A stretch of DNA of 56,860 nt, counting the filler, from Porpidia crustulata (lineage: Eukaryota), in assembly GCA_964255105.1 (NCBI GenBank). It is 3 parts of 3 records of this genome, joined end to end, with 100 filler letters (N's around TTAATTAATTAA, not from the genome) between each part and the next. Parts side by side here need not be neighbours in the genome. Positions count along the whole stretch, not along the records: positions 18,993 to 37,880 come from CAXUWE010000163.1; 2 more parts are not named here. One strand, given 5' to 3'. Positions 1 through 56,860 of this stretch are shown piece by piece. Numbering within the stretch: position 1 is the stretch's first letter; each line of letters begins with the position of its first letter. Below the pieces are notes generated by a model. That model was not told the DNA's origin. It did not search any database and saw only the letters and a list, made by a program, of their open reading frames with translations. The position numbers and the translations under genes are program-made.

Positions 1-1891
1 GCGCTGACTTTGAGGGCAAAGTACGCGCTCATTTCGCCTGGGGCGGTGACGCCGTCTTCCCAGCGCGAGCCTTCGCGCTCAAAGTAATCGGCTATGGCGC
101 TCGACGTGGCTATGTCGCCGAGCATCTCGCCGCGGGGACGTGCCTCACCTTCCATGGATTTGGCGGCCATGTGGTCGAGGAATTTTTCCATCAGCGGCTC
201 AAACCAGATGGTACGTTCGGAGTTTCTTGGTTTTTTTGGTCGGTTTCGGTCTTTGTTGTTTTAGGGGCGGGGGGGGTGGGGGGGGAGCCGGGGGTGGCGG
301 AGGCCGAAGGCACCGCAGGCTCGGGAGTCAGTGCCGTGGGAGGAGATTTTGCCGTTGGCGTGGAGGGCATGGAAGTGGTAGTCGCCAAAAGCGAGGGAAA
401 TGATGGATTTGCTTTGAAGACCTGGGATTCGAGTTGGGTATGGTAGCTCAGAATCAGGCCCGTTGGGCCCTTCAGAGGCGGAATGGAAAGCGTTCAAGAG
501 ACTTTCATGAGCTGTTAGGACAGAGCCGGACTTGGTGAAGAGAGCAAAGTGAAGGTAAGAGCCCTGGAGGTCGCGAATTTCAAAGGGGGAAGAGTCGGGT
601 GGGTAGAACGTTGTGAGTTCAATGGGTTCCGGTTGATCGAAGTTTTGCAGAGAGGAGGTTCCTAAGGGGTAGCAGAAGAGCTTGTTAAGATCGGTGGTGA
701 ATATTATGTAGTGTGCAAGAAGGATGTGATTGGTGACCTCCCCAATTCGAGATTCAAGACTGAGCAATTCAGTGCGGCTGTTGCTTTTGCGGCGATAGCC
801 AGTCCCCGGAACTGTCGTTGCGTCGACAAGAATGGCATCCCCGAACTCGCCTTCCGAGTCAGTAGATAGGTCTGAGTCCCAATGTACTATGCCTACACCT
901 ATTATGTAGATAGACGATCGATCCCATCCTGGTTTTCATGGAGTAAGCGGTTAATTCCAGTCATCAATCTCGAGAGGAGCCAACCTGCTGCGACCCTTTC
1001 CACAACCCTTCCATCTACATCTACATGCAATGGCTTAACAAGGAAAGCTGTTTCTCTGGTCCACATCCAGATCCTGCCATCATCCGAGAGACCTAGAATG
1101 TGTGTGCGGCCCGTAGAATACTGACGAATGGCCGTACTGGGCTCGTATCGTTCGTTAGTCGTAGGCGGATACGCTGGTGGGAAGCTAAGCTTCTTGAGTT
1201 CCTCACCGCGTACTTCAGTGAAGGTCAAGCCATTGAAGATACCAAAAGCGTAGATGACTCCAGTTGAATTAAGTAAGGTTGTCGACCATCCCCTGCCAGA
1301 GTCAGAATACATTTTCACGTCAAGCCTGAGTTCATGATACTACCAACCCGCACTGCACATCGGCTATAATACCAACATCCTCATCAATGTCCTCGATCAT
1401 CACCCTCCTTGGCCATCCTGATCTTTTACCCAGGCTACGTAACGGCCGCCGTAGCCTTCGTGCTGGTCCAGTCTGCTGCCTCTCTAATCTTGTTTCGGCT
1501 GTGTGACCAAGGCTCCCTTTGTCATCGTTGCCCCAGGTAAAGAGTTGAGTCTGGGTAGCTAGGTTCTTGTACAGCCATTGCCACCGGGCACCGTCTGCTT
1601 GCAACAGGGGTTGAGGTGGGATTCGAAATGTTATTCTGGTAAGCGAACGCCAGTATGTGGGATCTTGACGATAAGCTAGGAACAGCCTCTGAGATAGTCA
1701 AGCGTCAGTTCAAGGTAATTATGGCAGACCACTAGGACTTACATTAGCGCTTGTAAAGCGAAGGAACTCAGAGGCAGTGAGGTACGGGAAGATGGTGTAA
1801 AGAATATCGACAGCTGTGGGCCCGAGTCAGCTCCCTTTCGTGTGTCCTCAGCTCCGCACTGGAACCTACGAAGGTCCGTGATGCTTGTCAT
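1..1891 (-). CDS. SAF1: F-box + RCC1-repeat protein, SCF-associated factor Saf1/Pof9-like; multi-exon, 3' end truncated by contig edge
   Basis: ATG at 1891. Spliced N-terminus MTSITDLPVDILYTIFPYLTASEFL is F-box-like. RCC1-type segments LFTWGNDDKGSLG, QCG/GWSTTLL, STGRTHILGL, LAFGDYHFHAL and the distal RTIWFEP...YFALKVSA. In-frame TAA at 261-263 lies in a suspicious poly-G stretch (see findings). Confidence 0.85.
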
Positions 1892-2976
1892 GGTCTGATT
1901 CAGACATAAGCGCAAATATAGATTGGAAGGCTTTATGGGTTCAAGGTAGGTAGGTGATTCTGGTTGGAGAGAGCTCAGTTGACTGATTTAGTTCTATATT
2001 CCTGCTGGGGCAAGATACATGGACTCTGAATTTTGACTTGTGATAGCGCTACGTCATCGAGGTGCCATCATTTCTTGGTTGCGTGTCTTAGAGACGCCAA
2101 TACCGTTCAGGTAGATACTTGAATTCTCACATCAATAAAGCATACGGCTTAACATTCGATTGCTACCGTACGATTCTAGGTGTTGATCATATGCAATCAC
2201 AGAAGTTGATAGCCAAGCTGAGACAATGGACGAATCCTTTCCTACCCCTTTCCGTTTATTGTTCCATGGCCAAGCCCCAAATCAGTGAGCCAGTGATACC
2301 ACTGCCCTGTAGATATCAGTTCTTGTAGTCCTCCATCTTCACGATCGATCAACCTTTGACGATCCAACGTCGATTTGTCGGGTGGTCTCTTGAACTCCCG
2401 GAAGCCACGTCTCGTAAATTAGAGATCAACGTAAACTCGATATCGACAGCCATTTGCCGATGAGTCAACGGAGATGATTGATTCGGACTAGATTAGAACA
2501 TTGCATCAAACCCTCCATCGCACGCTCTCAGACTGCGGCATTTGAAACTCTTCACTACCACTTCTTCTTTGTGTGGAATGTTCATCCAATGGCGGCCGTT
2601 AGTCTGCTCTAGTAGCCCCTACGTGATCTTTCCAGACTCACTTATAATGCCTCTCCATGAGTGTCACATCACAGAGGCTTTCCGCCACTACACTGACGCT
2701 TTGGCAGCGAGACATGGGCGTTTTTGGCTTGCGGCTATGTTCTACGATGATAAGCCTGACTGTGCTGCTGACCATGGATGAAAGCTCAAGCCCTAAGGTT
2801 GACGCGGAGATGCAGTTCTCGAGCATTGGATAGGAAAGTAGTGATCTCCTCTGCACTTTTCAGTGCCTTTCCTGGCGGCTGGTCTTGAGTCCCATCTCGT
2901 AATGGCCTTACACAGGCTGGCTTAGAAAAGGGAAGGCTTTTCTGTGTTTTATTTTCCATCTAATCCGGGGAACTTT

Positions 2977-4050
2977 TCATCGTGGAGGTGGTGCATAAGT
3001 CATCGGGCCTGGTGTGATGTATGCGCCACTAGCAGGTCCAGCATATCTTCTGATGAGCTCTTCCCGATCGCGAATTTCCCTCTCGTTCTGCATCAAAACA
3101 CAGCAGCAGCAACACAGCGACTTCAGGCAGTCGGATCCAAGGCTACCGCTCAGATGATACGATTTCCGGATTCTGGTGCGTTGGATCGAGGCGAATATCC
3201 CTGATAAAAACTGTCAGCCCCAATTTGTCTGAGCTCCCAAGCAGCCATCCTCACATTGAAAACCGCAGACCACAGCCATAAGGCCACAGGAGCCGTTACA
3301 TGCATTATATCCCAAAAGATCTGTAGGGTCTTGCTTTTGAGCTTTCCTTGAGAGTCGATACTGCGTCTTTCCATATACCATGCAAGGACAGATTATTCCC
3401 ATACAGCAAAGTGCGTCCGCCTCACAGAACCCATGTTTCCATTCAGGTTGGACCGCAGCATTCGGATGCGAAACTTGGCCTGGCCGATGGTCCCCATACG
3501 TGGCATTTGGGCCCGCTGGTGATAGTGGATTGTAGATAAGTGGTGTTCCATCAACGTCTGGGTTGAGTACCGTCACCCGTGCTTTGGGTTCCTCCTGAAT
3601 AGCAGTACCCATTGGGGGTACACTCGACGATCTCTGTACATCTTGCGTTTTCATAGGAACAGGGCCTGGAGATTGCGGGCTTTGCATTGAGGGGAGCGCT
3701 TCGGCATCTCGCGGCGCGGATTGTTGCACGTAAGGAGCAGTGTATGCAGGATGAACTTGATGGATTGCTGGAACCTTGTACGCGGATCCAGTTCGCGCAA
3801 GCTGATCTTTCTCCGCCGGAATTGGGGAGCGAATATTGCCTTGTCCAACTTCCCCAATGCCTTCGCGCGGAGATATCGGAGACTCATCAATAGTCGAGTT
3901 GGTAGGGCTCGAAAACTGGTGAAAAACTCCCCGTTGCATCTCATCAGGGGTCTTGAGATATGAGTATCGTGGGTTGCGATTAAGGTTGTCCGTCTGTAAT
4001 GGCACCGTAGCTAATCCTCGTGGACGAGAACCGTTCTGGTTGTATGCCAT
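2977..4050 (-). CDS. PLAC8-family Cys-rich protein with long disordered N-terminus (2 exons)
   Basis: EWKHGFC..LCCMGIICPCMVYGKT. After a GTGAGG..CAG intron: IFASIQRTRIRKSYHLSGSLGSDCLKSLCCCCCVLMQNEREI, stop at 2977-2979. Confidence 0.88.
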
Positions 4051-4727
4051 ACTTGATAACTCTTCCACCCGGAGTAGACGAAAGAAGGGACTGAGGGAAT
4101 CCAAGAACTAAATGAACATCGTGATCCTATTTGAAGGGGTACAATGATCTTAGGGGTTTCAGATGGGGGGATGTTAGGCGCAGCCGTGTGAGGCAATCGT
4201 TGATTAATTGGCCGGAACCAACAGTAAGCATATCGTAGTCGTACGAGGTTTGAGTTGTAAACGCTGGAGCAGCGATCCGCTAGCCCTTTTTAGTACTGGC
4301 TAAAATCATTTATGAAGATCATCGAGGAGGCTGAACATCGTAATATCATCATCATTATAAGAAGGCTTGTCGTAACACATTGTCTCTCCGCGCGAACGGA
4401 GCCAGGTCCATCCTTGGTTTTCTCTAATGTAGCAAGCTTGCGAGACGAAACTATACTTTGAGCGCTGTGTCTCTCCAGAATGATTACCCTCCATAGCACT
4501 AGAAGTGGAAGACCAATTATTAACGCCTACAGCATGAGTGAAAAGATCCGTAGCTCCAATGTGTCCTCTCGTTTTGCCCTCCGACCATTCTCTAGCTCTC
4601 GCTATGCACCAAAGATCAAACCCAGCAGACTCGCATTTGAGGGTATAGAATTCGAAAGGAAATAACGCCAATTGCTCCAGAATAAACGGAAGTATCCAAA
4701 GTGCCTTAGGTGCTGGAACCCATCCTC

Positions 4728-6101
4728 TCAGTACCTGTTGCCTTTTGGCAGAGCGACGAAAGCTGCCGTGAGAGTAATCGTAATGATCAACGCCCAAGCC
4801 TCGGCCTGTCTCACCATTCTGTTCTGGACAAGGGCCAGGCCATTTACGTGCACTTTCACTTCTTTATCGAAGATCCTTCTCCACAGAGATTTTTTCTGCC
4901 ATTTCTTCTCCCAGAACTCCTTCATTGATCCATTTGAACTACCAAAAACTTCCATTTTCACCGGCCATCTCGATTTCGTGTCCGCGTAAGAAATATTCGA
5001 GCCATTGATTGATGATGCGTTGTCGCCTCGGATAAGATCGCCATCATCATCCTCATCGCCTACTTCCCAAGGCTTGACACTGCGGGTGCGACGCCTGTGG
5101 AGAAGAATGCAAAGGCCTTGACGCGCTGCTATCAAGTTGGTGATCCCGAAAAACCAGAAGAGTGCGGCAAAGATGCGCCACCAGCGAGATGCGGATGAAA
5201 GAGCCAACAGTATAGTGGTGATGAACCCAAAGATCAACATTGTAGCGCCCAAGCAGCGAAGGAAAATTGTCCGAGGCCGGTTGCCATTGCAGACCGACCA
5301 GCGAATAAAACTTGGGTGAGCTTCTTTTCGAAGGATTGAATCGAGGAGATCTCTTATTGGAAAGAAGGCGGATGGGTGAGTTGTATGTCGCAAGGCATGG
5401 AGCACAGCTACACGGTCCTTGCGTGACAAATTGAGCTCTCTCGGGCTGCCGGACATGAGGTAGTGTGATGCAATTCGGTCTATCTCCTTGCGGAATGGTT
5501 GCACATAAAGAGTCTCGTCGGTCTCAATAGTATGTAACGAACTGAATGTTTCTGGGTCGCACGGACGCAACGAGCCGAGTACCTCCGAATGCAGCATCTG
5601 CTGTCCTTCCAAAGGCAAGTCGCATGTGAGTTCTCGTTCTTTTTGGAGTTTGACGTCTGGTAGAGACATAGAAGCTAGGGTGTTTCCAGAGAGCCTACGC
5701 GAGGCGTGTGGACAGTCCACGGAAGAGCAAGCTGGGTTTTCAAAATTCCACATGGGCGACATGTATTTTTCTGAGCTTGGCGCATGCGTAAAACGATGGA
5801 AGTAATCTACCAGCCAAAGATAAAATTGTAGGTTCTCGCCTTCGCATCTGACATTCACCAAGTAATCCATGAACTCTTGCAAAGTGCAGGGCTATTCAAA
5901 CATTTAGCACGGTACAGAAGCACAATTGATTTGACGTACTGGCATTGCCTTATCTGCGAGGACTTGTTCGAAAGATAGCTCCGGAGGTATTGTACTTTGG
6001 TTACATTTTGCTCTGTCAACGTGCTTTTGAAATTGAGACGAAATGAAAGGACCGCCGGGCTTCGCAATATATCCTGGAAGTTTATAGAAGAGTAAAGACA
6101 T
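4728..6101 (-). CDS. Fungal RGS-like domain protein with C-terminal transmembrane helices
   Basis: Spliced IPPELSFEQVLADKAMP/PCTLQEFMDYL..ENLQFYLW and YLMSGSPRELNLS (RGS-like), followed by hydrophobic TM segments (LGATMLIFGFITTILLAL, WWRIFAALFWFFGI, WALIITITLTAAFVAL). Confidence 0.8.
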
Positions 6102-6715
6102 CACGAATCAATATAATGATACTGGACGTAAGCATAAAAGAATGTAGCGTGAGGAAACGAGTAGACAACGTTGAGGAAGAGAGCAGCTTTAGATGAATAT
6201 CAACGGTAGCGCAAGGGACGCGTTATCTAGATTCTGTGCTGGTAGAGCATGATTTGAAAGATCCACAGGTAAGACTCGAAGAAATTAACCCAAAAGCCAG
6301 CTGCGGGCCTGACCCGATAAACTTCGGCGGCCTAGATCACAGATGGATGGTAGGTCCAACGAGGAAACTTTTGGAAAGGAATCTAGCATTCGGAGCATTG
6401 CTAAACATTGATTCCCTATGTGGGGGGACGGCAGGCCATGATCAATGCGATTGGCAAATCTTTAGGGCTCGCAATCAAATCTCCACATGAGGATGTCAGG
6501 CATCCCATCGTGATGGCAGCATCGCCATGTACGTGCGGCTGAAGGCTGTGTTGATTTTAATCGTTCACCACTAACATTAGGGAGTAGCGAGTAGGGGCCG
6601 TGTTTCTGAAAGCTCTTGTCCCATCCTATATCTGCTCATCCCGTTTGATATGATTAACTATTTCCATGTCTGGATAAGTAAATTCTTGGTGAAGCCATGA
6701 TTGTACGCAAGTAAC

Positions 6716-7120
6716 TTGCTCGCATATTAGATTTTTGAACATCACTTTTGTATTGCCTCGAAGCAATCGCATATTCAGCTTACAATCAACATAGCAAGCC
6801 AAAAATCTTCCGAAAATGTAGAGATATTATGCTATCTGTTTTGTCCTCTGAAAGTTGGAATTGATGTAGTTCTGACTTTGTGAAAACAGTCTCAACATGT
6901 TTTGCGCTGTACACAACTTTCATAGAGACCGTAAATATTATTTTTATAACATGTACTGAGACTTGAGAGATTGATGTTAACAATACGGTATCTATGTAAC
7001 ACGTTTGTTCGTGTGGTTTTTGGAAATCTCCAGCTGGCCATTGTTGACTGTAAGCTGAACATGTGATGTTTAGCTTCTGCAAAAAAGCAATGTTCAAAAT
7101 TCAGAATGCGACGGGAGCAA
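6716..7120. mobile_element. Degenerate fold-back / MITE-like element (~400 bp imperfect inverted repeat)
   Basis: TTCAGCTTACAATCAACA (6774-6791) pairs 17/18 with TGTTGACTGTAAGCTGAA (7042-7059). Imperfect complementarity extends out to TTGCT (6716)/AGCAA (7120) and inward (AGTCTCAACATGTT vs AACATGTACTGAGACT). AT-rich and non-coding. Confidence 0.6.
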
Positions 7121-7576
7121 ACACACCTCAAATATAGGGATATGTAACAGTTCACAACAGCGCATTATTATCGTTCACGTTCTGCAATCGAATGATCCAA
7201 AATGGACTACCAAAATTCAACATGGTTCGTAGTCTACACCTTTGAAAAAACGGCTCCCCTATCAACGGTCCTTGAACCGAGGAGCAGGTCACCGTAGGTT
7301 TCGAATCTTACCACCGGCCACCTGCACTCGAGAACTAATCCTACAAGAACAATATAGAGAGATCCTTCGCATTCGAGGTTTTGATAGAACGTGGGTCTGT
7401 TGGTCTTGTGCTTTTGGATAGTATACAATAATTACATATCCTCGGTACCATCAAAGTCAGCAGCCTATATTGAGTATGACAATCAGGAGTCACAGAGCGA
7501 TGCATTCGCTTTCAATCGTTGGCCTTCGTCAAGGGCCAGCCCACCCATGCTTGAGCTCCGGCAGTCTTTGCCGACC

Positions 7577-8674
7577 TCAAACCTGCGGTCTTAGCGGATC
7601 AACCGTCCCCTTCGCCTTTGCGGTCTCTGGGGTGCCTTCTCCTTTCTTGCTCTTGTCTGGGTGGTTTGCAATATCAAAGGGATATTTAGTGTCAGTGTTT
7701 GACAATCCTTCTTGTTTCGCCGATTGGCTGTGTTGACCTCTGGGAGACTTTGCCGTAGCAGCCTATCAAGTCGTCAGCCTTGACAGTCGCAGTAGTCTCC
7801 AGGGTAATCTCTGGAATCTCACCTTATCTGCGATCCTGCCACTCTCGTCCCTGGTACCATCTTCTTCATCGCTTTCACCTTGCTTATTGCCATAGTCGCT
7901 CTCGATTCTCAACTTATTATACCCCTTTGCATCTGGAATATGTTTTCTAGTATCTGTCTGCTCGTTGTTCTCATCGCCTGCGTTGGTAGCGCCTTTGAAT
8001 TGCACGCCATCAACATCTCCTCCACCCTTCCCTTTCTCGTGAGCGACATTCTCCGAACCTTCGTCCTCAGAAGTATCGGGCGTTGCTTGTTGATCACCTC
8101 CCTCACTTTCCGAGTCTTCAGATTTGTCTCCCCCTGTTCCTCCAGCAGATTCGTCACTCTTCTCCCCCTCAGCATCTTGGTCATTGCTTCCAGTAACCCC
8201 ATCTCCGTCATTGCCTTCTATACCAGCCTCCTCTCCTTCTTCAGCTTCCTGGCTGTGTCGGTCATGCTCTTTGTGTACTTCCTCCCCATGCTCATGCCCA
8301 TGCTCATGGCTCTTCTCGGGACCCGGCTGTAACAAATAGTAAAGACAGGGCGCCGTAATAGTGACGGAAGTAATAGCCCTGTATGAACCCAATTAGCCGT
8401 GTCTAGCTGGAGAATCTGAATTAGTTCACGAGATCCACAGGAGTGACTGTGGCTGTAGCGAGCGAGAGTAACATTTTGTAAATGGCCTTGCTGGTATTGC
8501 AACTTACCATGGTAGATCACTGCTAGATTTGTGAGTAGAATGCTCGCCACCACTGGCGTAACCTCGTCTTCGGATTTCTCGCCATGCGTATGTACCGGGT
8601 CGACGTTGAGCTGCTCTGGTAGATTGGTTCATAAGGCGAGCGGACCACCGGCCGGAAGCTCTTAAAAGCGCCAT
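7577..8674 (-). CDS. Hypothetical protein: Arg-rich presequence-like N-terminus, one TM helix, acidic low-complexity region (3+ exons)
   Basis: MALLRASGRWSARLMNQSTRAAQRR...RRGYAS...SDLPW|AITSVTITAPCLYYLL, then an E/D/G-rich region, ending QEGLSNTDTK...SKKGEGTPETAKAKGTVDPLRPQV*. The 3' end could splice to a further exon. Confidence 0.75.
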
Positions 8675-9358
8675 TGTGGCACGAATCTGTATTTAAGGAG
8701 AAGAAAGGGAAAGGCAGAGAATCCGCCCAGACTCGATATACAGGTTCCCCGAGCTTAAAAGAGGGACGAATATGCAAGAGACTTCTTCAATGGCTCAACG
8801 GTGGTAAAGCGGTAGGTTCTGGTGGTATTATACGGTCAACTTGGGCTTACAGGGATTAGCTCTTAGCGGCTCGCTTCGCCCTCTCAGGTACGTCAAAAGG
8901 CTTGAACGGTGCTTTACTATTAACGGGTAACGGTTAAGAGCTTCAAGGTAACGTTACCCTCAGGTCCACATAAGGTACATGAATTATCCTGCCCTATTAT
9001 AAGAATGAGCTCTAAAGTATGAAAACCGTATGCACGTGAACGCCAACACGGATACTTTGGCTATCATGTCTTGAGACTTGCAGATGAAAGACCAGGTACA
9101 CCTACCAGTACGAGCTTTCCGTACGCTGGATAATACAGACTAGGCAGGCCAGGCATGGAAAAAGGATCGGTCAATGATTCAAAGACAGCAATACTTAGTG
9201 ACTCATCCAAAGGGCGAACTTGGTGAAGATATAACACATGAGCAAGACTGTTCACATTAGCTCTAAAGCTGCTGTCATATCCTATGTGACATCTGGATAA
9301 TTTGTTCTCCTTCTGAGGGTAAATTGGCTTGTGTCATTACGAAACTCATGCCATCGTA

Positions 9359-12300
9359 ATGGCGCCAGTTGTGCTTCAAGCTCCTACTGCTGCTAATGTC
9401 CTTGCATTACTTCCAAAGCTTAGCGATGCAGACGCTGACATACGATACATGTCACTGGATGACCTTGATAAGACCTTGAGAGCTAGTACACCGGTCTTCT
9501 TATCGAACGATTATCACACAAGCGCAAGGATTATTGACTGCTTGCTCAAAACCATTGACGATCAACATGGAGAGGTTCAGAATCAGGCCATTAAATGGTA
9601 AAAGCGCTTATGATTTTGCTAAAAAAGTGTATGACTGATCCAGAGTATGCAGTCTTGGTACCTTAACACTCAAGTTACCATCAGATATCCTGGCTCCGCT
9701 CATTGAGAAACTTTCAAACCTTAAGACCGCTCACTCACTCGACAATTCAGTTCGATCCACTTCGCTAAGAACCTTTATTACCGCTTTCCCTCAGCCCGTA
9801 CCTGGTACGGCACCCCCTAAAGCAACGCAGGATGCTTACTCCGCAGTCAGCAAGGTCCTGATACCGCGTCTAGTCGGGTATATAGTAGTTCCGCATGGGC
9901 TCAAGAATCACCCTGATCCGCCTGCGGGTATGCTGGAAATTGATGCAGAGAAGGGCGTTGATAGCGATGCAATCGACGTTCTCGTCGAGGTGATCAGATG
10001 TTTTGGGCCAATGCTCCAAGACTCGGAAAAGCAAGCGCTACTGAAGAGCATTACAAACATCTTCGATAGTGAACGCACTGGAAGTGTCGTAAAGAAGAAG
10101 GCTGTAATTGCCATCTCATTGTTGGTGATATATCTGCCGGATCGCCTATTAAGCACATTTGTGTCTAATACCATTGAAAGCTTTCGAAGCCCTCATCTGA
10201 TACTTCCAAAAAGGCGTTTGTTGATTACTATGATTGGTTCGATTGCTAGATCCGTGCCCAAACGGATTGGCCCCTATCTGAAAACTGTTGCTCCATTTGT
10301 GCTCAGTGCCCTTAGCAAGCAGGAGTACGAGGAAGCTTTGGAGGAAATAGCTGAGAATGGTGCTTCGAACCCAGAACTAGAAGAGGTCCACGAAGCCGCA
10401 CTAGTAGCATTGGAAGGACTCTTGTCATGCTGTAGTAATAATATGCGGATCTACACCGATGAAGCCATCGAAGCGGCTGTTCGATATGTCAATTACAATC
10501 CGAATATGGCCACAAACGAAGAAGATGAGGAAATGGGGGGAACACAGGAAGAGGGTGCGGCCGGTGACGTGGAGGATGGATTCGATGAAGAGGAGGATTT
10601 TGAAGAAGAGACGGTCATGAGCGATGACGAGGACTCAAGCTGGAAAGTGCGGCGATGTGCAGCCAAAGTTCTTTACGCCATCATCTCCACAAGAAGCAAT
10701 GGGGATCTACTGGAGAATGGAACTTTGTATGAAAAAATTGCACCTGTGCTTATTGGCTGCTTCAAAGAACGAGAGGAAAATGTTCGGCTTGAGGTACTTG
10801 TAACCTTAGGGTGCCTAATTCGTAAGACTGGCGAAGGGACATCGTTATCAACGTCCATTGGAGATCATGAATTGGACACCTCAGTATCTAGCATATCACG
10901 CTCACGCAAGCGCCGTAGGGGCGGTAGCGACGCAGCGTTTGACACACCAGGCTCTCTTTCCTTTGCGATGGGTGTGAGCTCTCCTGCCCCCTCCCCATCT
11001 CCAGTCTCGGGCCCGAAAGCAGATCTTGCTCGCCTTATCCCCTCCATCGTTCGAGAAATTGCAAAATTGCTCAAACAGAGTTCCGTTCCCACTAAGCAGG
11101 CCAGTATCGCGGTTTTACGAGATATGGTCCTTGTTCAGCATGGAGGTCTTTCGGAGCATCTGGGGAATATTATCGAACCGCTCGTGGATGCAATAAAGGC
11201 CACTGCTGTTGGATCCGCGGTAGTTTCAGTTGGTACTTCGGCTTCAGCAACTGCTAGCAAGGTACGAATCGAAGCGCTTCAGCTTGTCAGCGCGGTGTGC
11301 GACACTCATTCCTCAAGGGTTGTTGCCCTGTACATCGCAAAGCTCATACCGAGTGTAGTCATGGCGGTCAAAGATAAATATTATAAGGTTTCCAGCGAGG
11401 CTATCAACTTAGTAGAGAGTATCGTCAAACTTTTAACACCTCCTCGATCCGCTAGTGCTGAGCCACAATACCGGATTCATCTCGGAAATCTTTACGACGT
11501 TATACTCGATCGAGCCATTGCGACTGATGCTGACTTAGAAGTACGACAGCGAGCAATCCACGCCCTTGGCGTACTTCTAGCACGTACTTCCGGTCCAAAC
11601 CCAACGAAATTACTTCCAGGTGCTAAGAGAAGGGGCGCCCTTGATGTACTATCCGATCGCCTGAAGAATGAGACAACCCGGCTATCTGCGGTTCAAGCGG
11701 TAGACTTAGTAGCCGCCTCAGCAGTGGAGGAGGACGATCTTCATACAGGCTGGGTGCAAAATGTCACGCTTGAATTAGGCGCTCAACTACGAAAATCTGA
11801 CCGTGTCCTTCGAGGAGCGAGTTTGACCGCTTTGAGAAATTTGACCTCCAACCATACAGCACTGGGGCTCCTCAATGACAAAACAGTATCCGAACTGGCT
11901 GGAATGCTACTCCCACTTCTCCACGCAAACGATCTTAACCTACTCGGATTAGCATTGGTAATTCTTTCAAAGCTTATCAACCATAGCCCGGGAAAAGTAG
12001 TCGACACGAACCTTGACAAAGCCTTATGTGAAATTATTCTCGCCCCGCTTGGTGGAGCCGTCCTGGACGCTTTCCTATCTCTGGTAGAATCAATAGGCCG
12101 CCAAGGTGTTGGCCAATTACTTATGCATTGCTTGCTCAGGAATGTGGGTGTCACCGGCGACCCGACCATTGTTGGCAAGGCTATCGGCACACTACTTGTA
12201 TCTGGAGGCGTTACGGTTGGAATCAAGATCGACAGCTTTGTCAATGAGCTGCAATCCAACGTCGATGATAAACGCAAGTGTTTGGCTCTCGCTATACTTG

Positions 12301-13580
12301 GAGAAGCAGGTTTACGCTTGGGATCATCATCCCCTCTACAGCCGGAACTCTTCACCGCTCAATTTAAATCACGATCAGAACGAGTACCACGGGCTGCAGC
12401 TGTTGCTTTAGGACGTGCTGGCGCTGGTAACATTAAGACATACTTACCCATCATATTGTCAACCTCTAGCCAGTCCGGTAACTTTCAGTATTTGTCATTA
12501 CATGCTATAAAGGAGGTTCTACAATTCGCCGGTGACTCTCGGTCAACTCTCTCATTATATACGAAGGAAATATGGGACGAGCTCTTAGTAGCTTCACAGG
12601 CAGAAGATAATAAGGCGGTAGGAGCTGAGTGCATTGGAAGATTAGCTGTTATCGAACCGAAATCATTCCTCCCATTATTACAGGTAAGAACTGACCATCT
12701 AGATGTACTCACAAATGCTAATTTCCGGCCATCTATAGAAATACCTTCAAGATCCAGTACCGACAGTGAGAGGAATGGTAATCCAAGCGATCCGATTTAC
12801 CTTCGCCGATAGCGACGACACATTCGATGAAACTCTCAAACCCTTACTGATTAAGATGCTATTTACTATGCTTAGCGATTATGATTTAGAGAATAAAAGA
12901 TTAGCCTTGAGCGCTCTCAATTCTGCCACGCACAATAAACCCGATATTATCCTACCTCACCTATCGCAGCTTCTGCCTTCTGTTATGGAGGATACCCATG
13001 TTCGCCCAGAACTCGTACGAGAAGTACAGATGGGGCCTTTCAAGCACAAAGTTGATGACGGGCTTGAAGTACGCAAGGTTAGTCGTTCGATCTTTACGAG
13101 TCCCCGTGGTTGAGCTCGGTGACTGATGGAAGTTGACAGAGTGCCTATGAGACACTCTATGCTCTTATGGAGAGTGCATATACGCGCATGAATCCTGTAG
13201 AGCTGTTTGATCGCGTTGTCGTTGGCCTCGAAGATGAGCACGAAATCAGAGTGCTCTGCAATCTAATGCTAACGAAACTGATTGTCCTTGACCCGGAAGA
13301 GACAGTGCGGCGGTTGGATTCCATTGCCGAGCGCTTTCGCGCAGTGCTGTCTTTCAAGCCCAAGGAGAATGCCGTCAAGCAAGAAGTCGAGAAAGCGAAC
13401 GAAGCAAGCAAAGGCGTACTCAAGGTCACAATATTACTCAATAATGTCTTCTCAGGAGCTGCGAGCTCGTTGGCCAACCCCCAAGGGCAAGGGTGGAGGA
13501 CATATGTTGAATGGGCAGCAAAGGATTTCAGGTTGCAATTTCATGCAATGGAGCAAGAAGTCAAGGACCAGACTACATAG
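9359..13580 (+). CDS. CAND1: Cullin-associated NEDD8-dissociated protein 1 (CAND1/TIP120), single full-length gene; introns 9598-9652, 12684-12738, 13078-13139
   Basis: [92 protein letters not shown] (TIP120 C-terminal motif). Confidence 0.96.
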
Positions 13581-14675
13581 AAACGGACTCAGATGGGGCA
13601 AAGTAGGATTTTCAACCTCTGAAAAGTATCAGCGCTTTCTCAATCTTTGTCGTTAAGGCTCAAGAGATGTTAGGCAGCGTATGCAGTCCAAAAGATGGGC
13701 TTGAGGGGAGAACCTGGTGACAGATCACTGGCACTCCCGAAGTCGACAGTACGGAAGCCTTCTGATAATGGAGCGTTGTACTAAGATGAGGCTTTGATGT
13801 TGTTCTTGAGCATCCTCGTTGAGAAGCCGTAACCAATTACCATCACCACCACCAGCTGTATAATCCATTTCAAACTGTCTTCAATCGGGTTATTGTCTCG
13901 CACGGTGATGCTAGTCCGGATACGGTTGGCCATCCTACTTCCTGCCCAACCCCTGCTTACGCTTATCTTGCTTGCCAGTGATACGCAGTTTCTGTTTCTG
14001 CAACTAAGGCGTAGACGCAAGTATCACTCAATTGTTGCTGTGGAATTCATTTCGTGAGGTCTGATTTTAATAGTAAGAGTAGAGTATTTGAGTACCTGGC
14101 TTTGGAGTAAGGTTAAGGGTTAAGGTCAGCCCGCTGCTGCGAAGCGCGATAAACTGCCCCCGCAAGCCAACTTCATCACCCCTCCCACTTCCGTCACTGT
14201 GGTTCAGGGTGACCCTCCGCGCATCCCCATACAACTCCAATTACTATCCACAAGATTTTTAGTCCTGGCACAGCACATCCGTCAGACCAAAGAGCATTTC
14301 TTTGCGTTGCGGAGATAGACTACAGCTTGGTGTCACCTTTTGCGCTTCTTGTGTCCGCTTCTGAAGCTGCATACTCCTCGAATGTGCATAATCTCCCGAC
14401 TCATACCTACAAATTTCTGCTGACAAGCCTTCGGAAAAAGGCGCCAGCTGAAGTTTCAAGTCCTTTGACATTGTGCCCAAGGTCCGAATCAGCTCTCACA
14501 ATAGGTGTTTGATCGTCATAATCACCAAGCTCTCGGACTTTACAAATCAATTCCTGTCAAGATCTCCAGAATAACTTCCTACACCTTCCGAAGAGCTTTG
14601 AGACTTAAAACCACCATCCTGGCAGGGAATAAGAGGAGGAGCTTCTCCTCGCAAGGAGGGGGTCTATTGAACAGA

Positions 14676-16536
14676 ATGTTTGGTAGCTCCACGAGCCCCA
14701 CCCGAGTCGCCAAAGATAGCGACATTACCATTGCCTCACATCCTCCCTCAAAACCAGCCACTGGTCCCGGCAGTATTCCAGACGGTCTCTCTTTCAAGCC
14801 CGTCGACGACAGTGGCGATAACGATGGTGATAAAAATGCCAGCGCAAGCGCACAATCGTCCGGGCGGAAATCCACCGACGATGTGACGCCAACCGTTGAG
14901 AAGAAGCGGAGAAGCAGTGGAGTAGCAAAAGCCAGTGCTTTTCTCTCAAATGCAAAGAACCATTTAATCTCCGGCTCGCCAGACAAGACTTCCATAGACA
15001 GTCCGCTCGTGCCGCAGGCCACTGCTATACAAAAGCTTGGGAAGACTGATCCAGCATTAAGCGTACCCCAAGGCTCGCTAAATAATTCAGCTGGCGAGTC
15101 GCGTCCTGGTCCACGGTCCACCTTCCGTGTCGGTGTGACAGAAGACAAGAACAAGAAATGCAGGCGGACTATGGAGGACACCCACGCTTACTTATACAAC
15201 TTTCTGAGTACACCGGCTCCAGTCATTGGATCAGATACGGACTCTATGGCGAAGAAATCTCATGAGTCAAAGGGGCCTCATGACTTGACCAACAGCATCT
15301 CGCAATCTTCGCATGTAGTTGAAACCGATAATGGCTATTTTGCTATATTTGACGGCCACGCAGGGACATTCGCAGCTGACTGGTGCGGAAAGAAGCTTCA
15401 TGTGCTTCTAGAAGACATGATACGGAAGTACCCTAATACGCCGATTCCGGAATTGCTGGATCAAACTTTCACGACTGTGGATCAACAGCTAGAAAAGTTA
15501 CCTTTGAAGAACAGTGGCTGCACGGCGATTTGTGCGGTCCTTAGGTGGGAAGATAGGATACCGAATTCTAAATCTGCCACAGGCTCTACCGCAATCGCAC
15601 CTGCCGCTGCCGCTGCAGTCAAGGCTGCAACAGAGTCAACAGCTGGGACAATCGGTTCTGAAATCTCACAGCATCTTGCGCCGCAGATCGAGGCCACAGC
15701 TACAAGCGCTGATCGATCAAGTACTATCCCTAAGCTGCAAGATTCTGCCACTAGACAACGTGTACTGTATACCGCAAATGTTGGAGACGCACGCATTGTT
15801 CTCTGTCGTAATGGGAAGGCCCTGAGATTATCATATGACCACAAGGGTAGTGATGAGAACGAAGGGAAACGGATTTCCAACGCTGGTGGTTTAATACTCA
15901 ACAACCGTGTCAATGGTGTCCTAGCCGTCACTCGAGCGTTGGGTGATGCCTACATGAAAGATCTAGTCACAGGGCACCCCTACACCACTGAGACGGTCAT
16001 ACAACCCGATATAGACGAATTTCTGATACTGGCCTGTGACGGGGTGAGTCAAGCTTCCAACCGCTCCAATCTATGTGAAGATTACTGACAATCAGATTTA
16101 GCTTTGGGATGTTTGCACCGACCAAGAGGCAGTCGACTTGGTCCGCCATACGTATGACCCTCAGCTTGGATCCAAACAGCTGGTGGACCATGCCCTTGCA
16201 CGCTTCTCAACTGATAATCTATCATGCATGCTTGTCCGATTTGACAACAAGGCAGTACAGCAGACAGTTGAGCGGCGAACGGAACCCATTGGCGTGGAAG
16301 GAGATCCCCCTTCTACTAAAATGGGCGGAATCAGCGAAGCCGATGCCATCATTAATGAGGCTAGAAAAAGTATGGGCGATGTCGGCAAATACGGCACGGA
16401 GAGCGAAGTGCTAGAGGATACTCAGAAAGGCCGGTTCAGCCAGCAGGCCATTGAAGAGGAGGAAGAGAAAGAGCCAGGACCGGAGCTCGATATCGAGGGA
16501 GGGATCAATGCCGCTATCGCAAGGCAAAAACCGTGA
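14676..16536 (+). CDS. PTC1: Type 2C protein phosphatase Ptc1 (intron 16044-16101)
   Basis: [70 protein letters not shown]. Confidence 0.95.
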
Positions 16537-17039
16537 GCGTTAGTTGAGTTTCGGCGTTAGAGCAGGAGCAGCCATCTGTGATCAGCTTGTGTTGGCAATT
16601 GTCTGGCGCATATGAAATGAATCACGTGAAGTGAGCTATATCGAGCATTCAAAAACTCGCGTTATCGCCAGCATTTTGCATCTTCTAGGGGGGCTTAGTT
16701 TAGGTCGCGATGTACATCTAGTGCTTTCAAGACAGAATCCGAAAGGCAATCATGCTGTGATCTGCGATCTTGGAAACGTATTTTGCGAGGTTGCTCTGGA
16801 CAGCTTGCTCTTGGTGCTGGCCGTTCTAATGTCTAGGTATCAAAGGTTCTCACATTCTGTCTCAAGCTAAGCTATATGCGGCGAGATCTCTCTTGGAGCT
16901 TTTGGGCTAAGCGCAGCCTTGAAAGGCGTAGCTCGCTTTGGCTCCAATGGGCTACCGGACTTTACCTATCACCCTATCTATGCAGCTGGAAAAAATAATT
17001 AAATCTTCATCACGCTCCCTATACTTAAGTTACTCTTCA

Positions 17040-18892
17040 ATGGCGACACATGCAGCAATGAGAGCCCCCGTGCTGACGACCTCGCATATGGCTGCGTCTA
17101 TATTCAATGCTACAGCTCGACGTACCTTGACCACTTCTGCTCGCTCTAGTAAGCTGCAAAGCTCATGCGCTCGAATTAAACTTCAAGCTCCGAGATCCAG
17201 CCTGCAGCAAGCTTTCAGACGCTCTTATGCCGAAACGCTCTCACCTCCGATCAAGCGGAGAGGCCGGGGCTTTTTCAGATGGACGTGGAGGTTGACGTAC
17301 TTGTCCGCACTCGGTGGAATGGGATGGCTAGGATACAGCATCTACACTCTAAGAACACCGCATGAACAGTTCAATCCCGATCCGTCAAAGAAAACCCTTG
17401 TCATCTTAGGTACGTGACTATTAATTGAAGCTATGTCGACCTTAATTGACCATTTCCAGGCACTGGCTGGGGCGCGGTATCACTTCTGAAGAAACTCGAC
17501 ACGGAAAACTACAATGTCATCGTCATCTCACCGCGTAATTTCTTCCTTTTCACCCCACTACTCCCGTCATGTACTACGGGAACAATCGAGCATCGCTCTA
17601 TCATGGAGCCGATTCGGAATATCCTGCGGCATAAGAAAGCTACCGTCAAGTACTACGAAGCCGATGCTACAAAGATAGACTACGAGAGAAAAGTCGTTTC
17701 TATCAATGATGAATCGGAGATCAAAGGCGATACTTCTACGACGGAGGTACCATTTGACATGCTTGTCGTTGGCGTTGGTGCAGAGAACGCCACCTTTGGT
17801 ATACCGGGTGTCAGAGAGCAGTAAGCAATTCAACTTGTTTCAATCTGAACCGAATTGACATATTTCAAGTTCATGCTTCTTGAAAGAGGTCGGCGATGCA
17901 CAGAAGATACGGAAGCGCATCATGGACTGCGTAGAGACGGCCAGTTTCAAGGATCAATCCCCCGAAGAACGAAAGCGCCTTCTACACATGGTCGTTGTCG
18001 GTGGAGGACCCACGGGGGTTGAATTTGCTGGCGAGCTCCAAGACTTCTTCCAGCAAGATCTCAAGAAATGGGTCCCTGAAATCACCGACGACTTCCATGT
18101 TACCCTCGTCGAGGCCCTTCCGAACGTTCTTCCCATGTTTTCCAAGCAATTAATCGACTACACCGAGTCCACCTTTAAAGAAGAATCTATAAGTATCCGC
18201 ACTAAAACTATGGTCAAAAAAGTCACCGACAAAACCATCGAAGCCGAGTTCACCCGCCCAGACGGCACGAAAGAAACCGAAATTCTCCCCTACGGCCTCC
18301 TTGTCTGGGCCACCGGCAACGCCCTGCGCCCCGTCGTCAAAGACCTCATGAGCCAAATTCCCGCTCAGAAAGATTCCCGCCGCGGCCTCTCCGTAAACGA
18401 ATATCTCGTCGTCAACGGCACCGAAAACATCTGGGCCGTCGGCGACTGCGCCATCGCCAACTACGCCCCCACGGCCCAAGTCGCCTCCCAGGAAGGCGCC
18501 TTCCTCGCCCGGCACTTCAACTACCTAGCCAAAACCGACACCATCAGCCCCCACTTGCGCGCCCTCTCCGACGCCCAGGCCAAAGCCCCGACCGCGGACG
18601 AGCGCAACGAGATCTTCGACCACATCAAAGCGCTGCAGAAATCCCTCCGCCGGGTCAAGCAGATCGGCCCGTTCGAGTACAGCCACCAGGGTAGCTTGGC
18701 GTACATCGGGTCCGAGAAGGCGGTGGCGGATATCAGCTGGCTGAGCGGGAATTTCGCGAGCGGGGGCGCGCTGACGTATCTGTTCTGGCGGAGCGCGTAT
18801 CTGAGCATGTGTTTTAGCACGCGGAATCGAGTGTTGGTTATTGTGGATTGGGTCAAGGCGAAGATGTTTGGGAGGGATGTTAGTCGGGAATG
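17040..18892 (+). CDS. NDE1: Mitochondrial external alternative NADH:ubiquinone oxidoreductase (NDH-2); stop codon at contig edge
   Basis: Presequence, VILG/TGWGA, FLFTPLLPS, VVVGGGPTGVEFAGEL, WAVGDCA, PTAQVASQEG, LFWRSAYL, FGRDVSRE followed by TG[N]. Introns ~17410-17459 and ~17821-17869. Confidence 0.93.
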
Positions 18893-18992
18893 NNNNNNNN
18901 NNNNNNNNNNNNNNNNNNNNNNNNNNNNNNNNNNNNTTAATTAATTAANNNNNNNNNNNNNNNNNNNNNNNNNNNNNNNNNNNNNNNNNNNN
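18893..18992. other. Artificial contig spacer (N-run with TTAATTAATTAA at 18937-18948)
   Basis: 100-bp N block with a linker that places stops in all six frames; identical to the block at 37881-37980. Confidence 0.98.
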
Positions 18993-19267
18993 TTGGCGTA
19001 AAAAGTGGTATGGGGATTTGGGACGGGTGGTATAGGGAGTGCGTGGGATTGGATTCGTGCGTACGAATGGGTTGGGATGCATTATTATGACTTCAAAATA
19101 GACGAAGAGAGAAAAAGGGATCAGATCAAAAATCTGGGTATACGACGTTCATCATAGCGCTTCATTACCCGTGCTTCTAATTAAGGATTAAAGTGCCTCA
19201 AGTCCCTAGGACGAGGTTGCGCCAGACCTATCTATACCCACGCTCATTGGCAATAACCTTGATATCA

Positions 19268-20662
19268 TCACAAAACCCCAATGACGCATACTAAACTGGC
19301 GATTCCCGCCGTCCATAGGTACGTCCAAGCGTAGCTCTCCTGTAGACTGTTTGCGCCTCCGATGAAGGGCGCAAGACTACCGGTATATCCCCCACTACCT
19401 GTCGGCAACACGATTGTCGTCCCGTTGCCTGTCAACGTGAGGTTTCCAGGTATGTACGGCAACGCCACGGGATTCGCAGCTAGTGTGATGGTAGACGAGC
19501 CAGAACCGTAGACGAATTTCGGGGCGTTGGTGACAGAGGCATAGGAGGTGGTGGAGGAGATGGTGGAGGTAGAGGAGCTGATGACGGTGGAGGTGAACGT
19601 TGTGGAGGGGAGTGTAGCGGTCAGGGTTGTGAGGATGGACGTCAGGGTGGTGAGACTGACCGAGGCAGCGGTAGATGACGGAATGGTTGTCTGCTGCTTG
19701 TGTTAGTTGGGTGGGGACATGTCGGTTGTAGAAAACGTCATGTGGGTGAACTACGAAAGGTGGGTTTCAGGAGACACTTGCTAAAGGAGCAACTCACAGG
19801 TGCTAGACTCATGGCTGCGGCCAAGGAGACGCTAGAACGGATGGTAGTCGTCGTCATTGTGATGTTTTTGACTTGTACCAAAGCAGTCGGTACAATGATT
19901 TCACCTCCTCCGGAGCAAGTCGAAAAGCTCAAAAAGTTGATGAACGATTGTTCTCCTGCGGCATCTAGAGTGACTTGGCCATCGGCTGAAGGCAGTGTTT
20001 GGGTGAATGCCGAAGATAGTATATAGGGTGTACCAGACGTTGTAACACAAGCGCCATTCGACATATATGCCGACGTGATCGAGTACGCGCTAAATACATT
20101 ATACGGAGTCGGCGAGGTTCTGGTTATTGTCAGTCTTGGACAATCGATCACACATGGTACTTTGCATACAATATTGCCCCGGCTACGGTAACAGTTGACT
20201 CGTAATGGATCTGAGTCAAGGCAAGCGGTGGACTTCCCATGGCTGTCGCCATGCTCGGATTGAAGGTGAATTGAACGTCATTCGCGATGAGCGACGTGCT
20301 CGTGACCCTGCTGCCATTCCCGACGCCCACGTTCACGACGGCGGTCGCGCCAGTATTGATAAAAATCTCCGAATACCATACGAGTCCCGCGACATCGGCT
20401 ACGATATAGCAACCACCGCACGGTGGAGCGCTGCTGGAAGGTCCATTCAGATCGGGAAGAGCTGAGGCGTGAATATCAGCTGACGCGGTTGGGGCTGTTT
20501 CATTGCAGTTCGGTATTAGCCTTGCGCAGTCAAATGTGTGTCCAGTCGGCGTGTAAAAATAGACTCACCTTGCGGCACACCAAGTACCTGTTGATGCAGC
20601 ACAGCTACGGCAACGACAATAGAGCGCAGCCTCGCAGCAATTTGGTATTTAAGAAACGACAT
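19268..20662 (-). CDS. Secreted Ser/Thr-rich, probably GPI-anchored cell-wall protein (multi-exon)
   Basis: N-terminal signal-like MSFLKYQIAARLRSIVVAVAVLHQQVLGVPQ; exon 2 PPCGGCYIVADVAGLVWYSE; S/T-rich stalk; hydrophobic C-terminus PFIGGANSLQESYAWTYLWTAGIASLVCVIGVL*. Confidence 0.75.
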
Positions 20663-22302
20663 GGCTCAACGAAAGTGTTAATTGACGGCGCACGGGTAAG
20701 CAACAACAGTATATATGGGCCGCGACCATCTGTTTAATGCCTGAGAGGGATCAGCATCCACGTACGAGTAAGGAAGCAGGTACTGTACTCCGCACAATCC
20801 AACCCTTCCCGGTCGGCTTCAAGCAGGGTAGTAAGTAGCATCGGAGGTGACGAAAGCCATACGCCATGAACGGCCATTACGATTTTGGTCGGATCGATGT
20901 ACGTAGCCTCGACCTCGTCCCAAGTGGGCCATGAGCTGCAGTCAGGCCCAGTCACCGGACCGCTTGTGCACATCGTTGTCGCGGAGCACGAGCAGGAATA
21001 GGAGCATCCACCATCTGCACTGGCGTTGTAGGCTTACAGCAAAAGCAATGCCGAACATTCTAAGTGGACGAATTGCGTGGCTCGAAAGCGGATGATTTCA
21101 CAAGCTTGCGATGCACTGCTGTCGGTTGGAAGTGCCACCGCCAACTTCGCGAATGATCATTGGGAGCAAATGCGCCATTTTCGTGGGCTGGTGGAATATG
21201 TACAGGCGAAGGAAGCTTGGTACTGCAGCATGGGCACATAGCTCAGGATTACTAGGGAGGTGATAGGGTAGGGCGTGATAAGTAGATAACGATAGGTAGC
21301 GGGGTCTTGCGTGGAGGGGAGATCTGAAGGATTCGATTTCTCGTGCTACAACTCATTGGTCGTTCACATCAAGGATCACACGCTGCCTTCAAAGTCAGAG
21401 CCCCATTTCCTGTTCATCTAGGTACCTTCTTACCCACCTTCCTTCCTTTTTTACCGACGCATCTCCAAACTGCGCAGTTGCTGACTTTATCTAGCGTTGG
21501 ATGTTGTGCGACCTCACCTTCCTACCCCGCTTTCCATCTCAAGCTCTCAGCCTTGCCTCAGCGTTGTTCTAGTGCAGTCCATGACTCAGGTTGTCGTTTC
21601 CATCAAGCATGTCAAGAGGCTGCTTGGCATCCTGTCGACCAGATTAAATAGCCTGTTGTTGGACACTGGTGGACGATGGTGCCTGGGAGGCTGGTGGGTA
21701 AGTACGGCGCTATTGTCGAAGTGGAACTCCTATGGATGTGTCAGACAGCGCCCGGAAGGGAACGAGGCAATCAAGTCATCCACACCTAGCTACTCTTGTC
21801 GTCGATGGTAATAGTCTGTCAGCAAGTTGCACACGATGAACGGGACTATAGGACTGCCAAGGGCAGGCTTTGCCGTGATGTGACTGCTTCCAAACTAAGA
21901 GGGTGTTCGAAGGAATCTCATAGGATCAGCCACGCAGAAGCTTCGATACGTAGTTGCACCACATGGAGTAGTGTCAGAAAAGCTGCATGATTCCGCAAGA
22001 CCCCGTTTTGCACAGTGTCGGTGAGAGCAAAGTCTGGGCCCCTCCCTCTGTGGGACTGCGGTTGGATCTGCCCCAAATACTGTGCAAGAGCCTCTTCTTC
22101 ACCATATCCTTGCCCTCGAACTGTTGATACCTCTTGTGGTGCGTACGTGCGCAGTCTTGCGTGAGAATTGTTTCGTCGATCATTGCGACTTCTATGACTT
22201 GATATAAAATTTTCTTGGATATTTCCCTCGTCTTTCGCTTCCGCTCAATCCTAAACCGCTTACTTCAGCCTTATTTCGTATTCATCCGCGTAGATTCTCA
22301 AT

Positions 22303-24737
22303 ATGCCGACCGAAGCTGCGCCGATCATTGTAACTGCAAGCGGTAACTTGTATGTCAAGGATCAACTTCAATCCGTGGGATGTCCCTACTGAACGATACA
22401 AATACTGACCTTGTTCAAAACTCTAGCCAAGGTAACGATGGCTCTTGGTCAACTTTGAATATCAGTGTTGGGACGCCTCCCCAGTATGCGCAAGTGATCG
22501 CCTCAACCGAGACACCAGAGACATGGGTTGTCGGTGTGAACGGCTGCTTGTCCATGGATCCGTCAAATTGCACGGTAAACCGTGGTGGGACGTTCGACAA
22601 GATCAAATCCTCAAGTTGGATTACCAAGGCACCTTATCTCCTTGAGGCAGAGAGCAATCTGGGCTACACATCGAATAATGATACTGGCGGCTACGGATTT
22701 GACACGATCGGCATTGGAAAACCTGGAGCTGGGAATGTCTCCGTGGATGGCCAAGTAGTAGCAGAAGTCCTGACCAAAGACTTCTACGTTGGAACCTTAG
22801 GTCTTGCTTCTCGACCAATGATCTTTGGGTCCGACAACGACCCGCATCCCAGCTTGATAAGCTCGCTTCAGAATAGAAGTCTCATTCCAAGCCTTGCGTA
22901 TGGCTTCGCGGCTGGAGCATCGTATCGTAAGTGGCGCTCCTATTGATGTGATGTTCATAATTAAGAACATTTCATATAGGTAATGCGGACACCAGCTTGA
23001 CCCTCGGCGGTTATGATGCCTCCAGGTTCATACCCAACGATGTTAGCTTTTCATTTGGTCCACAATCCACCCGGCAGCTGGTCGTCGGCCTGAAGGCCAT
23101 CTCTTATAGCGACGCGAAGAAAACAGACTCACCACTTTTGCAGACGGGAATCCTAACGCTTCTGGACTCATTGACCCCTCAAATATGGCTCCCCTTGGAT
23201 GCATGCCAATTGTTTGAAAAAGCCTTTGGGATTGTATATGATCCAATCCCAAACCTTTACCTCATAAACCAAACAGTGCACGATCAACTCTTGCAGCAGA
23301 ATGCGAGTGTGACTTTCGAGTTATCGAACACTCTGAACGGAGGCCCTTCGGTCCAAATTATATTACCGTATGCGAGTTTCGATCTCGAAATCGGTCCGCC
23401 ATTCACAAAAAGCGTCTCAAAATACTTCCCCCTTCGTCGCGCGGCGGACGGAAATCAGTATACCCTAGGTCGAACTTTCTTACAAGAAGCGTCAGTTCCA
23501 CAAGTTCCTCTGGTGTCGCACGATAAAATTTAAGCTGATATTTACTAGTTACTTGATTGTAAATTATGAGACCTTAAACTTCTCAGTATCGCAATCGACG
23601 TACAGTCAAAGCACACCGCCACATATCGTGCCCATACCAGCAACTAACAGCACAGCCGAGAGCGCTCCCCCAACTACAAGCCCGGGGCAGCCACAAGTGT
23701 CAGTTTCAACCGGCCACGGCTCCCAATCTTTAGGGATCGGAGCCATAGCGGGTATTGTGGTTGCTCTAGTCGGGATCACATTGATTTGCGGGGCCGTTAT
23801 ATTCTATTGTAGGCCCTCACGACGTCGTCGTAGAAAATCTGTCGAGGCTCCGGCATATATCATCACACCCAAGGATGCATTCGAGGTGCAAGGATCTCAC
23901 TTTTCTAACACCACGGCTAAGGATAAAATCGTCGATATCATTCAAGAAGAAAAGGATAGTCCTATGACCCCTCCAGATGAGCGATCAGGATACGAATTGG
24001 ACGCGGGACGTGCACTACCTTCGGAGTTGGGGAGCCCGATACCTGAACTACCGTCGCCGGGCCATGAGCCGCCGACCTTTGAGCTGGCATCGCCAGAGAC
24101 TGTGCCACGAAGAATAGCGCCAGATCCAAGTCCGATAGCGCCATCAATTACAGCAATCCGATCATCATACAGAAACGAGTGGAATCAATCAGGAACACCG
24201 TCGCCAGAATCCGAGTTCACAAGTGCGCCCTCGCCAGATTCGGCAGCTGCATCGCCAAGTATCAAGAGAATTTCTAGGAGACCGACATACCCGAGACAGG
24301 ATTCGCTGGGTGCCGAACCTGTGTTGTCCTCGGCGGCGAGACCAGCGACGAGACCAGCGGCGAACCCTGTGCAACCACGAGGCGATTCGATGTACTTCGA
24401 AAGCGGACGGACACCAGATGCCATGCAATCGAGCCCGCTCCCTAATCGGACCGGCTCATCAAACTTTGGTCAATGGTCAGGAACATCAACCGGAAGATCT
24501 ATGCACGGAAGAGTCCAGTCTAAGGACTCGATTGATTCGTTCGATACAAGGTTAGAGCACGGTAGCCCGTCAGGGACCTATTCTGGGACCCCGCGAGTAC
24601 AAGCGTCACCATCCCCACTCCAAGAGTATCACAGTCACGAAGAGCTGCGATCGGCCATGTCGTCGCCGGAACTAGGTTCGGAGAAATCGGGCCTAATGTC
24701 GCCGCCACCATTACTCAAAAGGTTTGAAGACTCTTGA
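22303..24737 (+). CDS. Pepsin-fold (peptidase A1-like) protein with one TM helix and a long Ser/Pro-rich cytoplasmic tail; catalytic dyad degenerate
   Basis: GNDGSWSTLNISVGTPPQ, GTLGLA, LIPSLAYGFAAGASY, SLTLGGYDASRF, LLDSLTPQIWLP, YFPLRRA..QYTLGRTFLQEA/YLIVNYE; TM GAIAGIVVALVGITLICGAVIFY followed by RRRRRK; three introns. Confidence 0.85.
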
Positions 24738-26280
24738 GAGCAATCTGATCTGTTCAGGCCCTGATGGGAGTGATGCGCGGGTACAATCATCGATGTGTTA
24801 CTTCAGCTCTAGCTTCTTGTTATTAATACTCTTTATGATTTCTAATGATGGATGATGGGTCTAGGTAGGTGATCGGGTATAATCAGGTATGATACTACGG
24901 TGTAAGGTCGGGAACGCACGGGTCTAGAACAGGGCAATCATTCGACCACGGCTCTGGTACGGCGAACTTTATTCAATGGGTGGCACATGGCAAAAAGGGG
25001 ATCGGGTTTGTCGTGCCTGGCGTGGGTTTATGATTTGACTTCGCAACGATTTGTATATGGTGGAAGGCCCGGACACTGCCGCGTCTTGGCCTGCCACACT
25101 CCGATCTAGCACGATTTTGCCGATGTATTTACATAGGACTCGCCGAATCTTCGCAGGGCATCGCCACCTTTTCGAAAACTTTAGGTAATCGTATTTTGTC
25201 CCTTGCACCAAAAATGGAAATTTCCCCTGCAGAGCATTTGAAGTTAGCGTCCGACTACCTTCCGCTGCCCTAACGAGTTAGCATAGTATTAGCGTGGTGG
25301 GGAAATAGCCTTTGGTCTTCTTTGGGACGTCGAAAAATGTCGTGGAAAGTGAAAAGGCCTGGCAGCCTCGTGTTCGCAAATCCACCCTCGGCACTGGAAA
25401 CCTACGTGAAAAGTTCGACTGTGGGCCGTCTCCATGGGTGAAGTAGCAAAGACAAGTATGTGCTCGTGGCACAGGTGTCCATCGTCGAAACTGCTCTTGC
25501 TAAGGTACAATTGTCTCTTATTACCTCAAGAGCTATGGATCTGAAGAGGTCAAATGGCCATATGCTCATCTCACCTACAGCTTTGATGACGACAACAGTA
25601 CTGGATAGCACAGCCACGATAACTCCCATCAGCTTCGATTGTAGCCATGAGTGCTAGTTCAGCCTCCGAAGTCAAGGACACCCCCAAGTGGGATGGACCA
25701 ATGAGAGCCTTCAAGAATGACGCTACCTACTACGTTCCTCTTGGTCTGAAGTTTGTATGAAATAGACTGAGCCTCTGAGTCATTTTCGATACAGAATGAC
25801 TTTATTGCCAATTTCGCAGTCAAGATTCCACTCAGTAGTGTTGGCCTGAGATTTGAAGTCTTCTAGATTCGCAGAGCCGATGGTCGGTTCCTGGCACTAT
25901 ACTGAATACGGAAGCAATGTACTATGACCGAACCTTCTATGCGTCCATCTTACTCTTTCCTGGCCATCTAGAAGTCAGCACCTCTCTTTAACTGTCAATA
26001 GCCAAACGTGTATGCTCAACACGGCGTTGGGAGGCTAGTTCCTACTGGTGCATCATATCGGGATTTATGTACAAGATGTCTAGACTGTTAAGATGTGGAA
26101 AGCTTCATGATAGTAATGCCCTTGACTAGAGTTTGTGGTATCTATATAGTTGTCCATTTCCTCATCTCTAAATCCAACATCAAGTCCTTCGCTCCATCAT
26201 CAACACGCTCGTTTTCAGCAAGTGACGAATCCTTGCACTTCAGTCCTTTACTCATTCTATCAAGGAATTTCATTCAACAG

Positions 26281-27630
26281 ATGGCTTCTCTCTTTGTTGT
26301 TGCCGCCCTGGCTGGGTTGGCAGCTGCTTCTCCGGCTGCTCAAGCTTTTGACCTAGGCGTCATCGGAGCCGCACCCATTCCAACTGTGACCGCTGCTCCC
26401 CTTGCATCTCTCCTCGACACCATTTCTTACAGCCCAGCGGACGCCACAGTTCTGGGATCCTCAGTGGCCAATGCCGTAGGAACCGCTGCCGCCAAGGTTA
26501 AGCGTGACGACGGTGGATGCTGGGGCTACGGGGGATGGGGCCCAAAACCCTCGACCTCGAAATCCATTTCGTACTACCCTTCCCCCACGCCAACCAAGTC
26601 TCAATCGCAGACTTCTGGTACAGCCACGACCAGCTCTTCCACATCATGCCCCACCACTCCTGAAGCTGGTACATACTGTGGATTCATTAATCCTGAAGAC
26701 CCTTGCGCTCCTCAGCCAGATGGTTAGTCCATCTGAGACCCCGTCAATGAGCTCTACTGACCCAATCCAGGCTATGGCCCACAAGTCTCTCCAGATACCG
26801 TTGAAGCCTTTGAAGCCTACCCCCAATTCCACTACCTCGCCAAATCTGTGAGAACCCCCTACGGTTACGCGGAAACCTTCGCCGATCTCAACGCCTCCGT
26901 CTCTGCAAATTCATATCTCGGTCTGCACACCTTGTCGAGCTACAGTGCTCAAGACTGCTCCGCATGGTGTGATAACACCACCCTTTGCACGGCCTTCAAC
27001 CTCTACATCGAGCGCGACCCAAGCCTGAATCCCAGCACCAATTGCACCCAGCCCTCCTCGATCACAAACTTCAAGTGCACGCTCTGGGGCTCCGGCGTCG
27101 AGCCCGCTGCCGCTAACAACTTTGGTGGCTACCGCGGAGATTTCCACGTTGTCATCGCTGGCTCCAATGGCTACGAAAAGACCAACAATACCCTCCCCGC
27201 CGCCCCTCCAGGCTGTGGAGCGCCGACTCAGTGCCCCAAGGGCGCCATCAACGACCCTAAGCACTGTATGGGCACCAAGTTCTTCCCAGGGCCCTTTGAC
27301 GTCAACGTCTGCAGCGGCTACGCCTTGGGCCAGAATGACTACAACAAGAAGCACAGCAGTTACAAGGCGGGCAACAGCAAGTGCGAGTCCTTTAACGCAT
27401 ACATGGTCAAGGAGGACGGTGTCGCCAAGGGCACGTACTGCGCGCTGTACGACCAAGTTTATGACTCCAACAGCTGCAGCTACCAACCGGGTTGGATGCA
27501 GGGACACTACTACGGCGTCGAGAGTTCGTGCACTTACACCGTTGGTGAGGGCAAGGACGGGAGCTCCGAGGATAACAGCGGGGATTCCTCTTCGAAGAAA
27601 GGGAAATCGGGATCCGAGGGCGGTGACTAG
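26281..27630 (+). CDS. Secreted Cys-rich fungal protein, possibly PAN/Apple-like or carbohydrate-binding (intron 26723-26770)
   Basis: Signal peptide MASLFVVAALAGLAAA; dibasic KR site (KVKRDD); CSAWCDNTTLCTAFNLYIERDP...NFKCTLWG; second Cys-rich module C..FNAY....GTYCALY. Splicing joins ORFs 26095 and 26848 in frame. Confidence 0.8.
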
Positions 27631-28402
27631 ATGAAAGTAAACGGGATGGGAAAGGAAGCATGGGAAAGAAAGCATGGGAAAGGCGATTCTCGGCGATGTG
27701 GAAAAGCGTTGTTTTGGCGGCTTTGATGAGCATGATCGGTCTGGAGTTTTATCATAGTTTCGATCTAATCGTAATTACTGCAACGGATCCTGGAAGTTGT
27801 TCGTCTAACACACTCATTTCATCCCTTTTGCCACGGCGGTTCTCCACCTTTCAATGCCTCTAGTTGCAGTTTCGGATGATGTGGATCTCCTGATCTGTAC
27901 AATGGATCAATCCGCAAGGATATCTCGAACGGAGACCATCCACACCGCAATTCCTCAATTTAACCCGAGTGACTAATCCTTCCTAGAAGTCTCTAGACTC
28001 GTATCCTGTAATGGCGTACCTAGCCTAATTTGATGTATTATTATGGGAGACAAGAAGACAAGAAGACACCGCGATTGAATTTCCTTAGGTTTAACGGGCT
28101 TGCATAGATCCCTATCACCCTACCTAATCGGTAAGCTTTGCAGGCAGGCACGCAGGTACTGTGAGGCTATGTTATAATCAGCCGCTGAGTAGGCATCGAA
28201 GGATGGAAGTCTAGTATTTGAATTATCGAGCAGCGACAACACAACCCATCACGTTATAAAACTCCATCCAATAGCTCATCGCAGACAATTTCAAATTTCT
28301 AGTGAAACTTTCATGTATCCTGGACCGATCCAACTTATCACCATTGCGAACTGATAACCTACCTTACTCGCCGCACGCCAGTACATCAGTCTTAGTGGTG
28401 CG

Positions 28403-29860
28403 ATGGCCGTGAATATGATCACCCGGCTTCCGCCCGAGGTCATGATGATGATGCTCAAGCATATCCCGGACCTCAGGACGCTGCACAACATTGCGATGGC
28501 ATATCCTAAAACCATAGGGCTGGAGATCAGGCGCAGGTTGCCGCATCTGATTCCAGAGGTCCTGGCACGATCTATGCCTGGAGAGCTTCTACAGTGCCGT
28601 TCACGAGTTACATCAGCGTGGCACTCGCGAAAGCAGTGAGCTGGATTTCAATCAACTCGATGGCGATTTGTTTGGCTTAGAGCCTGATTGGTCACGTAGC
28701 AGACTAGAAACAATCAAGGATATGCTGGTGTTGCATGATACGGAGGAATTTTATGCTCAGGATTTTGTCGGTAAGAGGCGCCAACCTCCGAAAGAGTGTG
28801 AGGCGTTTGCAAAGACGGCTGGTCCTCCTGAAAAGATCGAACTTTATCGGATACACCGCGCCCTTTGGCGGTTCGAATTCTGTTCTAAATTGGGGCATAT
28901 GTTTGCGCAGATTCCATTGCTCCTGGGACAGCGGTCTCTGGACTGTTCGGTATACAGGCAGACCATATTCCTCCAAAGCCTGCGTTTATGGGAGATAGAA
29001 GAACTGAACTGTGTATATGATCATCTCCAAGCGCCAGTAGAACCCTCGCGAAAGACTCGAAGTTCAAGGGTCTAAGATGTTCTGCGATTGCAGCAAATAA
29101 GATCAGAAATTTCGGAACAGTTGTATAGATTTCCGAGAAATGGCCTACTCTCTATCCGTCAGTGTTTGACTTTAAAGGAAGGGAGAAAGTCTGGAAGCCT
29201 CCTTCGGGCAACTTCTGGGAGTCGGTTCCGGGACACGACGGACCACATTTTTTGTACTCTGCAGGTAGCCATATTCCTGGACTTGCGATGCAGGAACCGT
29301 TTAAATCCTCAAGAGAAGCAAAGTCTTATTCAGGAGAACCAGGGGCTGGCATACCCACTCCCGGGTGGGAGGTTCTAGCTCGAAAGACACCATTCTGTTC
29401 TTCTGATGATGCTGACAATACACGTCATGATCCCGTATCCGCACGCGTGCAATCTTTCAAGTTTATACGGCGCTGGGCCTTTTGTATCTGGGACGCAGAC
29501 TGCTTGGACCGATGGAATATATCTAGCAAATCGTACGGGAATGATCTTCAAATGCTCGAGCGAATGCCACTCTATCCAGAGGTGAGTCTAGCACGCGAGA
29601 CGATTGCACGAATAATTTGGTTTCTATACTTGAAAGAGATGCAGAATTGCTCGTACACACGGTGTGATCATGAACATACCGTAAATGGAAAATTCAATAC
29701 AAGATGGTCTACGATAGCAGACGGCAATTTCGTGTCAGAGCATGAACTACAGACCTTCGATTTTGATATTGCCAAAATCAAAGGCATACTCAACATAGAC
29801 CTAGACCCGCACCAGCATCGTTCGCTGTCGAATCGTCAATTCGAATTCCAAGCGCCCTGA
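28403..29860 (+). pseudogene. F-box-like fungal gene disrupted by two frameshifts and an in-frame stop
   Basis: LPPEVMMMMLKHIPDLRTLHNI (F-box-like) / ELYRIHRALWRFE..WEIEELNCVYDHL / TAA 29073-29075 / IRRWAFCIWDADCL, spread over changing frames with no introns of plausible size to repair them. Confidence 0.65.
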
Positions 29861-30469
29861 GTCTTGCTATCAACGTAGTTCGGCTGAATCAACTGCCGAA
29901 AGGCAAGCCTGATAATCGAAAACAGGATTCTCATTTCTTTAATGTACCAATGATCTTCCCCCAATACAAGCGATGTAGAGTATCTCTGCATATGAAGGCA
30001 GCAGCACCACTCAGTAGTGTTGCCTTCAGGCTTTGCCTGTACGTCCGTATCGCCTTATGATGGAGTTTAGCGATCTTTCGGAGGGAGACCTTGGCAGCAT
30101 TGACTTTGTATAGCAGGAAAAATTTCATTAGCATTTCATCTTTTCCATGTCGGAGTTGAGATACCATCGCTCAAGGTACAGTTTGTTATGCTATCCTCGA
30201 GACGCTTCGGCTCCGAATGATTCTCCCAAGAATGTTTTCATGTCTCTCAACCCTATAGTATGACGCGATTGGAAGATGCCTCGCGACTTAACCTGTACTC
30301 TGTCGTTGGACAATTATTGGACAGTATTTACCACGTTGGTCACCTGCATTCGTCACAATTGTCTCATTATACATTTGTTTGCAACTTTACCAGTAAGGAT
30401 TCAACATTTCTTACATTCTCTATACCCATAACCCCCCCTCAAAACCATAACAAATCTAAACACCCCCTC

Positions 30470-31012
30470 TCACCGAACAACCTCAACCCTAACACTCCGA
30501 AACTCACTCGTCCGCGCATCCGCAACCAGCGTCCCATTCAACTCCTCGCACGCCGTCCGCGCCCCCTCCTCGCTCCCAAACTCCACGATCCCCACGCCTT
30601 CATTCGCCAAAACCATGCTGCGCAGTATCGGCCCCTGCATCTCGAAAATCCCCTCGAATGCATGCTTGCCGATCCCTCGAGGCAGATTCGAAACGCAAAC
30701 GTACCGCGCGCCATCATCGTCTGTATGCGCCGGCCCGAGGCAGACGAGAAACATGTGCAGCGTGTGGCCGCCATACATGCAATAATTCATGGTCGCCACA
30801 ATCTGCCGCGCGAGCGTGTTGTTCTCGAACTCGATACTCACGTCGCCGGTGAATCCATCTGCGGCTGTGTTGTGTGGCATGGTTATGTTGTATATTTGGC
30901 CAAAGGCGCCGATGAGAATTTGGACGTCGAGGTCGGTGGTGCATTCGGGGAGGTTTCGGACGACGAGAAGGGTTCGGTGGGTGATGTTGGAGCACGGGCC
31001 GGAGCAAGCCAT
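30470..31012 (-). CDS. Small intronless protein with two RRM (RNA-recognition) domains
   Basis: LLVVRNLPECTTDLDVQILIGAFGQIYNI..GFTGDVSIEF; VCVSNLPRGIG..FEMQGPI..GVGIVEFGSEEGARTACEELNG. Confidence 0.75.
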   Translation of the reverse strand: MACSGPCSNITHRTLLVVRNLPECTTDLDVQILIGAFGQIYNITMPHNTAADGFTGDVSIEFENNTLARQIVATMNYCMYGGHTLHMFLVCLGPAHTDDDGARYVCVSNLPRGIGKHAFEGIFEMQGPILRSMVLANEGVGIVEFGSEEGARTACEELNGTLVADARTSEFRSVRVEVVR

Positions 31013-32383
31013 TTTTGAAGCGGGGATGTAGATGCCGTGGATTCTTGTTGTTGGCGAGTGAAGTCTTCCTTTTGTGCTGAGTCTGGTAGGTCTGGTAGGT
31101 CTGATCTGGATACTGTGCGAGATCTTTGATTTGAAGTAGGTGAGAATGTGGGTAAGGGATGGACGTTAGCAGTCTGCGCTGCTTATATGTGATTTGATTC
31201 ACAAAGGGCATTCATCTCACATCAAAGCACTATTCTTCCAACCTTTCAGAAAACCTCCATTCCATCAAAAGTTTGCCCAGGTCACAAAGTAATTGACGAC
31301 GATGCCCTTGTTCCGTCTCTTTGACGCCCAATCCACTAAGCAACCTTTGTGGCACATAAGTTTGTACACAACAAAGCATCGCACAATCCCCCTTTCGTAC
31401 ACAACAAAGCATCCACCAATCCCCCATGTCGACATAACATCTTCTTTGTCCTCGCAAAATCACCCCGGAACTGCGGGTCAGCTGTACCAGACCCCAGTCC
31501 ACAACCAGGGAACGAGAAGTACGTCTGGAATCAAGAACACGCATATCGCCTTGACTCTCAAGCAAGATCCGTCAGCTTTTTGGTATCCGTGGATGCTGGG
31601 AGTTGGTCATGCTATGGCTGCTGTGGAAGACGGATTTAAATGTTTTCTTAAGGATTTGGATAGACGAGCGTGGGTGTAGGTCTGGGCTATGTTGTTTGGA
31701 TTTTTTTTTCTTTGAGTTGGGATAATTGGGTCCGAGGATACGGATGGATGAGTGCGGGTGTGAGTATACTCCGTATAACTCCAAATATAAACACAACATA
31801 TACCAAGAGAAAAAAATAGAACTACAACCATCAAAACTATCGCTACGATAACCCAAAAAGATTAAAAAAATTCCCAAGATGATAAAAATCAGACTATCAT
31901 TTCAGCCAGATATACTATCCTCCTTATTCGGTTTCGAAACAGGCTGATAATTAAATAACTATTCTATGGATAACGATATCGGTGTCTCTTACATTATAAA
32001 GGAGATGCGCAGCGGCGTGGCGGACAAGTAGCGGGGATACTATAATATACTCGTTTAATATAAATAGCCAGCTGGTTATAGTTCTCGTATTGCATCTAAC
32101 TAATCGCTGCCCCTTCACTCCTGAGCGGAGCAGCGCCCTTTATATATACCTAATACCCCTATACCCAAGTGGCGCTAACGCGGCGCCAGCGCCAAGTCGC
32201 CCTTTCGACAACTGGGCCGAGGCCCTAGGCCCTAGCCTGGACTTGCCCCAGATTCCTTATACCCACACTTACTACGTATAGATAATCCATCCCAATGGCC
32301 ATATTGCTAATCCAAGAATTTTGGCCAGCTTTGTGACTCGCAAAGCCCGATGTGATCAGAAGAGAGGATGCCCAACCGCCGAT

Positions 32384-35300
32384 ATGCGGTGGCTTGGTAA
32401 CAAAACAAAAACAAAAGATGGCAGTGATATCGGCTCTTCTACGCGTGATGATACAGCTCCAAAACCCATTGTGAGTGGCCTTTGTTGGTAGCTCTCATCT
32501 GTTGATTAGTAGTCGAGCAATGGCTGAACACGGAATAGCCGGCCATAGAATCGAGTATTTGGGAGCGCGCTTTCACTCAATTGGGAGATGCCGAACCGGA
32601 TCTCATCCATAGGTTCAATTCGATTCTGGTCTCCGAAGCGAAGGGTCCCGACGAGCATGCCGGTCACGATTCGCCGACTCCTCCCACCCAGGCCAAGATG
32701 TCAAAGCTCATTGAGAGCAAATTGGCTGCCATGCAAGATCGTCAGTGGAAGGTATCACTAGGCAAGAAGTCAATTGAGATTCGGGCTCAGGTGAATCGCA
32801 TTTTACAGATCGTCAGTGTTGCGAAAGACCTTGGCTCCTCCTTGGCTTCTATGGATCCAATACACGCTGGCATCCCATGGGCTGGGGTTTGCGTGATTCT
32901 TCCAGTAGGCTCCTCATCTTGTGGGACTTTGATAGGCTCTAAAGTTGTCTTTAGCTGCTCTTGAATGATAGTCAGCAACGAAATGTCGCCATAAAAGGCC
33001 TTGAGGAAATTGCTAAGCTGATCCGGCGATTTTCCGAAGTGGAGAACCTCTACTTGCGAAGGGTTAACCACAGGCTTGTAGAAGACTTGAAAGATGAGCT
33101 TCTCATAATGTATCGCAAGGTCCTCGAGTTCGAGGCACGTGCTGCCTGTCAATTCGACCGCAATACGGCATCCCAAGCCATTCGCAACATTGTCAAAGCC
33201 GATGGATGGTCAGATCTTTTGAATGATATCAAGGAATCTGAGACTAGGTGCAATATACTGACTCAAATCATGGATGCTGAGAATCGACACAAATGGAACG
33301 ACTTGATAGAGACAATGATCTCAGAGCAGACTGCCAAAGTGAACGAGCTGCTCCTCATATCCAAAAGCCACAATGACGAGGAGCCCATGCGTGGCCTGTC
33401 TCGCGCGAATACTTTCAGAGGTGAAGAGCCATCCTCTGCTAACAGGAAGGAAGAGGCTGAATGCATCACCCTATTCCGTACTACCGACTACGAATTTGAC
33501 AAGAACAAAAACCCTTCTCGAGTCCCGGGTACCTGCGAGTGGGTACTAAATCATCCTGTATTCCGCAAGTGGGATCAAGAAGACAGCATCAGCTGGCTCT
33601 GGATTACGGCCAACCCAGGTTGCGGCAAATCTGTCCTCGCCCGATTCCTGACTGAAGACTTCCACAAGAACAAAGAAGGAACGTACATTTGTTACTTCTT
33701 CTTCAAAGACGATTCCGAGACGAACAGAAGCGCTAATCATGCCCTCTGCGCCATTCTCCACCAGCTAATGTGCTATGATGCAAGGATGGTTAGGCATGCA
33801 CTAAGCGCTTACGCTTCCAATGGTAAACAGCTGCCACATCTCATAGAGTCGCTTTGGAAAGTCTTCATCGCCACCATTGAAGCCCTCGACAGGCCTCTTC
33901 TGTGTGTATTCGACGCTTTGGACGAGTGTGAGGAGTCCTCAAGGCTGGATCTGCTGGCAAAGCTGGCACCTCTCTTCGGCAAAGGCAGTCATCCTAACAA
34001 GTTGAAGATTGTCATGACAAGTCGCCCCAACACGCCAACAGGTGATGCAATTTGGCGTCATGGCGTTGATCCAATGTCTATCCAATTGACAGGAGAACGA
34101 GAGCTCGAATCACAGGCAATCTCGAGCGAGATTGACTTGTATGTGACTGAAAAGATCCGAGGATTCAAAGATCTGAGAAGACATCGACAAATACATGACG
34201 ATGCACACGAGACACTAAAGCAGAAGATCTCGAGCATCGAAAATCGAACATACTTATGGGTCGCTTTGATATTCCCAGAGCTCGAGAAGAATGCAGGACT
34301 GTCAAAGACAAGACTTTCAAGCATGATTGATCAGATTCCGACTACGGTACAAGAAGCTTACGAAAAGATTCTCAGCCGAAGTCTGGACCGCCAGCGGGCC
34401 CGGAATTTACTACACTTAGTCGTTGCAGCGTTGAGGCCTTTGACGTTGATTGAGATGAACGTAGCACTAGCAATCGAAAGATGGTCAGATCAAGAAAGTG
34501 AACTTGATGTCGACCCTGAAGAGACGTTCGAGCTGACCATTCGAGAACTCTGTGGTCTATTTGTCACTGTCAAAAAAGGCCAAATATATCTCATCCATCA
34601 GACTGCTCGAGAGTTTCTTATACGAGATAAAGAGCACGCTCGGAAGGATGCCCTCGAGTCTACTGCCTGGAATTGGCGACACTCATTGCTGCCGATAGAA
34701 TCACATCGTCTGGCTGCCCATACATGCATGCTTTATCTCTTGCTATACAGCATTCGCAATGACCAGAGGGCCACACACAAAGCCAGTGAGGGTGTCAGTT
34801 CAAATGAGATAGCAGCAGAGAAGCCATGGCGGGCGCTGTTCGACTATGCAACAACATACTGGAGCGCGCATTCAATATCTACGAACTTTACGAGCAAGAA
34901 TCTCAATGAACCCTTCGATACAACCACAAGTACCGCAGGGAATGAGTTTACATGGCTAGAAATGTACGGAATTGGTCCTCGGTGGCTTCCTAGTGCGGCA
35001 TACGCCTCGTCAGCTCTCAGCATGGCCTCGTATGCCGGTCTATATCCAGTTGTACGCGAGTTGTTGCTTACTCAAAGCGCCGCCGATGATGGAATCAGAC
35101 CCTTGAAATACGCTATTTGCAATCATCACACTGGCACAATTGAAATCTTGCTCGACAATATTGCAGACAAGGAAGAGAATGAGGTTCTACTGAATGCAGC
35201 CGTTCACATCGCGTGTCATGTGAACGAGGAGCGAGCAGTTCAGAGGTTGTTAGACTTTAATGTGGTAAAGCCGGCTCACCCAGACTCTTTAGGTAGGACA

Positions 35301-36840
35301 GCTTTGATATGGGCACTCAGAGGCGAAAGCACAGAAAGTTTCATGCACCTATCAAACTATTTCATGTCGAAAGGATTACCATTATGGTCAGGCACAACCC
35401 TAAGCGCCTGTCTCCAAGTCGCCGCGAGCAACAATCGGGTCGCGGAAATACAGGAATTGCTTCATCAAACAGAGACTTTAAGCAGTGATGAAAGGCTGGC
35501 TGCATTACAGCAGGCAATTACTGAAGATCACGAAAGCGCTGTGATCATCCTCGTTGTGACCCCGGACGATCGCCTCAGATGTCCGCAGAAAGATATAGAA
35601 ATTGCGATTCATATGGCTTTGGAATACAACAAAGCCAACTCCGCAGAGTTTTTACTACAAGCCCTTACAAACTTTGAGGCTCGAAACAGTGATGGCGAGA
35701 CACCTCTTTTAATTGCCACTCGGACCGAGAACGTCATTCTTGCACATGCGCTCATACAATACGGAGCCGATGTCAACGCTGTCGCTTCGAAAGGATGGAA
35801 TAGATGTCGAGAAGGTGTTGGACAGACACCCTTGTACTGCGCAACGTCTCACAAGGATGTTGCAATCTTTTCGCTGTTATTGCAAAAAGAAGCCAAGACA
35901 GACGTGCGGTGCCATGGTGGCGATACGGCACTTCATCAAGCCGTAGCCTTCTCGAGTATGAATAAGATACAACTATTACTGGATGCAGGAGCGGATCCTA
36001 CTATTGAGAATCAATACGGTCTGACAGCGGACCAAGCTGCCTCGAGAGCTTCAGAATACATGAAAAAGGAAGACCATAGTGCAATTGTTGCAATGTTGAC
36101 CGAGGCGGCTTGTTTGCGCAGTAGTGAGAGGCCCGTGAAATATCCAGGCCAAAGCTCAAGCACAAGGAAACTAGGTTCTTGTCCACCAAAGCCCGAATTG
36201 TTTCATCCTTTGCTTTCCCAAATGAAGGATAGCCTAGATGTCGAGACGTTCAGTCAAATATTAGAGATGGATGATGATGACGAACCCTATGATTATCACG
36301 AATTCTCCAGATCGATCGTCTCTGGGTACTTCACACAGAACAAAGAGAATATCTTCAGTAGATGTGAGATTGCCATGTAAGTTACTCTGTCAAAACAAGC
36401 CCTGAGTCTTCGGGGGAAGCCAAGCTAATAGACAGTCCAGCATATGCGGCGACTTCCAGACACTCTTCATTTACGTTGGCGATAGTCTCAAAGGCAGTGC
36501 TCAAACCCTCGGTCTGAACAAGACTGCCGATTTGTGTGAGGAGGTGATGGATCTCACCCAAAATAGAGAGTTATGGGTTGGATGCAAAGACGATGGAGAC
36601 GAGTCGGATGATGTGGAGTGTCTTGTGCGCGTGAAACAACTCTACGAGGATATCAAAACGGAGAGCGAGAAAATGGAGAGATTCTTCAAAGACTTCTATT
36701 ATGAGATTCAAGACCCCAAATATGATTTACAACCCCTCGAATCGGAACACGAGGGGCCACCCGTCAATGAACAAGAATGCGATGGTGTGCAAGACTTGCC
36801 AGTACTCGAGAGCACGACATCAAAGGACAGTGTGGACTGA
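32384..36840 (+). CDS. Fungal NLR-like protein: NACHT_N (Goodbye-like) - NACHT - ankyrin repeats - C-terminal Ypd1-like pseudo-HPt domain; introns 32471-32538, 32905-32954, 36377-36440
   Basis: IWERAFTQL...DPIHAGIPWAGVCVILP (NACHT_N type); RVPGTCEWVL, Walker A WLWITANPGCGKS, Walker B VFDALDEC; ankyrins (GRTALIWA, GETPLLIA, GQTPLYCA, GDTALHQA); then TFSQILEMDDDDE..EFSRSIV...GDSLKGSAQTLGL. All splice junctions keep frame. Confidence 0.9.
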
Positions 36841-37296
36841 TCATCAAGGGCTAATCGGACACCAAGCGTCCACGCTGATGGCACAGGCAATTCGCAGTGA
36901 GCTTCTGCTCCATGAGACATCAGACAATTGAGACTATTGACCACCTTACCGAGTCTGCTGCGCGAACAGCGCTCCTTGAGCTGTCGCAAGAGTACAAAAT
37001 CGCCCATTGACTTGAGAGACATTTAAAGAGTGTCGCTGATCTCAATGGTTCGAATCGTTATTCCGTACTTCGCTCTCAATTCCTGTGGTCCTAGACCAAC
37101 CCGGAGTTCTGGGTGTGGTGGATTCAATTTACCATGGTCTCGTCATCAACGAGGCATTAGCATAGTCCCCCTGGAGCGCACAGGTCGAGGAGTGAAGCAT
37201 TTCGCTGAAGATTCTCCGGTTGCAGTTGTTCAAGCGAACACGCGGATGAAAGCGCTCAAGAAGCGGCTTGCGACGTCGAAGACTGGGAGGAAGCAT

Positions 37297-37323
37297 TCAG
37301 AATGCATTCGGAATGCATTCTGA
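37297..37323. promoter_or_regulatory. 27-bp inverted repeat (perfect 13-bp arms) containing three CATTCY (TEA/ATTS-type) motifs
   Basis: TCAGAATGCATTC-G-GAATGCATTCTGA; function not demonstrated. Confidence 0.3.
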
Positions 37324-37816
37324 GCGGCAGGACAGGTGCTCCGTAACCCGGAGTAAGACGAAAGGAGGCTCGGAGATGTCTCTGAATATCAGTAAGGCTA
37401 AAGCATGTTATTTGTTATTCTTGCGAGGTGGCTCGACTGAGTGAATTCAACAGTGGTTATTTAATCCCCGTTATTTAGCCTGCCGAGGCCCTTTGCCAGG
37501 GCGCGCCCTTGTCCAGTTTTCAAAAATCGTTGTCATCCCGGTCGTCGTGTCAATCTACGTCGAACCAATCTTCATCAAAGTAGTCGTGAAGTGGAGGGAC
37601 ATGAATCTACTTATCCAAAGCCCCTATTCTGGTCTTCGATCCACGGAGCCATCGTTTTATCTGAGTCGTGAAGCTGATACTCTGATGTTGAAACCACTTT
37701 GGTTACTCGGCGCACTAAGACCAAATAGATATACGGCCGTAAGGGCCCTATAGGTAGCGCAATATCTCTACTCTCCCTACCTACCGCCAAAACCCATAAA
37801 CAGTAAAAACATACAT

Positions 37817-37880
37817 ATCTCCATCATCTCCATCATCTCCATCATCTCCATCATCTCCATCATCTCCATCATCTCCATCA
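37817..37880 (+). repeat. 9-bp tandem repeat (ATCTCCATC)x7 running into the contig end
   Basis: Directly visible; probably the cause of the assembly break. Confidence 0.95.
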
Positions 37881-37980
37881 NNNNNNNNNNNNNNNNNNNN
37901 NNNNNNNNNNNNNNNNNNNNNNNNTTAATTAATTAANNNNNNNNNNNNNNNNNNNNNNNNNNNNNNNNNNNNNNNNNNNN
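37881..37980. other. Artificial contig spacer (N-run with TTAATTAATTAA at 37925-37936)
   Basis: Same 100-bp linker as 18893-18992. Confidence 0.98.
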
Positions 37981-40416
37981 CGGTGCTCCAGGCTGATCAG
38001 CGGGCCGAAGCTGGTGGCGGGGTCGGTGGGGTCGGGGACTTCAGTTGTGGAGGAAAAGTCTGTGACCGGAGGCACTGGCTCGTTCTTGGGGACGAGGCGC
38101 TTGCCGTCTTGTTTCTTAAGAAAGGCGGAGCGGGCGGCGGAGGCTTCGGCGTCGGAGACGGCTACGGAGTATGTTGGTTTGTCCGATGACCCGAGGGGAG
38201 CGTCGGCGCCGCCTGGGGGGTTGATGGGGACTTTGCGGATGGCAAGAACGAGGGCACACATAAACTTTGAGCGGCGGGCGGCGCGAATGGTTTCGTTGGC
38301 CCAATTAGACTTTGAGAATGGAGTTAGGGCAGAAACGATTGGCAGAGGAGAGGAACTGACCTTATGTCTGATTTCTACCCGGAGTTCCAGTTTATTCATC
38401 TCTGCAATGCCTGTAATCTCGAGATCGACATCAGGTTGGAAGTCTCGCGAGTTTTCCTTATCGAGAACAAAGGCTTGCATCTCACTCTTAAGGAGTTGAA
38501 TATCTTCGAGAGAGGTGTCAAAGGCAATGTACATAAAGAGTTGCTCCCTCATGGCCTTTGACCTAGAAACATTCTGTATCCAGACCGTGTTGAGCACGAT
38601 ATTCGGGACTTGAGTCGTCTTGTGGTCTCTGACTCGTTTAAAGACAGTGAACAGTAGAGAGATGTGCTCAACGATCAACTGCTCATCTCCTATATCAACT
38701 CGATCAAGGACGTCAAATGGGTGCTTGACGAAAAGAAAGATACAGGAGCCGAGTACTTCTTGTGCAGTGGTAGCGAAAACGAAGGATAGTGACAATAGAG
38801 CGGTACCCGTGGTCGCGAGAGTCGTGGTAAAGTTCTTGTTAAGGAAGGCCACTACCTCATTGTGAGCAAACGGACAAGATTCTATGCAATGTAATACTTA
38901 CCGAAGACAAAAATTGACATGATAAAAACGACAGTGCACAACATCCCATCCAGGACGTTGATGGCCTGATCAACGTCATGCAAGCTATTGGTGATAGAGT
39001 GTCGCTCGCGGCCAAATTCACATATGGTCACGATCATTTCGTCGAGACTAATATCTCCGTTGCCATCTCGGTCCAGAGATGAGAAGCATTCTTCCGCTTC
39101 CGCATGACGATCGCTGCCAAGGACTTCCGTGATATCTTCTCTGTACAACGCATCCTTGGCCTCCACCACAAAGCTCATCCATAATCGCTTCGCCAAAGCT
39201 TCTGATGATTTGTTTTTCTCCAAAGCCTCGACGACGATCGAGTGCGCCGAGCCAGGTTTGAAGACTTGCTTTCCGGTCAGCTCAGAGGCAATGTTCCCAA
39301 AAGCAGAAGTAATCTTGTCACCAAACCGACCCACATCTTGCAGGATTCGCAAAGGCGTGGCAGAACCTGACTGGCGGTTACCGATGCCTGGCGTGATGAC
39401 TGGAAGATTGAGGGAGTCATTAATTAGATAGTCCTCCTCGAGGAACTCGGGGCAGTAAGCGGGGAACAGTGCTCGAGAGGCGTCATACAGCAAACTCAGC
39501 AGATATACGTTGTGTTTGGAATCCTTGATTTTTGCATCGAACTGCTTCCGGTGATAGCCAATACTAATGAATTGGATTATCAATTTCTCAAGAAGAAAAA
39601 TGAGTGTCGCTATTAGAAAGGCTGCTAGGATCGACTGCACAACGTTCTCCCAATTCGTGACTCCAGCATTTTTCGGATCTTTCTTGGCTGCGGCCCTTTG
39701 GTCAGGATTCCGTGTCATAACCTGCACTCATCAGTAAGGCTCGAGATCCCTACGGAGAAGAAGGAACTGACAGGAATAAAAGTAGCCAAGGATGCCAATG
39801 CCCAACCGCTAAGCGACAGAGGAACCTCCAGTGCCTGAAGCACCATGGCATACTTCCGAGTACCCGAACTGACAATACCGCACAGGAATTGGAATATATG
39901 GGGTAAGAATTTGGCGAACAGCTTGGACACCCACAGACTGAGCCATACAATCTCAGCCCAAGCGAATATCCATACAATCCGGACCCCGCCAGCGTTGGCT
40001 CCTGGAGCGGCAGTGGCTCCGATGATGATGGGGATCGCGAATAGCAGGGCCACAGGAAGGACATAGACTGTGTATCGAATGACAATGGAAAAGTTCAATA
40101 TCTTGTTATAAATCTTTCCCATCTTGGTCACGACCTCCTCTTCCCCATCGGCCCCTCTCTTATTGCCTTTGTCCTTGGCAACTTTCCGTCGGCCAGCGAC
40201 ATGTTGTGGGAAGTAGCCGTCTTTTTCGTTGTGCTGTTGGTTGGATTGAGAGCCATAAGCCGATTGCGAATTATCCATCTTGCGGGCGCCAGTCTTGGTG
40301 GTGACTTGGGTTAGAGGAATGTCAATGGTAGCATCGTTCGGATTCACCATGTTCTGCGTGCTGGTGTTGGGAAGTTGCTGGAAACCCTCTCTCGAAAACC
40401 GATTTTGTTGAGGCAT
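37981..40416 (-). CDS. MscS-like mechanosensitive channel with EF-hand (fungal Msy1/Msy2 type); 3' end truncated by contig edge
   Basis: N-terminal TM helices; EF-hand LDRDGNGDISLDE; SCIFLFVKHPFDVLDRVDI, VEHISLLFTVF, QVPNIVLNTVWIQNVSRSKAM, RAARRSKFMCALV; several introns. Confidence 0.92.
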
Positions 40417-42676
40417 CAAGCACTCGAGTTCCAGTGAGGTCGGTTAGGAGCAGGCGTTTCGCCCACGTTGCTCAAACGAAAATTGTTGCAGTGGAATGGA
40501 AGCGGCTGGGCGAGCCGTGCCACCAGGGCTGTGGTATGTAAAGACTGTGGGGTTGTGCGTGTTTCAATCAGAGTGAATGATGTGCAATGATGTGAATTAG
40601 CAAGTCAATGCTTTGATGAAAAGAATATGAGCATAGCCAAGATCAAAAGAAGGCAGAAATGACAGTATATGAGAGAGAGGTGGTCAAGAGGGGAAGGTTG
40701 TCGAATTCTGTTTTCACAGCATGTTGGACTTTACCGAGAGCGAATAGGCCTTCCATCATCCTTTAGCTCGTTTTCGCGGCAGGGCCTACAACTAGTACGA
40801 GCTAAGGCAAGGGGCCGCTGCCTGAAACGTGTCGGTCAAAACGCACTACTGCCAATCGAGTCAAGCTCATCCCTCTATTATATAATCACTCCTTTTCGTT
40901 TCTTACTACCTACCTAGTCGCCACTGTTCACCTTCCATTATTCATTAGTCTACGCTCTACACTTAACAGCTGATCCTTTCAAAATATTCAATATATATGA
41001 ACTCTCGAAAAGACAAGTCTTGAATTGTGATCATCGACATATCCCAGCTTCCCATAGCTTATACGCACACCTTCAACGCTTGCCATTACCCATTCCCTTT
41101 CCAGCCACGTTTATCCCACGTGAAGCTAACTCACAACGCCTCGCCGCAAGCAGTGCCGCCCAAGGTGCTCGCGGAAGACACCTCCCCCCCCCTCCTTTTA
41201 AAGCTAATCAACTTACACCACAGCTTGCCTAACGGCTTGCACAACAGCTTGTTCTCGCGGCAACGAAAACGAGCTTCGGAGGCCGGCAGCCTAGTATTGG
41301 AATTCCGTCAAGATGCTCGACGGTCATGATATTGACTTGCACGATACGTTTTCCCCAGCCGCACGCACAGCATTGTGGTGTAAGAGTAGACACTTAGCGG
41401 ATGTTATAAGGTCTATGATGAATTGGATACCACCGCAAGTGTAGCCCTGTCGTACTTTGTTCATCTTTGTGCTTTCCTGTCATGTACTGAGAAACTGGTA
41501 GTCGTTCATGAAGCCAGTATCATTCCAGTGACTCTTCTCTTCATTTGAATCAGCGCCCGTCCGCGCAGAACCTTTCTCCAGATGCTTATCCACAATGTCA
41601 ATCCTTATCCATAATCCATCTTCAACCGAGTCCAAAGACCCCAAGGCAAGGCTCCCCCCATATTAACCTACCAATAGCCCTCAATGCACCGCCCCCGTTC
41701 CCCATCGATGTTTCAGCGATGTTGTTGAGCATGTTACTATTATAATTTTATGGATTTCGTGGGGAGAAGAGTCTGTCACTTTTGTATCGCTGATGTTATT
41801 GCTGAGCGTGAGTATGGAAACAAAATGGTGGATATGGATTAGAGATGTATTTATGTGACAAACTTTTTCTGATCGTCTGGTGTCTCGGAGCGGTCGTTTG
41901 GTTATTTGAAATGGAAGTCATTCTGTTAGCAATTCAGCTGTATTGTATTCCGACTTTCGTATTCCATATCTCGTGATACCCAACCCCTTTAATCTCGAAA
42001 TCTTTGCAATCTCCCCTGAACACTCCACCGTTACTTTCCCATCTCCCTCCTTAAAGAAGCCTCTTATCTTCTCCAGCCTTTCATAATGCCGCCATACATT
42101 AACCGATAATCATATTCTGGAAATGGATTAAATCTCAAATGAGGAGGGTTCGTGTGTTTATTTTAGTAACCCGTTCAATTATTTGCTTGTTTGTCCCTTT
42201 TAGCAGTCTGTTTGATAATTTACTCTGGTTATTTGCTTCTGTGCTCTAGCTTTCGGTTGCAGAGAAGTTGTGGTACTGCAATCTTTGAGCTGCTAGCCAA
42301 GTTTCTCATTTACGGGTCTCCGTATTCTTTGATCATGGATAACCAGTTCCGTCTTTGAAGCCGCCGCAGAGCGTCAGACGGGCTGGAAGGCGTCGTATAT
42401 GCAACCATGTCTCATAGTAAGGGAGTGTCTTGATATCTACTTGAGTCTTGCAGAACGCTTTCAATTGCTGACTGCCCCGATAGATGAGAAAGGCATCGGA
42501 ATAAGACAGTTTGATTTGGATAGATCGATATGTCTTTTGTCTCGAAGAAAATCAAGTGCTGATTTCCTTGTCCATTTGTGAATGGCAAACAGACGTTAAG
42601 ATCCGATAGAACAAACTACTGAAACCACATTCAAAGAATTTGGCTTTGATGTAACCATCCGTACCCAGACAACACA

Positions 42677-43528
42677 ATGAATGGATATTCCTGGATGCGA
42701 GAAGAAACCTACAGGCCCTTCCAATCGAGCTGGCAAAGAACAGAATATTTATCCAGACTGAAGGGGAAATATATAAGTCTGTATGCTATCCCAAATGGAG
42801 ACGACAGCCATCAAAGAACAATTGATACAGAAATATTACCTTCCAATCCCATAAACATGAGCAACCCAGAAGACGCGTCGGACGATCCGAGAGCTGGCCG
42901 ACGAGATCTCTCACCCTCTCATATCCCTCACTCAGCATTTCATAATAGCGGAAGGCAACACGGATCCTTAAGAAGCTCCCGGAATCCCTTGCAGAGAGGT
43001 CGTCCTGGCACCGGCGCGCCGGCGATCTCGCGACGCGAAGGCTCACGGCTTGCGACTATGCAGGAGACTCTCTCCGAGCAGCAGAACATCGGACCACCGC
43101 CGCATAGCACCAACGCGCCTGCAGCGACACCCCAACTCGATTGGGCCTCATTGCCACGCCTGATCACGGCATTTGACGCCCTAGCGAGAGCTGTCGACCT
43201 CCAGGTAGCACTGATGCGGAAGGATCGGCTCACAATACCCATCAGGTGTGGGTCATTGTTCACCTTTGTCACCATCGAATTGCCAATGACCCTGCCGGCG
43301 CTGAAAGAGACGCTTTTCAGAGCTCTGGTACATGTGTCGCAACAGCAGGGCGAATCAACCAGCTTCCTACGAGCGAACCGTGACGTGCGTTTGGAAATAT
43401 CATGGGAACGTGAGTGGGACAACGGGTTTCCTAGTAATCTGGTGATTGATGAACAGAATGTTTTGGCATTGCTTACTTTCCTGGAGGAGCGAAAAGGTTA
43501 TTACCTCTTGGACGTCGTTGTTGGGTAG
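42677..43528 (+). CDS. Hypothetical protein: disordered N-terminus plus ~100-aa C-terminal alpha/beta domain (true start may be ATG ~42858)
   Basis: Uninterrupted 283-codon ORF. Its C-terminal domain has a recognisable decayed copy at 44423-44802, which supports coding status. Confidence 0.65.
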   Translation: MNGYSWMREETYRPFQSSWQRTEYLSRLKGKYISLYAIPNGDDSHQRTIDTEILPSNPINMSNPEDASDDPRAGRRDLSPSHIPHSAFHNSGRQHGSLRSSRNPLQRGRPGTGAPAISRREGSRLATMQETLSEQQNIGPPPHSTNAPAATPQLDWASLPRLITAFDALARAVDLQVALMRKDRLTIPIRCGSLFTFVTIELPMTLPALKETLFRALVHVSQQQGESTSFLRANRDVRLEISWEREWDNGFPSNLVIDEQNVLALLTFLEERKGYYLLDVVVG

Positions 43529-44422
43529 ATGAGATCTTGGCTAGCGGATTGTAAAGCTTTCATATCCTTCTGAGGCAAAGGATATAACTAGAGAATATTA
43601 GAGAATACTAGATTTTTTTTTCCAGCATGATACATTTGGTTCTCAGGCCTATCAAGACCGGCTTACGTACCTAACAGGGCCAATCCATGCCCCAGACACC
43701 GATTCCCAGAAATGAAAATAGACCATAAGGATGCCGAGAAAAGCGATAATGATCCAGTTTCCAGGTTTTATTCTTATCAGATGTAAGTTTGCTGCACAAT
43801 AAGTGCAGCCATAAACTCTCGGGGTTCAGGCAAACATTGTCATATAGGTGGGTGTCCGAACACATGAAGGTAAGCTGAATATTGGAGCGGAGCCCACGCA
43901 TATAATGAAGGCTGCGCAATTCAGTAGCGCAGCTCGTATATCGGCACACTGATGGCTGAAAAGACATTCAAGCACGGGTCGGTTCTGTATCAGGTATTTG
44001 TCCTCCCTGCAAGGAACTGTAATCATTCCGAACAAGGTCAGCACATAATTAAAGTCCCTTAAGTCTGTATCATACATGAAGAGGATAGTAACTGACCACG
44101 AACTATTCAAATTGTACCACGCCATCCAACCGACAGCGAGGGGTACGATGGCCACGAAAAGGAAAACACGGTCCCTTTCCGCGGTCGCCAGGCTTCTCCC
44201 TCCCACCACTTATCACTATATCGAGGCTATCCAAATCAGGAGCGCAGCAAATCAGTAATCGAGACTTAGACTTTCTCAGGGGTTCTACTTTACTCACCCA
44301 GTCTAGCCCTTCATCCACCCTTCCATCCCAAGAAGCCCAGGTAGCCTTACCGAGTCGGACGCCCAGTCGACAAACCTCGTCCTCTACGGAATAGGCCTGA
44401 CCTACGTCCAGCCACCACAGAG

Positions 44423-44802
44423 CTTGCTGTGAGACAAGATCGATCGATTACTATCGTCGTCATGTACAAGAACTCCCACTTCTTCCTCCGAGTGGAGACT
44501 TTTATCAAGCTTGAGTTGTTGAAGCCAAAGAACAAGGGTAAGCTGAACCGTCTCTGGGGGCCGATCAAAATATTGACAGGGTTATCCCTGAGAGGTCAGC
44601 AGTTTTAAGCTTGATTGTCATATGGAACCTGAAATCGGGCATGCGGTGTCCAGCCCAAACCATCATCGACGATGAGACCATAGAGCTGCTACTGTCATTT
44701 ATGAAATGAAAGAGGACCGCATATGAAGTAGTGAGCGTAGAGACTGATGAAGAGATTTGTCGACCGGAGCCAATACATGAAGGAGTTGAAGGAAAGGGGT
44801 GA
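44423..44802 (+). pseudogene. Decayed tandem paralog of the C-terminal domain of the 42677-43528 gene
   Basis: LAVRQDRSITIVVMYKNSHFFLRVETFIKLELLK, frameshift, then LSLIVIWNLKSGMRCPAQTIIDDETIELLLSFMK*KRTAYEVVSVE (TGA 44707-44709); aligns by eye with the upstream gene. Confidence 0.55.
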
Positions 44803-45042
44803 CTTTGTTAGCAGACCACCTGGAAAATTGTGGGAACACCGAAAAAAGCAGACGACCAGTAAACGAGATCGACTTTGAGCTTTGTTGGTACATCCGCAGT
44901 GTCTTTAGGGTATCTCATCACAACTCCATCTCGCCGTGTACGGCCACAATTATTATACAGTATAAGCTTTTAGTACATAGGGCATCATTGTCGTCAGAAT
45001 TCATCAGCCGAGTTCTCTTCTGCCACTGCATCTTACGCAGTT

Positions 45043-47737
45043 TCACTTCCGATCGGGAGCATCAGCCCCGGATAAGATCATTCGTCGTTCATCTTCCCCA
45101 AGCATCAACGCCCGATCCAAGAAAATCGCGTCGAACCACTTCCAATCCGAATAAAGCTGCCGTTTCGTCATTAGTACAAACCGAGCCGCTCTATTCGCAT
45201 CTTCAATATGTTGACGTTGCTTATCCATTCTCTTATCAAAATCCTGCAACGTCATTACTCCGCGCTTCTGCCACTTTTGAATCTCATGTATATGCTGAGA
45301 CTTCAGTGTTGTCCGCTCTAGCTGCTGTGCTGTCAATAGCATTTCATGAACGGCGGCTTTCTTGGCGTCTGCATCTTGCACTTCCGGCGGAACAGATTTA
45401 AGAAGATAATTATCCTCGTCCTTACGATGTCTTGCAATAGTCCCGACCAATTCCTTTGCATGCTTCCGTTGTAGCTCCCGCACCTTGCTGTCTGTGCTGG
45501 TAATTACCTTAGCCCTCTCCAAGGCTACGTGGGTCTCTTCCGAGGCCATGCCGCCCGATATTAAGGGTGCCTCCAGTAGCGCCATATCTTCGACCTCTGC
45601 GTTATGACGCCTATCTATAGCATCGCTTTGTTCTTTACGAACTCGGTCCAATATCAATCGTAGGTTCGCAAAGAAGCGCTGGATACCATCTAGCCTTGCA
45701 TACTCCTTTTCAGACAATCGGCGCGACTCCTCGGCGAGACGTGCACGTTCAGCCTCTTGTTCTGCGACTAATTCACGCTCCGCTGCCTCAACCGCTGCAA
45801 TCGCTGCTCTGATTTGGTCTTCTTCGCCTCGCGCCTGCGCTTCCATCCTTTCACGCCGTTCAGCGATCTCATCCTGCCTTCGGGTTTGATCTTGCTCTGT
45901 ACATGCACACGTTCTCCATCTTGCACCACAGGTGTAGCTAAATAGAATTAGCAAGTCTTCCATTGATAGAAGCATTAACTTACCAAAATTCGGCTTTGCA
46001 CTTGCAAGTAATGTGTCTACAGCCTGTGTTGAGCTCCACCATGGCCCTGCAATTGTAGCATCTTTGCCATCCCGCACGCTCGGCCTCTTCTAATGTTGCA
46101 TCAAGACCATAATCGTGGGAACACTCTTCGTGTCCCGTGTGTTGAGGACCGCGGCAAAAGCCACAGGTGTGGAAACTGCAATAGCTACATTTCAAGATCC
46201 CACCCGACGTTTGAGACAAGCGCGTATTGATCCACCGAGCACAATCCGGTCGTGCGCAATAGTAGCGACTTCCGATCGAAACCGCGTACTCAAAGCTTTT
46301 CTGGTCAAAGTCCGCCATTTGCTTGGAGCTCAAATGCAATCGCAAAGTAGATCTAGGAATTTCTTGTAGGCAGCATTGTGGCGGGAACGTATCTTCGTTA
46401 GCAATCGCAGTGTTAATCAGCTGTGAGAAGCATGTTAGGCAGTACTTGTGGCAACACGGCAGATTCACAGCCTTTTTTTGAGGAACGTCATCAAAGCAGC
46501 TTGTACATTCGCTGTGTCTTGGTTCATCGTGTGAAGGTCCTGGGGAGATTGAGCGCTTCGCTCTCCGGCCAGGGAGAAGCCAAAGGAATCCATCTCGTCT
46601 CGAACGTTTGTCCTTGCCTGTGAGCGGAGAGTGCGGAGTAGCGGTGCCCGAGCTTGGGTTCGAATACAAACTCTCCTGGGAACTCATCGCACCTGATTGT
46701 CCGATTACCTTAGGCGGCGGCTGAAGGAACACACTGCTAGCATCGCTCGCGGTTGGACTAACTAAAGAATCCTCACTAGACAGCGAAGATTTACCGCGTC
46801 GATGCGATACCATAGCCGAACTCTCCGCCACCACTGGTCCGTTAGCTGAATCGCTTGAGCTCGAGGATTGAGTTATAGTGGTTCTGACTATGATTGCTTG
46901 AGTATGTAATCTTGAGGCCTTCATAGCTCGATGTTCGTCGAGTGATTCTTGGATAATATTTCTGATTTCCTCAGGTGCATCATCAAAAACGATCTCAAGC
47001 TCTTGAGGAATGTCATATTTTTGCCACGGAGTATCTTCAAACCCTTCAGTATCTATCCTTGTAACTGATCTGGGAAGAGTCTCAGGGATGAATAGTCTGC
47101 TTATTATCTTCCTTTGGCTTTGCTGTAGTTGTGGTGGGCTTTCGAGGATAGAGACTGGCGGACTCTGGGGGGTAACTTTTGTGGTGGTGCATGAAATGAT
47201 ATTCTTTGCACCTGTAGCTGGCGAGTTCGGGGGCCCTCGGATTCTGCGAGCCCTGGGACGTCGCGGGCGACGGACCGATGAAGCCTGGGAGGATGTTCGA
47301 GATGGGGTTCTTGGTGGGTCTGGCGGCAATGTTTTTGATGACCGTTGTGACGGTGGACATGGAGGCAGGGATTTTGAGGAACGTCGAGACGATGAGTAAA
47401 GTGGGTGTTGTAAGGGCTTGGTGATTCCAACCGGACGAGCCGGAGACGGTCGACCTCGAGAAGTAGAAGTCTTTCGGAGTCCGCGTGGAGAAGCGTTGAC
47501 GGGATTGAAGGGTGTACGGGTGATTGTCTTGGTGCGACTTAGTTTATCCTTGTTGTTAGATGGGCGATCCATCTGAACTTCTGTTCGACACCCAACGGCC
47601 ACCTGCCGAGCTCTGACAGGAGCAAAGGTCGTAAAGTGAGCTTCTTTGATTGATACCACGCTCGGATCCATGTCTAAGCTCTTCAATGAGCCGCAGTAGC
47701 TGATTCTAAGAGGATCGACCCCATAGGAGGACTGCAT
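45043..47737 (-). CDS. RBR (RING-IBR-RING) E3 ubiquitin ligase with disordered N-terminus and C-terminal coiled coil (intron 45938-45983; start uncertain)
   Basis: CTSCFDD..LPCCHKYCLTC..FPPQCC; YYCARPDCARWI..CSYC..TCGFC..H..C; WQRCYNCRAMVELNTGCRHITCKCKAEFC/YTCGARWRTC. Confidence 0.9.
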
Positions 47738-50024
47738 GCTAGGTATTGAGATTCTTCTAGGCCTTCCTCGGTCCAATCTGTGCGACTTACGGTCAAAGAT
47801 TGATCAAGTACATCATTTTATTATAATGAGAAAAGAATTCTAGAAGCATGAGTATGAAAGTGAGACAATGGAACAGTGAATGAAGATCCAAGCACACGAC
47901 TCAAGGAATGTCTAGGCGTGCTAGAGAGATTGAAGATTAGCAACAGAAGGAAATTAAACGGAGAATTAATAGAAACAAACAAGATGGTCCTAGCGTTAGA
48001 CCTGCGATCCGTCGAACTCGAAGCCATCAAATTGCCTTCAGCAAGGACCAACTGCTGAGCCGCATCGTAGTCTGCCACCAATGGAACGTTGGTCTCTCCA
48101 GGCCATGATCCGGGGGGGTACAGACGACACGGAACTCATGCAAGATGCCTGGGGCGGATTTCTTTCCGTACACACCCCAAATCCTGACCATGTGCGAGTG
48201 CACACACGGGGCAACGGTCGCTTGCAAACGCAGGTTGTGAGAGAAGATGTGTGATCGGGTGGCTGAGGGAAGGGTTCAACCGTGCAATAAGCATTGGCGC
48301 GAATGCTTGTTTCGCCTGCCGATCCTGCGGGAGTGCCTCTCTTGCCGTGCACTTACTTTAGTGCCGTGGTCAAGTCTCAAGACTGGAAGAATCTTGGCCC
48401 CCTCGGATTACGGCGATGCATGGCAGTAAAATTCGATCTCGATCATTTCATATCTCTGGAGGCCCAGGGAGTTAGCTTCCAGGACTTCCTTCAATTGCAG
48501 CGTACTGGAGAGCAGAGCAGCGTGTGAGATTAGCGAGTACCATCCTACGATAAGCACAGCCTGAACAAATCGTGACACGTCGACAATGTTGTGATGTTGG
48601 TGGTGAAAACCAGCACGGACGCAAGCACTTCAAGGTATAAAATCGCCGACGCGAACTCGAAGACACATCGGTCGTTACACTTATGCACTAGATAATCCTA
48701 GTATAGATAGCGAAATTGCAGTACCACGAAGCTGAGACACCGGGGGCTTCTCATCTCAGTATCAAGAATTTCATCCGATATACCAGTCTGCCAGTCAACC
48801 AGATGACTAGCCGAGCCATAGCTCACAGACAGAGTTTCTCGAAGTGTATCTCATACCTTGACTGCTGCAACTATGACTACTACATACGCGAATACCAAAG
48901 AAATGATACACAACAGCCGATACAAACGCCACAAAGAGCATGAAACAATGGTCTGACTCGCTCTATCTCCTCTGTCGGCCACCACGCAAGCCAATCAGTC
49001 TATCGGCCACTGCCAACACACCGCTGTCAGCCCAAAATTGGCCGCATATTCGTCCCCACGCCGATTGGACAACGAACAGAGACCTACCATCTAGAGTTAT
49101 AGACTAGATTTTGTAAGCAAAGAGTTCGGAATCGACTCGTATCTTGCAAGATACCCACCACTTGGGCTGCCGGAATAGATTCAGCATGCATGTGAATGCC
49201 ATGAATTCTTCGGGTAGGAATACAGAAGCCTTCAATCCGGGCCCCTTCCATCCCAACGTGGTTGGCAACATATCTCTAACCCATAATCTGGTTTTTGGAC
49301 AACTTCTTACTACCGCTTTTTTGCACTTCAATTCTAGTACTCCAACGTAGGATCAAGGGCTTCGTCGGGCCGTCCCATGTCTCACAAGCCCAAGAGCCTC
49401 AGACTTACAGCCAGAACGTGCTCAAGCTGCCATCGATACATCAGGACACAACTCAGGGGTTTGTTTCGAGATTCCAAGGCTTCCGTACTTCCAGCCTTGG
49501 AGCTTCTAGAAGCCTGATGAGAAGCCACCTGAGAAGGCATGGTGATATTGACAGTTTCGCCTTCCCCACGCCATCGCTTGTAAACTAACAACATCCAGAA
49601 ATCGAGGTAGCCATAGATAAAAAGCCTTCTTCATGACTTCATTGTGAGTTTCAGCGACCAGTCATCAATGCGAGTCCGTAAATAAGGAGCACACCATGAC
49701 TCATGACGAATCAGAGGATATAAAAGAATAGAAAAGAATAGAATGCCCAGTCCACAAGTCCGATTGACTTGAGCTGAAAGAGGGGTCCTCGTGCACGTGA
49801 CCTTGCCCCTCATCTGAGACCTGTGGCATTCGAGCTTGAGTATTGCGTGCTCACTCTGGCGTTGATCAACCACGATCCTGGCCCTATCAAACTTGATTGT
49901 GAGCATAGAGGATGTCGGCTCTGGAGAGAGAAAACCAGAAGCTTCCCCTGTGCCATTTCTCTCGCATTCATATCTGATATTTTGTGCGGGAAGGCTATCT
50001 ACGACTCCACAAATCCCTTGAAAA

Positions 50025-50598
50025 ATGGCAACCCCAACCCAAAGGAACTTGGTGAAGGCCAACACGGAGTACGCTGCTAGTTTCAACGAAGGCCACCTAG
50101 CTCTACCGCCTGCGAAGCAATATGCCGTTGGTAAGTTGAATCCAGCTCAGTGCTTGTCCCCAACGCGTTCTAACTCGGCTATCTTTGCCCACAGTGACCT
50201 GCATGGATGCTCGTATTGACCCTGCTGCCGCATATGGTATTCCTCTCGGGGATGCCCACATCATTCGTAACGCTGGAGGAAACGCTCGCGACGCTCTCCG
50301 ATCGCTTGTTATCTCCGAACAGCTTCTCGGCACAACCGAGATCCTCGTCATCAAGCACACGGGCTGTGGCATGCTGACTTTTAAGAATGAAGACGCCCAT
50401 GCGGTGGTGAAAAAGAACCTTGGGGCCGAGGCAACGAAGGAGTTGGAAGGGTTGGACTTCCAGCCGTTTCCAGATTTAGAACAGGCCGTCAAGGATGATG
50501 TCGACCTCTTGAAGCAGAGCAAAGCAATCCCGGATATCGTAGCCATTAGTGGTTGGATTTACGGCGTAGAAAACGGCGAGGTAAATAGGGTAGTGTAG
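50025..50598 (+). CDS. Beta-class carbonic anhydrase, clade D / Cab-type (intron 50131-50194)
   Basis: Zn-binding motifs VTCMDARIDP and HTGCGM, IRNAGG, ~170 aa compact form. Confidence 0.92.
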
Positions 50599-50678
50599 GC
50601 CTCGTAGCGCATCGAAGTAATGCACAAAATTTCTGTCACATTGAACAGTGATATCAGCTTTCGGCCTAGACTCTGTAT

Positions 50679-52374
50679 TTAGACCGCGGAGACGTCCTGT
50701 ATAGTCTTCGAGTCGCCTCGTTTATCTGGCCCTTTGAACCCACCCTCGTCCTTGTCTTCACCCTTTTGCGGCCAAAGAATCTGCTTAAGGATAATGGCTC
50801 GGACCATCATGCCAAAAACGAAGAACCAGACAAGGATCAAAATGGGTGTCATTACGCAGCCGATGATTTTTATTGTTCTGGAATTGAAAGCTTTGCCAAC
50901 CGCAAAGGTAGCCGTGACAAGTGCGGTGTTTGGAAACACAAACGAAAACCAGGTCATGCCAAAAGTCATCCTCTCATGGCCAACACACGACCAATGAGCA
51001 CCGACAGAGACGAAGAAGAACCACAGTGCAAGGCCCCAGATCCATAGGCCCATCCAATTGGCTGCAACCTTCAGAATGACTGCTGCCAATGGTCCGTCGC
51101 CCATGAATTCCTCTGGTATCGCACGCTGCAAAGCTTCCGCCATGGCAAGAACACCAGCTACCGTGAAGCCGCTTGGGCCTACAGAGACAAACATCCCGGG
51201 TCTTGTACTCTCTTGCGGTAGTTTTTGTGTCATGAGGCGGTAAATGAAAGCTGAATATATCATCATGGACACCATGAATCCGATGCCTTGGATCGTGAAT
51301 CCACCGATGATTATATCAAGTGCTTGACTAGGCTTCAGCGTACTGCTAAGAACACCGGCATGAGGTCCAATGATCAGAAGTGGGTAGGCAGGGAATATCT
51401 GGTGTTCAAAAGGTTAGAGAAATACCCTTATCGACTAGCATAAGAGATTACCCAAATTGGTGTCATTTGTGATATTGTAAAGGATCTAGTAGACCACCTG
51501 TTTTGTATCAGTTGGATCGCCTGGGTGACTAGGAATCCCTACTCACATCAGTAAGTAAATTCCAGCTGAAGAGATGAGAGCCAGTGTAGCATCTAACCAG
51601 AATAAGACGAGAACAGCACGGCTCAGCCAAGGGCCTGCCTTCGATAATCCATACTGCGATATATTGATGAGAATAGTACCGAAGGAAACCACCGACGCTG
51701 GCATAAATAGTCGTTCACTAGGATGCATAAAAGAGGCTTTGAAAGTCTCCGGATACGTATAAAAGCGCAGAGATATGAGGATTACATTGAAAATAAATAA
51801 TACTATGTTAAAGAGAAAGAACACGATGCCGATGGTCTCGAGACCTCTGAAACGATAGGGAACTGCTATCAGCCTTAGCAACAGCCTTAGCAACCAGCAG
51901 TTCTACCAGCGTAGAACCAATCATCATACCACTATATATTACATTGGCAACTCCTCCTGTAGCAAGTGAAAGGTATCAGAGAAGGTTACTCTACCATTGA
52001 ACAATTCTTCACAGCCTACCTGTAGCCATTGTTAATGTGAAGAAAGTCCAGGTGAAATGACGGATCCTTTCTCTCCATTGCAGGCTTTCTACTATTCGGT
52101 GACTGACGTGGAGACTGCTTAGATTATGGTGCTTTCCGAACATTGCTGAATGGACAACGGGGTAGAGGTTGTGGGAACCTCTTCCCAGCTCGACGCCTGA
52201 GGTCTGTACATCTCGAGCAGAGTGGGCAGCGTGGTGCTCATAGTCCTCCATTGTGGGAGTGCGATAGCCATCTTGACTAGGCGTGCCAGTTGAAATGATA
52301 TGTTTCGGCAGAAACATACCGCGGTGGACCGAAGAACCATCATGGAGCCCGTCACCAGAATTCCCGAAAGGCAT
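50679..52374 (-). CDS. TDT/SLAC1-family anion channel, C4-dicarboxylate/malate transporter (Mae1-like); multi-exon
   Basis: RERIRHFTWTFFTLTMATG/G, SFMHPSERLF, IFPAYPLLIIGPHAG, RPGMFVSVGPSGFT, MTWFSFVFPNTAL, ILWPQKGED. Confidence 0.9.
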
Positions 52375-52949
52375 ACTATCTTTGGCGGTTACCTGTGTCG
52401 TCAATCTCGTGCACCCGTAGTACGATCGCTCGGGATACAACGGAGGGCGTGAGTTGGTGATAGACGTGACATTGTTTTCAGACGAAACCCCGAGATAAAC
52501 ATGCACATTTCAGTAGTGGCGGGAAGTAGAACGATCATGATAGGTAGATGATCGTCTAGTAACTAAGGTAGGTTGATAACGAGCACCAGAGTATCATATT
52601 TTATTTTGTGTCGACGATGACGGCATACCTTGCCGGCAAGTCTGGTGACTCGATGTGGTGAGCTTGGAGAAAGGGGCTTGTTCTCCTAGGGCTTGGCATG
52701 AAAGTATCTACCCCTCTCTAACTAATTTGGTCTTAGCTTCGTATTTTGGATATCTGAAGTAACCTCAATCAACTACTTATCTTCCCCATCATTGGTTGAG
52801 CAGAGTGCATCAAATACATCGTACGCTCAGACCGTCCCTAGGCAACGAGAAGGATCAAGTATGACTCACTTCCAGAATATATATGTATACATAGGACGAC
52901 CAATGCCTTGCTTGAACTCCTATCCAGCAACAAGTGTACCACCCAAATC

Positions 52950-53636
52950 ATGGCACCCCTAGAGATTCACTTGAGCGGCGAGTCTATCATTTCTCGACAT
53001 GCAGAGCGAGCAGTCTTGTCAGTCGAAGTATCGTCCGAAGGTATCTCTCGCGAGACCGTGTCTCACGACGTGACCTCGACCTCCAACGAGCTCATCAAGA
53101 TGTTCAAGGAAATTGCTCCCAAGTCGGAAGACGGCAAAGCCAGACCTGATGCGCCTGTCACCATATTCTCCATGACCTCGTCACAGACCAGTACATGGGT
53201 CCCCACGACCTCGCGTAACGGCGAGACCGTACAGCTTCCCCGAGAGTTTCGAGCAAGCACGAGTTTCACCGTCATATTCCGCGATTTCAAAAAGCTTGGC
53301 GAAGTCACGGGCACTCTGTTCAAAATGCCCCATACGACGATTGAATCGACCAAATACATATTGACCGATCAAACGAAGAAGGACCTCAGGTCCGAGTCTC
53401 GCAAGGCGGCATTGCATGATGCCATTCAGAAGGCTCAAGATTACGCTGAGGTATTGGGTAAAAGTGCCGTTGTAGTCGAGATCAAAGACCAAGGGTACTC
53501 GTCCGGCGGAAGAACGATGCAGACTGCCAGGAGAGCCAGCTACTCGCAATCAGCATCGTTTGTGGACGGACTATCTGTGGAACCAGAAGATGTGGAATTG
53601 AAATCGTCAGTGAACGTGAAATTCACTGCAGAGTGA
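52950..53636 (+). CDS. SIMPL/DUF541-family protein, intronless
   Basis: IHLSGESIISRHAERAVLSVEVSSEG, FTVIFRDFKKLG, SRKAALHDAIQKAQDYAEVLG, VEPEDVELKSSVNVKF match the SIMPL pattern. Confidence 0.82.
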   Translation: MAPLEIHLSGESIISRHAERAVLSVEVSSEGISRETVSHDVTSTSNELIKMFKEIAPKSEDGKARPDAPVTIFSMTSSQTSTWVPTTSRNGETVQLPREFRASTSFTVIFRDFKKLGEVTGTLFKMPHTTIESTKYILTDQTKKDLRSESRKAALHDAIQKAQDYAEVLGKSAVVVEIKDQGYSSGGRTMQTARRASYSQSASFVDGLSVEPEDVELKSSVNVKFTAE

Positions 53637-53981
53637 TGGCAGGATTCGGGCCCATCTTTGTAGGTTGGCCTCTAGCTTTAGCTTATGGTAGCAGAAATTT
53701 CATCACCGGCTTCGATACTGACAACCTCTGCAGTCATCTAAGAACCCTATGAAGTCTTTTTGTTGATTTGGGGAGTCTAGCTAATCGAACTTTTGGAATA
53801 TATGTATAGAATTGGTGACTGGATGAAACGATGATCTGATCGATTATGATCTTCCTCTACTAGCTCCTGAACTTTCTTGTCCATGTCAATGCAGCCTCAC
53901 AATCAGTCTCATACCCCTGACCTGGGCCGGATTCAGTGACTTAATGCGCCATTGCAACAGATCTGGCGATCAGCTCAAGAT

Positions 53982-55870
53982 TCAGCTTATATCCCGGCCC
54001 CACTTTTCTCTAAGATGTCTCTCTTCCTCTAGCAAATTTCTCTGCTCTTCTCTACTTCTTTTCAGATCTACACCCCAGGCCAACAGTGCGAAGCTCGCCA
54101 CACTCAATCCGAACAGGAAATAGAATGGGGTGGAGTTATTCAAACCTGGAGACGCGTCGATTATTGCACTCGAGACTAAAGGACCTATGAAAGACGATGT
54201 CTTGCCTATGATCGAGAAGAGTGAAAAGAACAGAAACTCTTTACCGCGTGGCGTGACTTCTGACACCATGATTTGAGAATACGAATACCAAGGGCAGACA
54301 AAAAGGCCGTAAAACGTCTGGTACAACCAACTACGCAAGAGAGGTAAGCCTGGAAAAATTGGTAGTTCCATAGGGTAGCCTACAATTCCCAAACGTGGTG
54401 GAATCCAAAATTTTGCGACCATATACCGACCATGCCCCAACCGTCACTAAGTCGCAGTCGTTAGATTAAGAGCCGAAAGAGCAAGAAAAACCTACAGCAA
54501 GATGATGCCAATCATAACTGCGTTGAACATGGCTTTTGTTCTGATACGGAAACGCTGCTGGATCCACCAGAAGCTATAAATGCCAACGGCTTGGGCACCA
54601 ATACCAAGAAGTAGGAGGTAGGTCAGGGTTAGAGTATCATACGAGACAACGGTGTTTTGAAGCGTGGCGATTACAGTGACCGTGGTATTGAGCGAGTCGC
54701 CGAGGAGGAAGTAACCTATGAATTCTGTAAGTCTTGCGCTGTCACTAATTGGTGGAATATTTATCACCTATGAGATATAGCAAACTCTGCTTCAATCGCC
54801 ATATCTGCGTGATGGCACGGTACAACTGCCAAAACCCCACCGTGACTCTACATTTGAAGTCAGCCAGTGAGATTCACAAGTTCCAAGATGCTTACATATT
54901 CATGTTGGGAGGTGCAGGTTGGCCAGGCCTACGCTTCTCGAGGGCAAACCACGGCAGTGCCAAGAGTATCCATATAGCGGTAGCGAAAGCGATCAAGACG
55001 CTCAATCCCCAGTTGTTGTTCTCTTGGCTATCTCTAACCTTCACACCATATAGTACACCGACAATGACGGCCAGAATGACAATCTCCCCACATGATTGGA
55101 CATAGAACGCCATATTCGATAAGCGACTTCGCTGCATCGTGTCCGCAAAATCATACTCGTCTCGAGTGATAGCACCGTCGTTGTACTGTTCGGCTTTTGT
55201 TCTCAATTGCGGCGTGTTACGAGCCAGACTAGGGAATGCCGCAGTCCAAAAAGTGAGGGTCGTCTGATACGCAATTACTGAAACAGTTCAATTCCCCGGC
55301 AAATATCTTCTCCGAACAGGTACTTACGGCCAACAATATACAACCCTGTCGCGACCTCCCACTTGCTTGCTGTGTGCACCCCGAGCCAACCAAACCCAAT
55401 TCCAAAAGCTACGATCGAAAACGCAATCAGAATGTTCGGCCTCGAACGCCCAAAATCTGCGCTTTGATAAGCTCTTCTTCCCCACTCGGCGATTCGAGCT
55501 CAGAGGGCCCACCAGCATAACTGCCAATCACCAAAAACAGCACGACCTGAATCGCAAAGCTGATCCCATTAGCCAACAAGACGATACTGTTGATCGTCCT
55601 ATCCTTTCCAGCAAATCGTAGCACCCCAGCATCCCCAGCTGCCTGAGAAAGTAGATTCTGGAATGCCGTGGGCGCGAAGTTGAATAGCGTCAACCCGTTG
55701 TTGCCGATGTAGTACGCATAGTAAGCCCAGATTTCGAAGCGCGTGGTCTCGTACTGGGGGTCGAATTGATCGGGGGCGACAGGGCGCTCCTCCGCGGTGC
55801 CCGAGATGCCTCCTTTGACAGGATCTTCTGCGGATGGGAACGGGGGGATTCCTGGGTCGTTGGCAGCCAT
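53982..55870 (-). CDS. Atg22-like MFS transporter (vacuolar amino-acid effluxer family); multi-exon
   Basis: EIWAYYAYYIGNNG, LFLVIGSYA/DFG, KRRPGQ, YFLLGDSLNTTVTV, SEVTPRGKEFLFFSLFSIIGKTSSFIGP. Confidence 0.88.
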
Positions 55871-56168
55871 TGTTTACGGGGGGAATCGTCAAGCCGCTGC
55901 CAGAACTTGAGTATTTGACAGTGATTGAGATACGGCTAAAGGTTGAAAAGACCATCCATGCGCGGTGAGTCTTGAGGACTTTTCAGTCACCCGAGATCTC
56001 ATTGAGTTACACATGCGGGGCAGCCATCATGGCCCAATTTGATCGCTGGTGGGTGGGAGATAGATATGGCGATAAGATAACAAATCCTTGAAGTCTAGTT
56101 GTAGACTCGACAATAACCACGCTAGTACCAATCGGAGGTTAGATCATCGTTACAACCCTCATCTACCG

Positions 56169-56241
56169 CTTCTTCTTCGTCTTCTTCTTCATCTTCTGCT
56201 TCTTATTCTTCTTCGTCTTCTTCTTCGTCTTCTTCTTCTTC
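56169..56241 (+). repeat. Imperfect (CTT)n trinucleotide microsatellite
   Basis: CTTCTTCTTCGT-type array. On the minus strand it reads as a poly-Glu/Asp tract interrupted by TAA. Confidence 0.85.
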
Positions 56242-56860
56242 GGCCCCAGTTTCAATCACAGACGCCCAATCTACGAACCTCCTCATAAACAACATACTTC
56301 AGATCATTTCCGATCATATTATGAACTGTCTTCTACAGCGACCGACTGACACACAATCTAACTCTCCAGCACAAAACCACCCCGAAACCCGCGATCAATA
56401 TTAATATCACCAACACAATGACAAACCCAAACTCCACAACAGATTTCACAACCATTCATGTCTACCTACCTACCTTACCTTACGTAGCCCTGATTCCTTC
56501 TCTGCTCTATCTCAATTTGCAAGCCCGATAGCCAGAATAGCCAGAATAGCCAGATTAATATGCTGATACCGAGTCTATCGAGTTATCGAGGATTCAATCT
56601 ATATGCTACGCAGAGATTGTCGTCCAAATGCTTAATTGGTTTATTGGTTTATTATTTCTCTCGTGGGGGGATTTTATTTCGCAGCTGGTGCATGGAGGGT
56701 TGGTTTTGTGGGGTTTTTGGATGCTGAGGGATGTATCACTCGTTCAAACCTTCTCAATAAAAATAATGTGAAATAAACCACATTTGCCATCCTCTACATT
56801 CTTGACAGTAACGCATTCATTCAATCTTTTTCACATGCGATCTATATTTTAATCCTTCTA

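Follow-up and report, generated by a model that had tools for sequence, protein, structure and literature searches.

A gene of Porpidia crustulata very probably encodes, as one protein joined through a predicted splice, a fungal NLR and a C-terminal domain related to Ypd1. Comparison with its relatives indicates that this domain is an old, conserved pseudo-HPt, with Asp (Glu in one lineage) in place of the phospho-accepting His. We classify it in this way because an acidic residue occupies the site in every family member that covers it and because the family has invariant motifs of its own. To our knowledge, the ligands and triggers of almost all fungal NLRs are unknown. An NLR with a conserved, catalytically dead copy of Ypd1, the only hub of the two-component relay in fungi, names candidate partners, namely the receivers of hybrid kinases, Ssk1 and Skn7, and because this list is short the question is directly testable. 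The gene would also link NLR surveillance with the phosphorelay that controls HOG, two systems that have been studied apart. Our literature search found no other pseudo-HPt in fungi, the papers listed all dealing with two-component signaling in plants, and as far as such searches reach this would be the first.

Gene model and the predicted splice to the last exon

The DNA analyzed (the window) is a stretch of 56,860 nucleotides, filler included. A four-exon model on its + strand yields 1424 amino acids without an internal stop. The domain order from the N to the C terminus is NACHT_N, NACHT, winged helix, ankyrin repeats, linker and Ypd1-like HPt. The features are:

32384..32470, +, exon 1: ATG and 29 codons (M-x-W-x-G-x-K...), putative start codon
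32471..32538, +, intron 1: 68 nt, GTGAGT...TAG
32539..32904, +, exon 2: first half of NACHT_N (PF17100, E 1.6e-12, 48.2 bits, profile positions 2-114 of 220)
32905..32954, +, intron 2: 50 nt, GTAGGC...TAG; the NACHT_N profile passes from 114 to 115 across it
32955..36376, +, exon 3: second half of NACHT_N, NACHT/NPHP3_N NTPase, winged helix, ankyrin repeats, linker and first half of the HPt-like domain
33528..34025, +, P-loop NTPase core (NACHT/NPHP3_N): residues 192-357 of the exon-3 frame
35607..36029, +, ankyrin repeats: best-scoring stretches, residues 885-1025 of the exon-3 frame
36030..36230, +, linker from the ankyrin repeats to the HPt-like domain: uninterrupted frame in every orthologue, weakly conserved
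36231..36376, +, first half of the HPt-like domain, equivalent to Ypd1 helices A and B (...ETFSQILEMD..., ...EFSRSIV...), aligned to P0015 and P0016
36377..36440, +, predicted intron 3: 64 nt, phase 2, GTAAGT...GCTAAT (36424-36429)...CAG (36438-36440); holds the TAA of the naive ORF
36441..36840, +, exon 4
36441..36726, +, exon 4 core: HPt-like helices C, D and G, with the family motifs WVGC..DG and DFYYEIQDP.YD
36481..36483, +, Asp codon GAT at the Ypd1 phospho-His position, from alignment to canonical Ypd1
36727..36840, +, acidic tail (low confidence), including the stop TGA 36838-36840

The body of the protein has an N-terminal domain, a NACHT NTPase and C-terminal repeats, all above Pfam cut-offs. 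NACHT_N is matched in two pieces across intron 2, the second with 42.0 bits (positions 115-215). The NTPase scores 138.4 bits with NPHP3_N (cut-off 24.8) and 42.6 bits with NACHT (cut-off 26.7), and its core shows the motifs GCGKS and DALDEC. Exon 3 also matches GPIID_WHD (37.2 bits) as winged helix and Ank_2 (105.6 bits over four stretches); Ank, Ank_3 and Ank_4 each exceed their own cut-offs. Intron 1 was placed from the reading frame and from the start of the NACHT_N profile at residue 6 of exon 2. Four metagenome loci (L001-L004) contain orthologues of the gene. A comparable first exon of 29 codons followed by GTAAGT is present in L001, L003 and L004, and tblastn finds the exon break at intron 2 in the same three loci; L002 is truncated on the 5' side. 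The window gene and its orthologues all have short GT-AG introns and follow one exon plan.

The stop that closes the NACHT-ankyrin frame (32955-36380), TAA 36378-36380, is part of GTAAGT 36377-36382. The first-pass annotation had proposed that a 64-nt phase-2 intron bypasses this stop, and both its coordinates and the spliced C-terminal reading were reproduced here. The positions of GTAAGT, GCTAAT and CAG place the intron at 36377-36440, where it splits a codon between its second and third bases. Once 36376 is joined to 36441, this codon reads AT+C (Ile), and translation runs on through the stop-to-stop frame 36406-36840 as far as the TGA. An intron at the identical codon and in the identical phase is present in all five DNA sequences (the window and L001-L004). 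In the four metagenome loci it is 64 or 68 nt long, reads GTACG...CAG and has branch-like sites CTGAC/CTGAT. Its position and phase are kept over deep divergence, and its sequence is not.

Five orthologues available only as proteins (P0001-P0005, 81-94% identical) all end at the donor codon, and P0006-P0012 are fragments of the last exon in the protein database. The earlier statement that ORF-based annotation splits the gene agrees with both groups. ORF-style gene calling cuts at the intron donor, and the architecture is thus invisible in the protein collections searched; that such gene calling hides architectures of this kind is a practical warning. No long protein bearing the HPt-like domain was found in these collections, as would be expected if the NLR ended at TAA 36378 and the HPt-like pieces were a separate small gene or untranslated remains. 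We regard this explanation as very improbable. In all 10 of 10 sequences, the NLR frame stays open from the ankyrin repeats into the first half of the domain. A Met preceding the domain is missing in half of these ten, and no in-frame ATG is conserved in the last exon. The constancy of intron position and phase against a changed intron sequence also argues for splicing, as does purifying selection on the last exon (see below). Moreover, the linker, with pN of 0.61 between the window and L003, contains only in-frame indels, and the tail region has a 12-nt in-frame insertion in two close relatives.

The Ypd1-like domain and its former histidine site

The alignments indicate homology between this domain and the stand-alone Ypd1 of fungi. 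Against canonical Ypd1 P0015 (residues 27-154 of 159), the spliced tail scores 70.9 bits, without a gap at the junction, compared with 39.3 bits for the last exon alone; identity is 42% over 128 columns. With a second canonical Ypd1 (P0016) the spliced tail scores 62.8 bits, and hhalign against canonical Ypd1 gave 97.4% with E 1.3e-11. Profile matches in the PDB are HPt entries of C. thermophilum (8rqg, 8pbw and 8rqj, E 3.8e-5 to 1.4e-4). The last exon alone matches Pfam Hpt (PF01627) with E 6.6e-5 and 23.5 bits (cut-off 24.6) at profile positions 35-82 of 84; coverage is partial because the first half of the domain sits in the preceding exon.

The predicted structure was limited to exon 4, which holds three core helices (residues 5-22, 26-39 and 54-89; mean pLDDT 71, below 50 at residues 100-132). 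Foldseek with this partial model placed HPt proteins at the top, with an E of 0.37 that is not significant alone. VIA-align against HPt gave Z 6.2-7.1 and rmsd 1.4-3.2 over 61-82 residues, values that are ordinary for helical bundles.

Compared with Ypd1/YpdA/HPT-1 (PF01627; 8pbw, 1qsp, 1oxb), the likeness extends to homology over the whole domain, helix order and the helix-A/B motifs. Ypd1 stands alone and has its His, whereas the domain in the window sits at the end of a 1240-residue NLR and has Asp or Glu in its family. The family also adds a WVGC..DG loop, a last helix extended by YEIQDP.(F/Y)D and the acidic tail. The phospho-accepting His of both P0015 and P0016 aligns to Asp in the window. 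Among the eight distinct sequences covering the site, seven have Asp, one has Glu and none has His. Since the His is lost, the domain cannot take part in His-Asp phosphotransfer, and we consider it almost certainly non-phosphorylatable. The first-pass annotation had read the Ypd1 pattern from end to end, including GHFLKGSS. The helix-A/B motifs and the 70.9-bit alignment uphold this reading in part, but the GHFLKGSS motif is not present; the actual motif is G-D-SLKGS, with His changed to Asp. Family members differ at the Lys and Gly of this canonical motif (K/K/Q/R/L and G/S/S/G/S/V).

Loss of the phospho-acceptor from an HPt fold has a parallel in plants. AHP6/APHP1 is a pseudo-HPt with His changed to Asn that competes with true HPt proteins for kinase binding, according to the available part of PMC7402358. 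AHP6 stands alone, has Asn at the site and is of separate plant origin, whereas the domain described here is acidic at the site and fused to an NLR. A fungal Ypd1 with His mutated to Glu has been crystallized, as the title of 8rqg states.

Origin and conservation of the family

Three ORF-called fragments of canonical Ypd1 (P0013, P0014 and P0017) lose their likeness to Ypd1 exactly 13 residues before the His. An Arg or Ser stands at the break, as an AG acceptor would yield when read in frame, and the canonical ypd1 intron therefore probably lies at the same codon as intron 3. The domain probably derives from a ypd1 copy that retained its intron.

All four metagenome loci have the same exon order and architecture, with about 47% identity over 1140-1162 residues of the NLR body. 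In the core of the last exon pN is 0.29-0.39 and pS is 0.78-0.86, and dN/dS of the last exon is 0.21 between L003 and L002. These values point to purifying selection on the last exon. Across eight sequences, twelve columns are invariant, mostly in WVGC..DG, within the inserted loop, and in DFYYxIQxPxxD, within the extension of the last helix. Nothing else in the last exon is conserved as well as these twelve positions, and the invariant family positions that are absent from Ypd1 are W45 G47 D51 G52 ... D84 F85 Y87 I89 Q90 P92 D95. In a tree, the family forms one group apart from canonical Ypd1 on a branch of 1.8 changes per column with support of 100/100.

The loss of the His, together with the divergence of most members past detection by Pfam, might suggest a captured ypd1 copy that erodes neutrally. 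Such a relic is exceedingly improbable in our judgment. Reading frames are open in every family copy, pN is far below pS, and the invariant columns as well as the restriction of the His site to a single residue class (Asp or Glu) in all lineages run against decay.

Fungal NACHT_N-NACHT-ANK NLRs (NWD-type STAND) share all three canonical parts with the window protein, which differs from them in its fourth, C-terminal domain. It differs also in the collinear conservation of its orthologues and in its ankyrin region, in which no high-identity tandem DNA repeats were found. The gene behaves as a conserved orthologue and lacks the arrays of high-identity repeats that characterize rapidly evolving sensors of fungal NLRs. 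The earlier idea that a duplicated ypd1 had been captured behind the repeats is thus retained as to its source, Ypd1 and probably an intron-bearing copy, but the conserved orthologue under purifying selection does not fit a recent event.

Possible roles at the phosphorelay

The helix-A/B segment of Ypd1 is the docking face for receiver domains, as seen in structures of Ypd1 with the Sln1 receiver, and the helix-A segment lies outside the bundle core. In the window, L003 and L004, seven to eight of the ten residues of ETFxQILEMD match P0015 exactly, although whole-domain identity of family members to canonical Ypd1 is only 23-42%. Because this segment is the best kept and an acidic residue stands where the phosphate would sit, we judge receiver binding to be the most likely property of the domain. 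The chance is somewhat better than even that it still binds phosphorelay receivers (hybrid histidine kinases, Ssk1 or Skn7 type regulators), and it would do so without phosphate transfer. Tethered behind the ankyrin sensor arm, the domain might then serve as a bait whose occupancy is read by the NACHT switch. This scheme would match the integrated-domain model of plant NLRs. Overall, we put forward a role as bait or sensor, rather than output, only tentatively.

Integrated decoys of plants include RRS1-WRKY and Pik-1/RGA5-HMA. We know of no antagonist or effector that targets Ypd1, and the literature search found no report of an antagonist targeting the stand-alone homologue together with activation of the NLR through the integrated copy. 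The window protein resembles the integrated decoys in that a complete NLR carries an extra C-terminal domain, which has a stand-alone signaling homologue in the host and is itself no longer catalytic. It differs from them in its strong divergence from the presumed guardee and in its surroundings. None of the 12 neighboring ORFs of at least 140 amino acids (23.4 to 47.8 kb) has a Pfam match to NACHT or NB-ARC, and so there is no paired helper NLR beside the gene. For fungal NLRs the integrated-decoy idea is itself already in print: the available part of a 2025 survey of Sordariales put forward extra C-terminal domains as decoys, for example a CHK-2-derived protein kinase (PMC12258605). Our search of that survey, which covered its main text and supplementary files 1-13, found no HPt. 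Literature searches found no NACHT, ankyrin and Hpt architecture, in line with the first-pass view that it is undescribed.

A bait would be expected to resemble the guarded protein, and the low identity to canonical Ypd1 speaks against this role. The residues around the former active site vary, and only one of eight members matches Pfam Hpt at E<=0.01. The orthologue-like conservation, the lack of repeat arrays and the lack of a paired NLR nearby are likewise observations against a bait. The invariant motifs absent from Ypd1 point to a new interface rather than to mimicry of Ypd1. These motifs, the variable residues flanking the former His, the single Pfam match and the long branch to canonical Ypd1 would all suit a Ypd1-derived bundle that has lost its ties to the phosphorelay and acts either as a helical module that serves a new partner or as a lid that closes over the ankyrin or NACHT part of its own protein. 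We consider such a repurposed bundle possible but rather unlikely: the helix-A segment is nearly identical to canonical Ypd1 in lineages that are otherwise so divergent, and the His site is not random but always acidic.

A further extension of the bait model holds that Asp or Glu permanently mimics phospho-Ypd1 and that the NLR is an innate-immune guard sensing which receivers take the bait. Phospho-Ypd1 is the form engaged by receiver domains when a hybrid histidine kinase runs backward as a phosphatase, and phenylpyrrole-type antifungals of bacterial origin provoke this phosphatase mode in group III kinases. Under this extension, the NLR would detect when a chemical or a protein attacks the two-component relay. 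We hold it to be quite doubtful; if true, the domain would be the first mechanistically tractable integrated domain of a fungal NLR.

Receiver binding could instead serve output. In yeast and filamentous fungi, a blocked relay leaves Ssk1 unphosphorylated, and the resulting hyper-activation of the HOG MAP-kinase cascade leads to growth arrest or death. The pseudo-HPt would then be the executing end: oligomerization of the NLR would cluster domains that compete with Ypd1 for receivers and block the relay. The retained helix-A/B segment and the acidic residue are compatible with such an inhibitor, a single orthologue under purifying selection suits a regulatory device, and inhibition through competition has its precedent in AHP6, as far as the available part of PMC7402358 describes it. 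We nevertheless find an output role unlikely. The executing domain of fungal NLRs is normally N-terminal, a place that NACHT_N already fills here, and the location behind the repeats is the usual place of sensors and integrated domains.

Gene model and the NLR-HPt fusion

The NLR gene is modelled as four exons (32384-32470, 32539-32904, 32955-36376 and 36441-36840), which together encode 1424 residues with no internal stop. The coordinates and spliced reading proposed in the first-pass annotation were thus correct. The frame at 32955-36380 contains the second half of NACHT_N, a NACHT/NPHP3_N NTPase, a winged-helix domain and ankyrin repeats, all above the Pfam cut-offs. The TAA that closes this frame (36378-36380) is located inside a GTAAGT sequence (36377-36382), and the other landmarks of an intron follow at 36424-36429 (GCTAAT) and 36438-36440 (CAG). 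Removal of 36377-36440, a 64-nt intron of phase 2 (after the second codon base), continues the NLR frame into the stop-to-stop frame 36406-36840. The two upstream introns are 68 and 50 nt long. The Pfam NACHT_N profile is continuous over the second of them, from position 114 to 115. The orthologues in the metagenome loci L001, L003 and L004 have a 29-codon first exon that shares its M-x-W-x-G-x-K pattern with the window gene and in these loci is followed by GTAAGT.

We examined whether other sequences carry the same fusion. Metagenome contigs were scanned with the family alignment, and from 387 pattern matches four loci (L001-L004) were confirmed. L001, L003 and L004 have the same exon order and are approximately 47% identical to the window protein across 1140-1162 residues; L002, truncated at the 5' end, has the same 3' part as the other loci. 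Five orthologues called as open reading frames (P0001-P0005) show 81-94% identity over 1129 residues. All five stop at the same codon, their ends reading ...CEIAM or ...CEIAR before the stop, as expected when a conserved GTAA donor is read as coding sequence. In ten out of ten sequences (window, P0001-P0005 and L001-L004), the ankyrin repeats are followed in the NLR frame, uninterrupted by stops, by the N-terminal half of the HPt domain. All five DNA sequences (window and L001-L004) have the last intron in the same codon and phase, with lengths of 64 or 68 nt, never a multiple of three. It starts with GTAAGT or GTACG and ends with CAG, and a CTAAT, CTGAC or CTGAT element lies 12-20 nt upstream of that end. 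Between the two clades, the introns themselves bear no resemblance in sequence.

A stand-alone Ypd1-like gene starting from the Met of ...QMKDS... (36222) was considered and rejected, the Met being missing in half of the ten sequences (P0004 and L001-L004). No in-frame ATG was found ahead of helix C in the last exon of the window or L003. Judged from these sequences, the HPt-like domain has no conserved means of separate expression. Between clades, the last-exon core gave pN values of 0.29-0.39 versus pS values of 0.78-0.86. Its dN/dS ratio was 0.21 (L003 versus L002), and that of the NLR body was 0.18 (L003 versus L004). Two DNA relatives, about 95% identical over 901 nt, showed substitutions and a sole indel, a 12-nt in-frame insertion at 36790. 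The substitution pattern indicates that the last-exon core is under purifying selection. Taken as a comparison of sequences, the NLR-HPt fusion is very probably genuine.

Relationship of the tail to Ypd1

The last exon alone matched Pfam Hpt with an E value of 6.6e-5 and 23.5 bits (cut-off 24.6) over profile positions 35-82 of 84 only, as would be the case with the domain's first half in the preceding exon. For comparison with Ypd1, the exons were joined by their coordinates and the spliced tail was aligned to proteins from the database search. The spliced tail aligned end to end with two full-length canonical Ypd1 proteins, P0015 (70.9 bits, residues 27-154 of 159) and P0016 (62.8 bits), with no gap at the splice junction; P0015 scored 39.3 bits against the last exon alone. 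When the last exon and its relatives were combined into a profile, it matched the solved HPt structures 8rqg, 8pbw and 8rqj of Chaetomium thermophilum (E values from 3.8e-5 to 1.4e-4), and the last-exon family profile matched a canonical Ypd1 profile with 97.4% probability and an E value of 1.3e-11. These alignments make a solid case that the tail is homologous to Ypd1. The AlphaFold model, which covers the last exon, has three helices and a disordered tail (mean pLDDT 71). With this partial model, Foldseek returned nothing at E<=0.001, the best rows being HPt proteins with an E value of 0.37. Re-alignment of the model to HPt structures gave Z scores of 6.2-7.1, which are ordinary for helical bundles. 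The structural evidence from the predicted model is consistent with an HPt domain but gives no independent proof.

Among 1.84 billion representative proteins, the last exon had 12 matches, none longer than 183 aa. Seven are ORF-called last-exon fragments of the family (P0006-P0012), with P0007-P0011 known here as last-exon protein fragments only, and five are canonical Ypd1 proteins, whole or partial (P0013-P0017). No long protein with the HPt-like domain scored among 70 candidates in a single-sequence search or among 8000 candidates in an alignment search, both of which are weak negatives. A tree was built with ten family rows and five canonical Ypd1 rows, leaving out L001 (near-identical to L003) and P0012 (identical to L004). 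The family was separated from canonical Ypd1 by a branch of length 1.8 with support of 100/100. This topology, in an unrooted tree, fits a single capture.

The family has derived features that are absent from Ypd1, namely an inserted loop, W-V-G-C-x-x-D-G, and a last helix extended by D-F-Y-Y-x-I-Q-x-P-x-(F/Y)-D. Twelve columns are invariant across eight family sequences. Identity to P0015 is 42% for the window, 31% for L003 and 23% for L004; the window copy is the most Ypd1-like and the only one of eight family members that keeps the Pfam Hpt match. In the canonical ORF-called fragments P0013, P0014 and P0017, which come from other fungi, the likeness to Ypd1 ends exactly 13 residues ahead of the His, at an Arg or Ser. 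In-frame reading of a phase-2 intron up to its AG acceptor would produce this. The break falls at the codon homologous to that split by the last intron of the NLR gene. On this evidence, the ypd1 intron appears to occupy a widely conserved position that matches the NLR last intron. The pattern also suggests, from proteins rather than DNA, that the captured ypd1 copy kept its intron. L001 (JAABUK010001844.1) and L003 (JAABUU010000977.1), which come from different assemblies, differ by a pN of 0.005 and a pS of 0.02 over 1034 codons, and the two data sets contain the same fungus or a very close one.

The former phospho-accepting His and possible functions

The GAT codon at 36481-36483 encodes an Asp that aligns to the phospho-accepting His of the Ypd1 motif G-H-F-L-K-G-S-S. 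The first-pass annotation had read this motif in the tail and overlooked that its His is lost, being Asp in the window and Asp or Glu in all relatives that cover the site. Asp is present in seven distinct sequences (the window, the last-exon fragments P0007, P0008 and P0009, and the loci L001, L002 and L003) and Glu in one (L004, identical to P0012), and His is present in none of the family sequences covering the site. The change is not private to the window copy. Because Asp replaces the phospho-accepting His, the predicted domain cannot serve as a phosphorelay intermediate. The NLR-type switch is intact and conserved, with this non-phosphorylatable Ypd1-derived domain behind the repeats.

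The segment E-T-F-x-Q-I-L-E-M-D is identical to canonical Ypd1 at 7-8 of 10 positions, in lineages with a whole-domain identity of 23-42%. In Ypd1, this helix is not part of the bundle core and supplies much of the surface on which receiver domains dock, as in Ypd1-Sln1 receiver complexes. Entries 1oxb and 5kbx, among the structure-comparison rows of the last-exon model, are presumably such complexes. An acidic residue in place of the His would resemble the phosphorylated state, and entry 8rqg is, by its title, a crystallised fungal Ypd1 in which Glu replaces the His. Given the kept docking segment and the acidic His site, we favour a reading in which the domain would still bind receiver domains and transfer nothing.

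Such a domain might be a bait read by the NLR, the integrated decoy of the first-pass annotation, and we hold this possibility tentatively. Against simple mimicry of Ypd1, the residues flanking the former His are variable in the family and the family has invariant motifs of its own. Moreover, the gene behaves like a conserved orthologue that lacks high-identity repeat arrays, and no second NLR adjoins it (Pfam NACHT or NB-ARC was found in none of the 12 neighbouring ORFs scanned). Only slightly less probable than the bait is a bundle repurposed to serve a different partner or to act in intramolecular control. Less probable still is an AHP6-like competitor, in which the domain would block the relay upon NLR firing; the mechanism of AHP6 is described in PMC7402358.

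Published integrated domains and the gene neighbourhood

Integrated decoys in fungal NLRs are an idea already published. A 2025 survey of Sordariales (PMC12258605) reports 185 non-canonical domain types among 378 NLRs and puts forward a CHK-2-derived C-terminal kinase as a decoy. Hpt, PF01627 and 'phosphotransfer' are absent from its main text and supplementary files 1-13. A full-text literature search found no paper with an HPt domain together with a NOD-like receptor, and judged by titles and abstracts, the papers found for NACHT with Ypd1 describe no fusion of the two. The sole paper found with NACHT, Ypd1, HPt and ankyrin (PMC5371717) has these terms in unrelated places. By title and abstract, the literature found on pseudo-HPt proteins and fungi concerns plant two-component signalling only. 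NLRs with integrated domains are of a known kind. What is new here, as far as the literature searched shows, is the integrated domain itself, a fungal pseudo-HPt, together with its connection to the two-component relay.

The following frames were found around the NLR gene:

23469-31018, plus strand: upstream of the NLR, six frames (174-422 aa) with no Pfam match at E<=0.001
37929-40443, minus strand: MscS-like mechanosensitive channel with EF-hand, in three consecutive frames, likely one multi-exon gene (MS_channel_2nd, E 9.8e-7; EF-hand_6, E 3.5e-4)
45980-47803, minus strand: one frame of 607 aa, containing an IBR domain (RBR-type E3 ligase; E 7.3e-7)

The MscS-like gene, whose product would be of osmotic-stress type, is the immediate downstream neighbour of an NLR that carries a domain derived from the relay. 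The loci L001-L004 do not share this neighbourhood, as no match to them at E<=1e-5 was obtained for any of the 12 ORFs that neighbour the NLR in the window, so this adjacency is probably a coincidence. In the stretch 37820-37960, a 9-nt microsatellite (CATCATCTC repeated) runs into the N gap that begins at 37881. The gap contains a short TTAATTAATTAA island and adjoins the low-coordinate end (37929) of the neighbouring minus-strand gene frame.

Follow-up and report, generated by a model that had tools for sequence, protein, structure and literature searches.

Ypd1 is a single-copy hub of two-component signalling in fungi, and, to our knowledge, little has been established about the way in which fungal NLRs sense anything. 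The locus considered here touches both subjects, as it raises the question of what an HPt domain that has lost its phospho-accepting His would do at the C-terminal end of a fungal NLR. It lies in a stretch of 56,860 nucleotides, filler included, from the Porpidia crustulata assembly GCA_964255105.1 (the window), in the part that comes from CAXUWE010000163.1, and all features given below are on the + strand. At 36478..36516, the codons GGC GAT AGT CTC AAA GGC AGT GCT CAA ACC CTC GGT CTG are translated as G-D-S-L-K-G-S-A-Q-T-L-G-L, a helix C motif that aligns with GHFLKGSSATLG of canonical HPts. A sequence-only reading had proposed that Asp occupies the place of the phospho-acceptor His in this motif. 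This is borne out by the alignment of GAT at 36481..36483 (Asp1306) with the acceptor His of fungal HPt/Ypd1 proteins; with phmmer and with the family profile alike, the Asp falls on H105 of the Chaetomium thermophilum HPt (Ct_HPt), whose structure has been solved.

The likeness of the domain to Ypd1 of S. cerevisiae and to Ct_HPt (PDB 8PBW/8PDC) is seen in profile searches as well as in structural rankings. The match of the exon 4 product to the Pfam Hpt model (PF01627) is borderline, with 24.7 bits for a cut-off of 24.6 and an E-value of 2.8e-5, and the closest sequence clusters of the domain are ascomycete Hpt proteins. When the family profile was compared with the PDB, 8pbw_B was found with an E-value of 9.2e-5, the best match being 8rqg_B (3.8e-5), which is the engineered H105E protein. 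An AF2 model of the exon 4 part only (pLDDT 70.5) contained helices at residues 5-22, 26-39 and 54-89, followed by a tail with pLDDT below 50 from residue 98. The 12 best rows of a VIA-align search with this model were all HPt chains (rmsd 1.4-3.3 Å over 71-82 residues), with Z values of 7.0-7.6 that, for a partial domain, stand under the level that the tool takes as decisive for helical bundles. When the same partial-domain model was compared with the PDB by Foldseek, none of the rows reached E<=1e-3, the top seven being Ct_HPt or Ypd1 chains. The window shares the helix A/B motifs of fungal HPts and also the K-G-S and L-G-L of helix C. Unlike fungal HPts, however, which are free-standing proteins of about 130-180 aa, it carries the domain at the end of a much longer predicted product, with Asp or Glu in the family for the acceptor His, Ser in the window for Phe106, Met or Leu for the helix D Gln, and two additions, a W-V-G-C insertion and a Y-Y-E-I-Q-D-P-x-x-D extension.

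The HPt domain is the C-terminal end of a predicted four-exon fungal NLR of 1424 aa, with the order NACHT_N, NACHT, ankyrin repeats and HPt, and the spliced model translates as an open frame. The same gene is present in four metagenome loci (L001-L004). Exon 1 (32384..32470, 29 codons, phase 0) is predicted from its ATG start and GT donor, both of which have their equivalents at matching positions in L003 and L004. Exon 2 (32539..32904), which is matched in L001, L003 and L004 at 61-67% identity by tblastn, encodes the first part of NACHT_N (PF17100, 30.9 bits on 32581-32901) and is flanked by introns of the form GTGAGT..AG and GTAGGC..AG. Exon 3 (32955..36376) is one open frame of 1141 codons, comprising the end of NACHT_N, a NACHT/NPHP3_N NTPase at about 33528-34037 (Pfam NPHP3_N 3.3e-40, NACHT 7.3e-11) with a P-G-C-G-K-S P-loop, a winged helix (Pfam GPIID_WHD 4.1e-9), ankyrin repeats at about 35058-36029 (Pfam Ank_2 2.1e-30), a linker, and helices A and B of the HPt. 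As in NACHT-type fungal NLRs, the NACHT NTPase is central, with NACHT_N spread over two exons on its N-terminal side and ankyrin repeats on its C-terminal side.

The N-terminal half of the HPt (36240..36376), which aligns with the canonical Ypd1-like proteins P0010 and P0011, holds helices A and B, that is, the main receiver-docking surface. These helices share an open frame with the ankyrin repeats, which upholds the earlier claim that the HPt is integrated in the NLR, and the HPt follows the ankyrin repeats in L001, L003 and L004 as it does in the window. A predicted phase 2 intron of 64 nt (36377..36440, GTAAGT...CTAAT...CAG) separates helices B and C, its splicing restoring both the frame and the HPt alignment. 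Exon 4 (36441..36840; translation P0002) then supplies helices C, D and G and a variable tail, ending with TGA at 36838-36840. An intron of 64-68 nt is found at the same place and in the same phase in L001, L003 and L004. In the canonical proteins P0008 and P0009 the ORF calls lose homology just upstream of helix C, which suggests that their genes have an intron at about the place where the HPt domain of the NLR has one. Plant sensor NLRs are typically paired with a head-to-head helper NLR; among the 16 other window ORFs of at least 170 aa no match to NACHT or NB-ARC was found, and thus no such partner in this set of long ORFs.

At least six lineages share the gene, with its architecture and the intron that interrupts the HPt. 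The three full loci (L001, L003 and L004) carry the phase 2 intron and give open spliced models with a single terminal stop, and the copy in L002, which is truncated at its 5' end, has the same exon 4. Six more exon 3 ORFs, of 1120-1133 aa, show 73-92% identity across their last 95 residues. The acceptor site is acidic in all eight sequences that cover it, with Asp in seven (the window, L001, L002, L003, P0004, P0005 and P0014) and Glu in L004, the six lineages concerned being at most 67% identical to each other. The four canonical Ypd1-like matches all have His at this position. The loss of the His, which had been claimed for the window along with an open frame, is therefore fixed among the relatives (0 of 8 with His), and the frame is open in every copy seen. 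The accompanying claim that K, G, S and L-G-L are retained stands for the sublineage of the window only: the window keeps K, G and S after the acceptor site, but in the relatives these are mostly replaced, K-G-S giving way to R-S-N, K-S-N, K-S-Y, Q-G-T or L-V-N. Across the family, the helix C positions around the acidic residue vary as S/F/W/N, K/R/L/Q, G/S/V and S/N/Y/T. Gene order lends no support to orthology, since the products of seven ORFs flanking the gene in the window had no match at E<=1e-5 in L001-L004, loci that reach at most 10 kb on each side. A protein database search for fused forms of greater length, with P0002 or with the family alignment A2, yielded none, a result of little weight because the gene calls there seem intron-blind; P0012, for example, is the ORF of L004 exon 4. 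The 1672-aa protein P0013, which was also considered, is a hybrid kinase of the bacterial type that carries several Hpt domains; it was set aside as unrelated to the NLR-HPt family.

The positions at which a receiver is contacted show what has been kept and what has been replaced. At the 15 contact positions given for Ct_HPt in Supplementary Tables 1 and 3 of PMC11224324, the window lies inside the canonical range in 11, the outliers being Y77, D105, S106 and M127, of which the last three surround the acceptor site. In helices A and B, positions 54, 57, 61, 69, 73, 76 and 80 are within the canonical range in the window, and 77 is Tyr, not Phe. T54, Q57 and F69 are kept in all ten sequences covering these helices, M61 being kept in eight and replaced by Leu in two. 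Also lost is the Gln of helix D that adjoins the His (Q127 in Ct_HPt), with Met in the window and Met or Leu in the family; in Ypd1, according to the part of PMC11224324 that was available, Q86 stabilises a sulfate bound at the acceptor His.

With the docking residues of helices A and B retained and the surroundings of the acceptor site replaced, the likeliest partners of the domain would be receiver domains of the HOG-type phosphorelay, namely those of hybrid histidine kinases, Ssk1 and Skn7. Judged from sequence comparison, the HPt tail probably binds partners from two-component signalling without handing phosphate to them. More specifically, we lean, with limited confidence, towards a Ypd1-derived HPt that has been added to a fungal NLR, has lost phosphotransfer and may work as a binding module, most readily for HOG-type receivers. 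Through such a module the NLR could sense receiver domains, with the HPt as a bait, or else block them, and the fixed carboxylate might either mimic the phosphorylated state or dock in the metal-bearing pocket of the receiver.

The closest experimental parallel is the Ct_HPt H105E protein (PDB 8RQG), in which, as in the window, a fungal HPt has an acidic residue at the acceptor site. In the accessible text of PMC11224324, this protein is described as receiving no phosphate from receiver domains or from a fragment of a hybrid kinase, as keeping its fold (rmsd 0.7 Å), and is termed a phosphomimetic mutant by the authors. That an acidic replacement abolishes phosphotransfer in a fungal HPt argues for the binding-module reading. 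The same text mentions, however, that the H105E structure superposed on the complex makes a few clashes with the receiver, so that the acidic residue is not clearly favourable to binding. In addition, H105E is a laboratory mutant with Glu, whereas the family of the window is natural, has mostly Asp and carries further changes around the site. The one support for taking the residue as a phosphomimic, as had been suggested from the sequence, is that it stays acidic while its neighbours vary.

A more detailed proposal, which we put forward as doubtful, is that the NLR guards the fungal HOG phosphorelay. The carboxylate-locked HPt, either pseudo-phosphorylated or metal-docking, would sit on the receivers of hybrid histidine kinases or Ssk1 and report tampering; or the clustered domains of the activated NLR would block transfer from Ypd1 to Ssk1, with HOG hyperactivation as the cell-death output. 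The tampering could come from compounds of the pyrrolnitrin type, or from effectors that antagonistic bacteria or fungi produce. Lethal HOG hyperactivation is the effect exploited by phenylpyrrole fungicides. The Ypd1 phosphorelay is also given as the pathway hit by fludioxonil and pyrrolnitrin in the parts of two reports that could be consulted (PMC10512271, PMC6433957).

Several features of the family would also suit a role apart from receivers. It is possible, although we hold it to be on the unlikely side, that the HPt bundle has left two-component signalling and has been taken over as a scaffold, for autoinhibition against the ankyrin or NACHT parts, for oligomer contacts or for a non-receiver partner, the acidic residue then being part of a new surface. 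The best-kept features of the family are indeed new motifs (G-D-F, W-V-G-C and Y-Y-E-I-Q-D-P-x-[FY]-D) and not the positions at which helices C and D of canonical HPts touch a receiver, and a new partner fits this pattern at least as well. The W-V-G-C insertion between helices D and G (36574..36585), absent from canonical Ypd1-like proteins, has W and G invariant in nine of nine family sequences, V and C each being present in eight. In the AF2 model it is predicted as a short strand beside a G-D-F strand at the start of exon 4 (residues 44-46 and 2-4), a small strand pair that canonical HPts do not have. The motif that follows the last HPt helix, Y-Y-E-I-Q-D-P-K-Y-D in the window (36697..36726), has no counterpart in P0010 and P0011, and every family sequence keeps its Y87, I89, Q90, P92 and D95. 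The eight exon 4 sequences share twelve invariant columns, which are mostly family-specific, a D-G pair among them. In several lineages the helix C/D receiver contacts are gone, only 4 of 15 contact positions being within the canonical range in L004 and 1 of 7 in P0014, and none of the five exon 4 products of relatives is found by Pfam Hpt at E<=0.01. Against this scaffold role, the helix A/B docking residues T54, Q57 and F69 persist in all ten sequences that cover them and M61 in eight, K-G-S and T113 are still present in the sublineage of the window, and an acidic residue right at the His site is easier to explain with the old interface in use.

Another explanation is that the NLR gene took up a YPD1 copy at its 3' end, that the His of this copy disappeared by chance and that the sequence is now drifting, the frame being still open because little time has passed or because any C-terminal extension is weakly constrained. 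The sequence-only reading had favoured selection over neutral decay, with dN/dS below 1 as the sign to look for, and the outcome depends on the distance considered. At short range, between the window and its close relative X2, the HPt shows 13 non-synonymous and 3 synonymous codon changes and an omega of 0.67, which is indistinguishable from weak constraint, the adjoining ankyrin/linker region having an omega of 0.66. Between L003 and L004, omega is 0.37 (0.29-0.46) in the HPt and 0.43 (0.32-0.56) in linker plus tail, with overlapping ranges, and the dN of the HPt (0.36) exceeds that of the NLR body (0.16) by a factor of more than two and comes near that of linker plus tail (0.41). The short-range omega and the dN values would suit a relic. 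At long range, in contrast, neutral decay is not what is seen: identity of the window to L003 and L004 is 0.41 and 0.36 in the HPt, 0.41 and 0.40 in the ankyrin domain, and 0.19 and 0.17 in linker plus tail, meaning that conservation of the HPt roughly equals that of the ankyrin domain and is double that of the regions on either side. Moreover, the frame is intact in all four loci and all six exon 3 ORFs, although dS is about 1 or saturated, the position and phase of the intron are kept, and the invariant columns and the constancy of the acidic residue among varying neighbours would not be expected from drift. A decaying relic is therefore improbable, and, on the evidence of these alignments, the HPt domain is retained under moderate constraint.

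It is very improbable that the finding is an artefact, be it of the gene model, the HPt part then belonging to a small gene or pseudogene of its own beyond the 3' end of the NLR, or of the sequence, with CAT misassembled as GAT. No RNA run was found to match 35700-36900, which says nothing on expression, so that the junction of exons 3 and 4 is a predicted one, and the two exons are separate ORFs in database gene calls. Nevertheless, those split ORF calls extend into intron sequence, as intron-blind gene calling would make them do, one uninterrupted frame runs from the ankyrin repeats into helices A and B in the window, the three full loci and the six ORFs, and L003 and L004 lack a conserved Met upstream of helix A. 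As to the base call, for which a check of GAT had been called for, the contig of run X1 is identical over the stretch, X1 being possibly the source assembly itself. In the contig of run X2, which comes from another study and is 95-99% alike, no change falls at 36481-36483 among the differences listed, which end at 36724 and include all G and T changes, with one A>C and one C>T lying outside them. As far as contigs show, and at contig rather than raw-read level, neither run gives CAT, and independent assemblies have GAT, GAC or GAA at the acceptor codon.

That the domain is still catalytic and transfers phosphate through another residue is hardly credible, as the only support found is a His upstream of helix B in the window (D-Y-H-E-F) that is also present in canonical P0011 without being the acceptor there, whereas the HPt part of exon 4 in the translated spliced model has zero His, the helix D Gln adjoining the acceptor is also lost, and H105E abolishes phosphotransfer by Ct_HPt in what is available of PMC11224324.

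The NLR-HPt combines two known kinds of protein, the pseudo-HPt and the NLR with an integrated domain. Plant pseudo-HPts such as Arabidopsis AHP6 and rice PHP1-3 are described, in the portion of PMC11497342 at hand, as free-standing proteins that have no acceptor His, carry out no phosphotransfer and act as negative regulators of the phosphorelay, with Asn (dicots and gymnosperms) or Gln (monocots) at the acceptor site. Like AHP6 and the PHP proteins, the domain of the window is an HPt homologue without the acceptor His, but it differs from them in its acidic residue, in its fusion to an NLR and in having ascomycete Ypd1-like proteins, not plant ones, as closest relatives. Since the nearest canonical relatives are these ascomycete proteins, its origin would be independent of that of the plant pseudo-HPts. 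The papers listed by a literature search for pseudo-HPts together with fungi were all on plants, judged by their titles. Pseudo-HPt regulators, known from plants, would extend to fungi, with an acidic residue instead of Asn or Gln.

With regard to integrated domains, the consulted part of PMC12258605 presents putative fungal cases, for example NACHT NLRs of Sordariales that end in a CHK2-like Pkinase; on that account, fungal integrated decoys are so far candidates from domain surveys only. The product of the window resembles these NLRs in being a complete tripartite NLR with an extra C-terminal domain derived from a cellular signalling protein, and differs from those covered there in that the extra domain is an HPt; a head-to-head partner NLR was not found among the scanned ORFs. 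The term 'Hpt' is absent from the main text and supplementary files 1-13 of PMC12258605, a weak negative given that the control term 'Pkinase' is also absent from file 13 and that Pfam names in the tables are unconfirmed, and the literature search found no paper joining 'NACHT' with 'HPt domain'. If the guarding or blocking reading were true, this would be the first pseudo-HPt from a fungus, and no integrated domain of a fungal NLR would have been tied to a nameable pathway before. What has been described is a small conserved family in which the extra domain comes from a hub of two-component signalling in fungi, with its catalytic residue replaced in one consistent chemical direction. As most of the relatives escape the Pfam Hpt model, domain-based NLR surveys would miss this architecture.

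The DNA is eukaryotic and fungal in style. A single open frame at 32955-36380 carries the last part of NACHT_N, an NPHP3_N/NACHT NTPase (E-value 3.3e-40), a winged helix, ankyrin repeats (2.1e-30) and HPt helices A and B. No stop intervenes between the repeats and these helices, confirming that the HPt is integrated in the predicted NLR. The frame terminates within a GTAAGT, where a phase 2 intron of 64 nt is predicted (36377-36440, with CTAAT and CAG), whose excision restores the frame to an exon carrying helices C to G. With two short upstream exons positioned by alignment to relatives, the predicted gene has four exons on the plus strand (32384-32470, 32539-32904, 32955-36376 and 36441-36840) and a product of 1424 aa with a single terminal stop. 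As the sequence-only reading stated, the codons GGC GAT AGT CTC AAA GGC AGT GCT CAA ACC CTC GGT CTG at 36478-36516 (plus strand) give G-D-S-L-K-G-S-A-Q-T-L-G-L, with Asp (GAT, 36481-36483) at the phospho-acceptor site; in the predicted product this Asp is residue 1306.

The motif stretch is an HPt homologue and no chance look-alike. The 86 residues from 36442 alone match the Pfam Hpt model at 24.7 bits (cut-off 24.6, E 2.8e-5), and a phmmer search against the PDB pairs the Asp with the acceptor His of the Chaetomium thermophilum HPt (Ct_HPt) and, in the engineered H105E form of that protein, with the Glu. The same structures are retrieved by a profile built from the family described below (8rqg_B, E 3.8e-5; 8pbw_B, E 9.2e-5). 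The AF2 model of the exon-4 HPt part has three helices (pLDDT 70.5). HPt structures fill its 12 best VIA-align rows (Z 7.0-7.6, rmsd 1.4-3.3 A, 71-82 residues), a Z below 8 being not decisive for helical bundles, and Foldseek E-values with this model were not significant.

Exon 4, run as the query of an exhaustive HMMER search, returned 12 proteins at E<=1e-3. Seven form a distinct family (P0003-P0007, P0012 and P0014, all short intron-blind ORF calls), and four, which carry G-H-[FY]-L-K-G-S-S, are of the canonical Ypd1-like kind (P0008-P0011); P0013, an unrelated bacterial-type hybrid kinase, was rejected as a member. A metagenome scan added four loci. Three of them (L001, L003 and L004) hold the entire gene: the long NACHT_N/NACHT/ankyrin frame continues into helices A and B and is followed by a phase 2 intron of 64-68 nt, positioned as in the window, and by exon 4. 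Their spliced models are each open; L002 has its 5' end cut off and the same exon 4. Six more exon-3 ORFs, of 1120-1133 aa, share 73-92% identity with the window in their last 95 residues. No flanking gene is common to the window and L001-L004 (seven ORF products compared, E<=1e-5), and the Pfam Hpt model detects none of five relatives' exon-4 products.

Asp occupies the acceptor site in seven of the eight family sequences covering it (window, L001, L002, L003, P0004, P0005 and P0014), while Glu stands there in L004 (P0012 is the same gene), in which the preceding Gly is changed to Asp. None of the eight, which represent six lineages with 36-67% mutual identity in exon 4, has His there, and all four canonical matches do; the exon-4 HPt part of the window's spliced model contains no His at all. 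Neighbouring helix C positions are free to vary (S/F/W/N, K/R/L/Q, G/S/V, S/N/Y/T), and between the window and its close relative X2, a run from another study, flanking V and S change to L and T and G-D does not. The family-wide absence of His amid varying neighbours, together with the G-D kept in X2, argues that the loss is old and fixed and that the replacement stayed acidic. The accompanying claim that K, G and S are retained holds for the window's sublineage (window and P0003) but fails in the other lineages, where K108, G109 and S110 are wholly or partly replaced.

The base check rests on assembled contigs from four of the public runs matching 35700-36900 (X1-X4). X1 is identical to the window and may be its source assembly; X2 is 95-99% alike. 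One contig each from X2, X3 and X4 spans the region with zero frame-breaking indels. GAT is unchanged among the differences listed for X2 (to 36724, all G and T changes included, one A>C and one C>T omitted) and among those listed for X3 and X4, which leave out differences not shared with X2; X1 and X2 thus support the call at contig level. X2, X3 and X4 have in common an in-frame 12-nt insertion after 36790, and P0003 is four residues longer at the corresponding position; the gene evolves fastest in the tail beyond the P-K-Y-D motif. Runs partly covering the region include ones labelled lichen metagenome and air metagenome, from which no habitat conclusion is drawn, and no RNA run was listed for 35700-36900.

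Between L003 and L004 (gene-wide dS 0.97), omega is 0.17 (0.15-0.19) in the NLR body, 0.37 (0.29-0.46) in the HPt and 0.43 (0.32-0.56) in linker plus tail, which does not clearly mark the HPt as slower-evolving than its flanks. At the greater distance between the window and L003/L004, with identities of 0.41/0.36 (HPt), 0.41/0.40 (ankyrin) and 0.19/0.17 (linker plus tail), the HPt is about as conserved as the ankyrin repeats, and its conservation is twice that of the flanks. Against X2 the window's HPt differs by 13 non-synonymous and 3 synonymous codon changes (omega 0.67; adjoining ankyrin/linker 0.66). Twelve exon-4 columns are invariant in eight sequences. In our reading of these comparisons, constraint on the HPt is real but moderate, lineage-uneven and focused on particular positions, which is neither neutral decay nor strong conservation.

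The domain is HPt-derived, fused to a predicted NLR and retained, with the acceptor His missing and an acidic residue fixed in its place. Passages of the Ct_HPt study report that the H105E protein accepts no phosphate from receiver domains or a hybrid kinase fragment, keeps its fold, is termed a phosphomimetic mutant and, when superposed on the complex, clashes with the receiver in a few places (PMC11224324). We infer that phosphate relay would be impossible for the NLR's domain, which would act by binding. The 15 Ct_HPt residues touching the receiver domain in the 8PDC complex (PMC11224324, Supplementary Tables 1 and 3) were mapped onto the alignment and scored against the range that canonical fungal HPts show. 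Eleven of the window's 15 residues fall inside that range, the outliers being Y77 (conservative) and D105, S106 and M127, which lie around the acceptor site; the score is 10 for both L001 and L003 and 4 for L004. Helix A/B residues T54, Q57 and F69 are kept in all ten sequences and M61 in eight, with Leu in the other two. Because this docking face is conserved, the alignment points to receiver domains as likely partners. Alternatively, the domain may by now bind some other partner: what the family as a whole conserves best are new features and not canonical ones, namely the family-invariant G-D-F (36442-36453, where exon 4 begins) and W-V-G-C insertion (36574-36585), and Y-Y-E-I-Q-D-P-x-[FY]-D, which follows the last HPt helix. 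AF2 predicts G-D-F and W-V-G-C as short adjoining strands (exon-4 residues 2-4 and 44-46), a pair absent from canonical HPts. Even the most degenerate HPt copy (L004, 10001-10288) has an open frame and the motifs specific to the family.

The acidic residue may mimic phospho-His or, alternatively, enter the Mg-bearing pocket of an unphosphorylated receiver. For the NLR the domain could be a bait on the input side, or it could act on the output side and block the relay in the manner of plant AHP6. The selected, binding-only bait first suggested is supported in part: the fixed His loss and domain retention stand, and the K/G/S argument is lineage-specific. Plant pseudo-HPts, as described in PMC11497342, are free-standing with Asn or Gln at the acceptor site, whereas here the domain is NLR-fused with Asp or Glu. 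Domain surveys have led to proposals of candidate integrated decoys among the NLRs of fungi, such as a C-terminal CHK2-like kinase domain in those of Sordariales (PMC12258605); 'Hpt' is absent from that paper's main text and from its supplementary files 1-13. Among the papers searched, none combines 'NACHT' with 'HPt domain', and the ten listed for 'pseudo-HPt' with mention of fungi all concern plants, judging by title. Fludioxonil and pyrrolnitrin, according to PMC10512271 and PMC6433957, kill fungi via the Ypd1 relay pathway, which makes a guard reading attractive without counting as evidence for it. An NLR with a pseudo-HPt domain is worth an experiment.

In the canonical P0008 and P0009, similarity to other HPts breaks off a little upstream of helix C, by a few residues, and the sequence before the break resembles translated intron. 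The YPD1 genes of these fungi may, judging from the ORF calls, have an intron about where the NLR's HPt is split, which would agree with the capture of YPD1 from genomic DNA together with its intron. Neighbouring long ORFs of the window encode ordinary eukaryotic domains, with no second NLR or two-component gene among them: on the plus strand CAND1-like TPR (9639-12812), PP2C phosphatase (14505-16088), NDH2-type oxidoreductase (17859-18944) and SIMPL/DUF541 (52842-53636), and on the minus strand RGS (4728-5891), an MscS-like channel (37929-38897), IBR (RBR-type E3, 45980-47803) and a SLAC1/TDT transporter (50679-51413).
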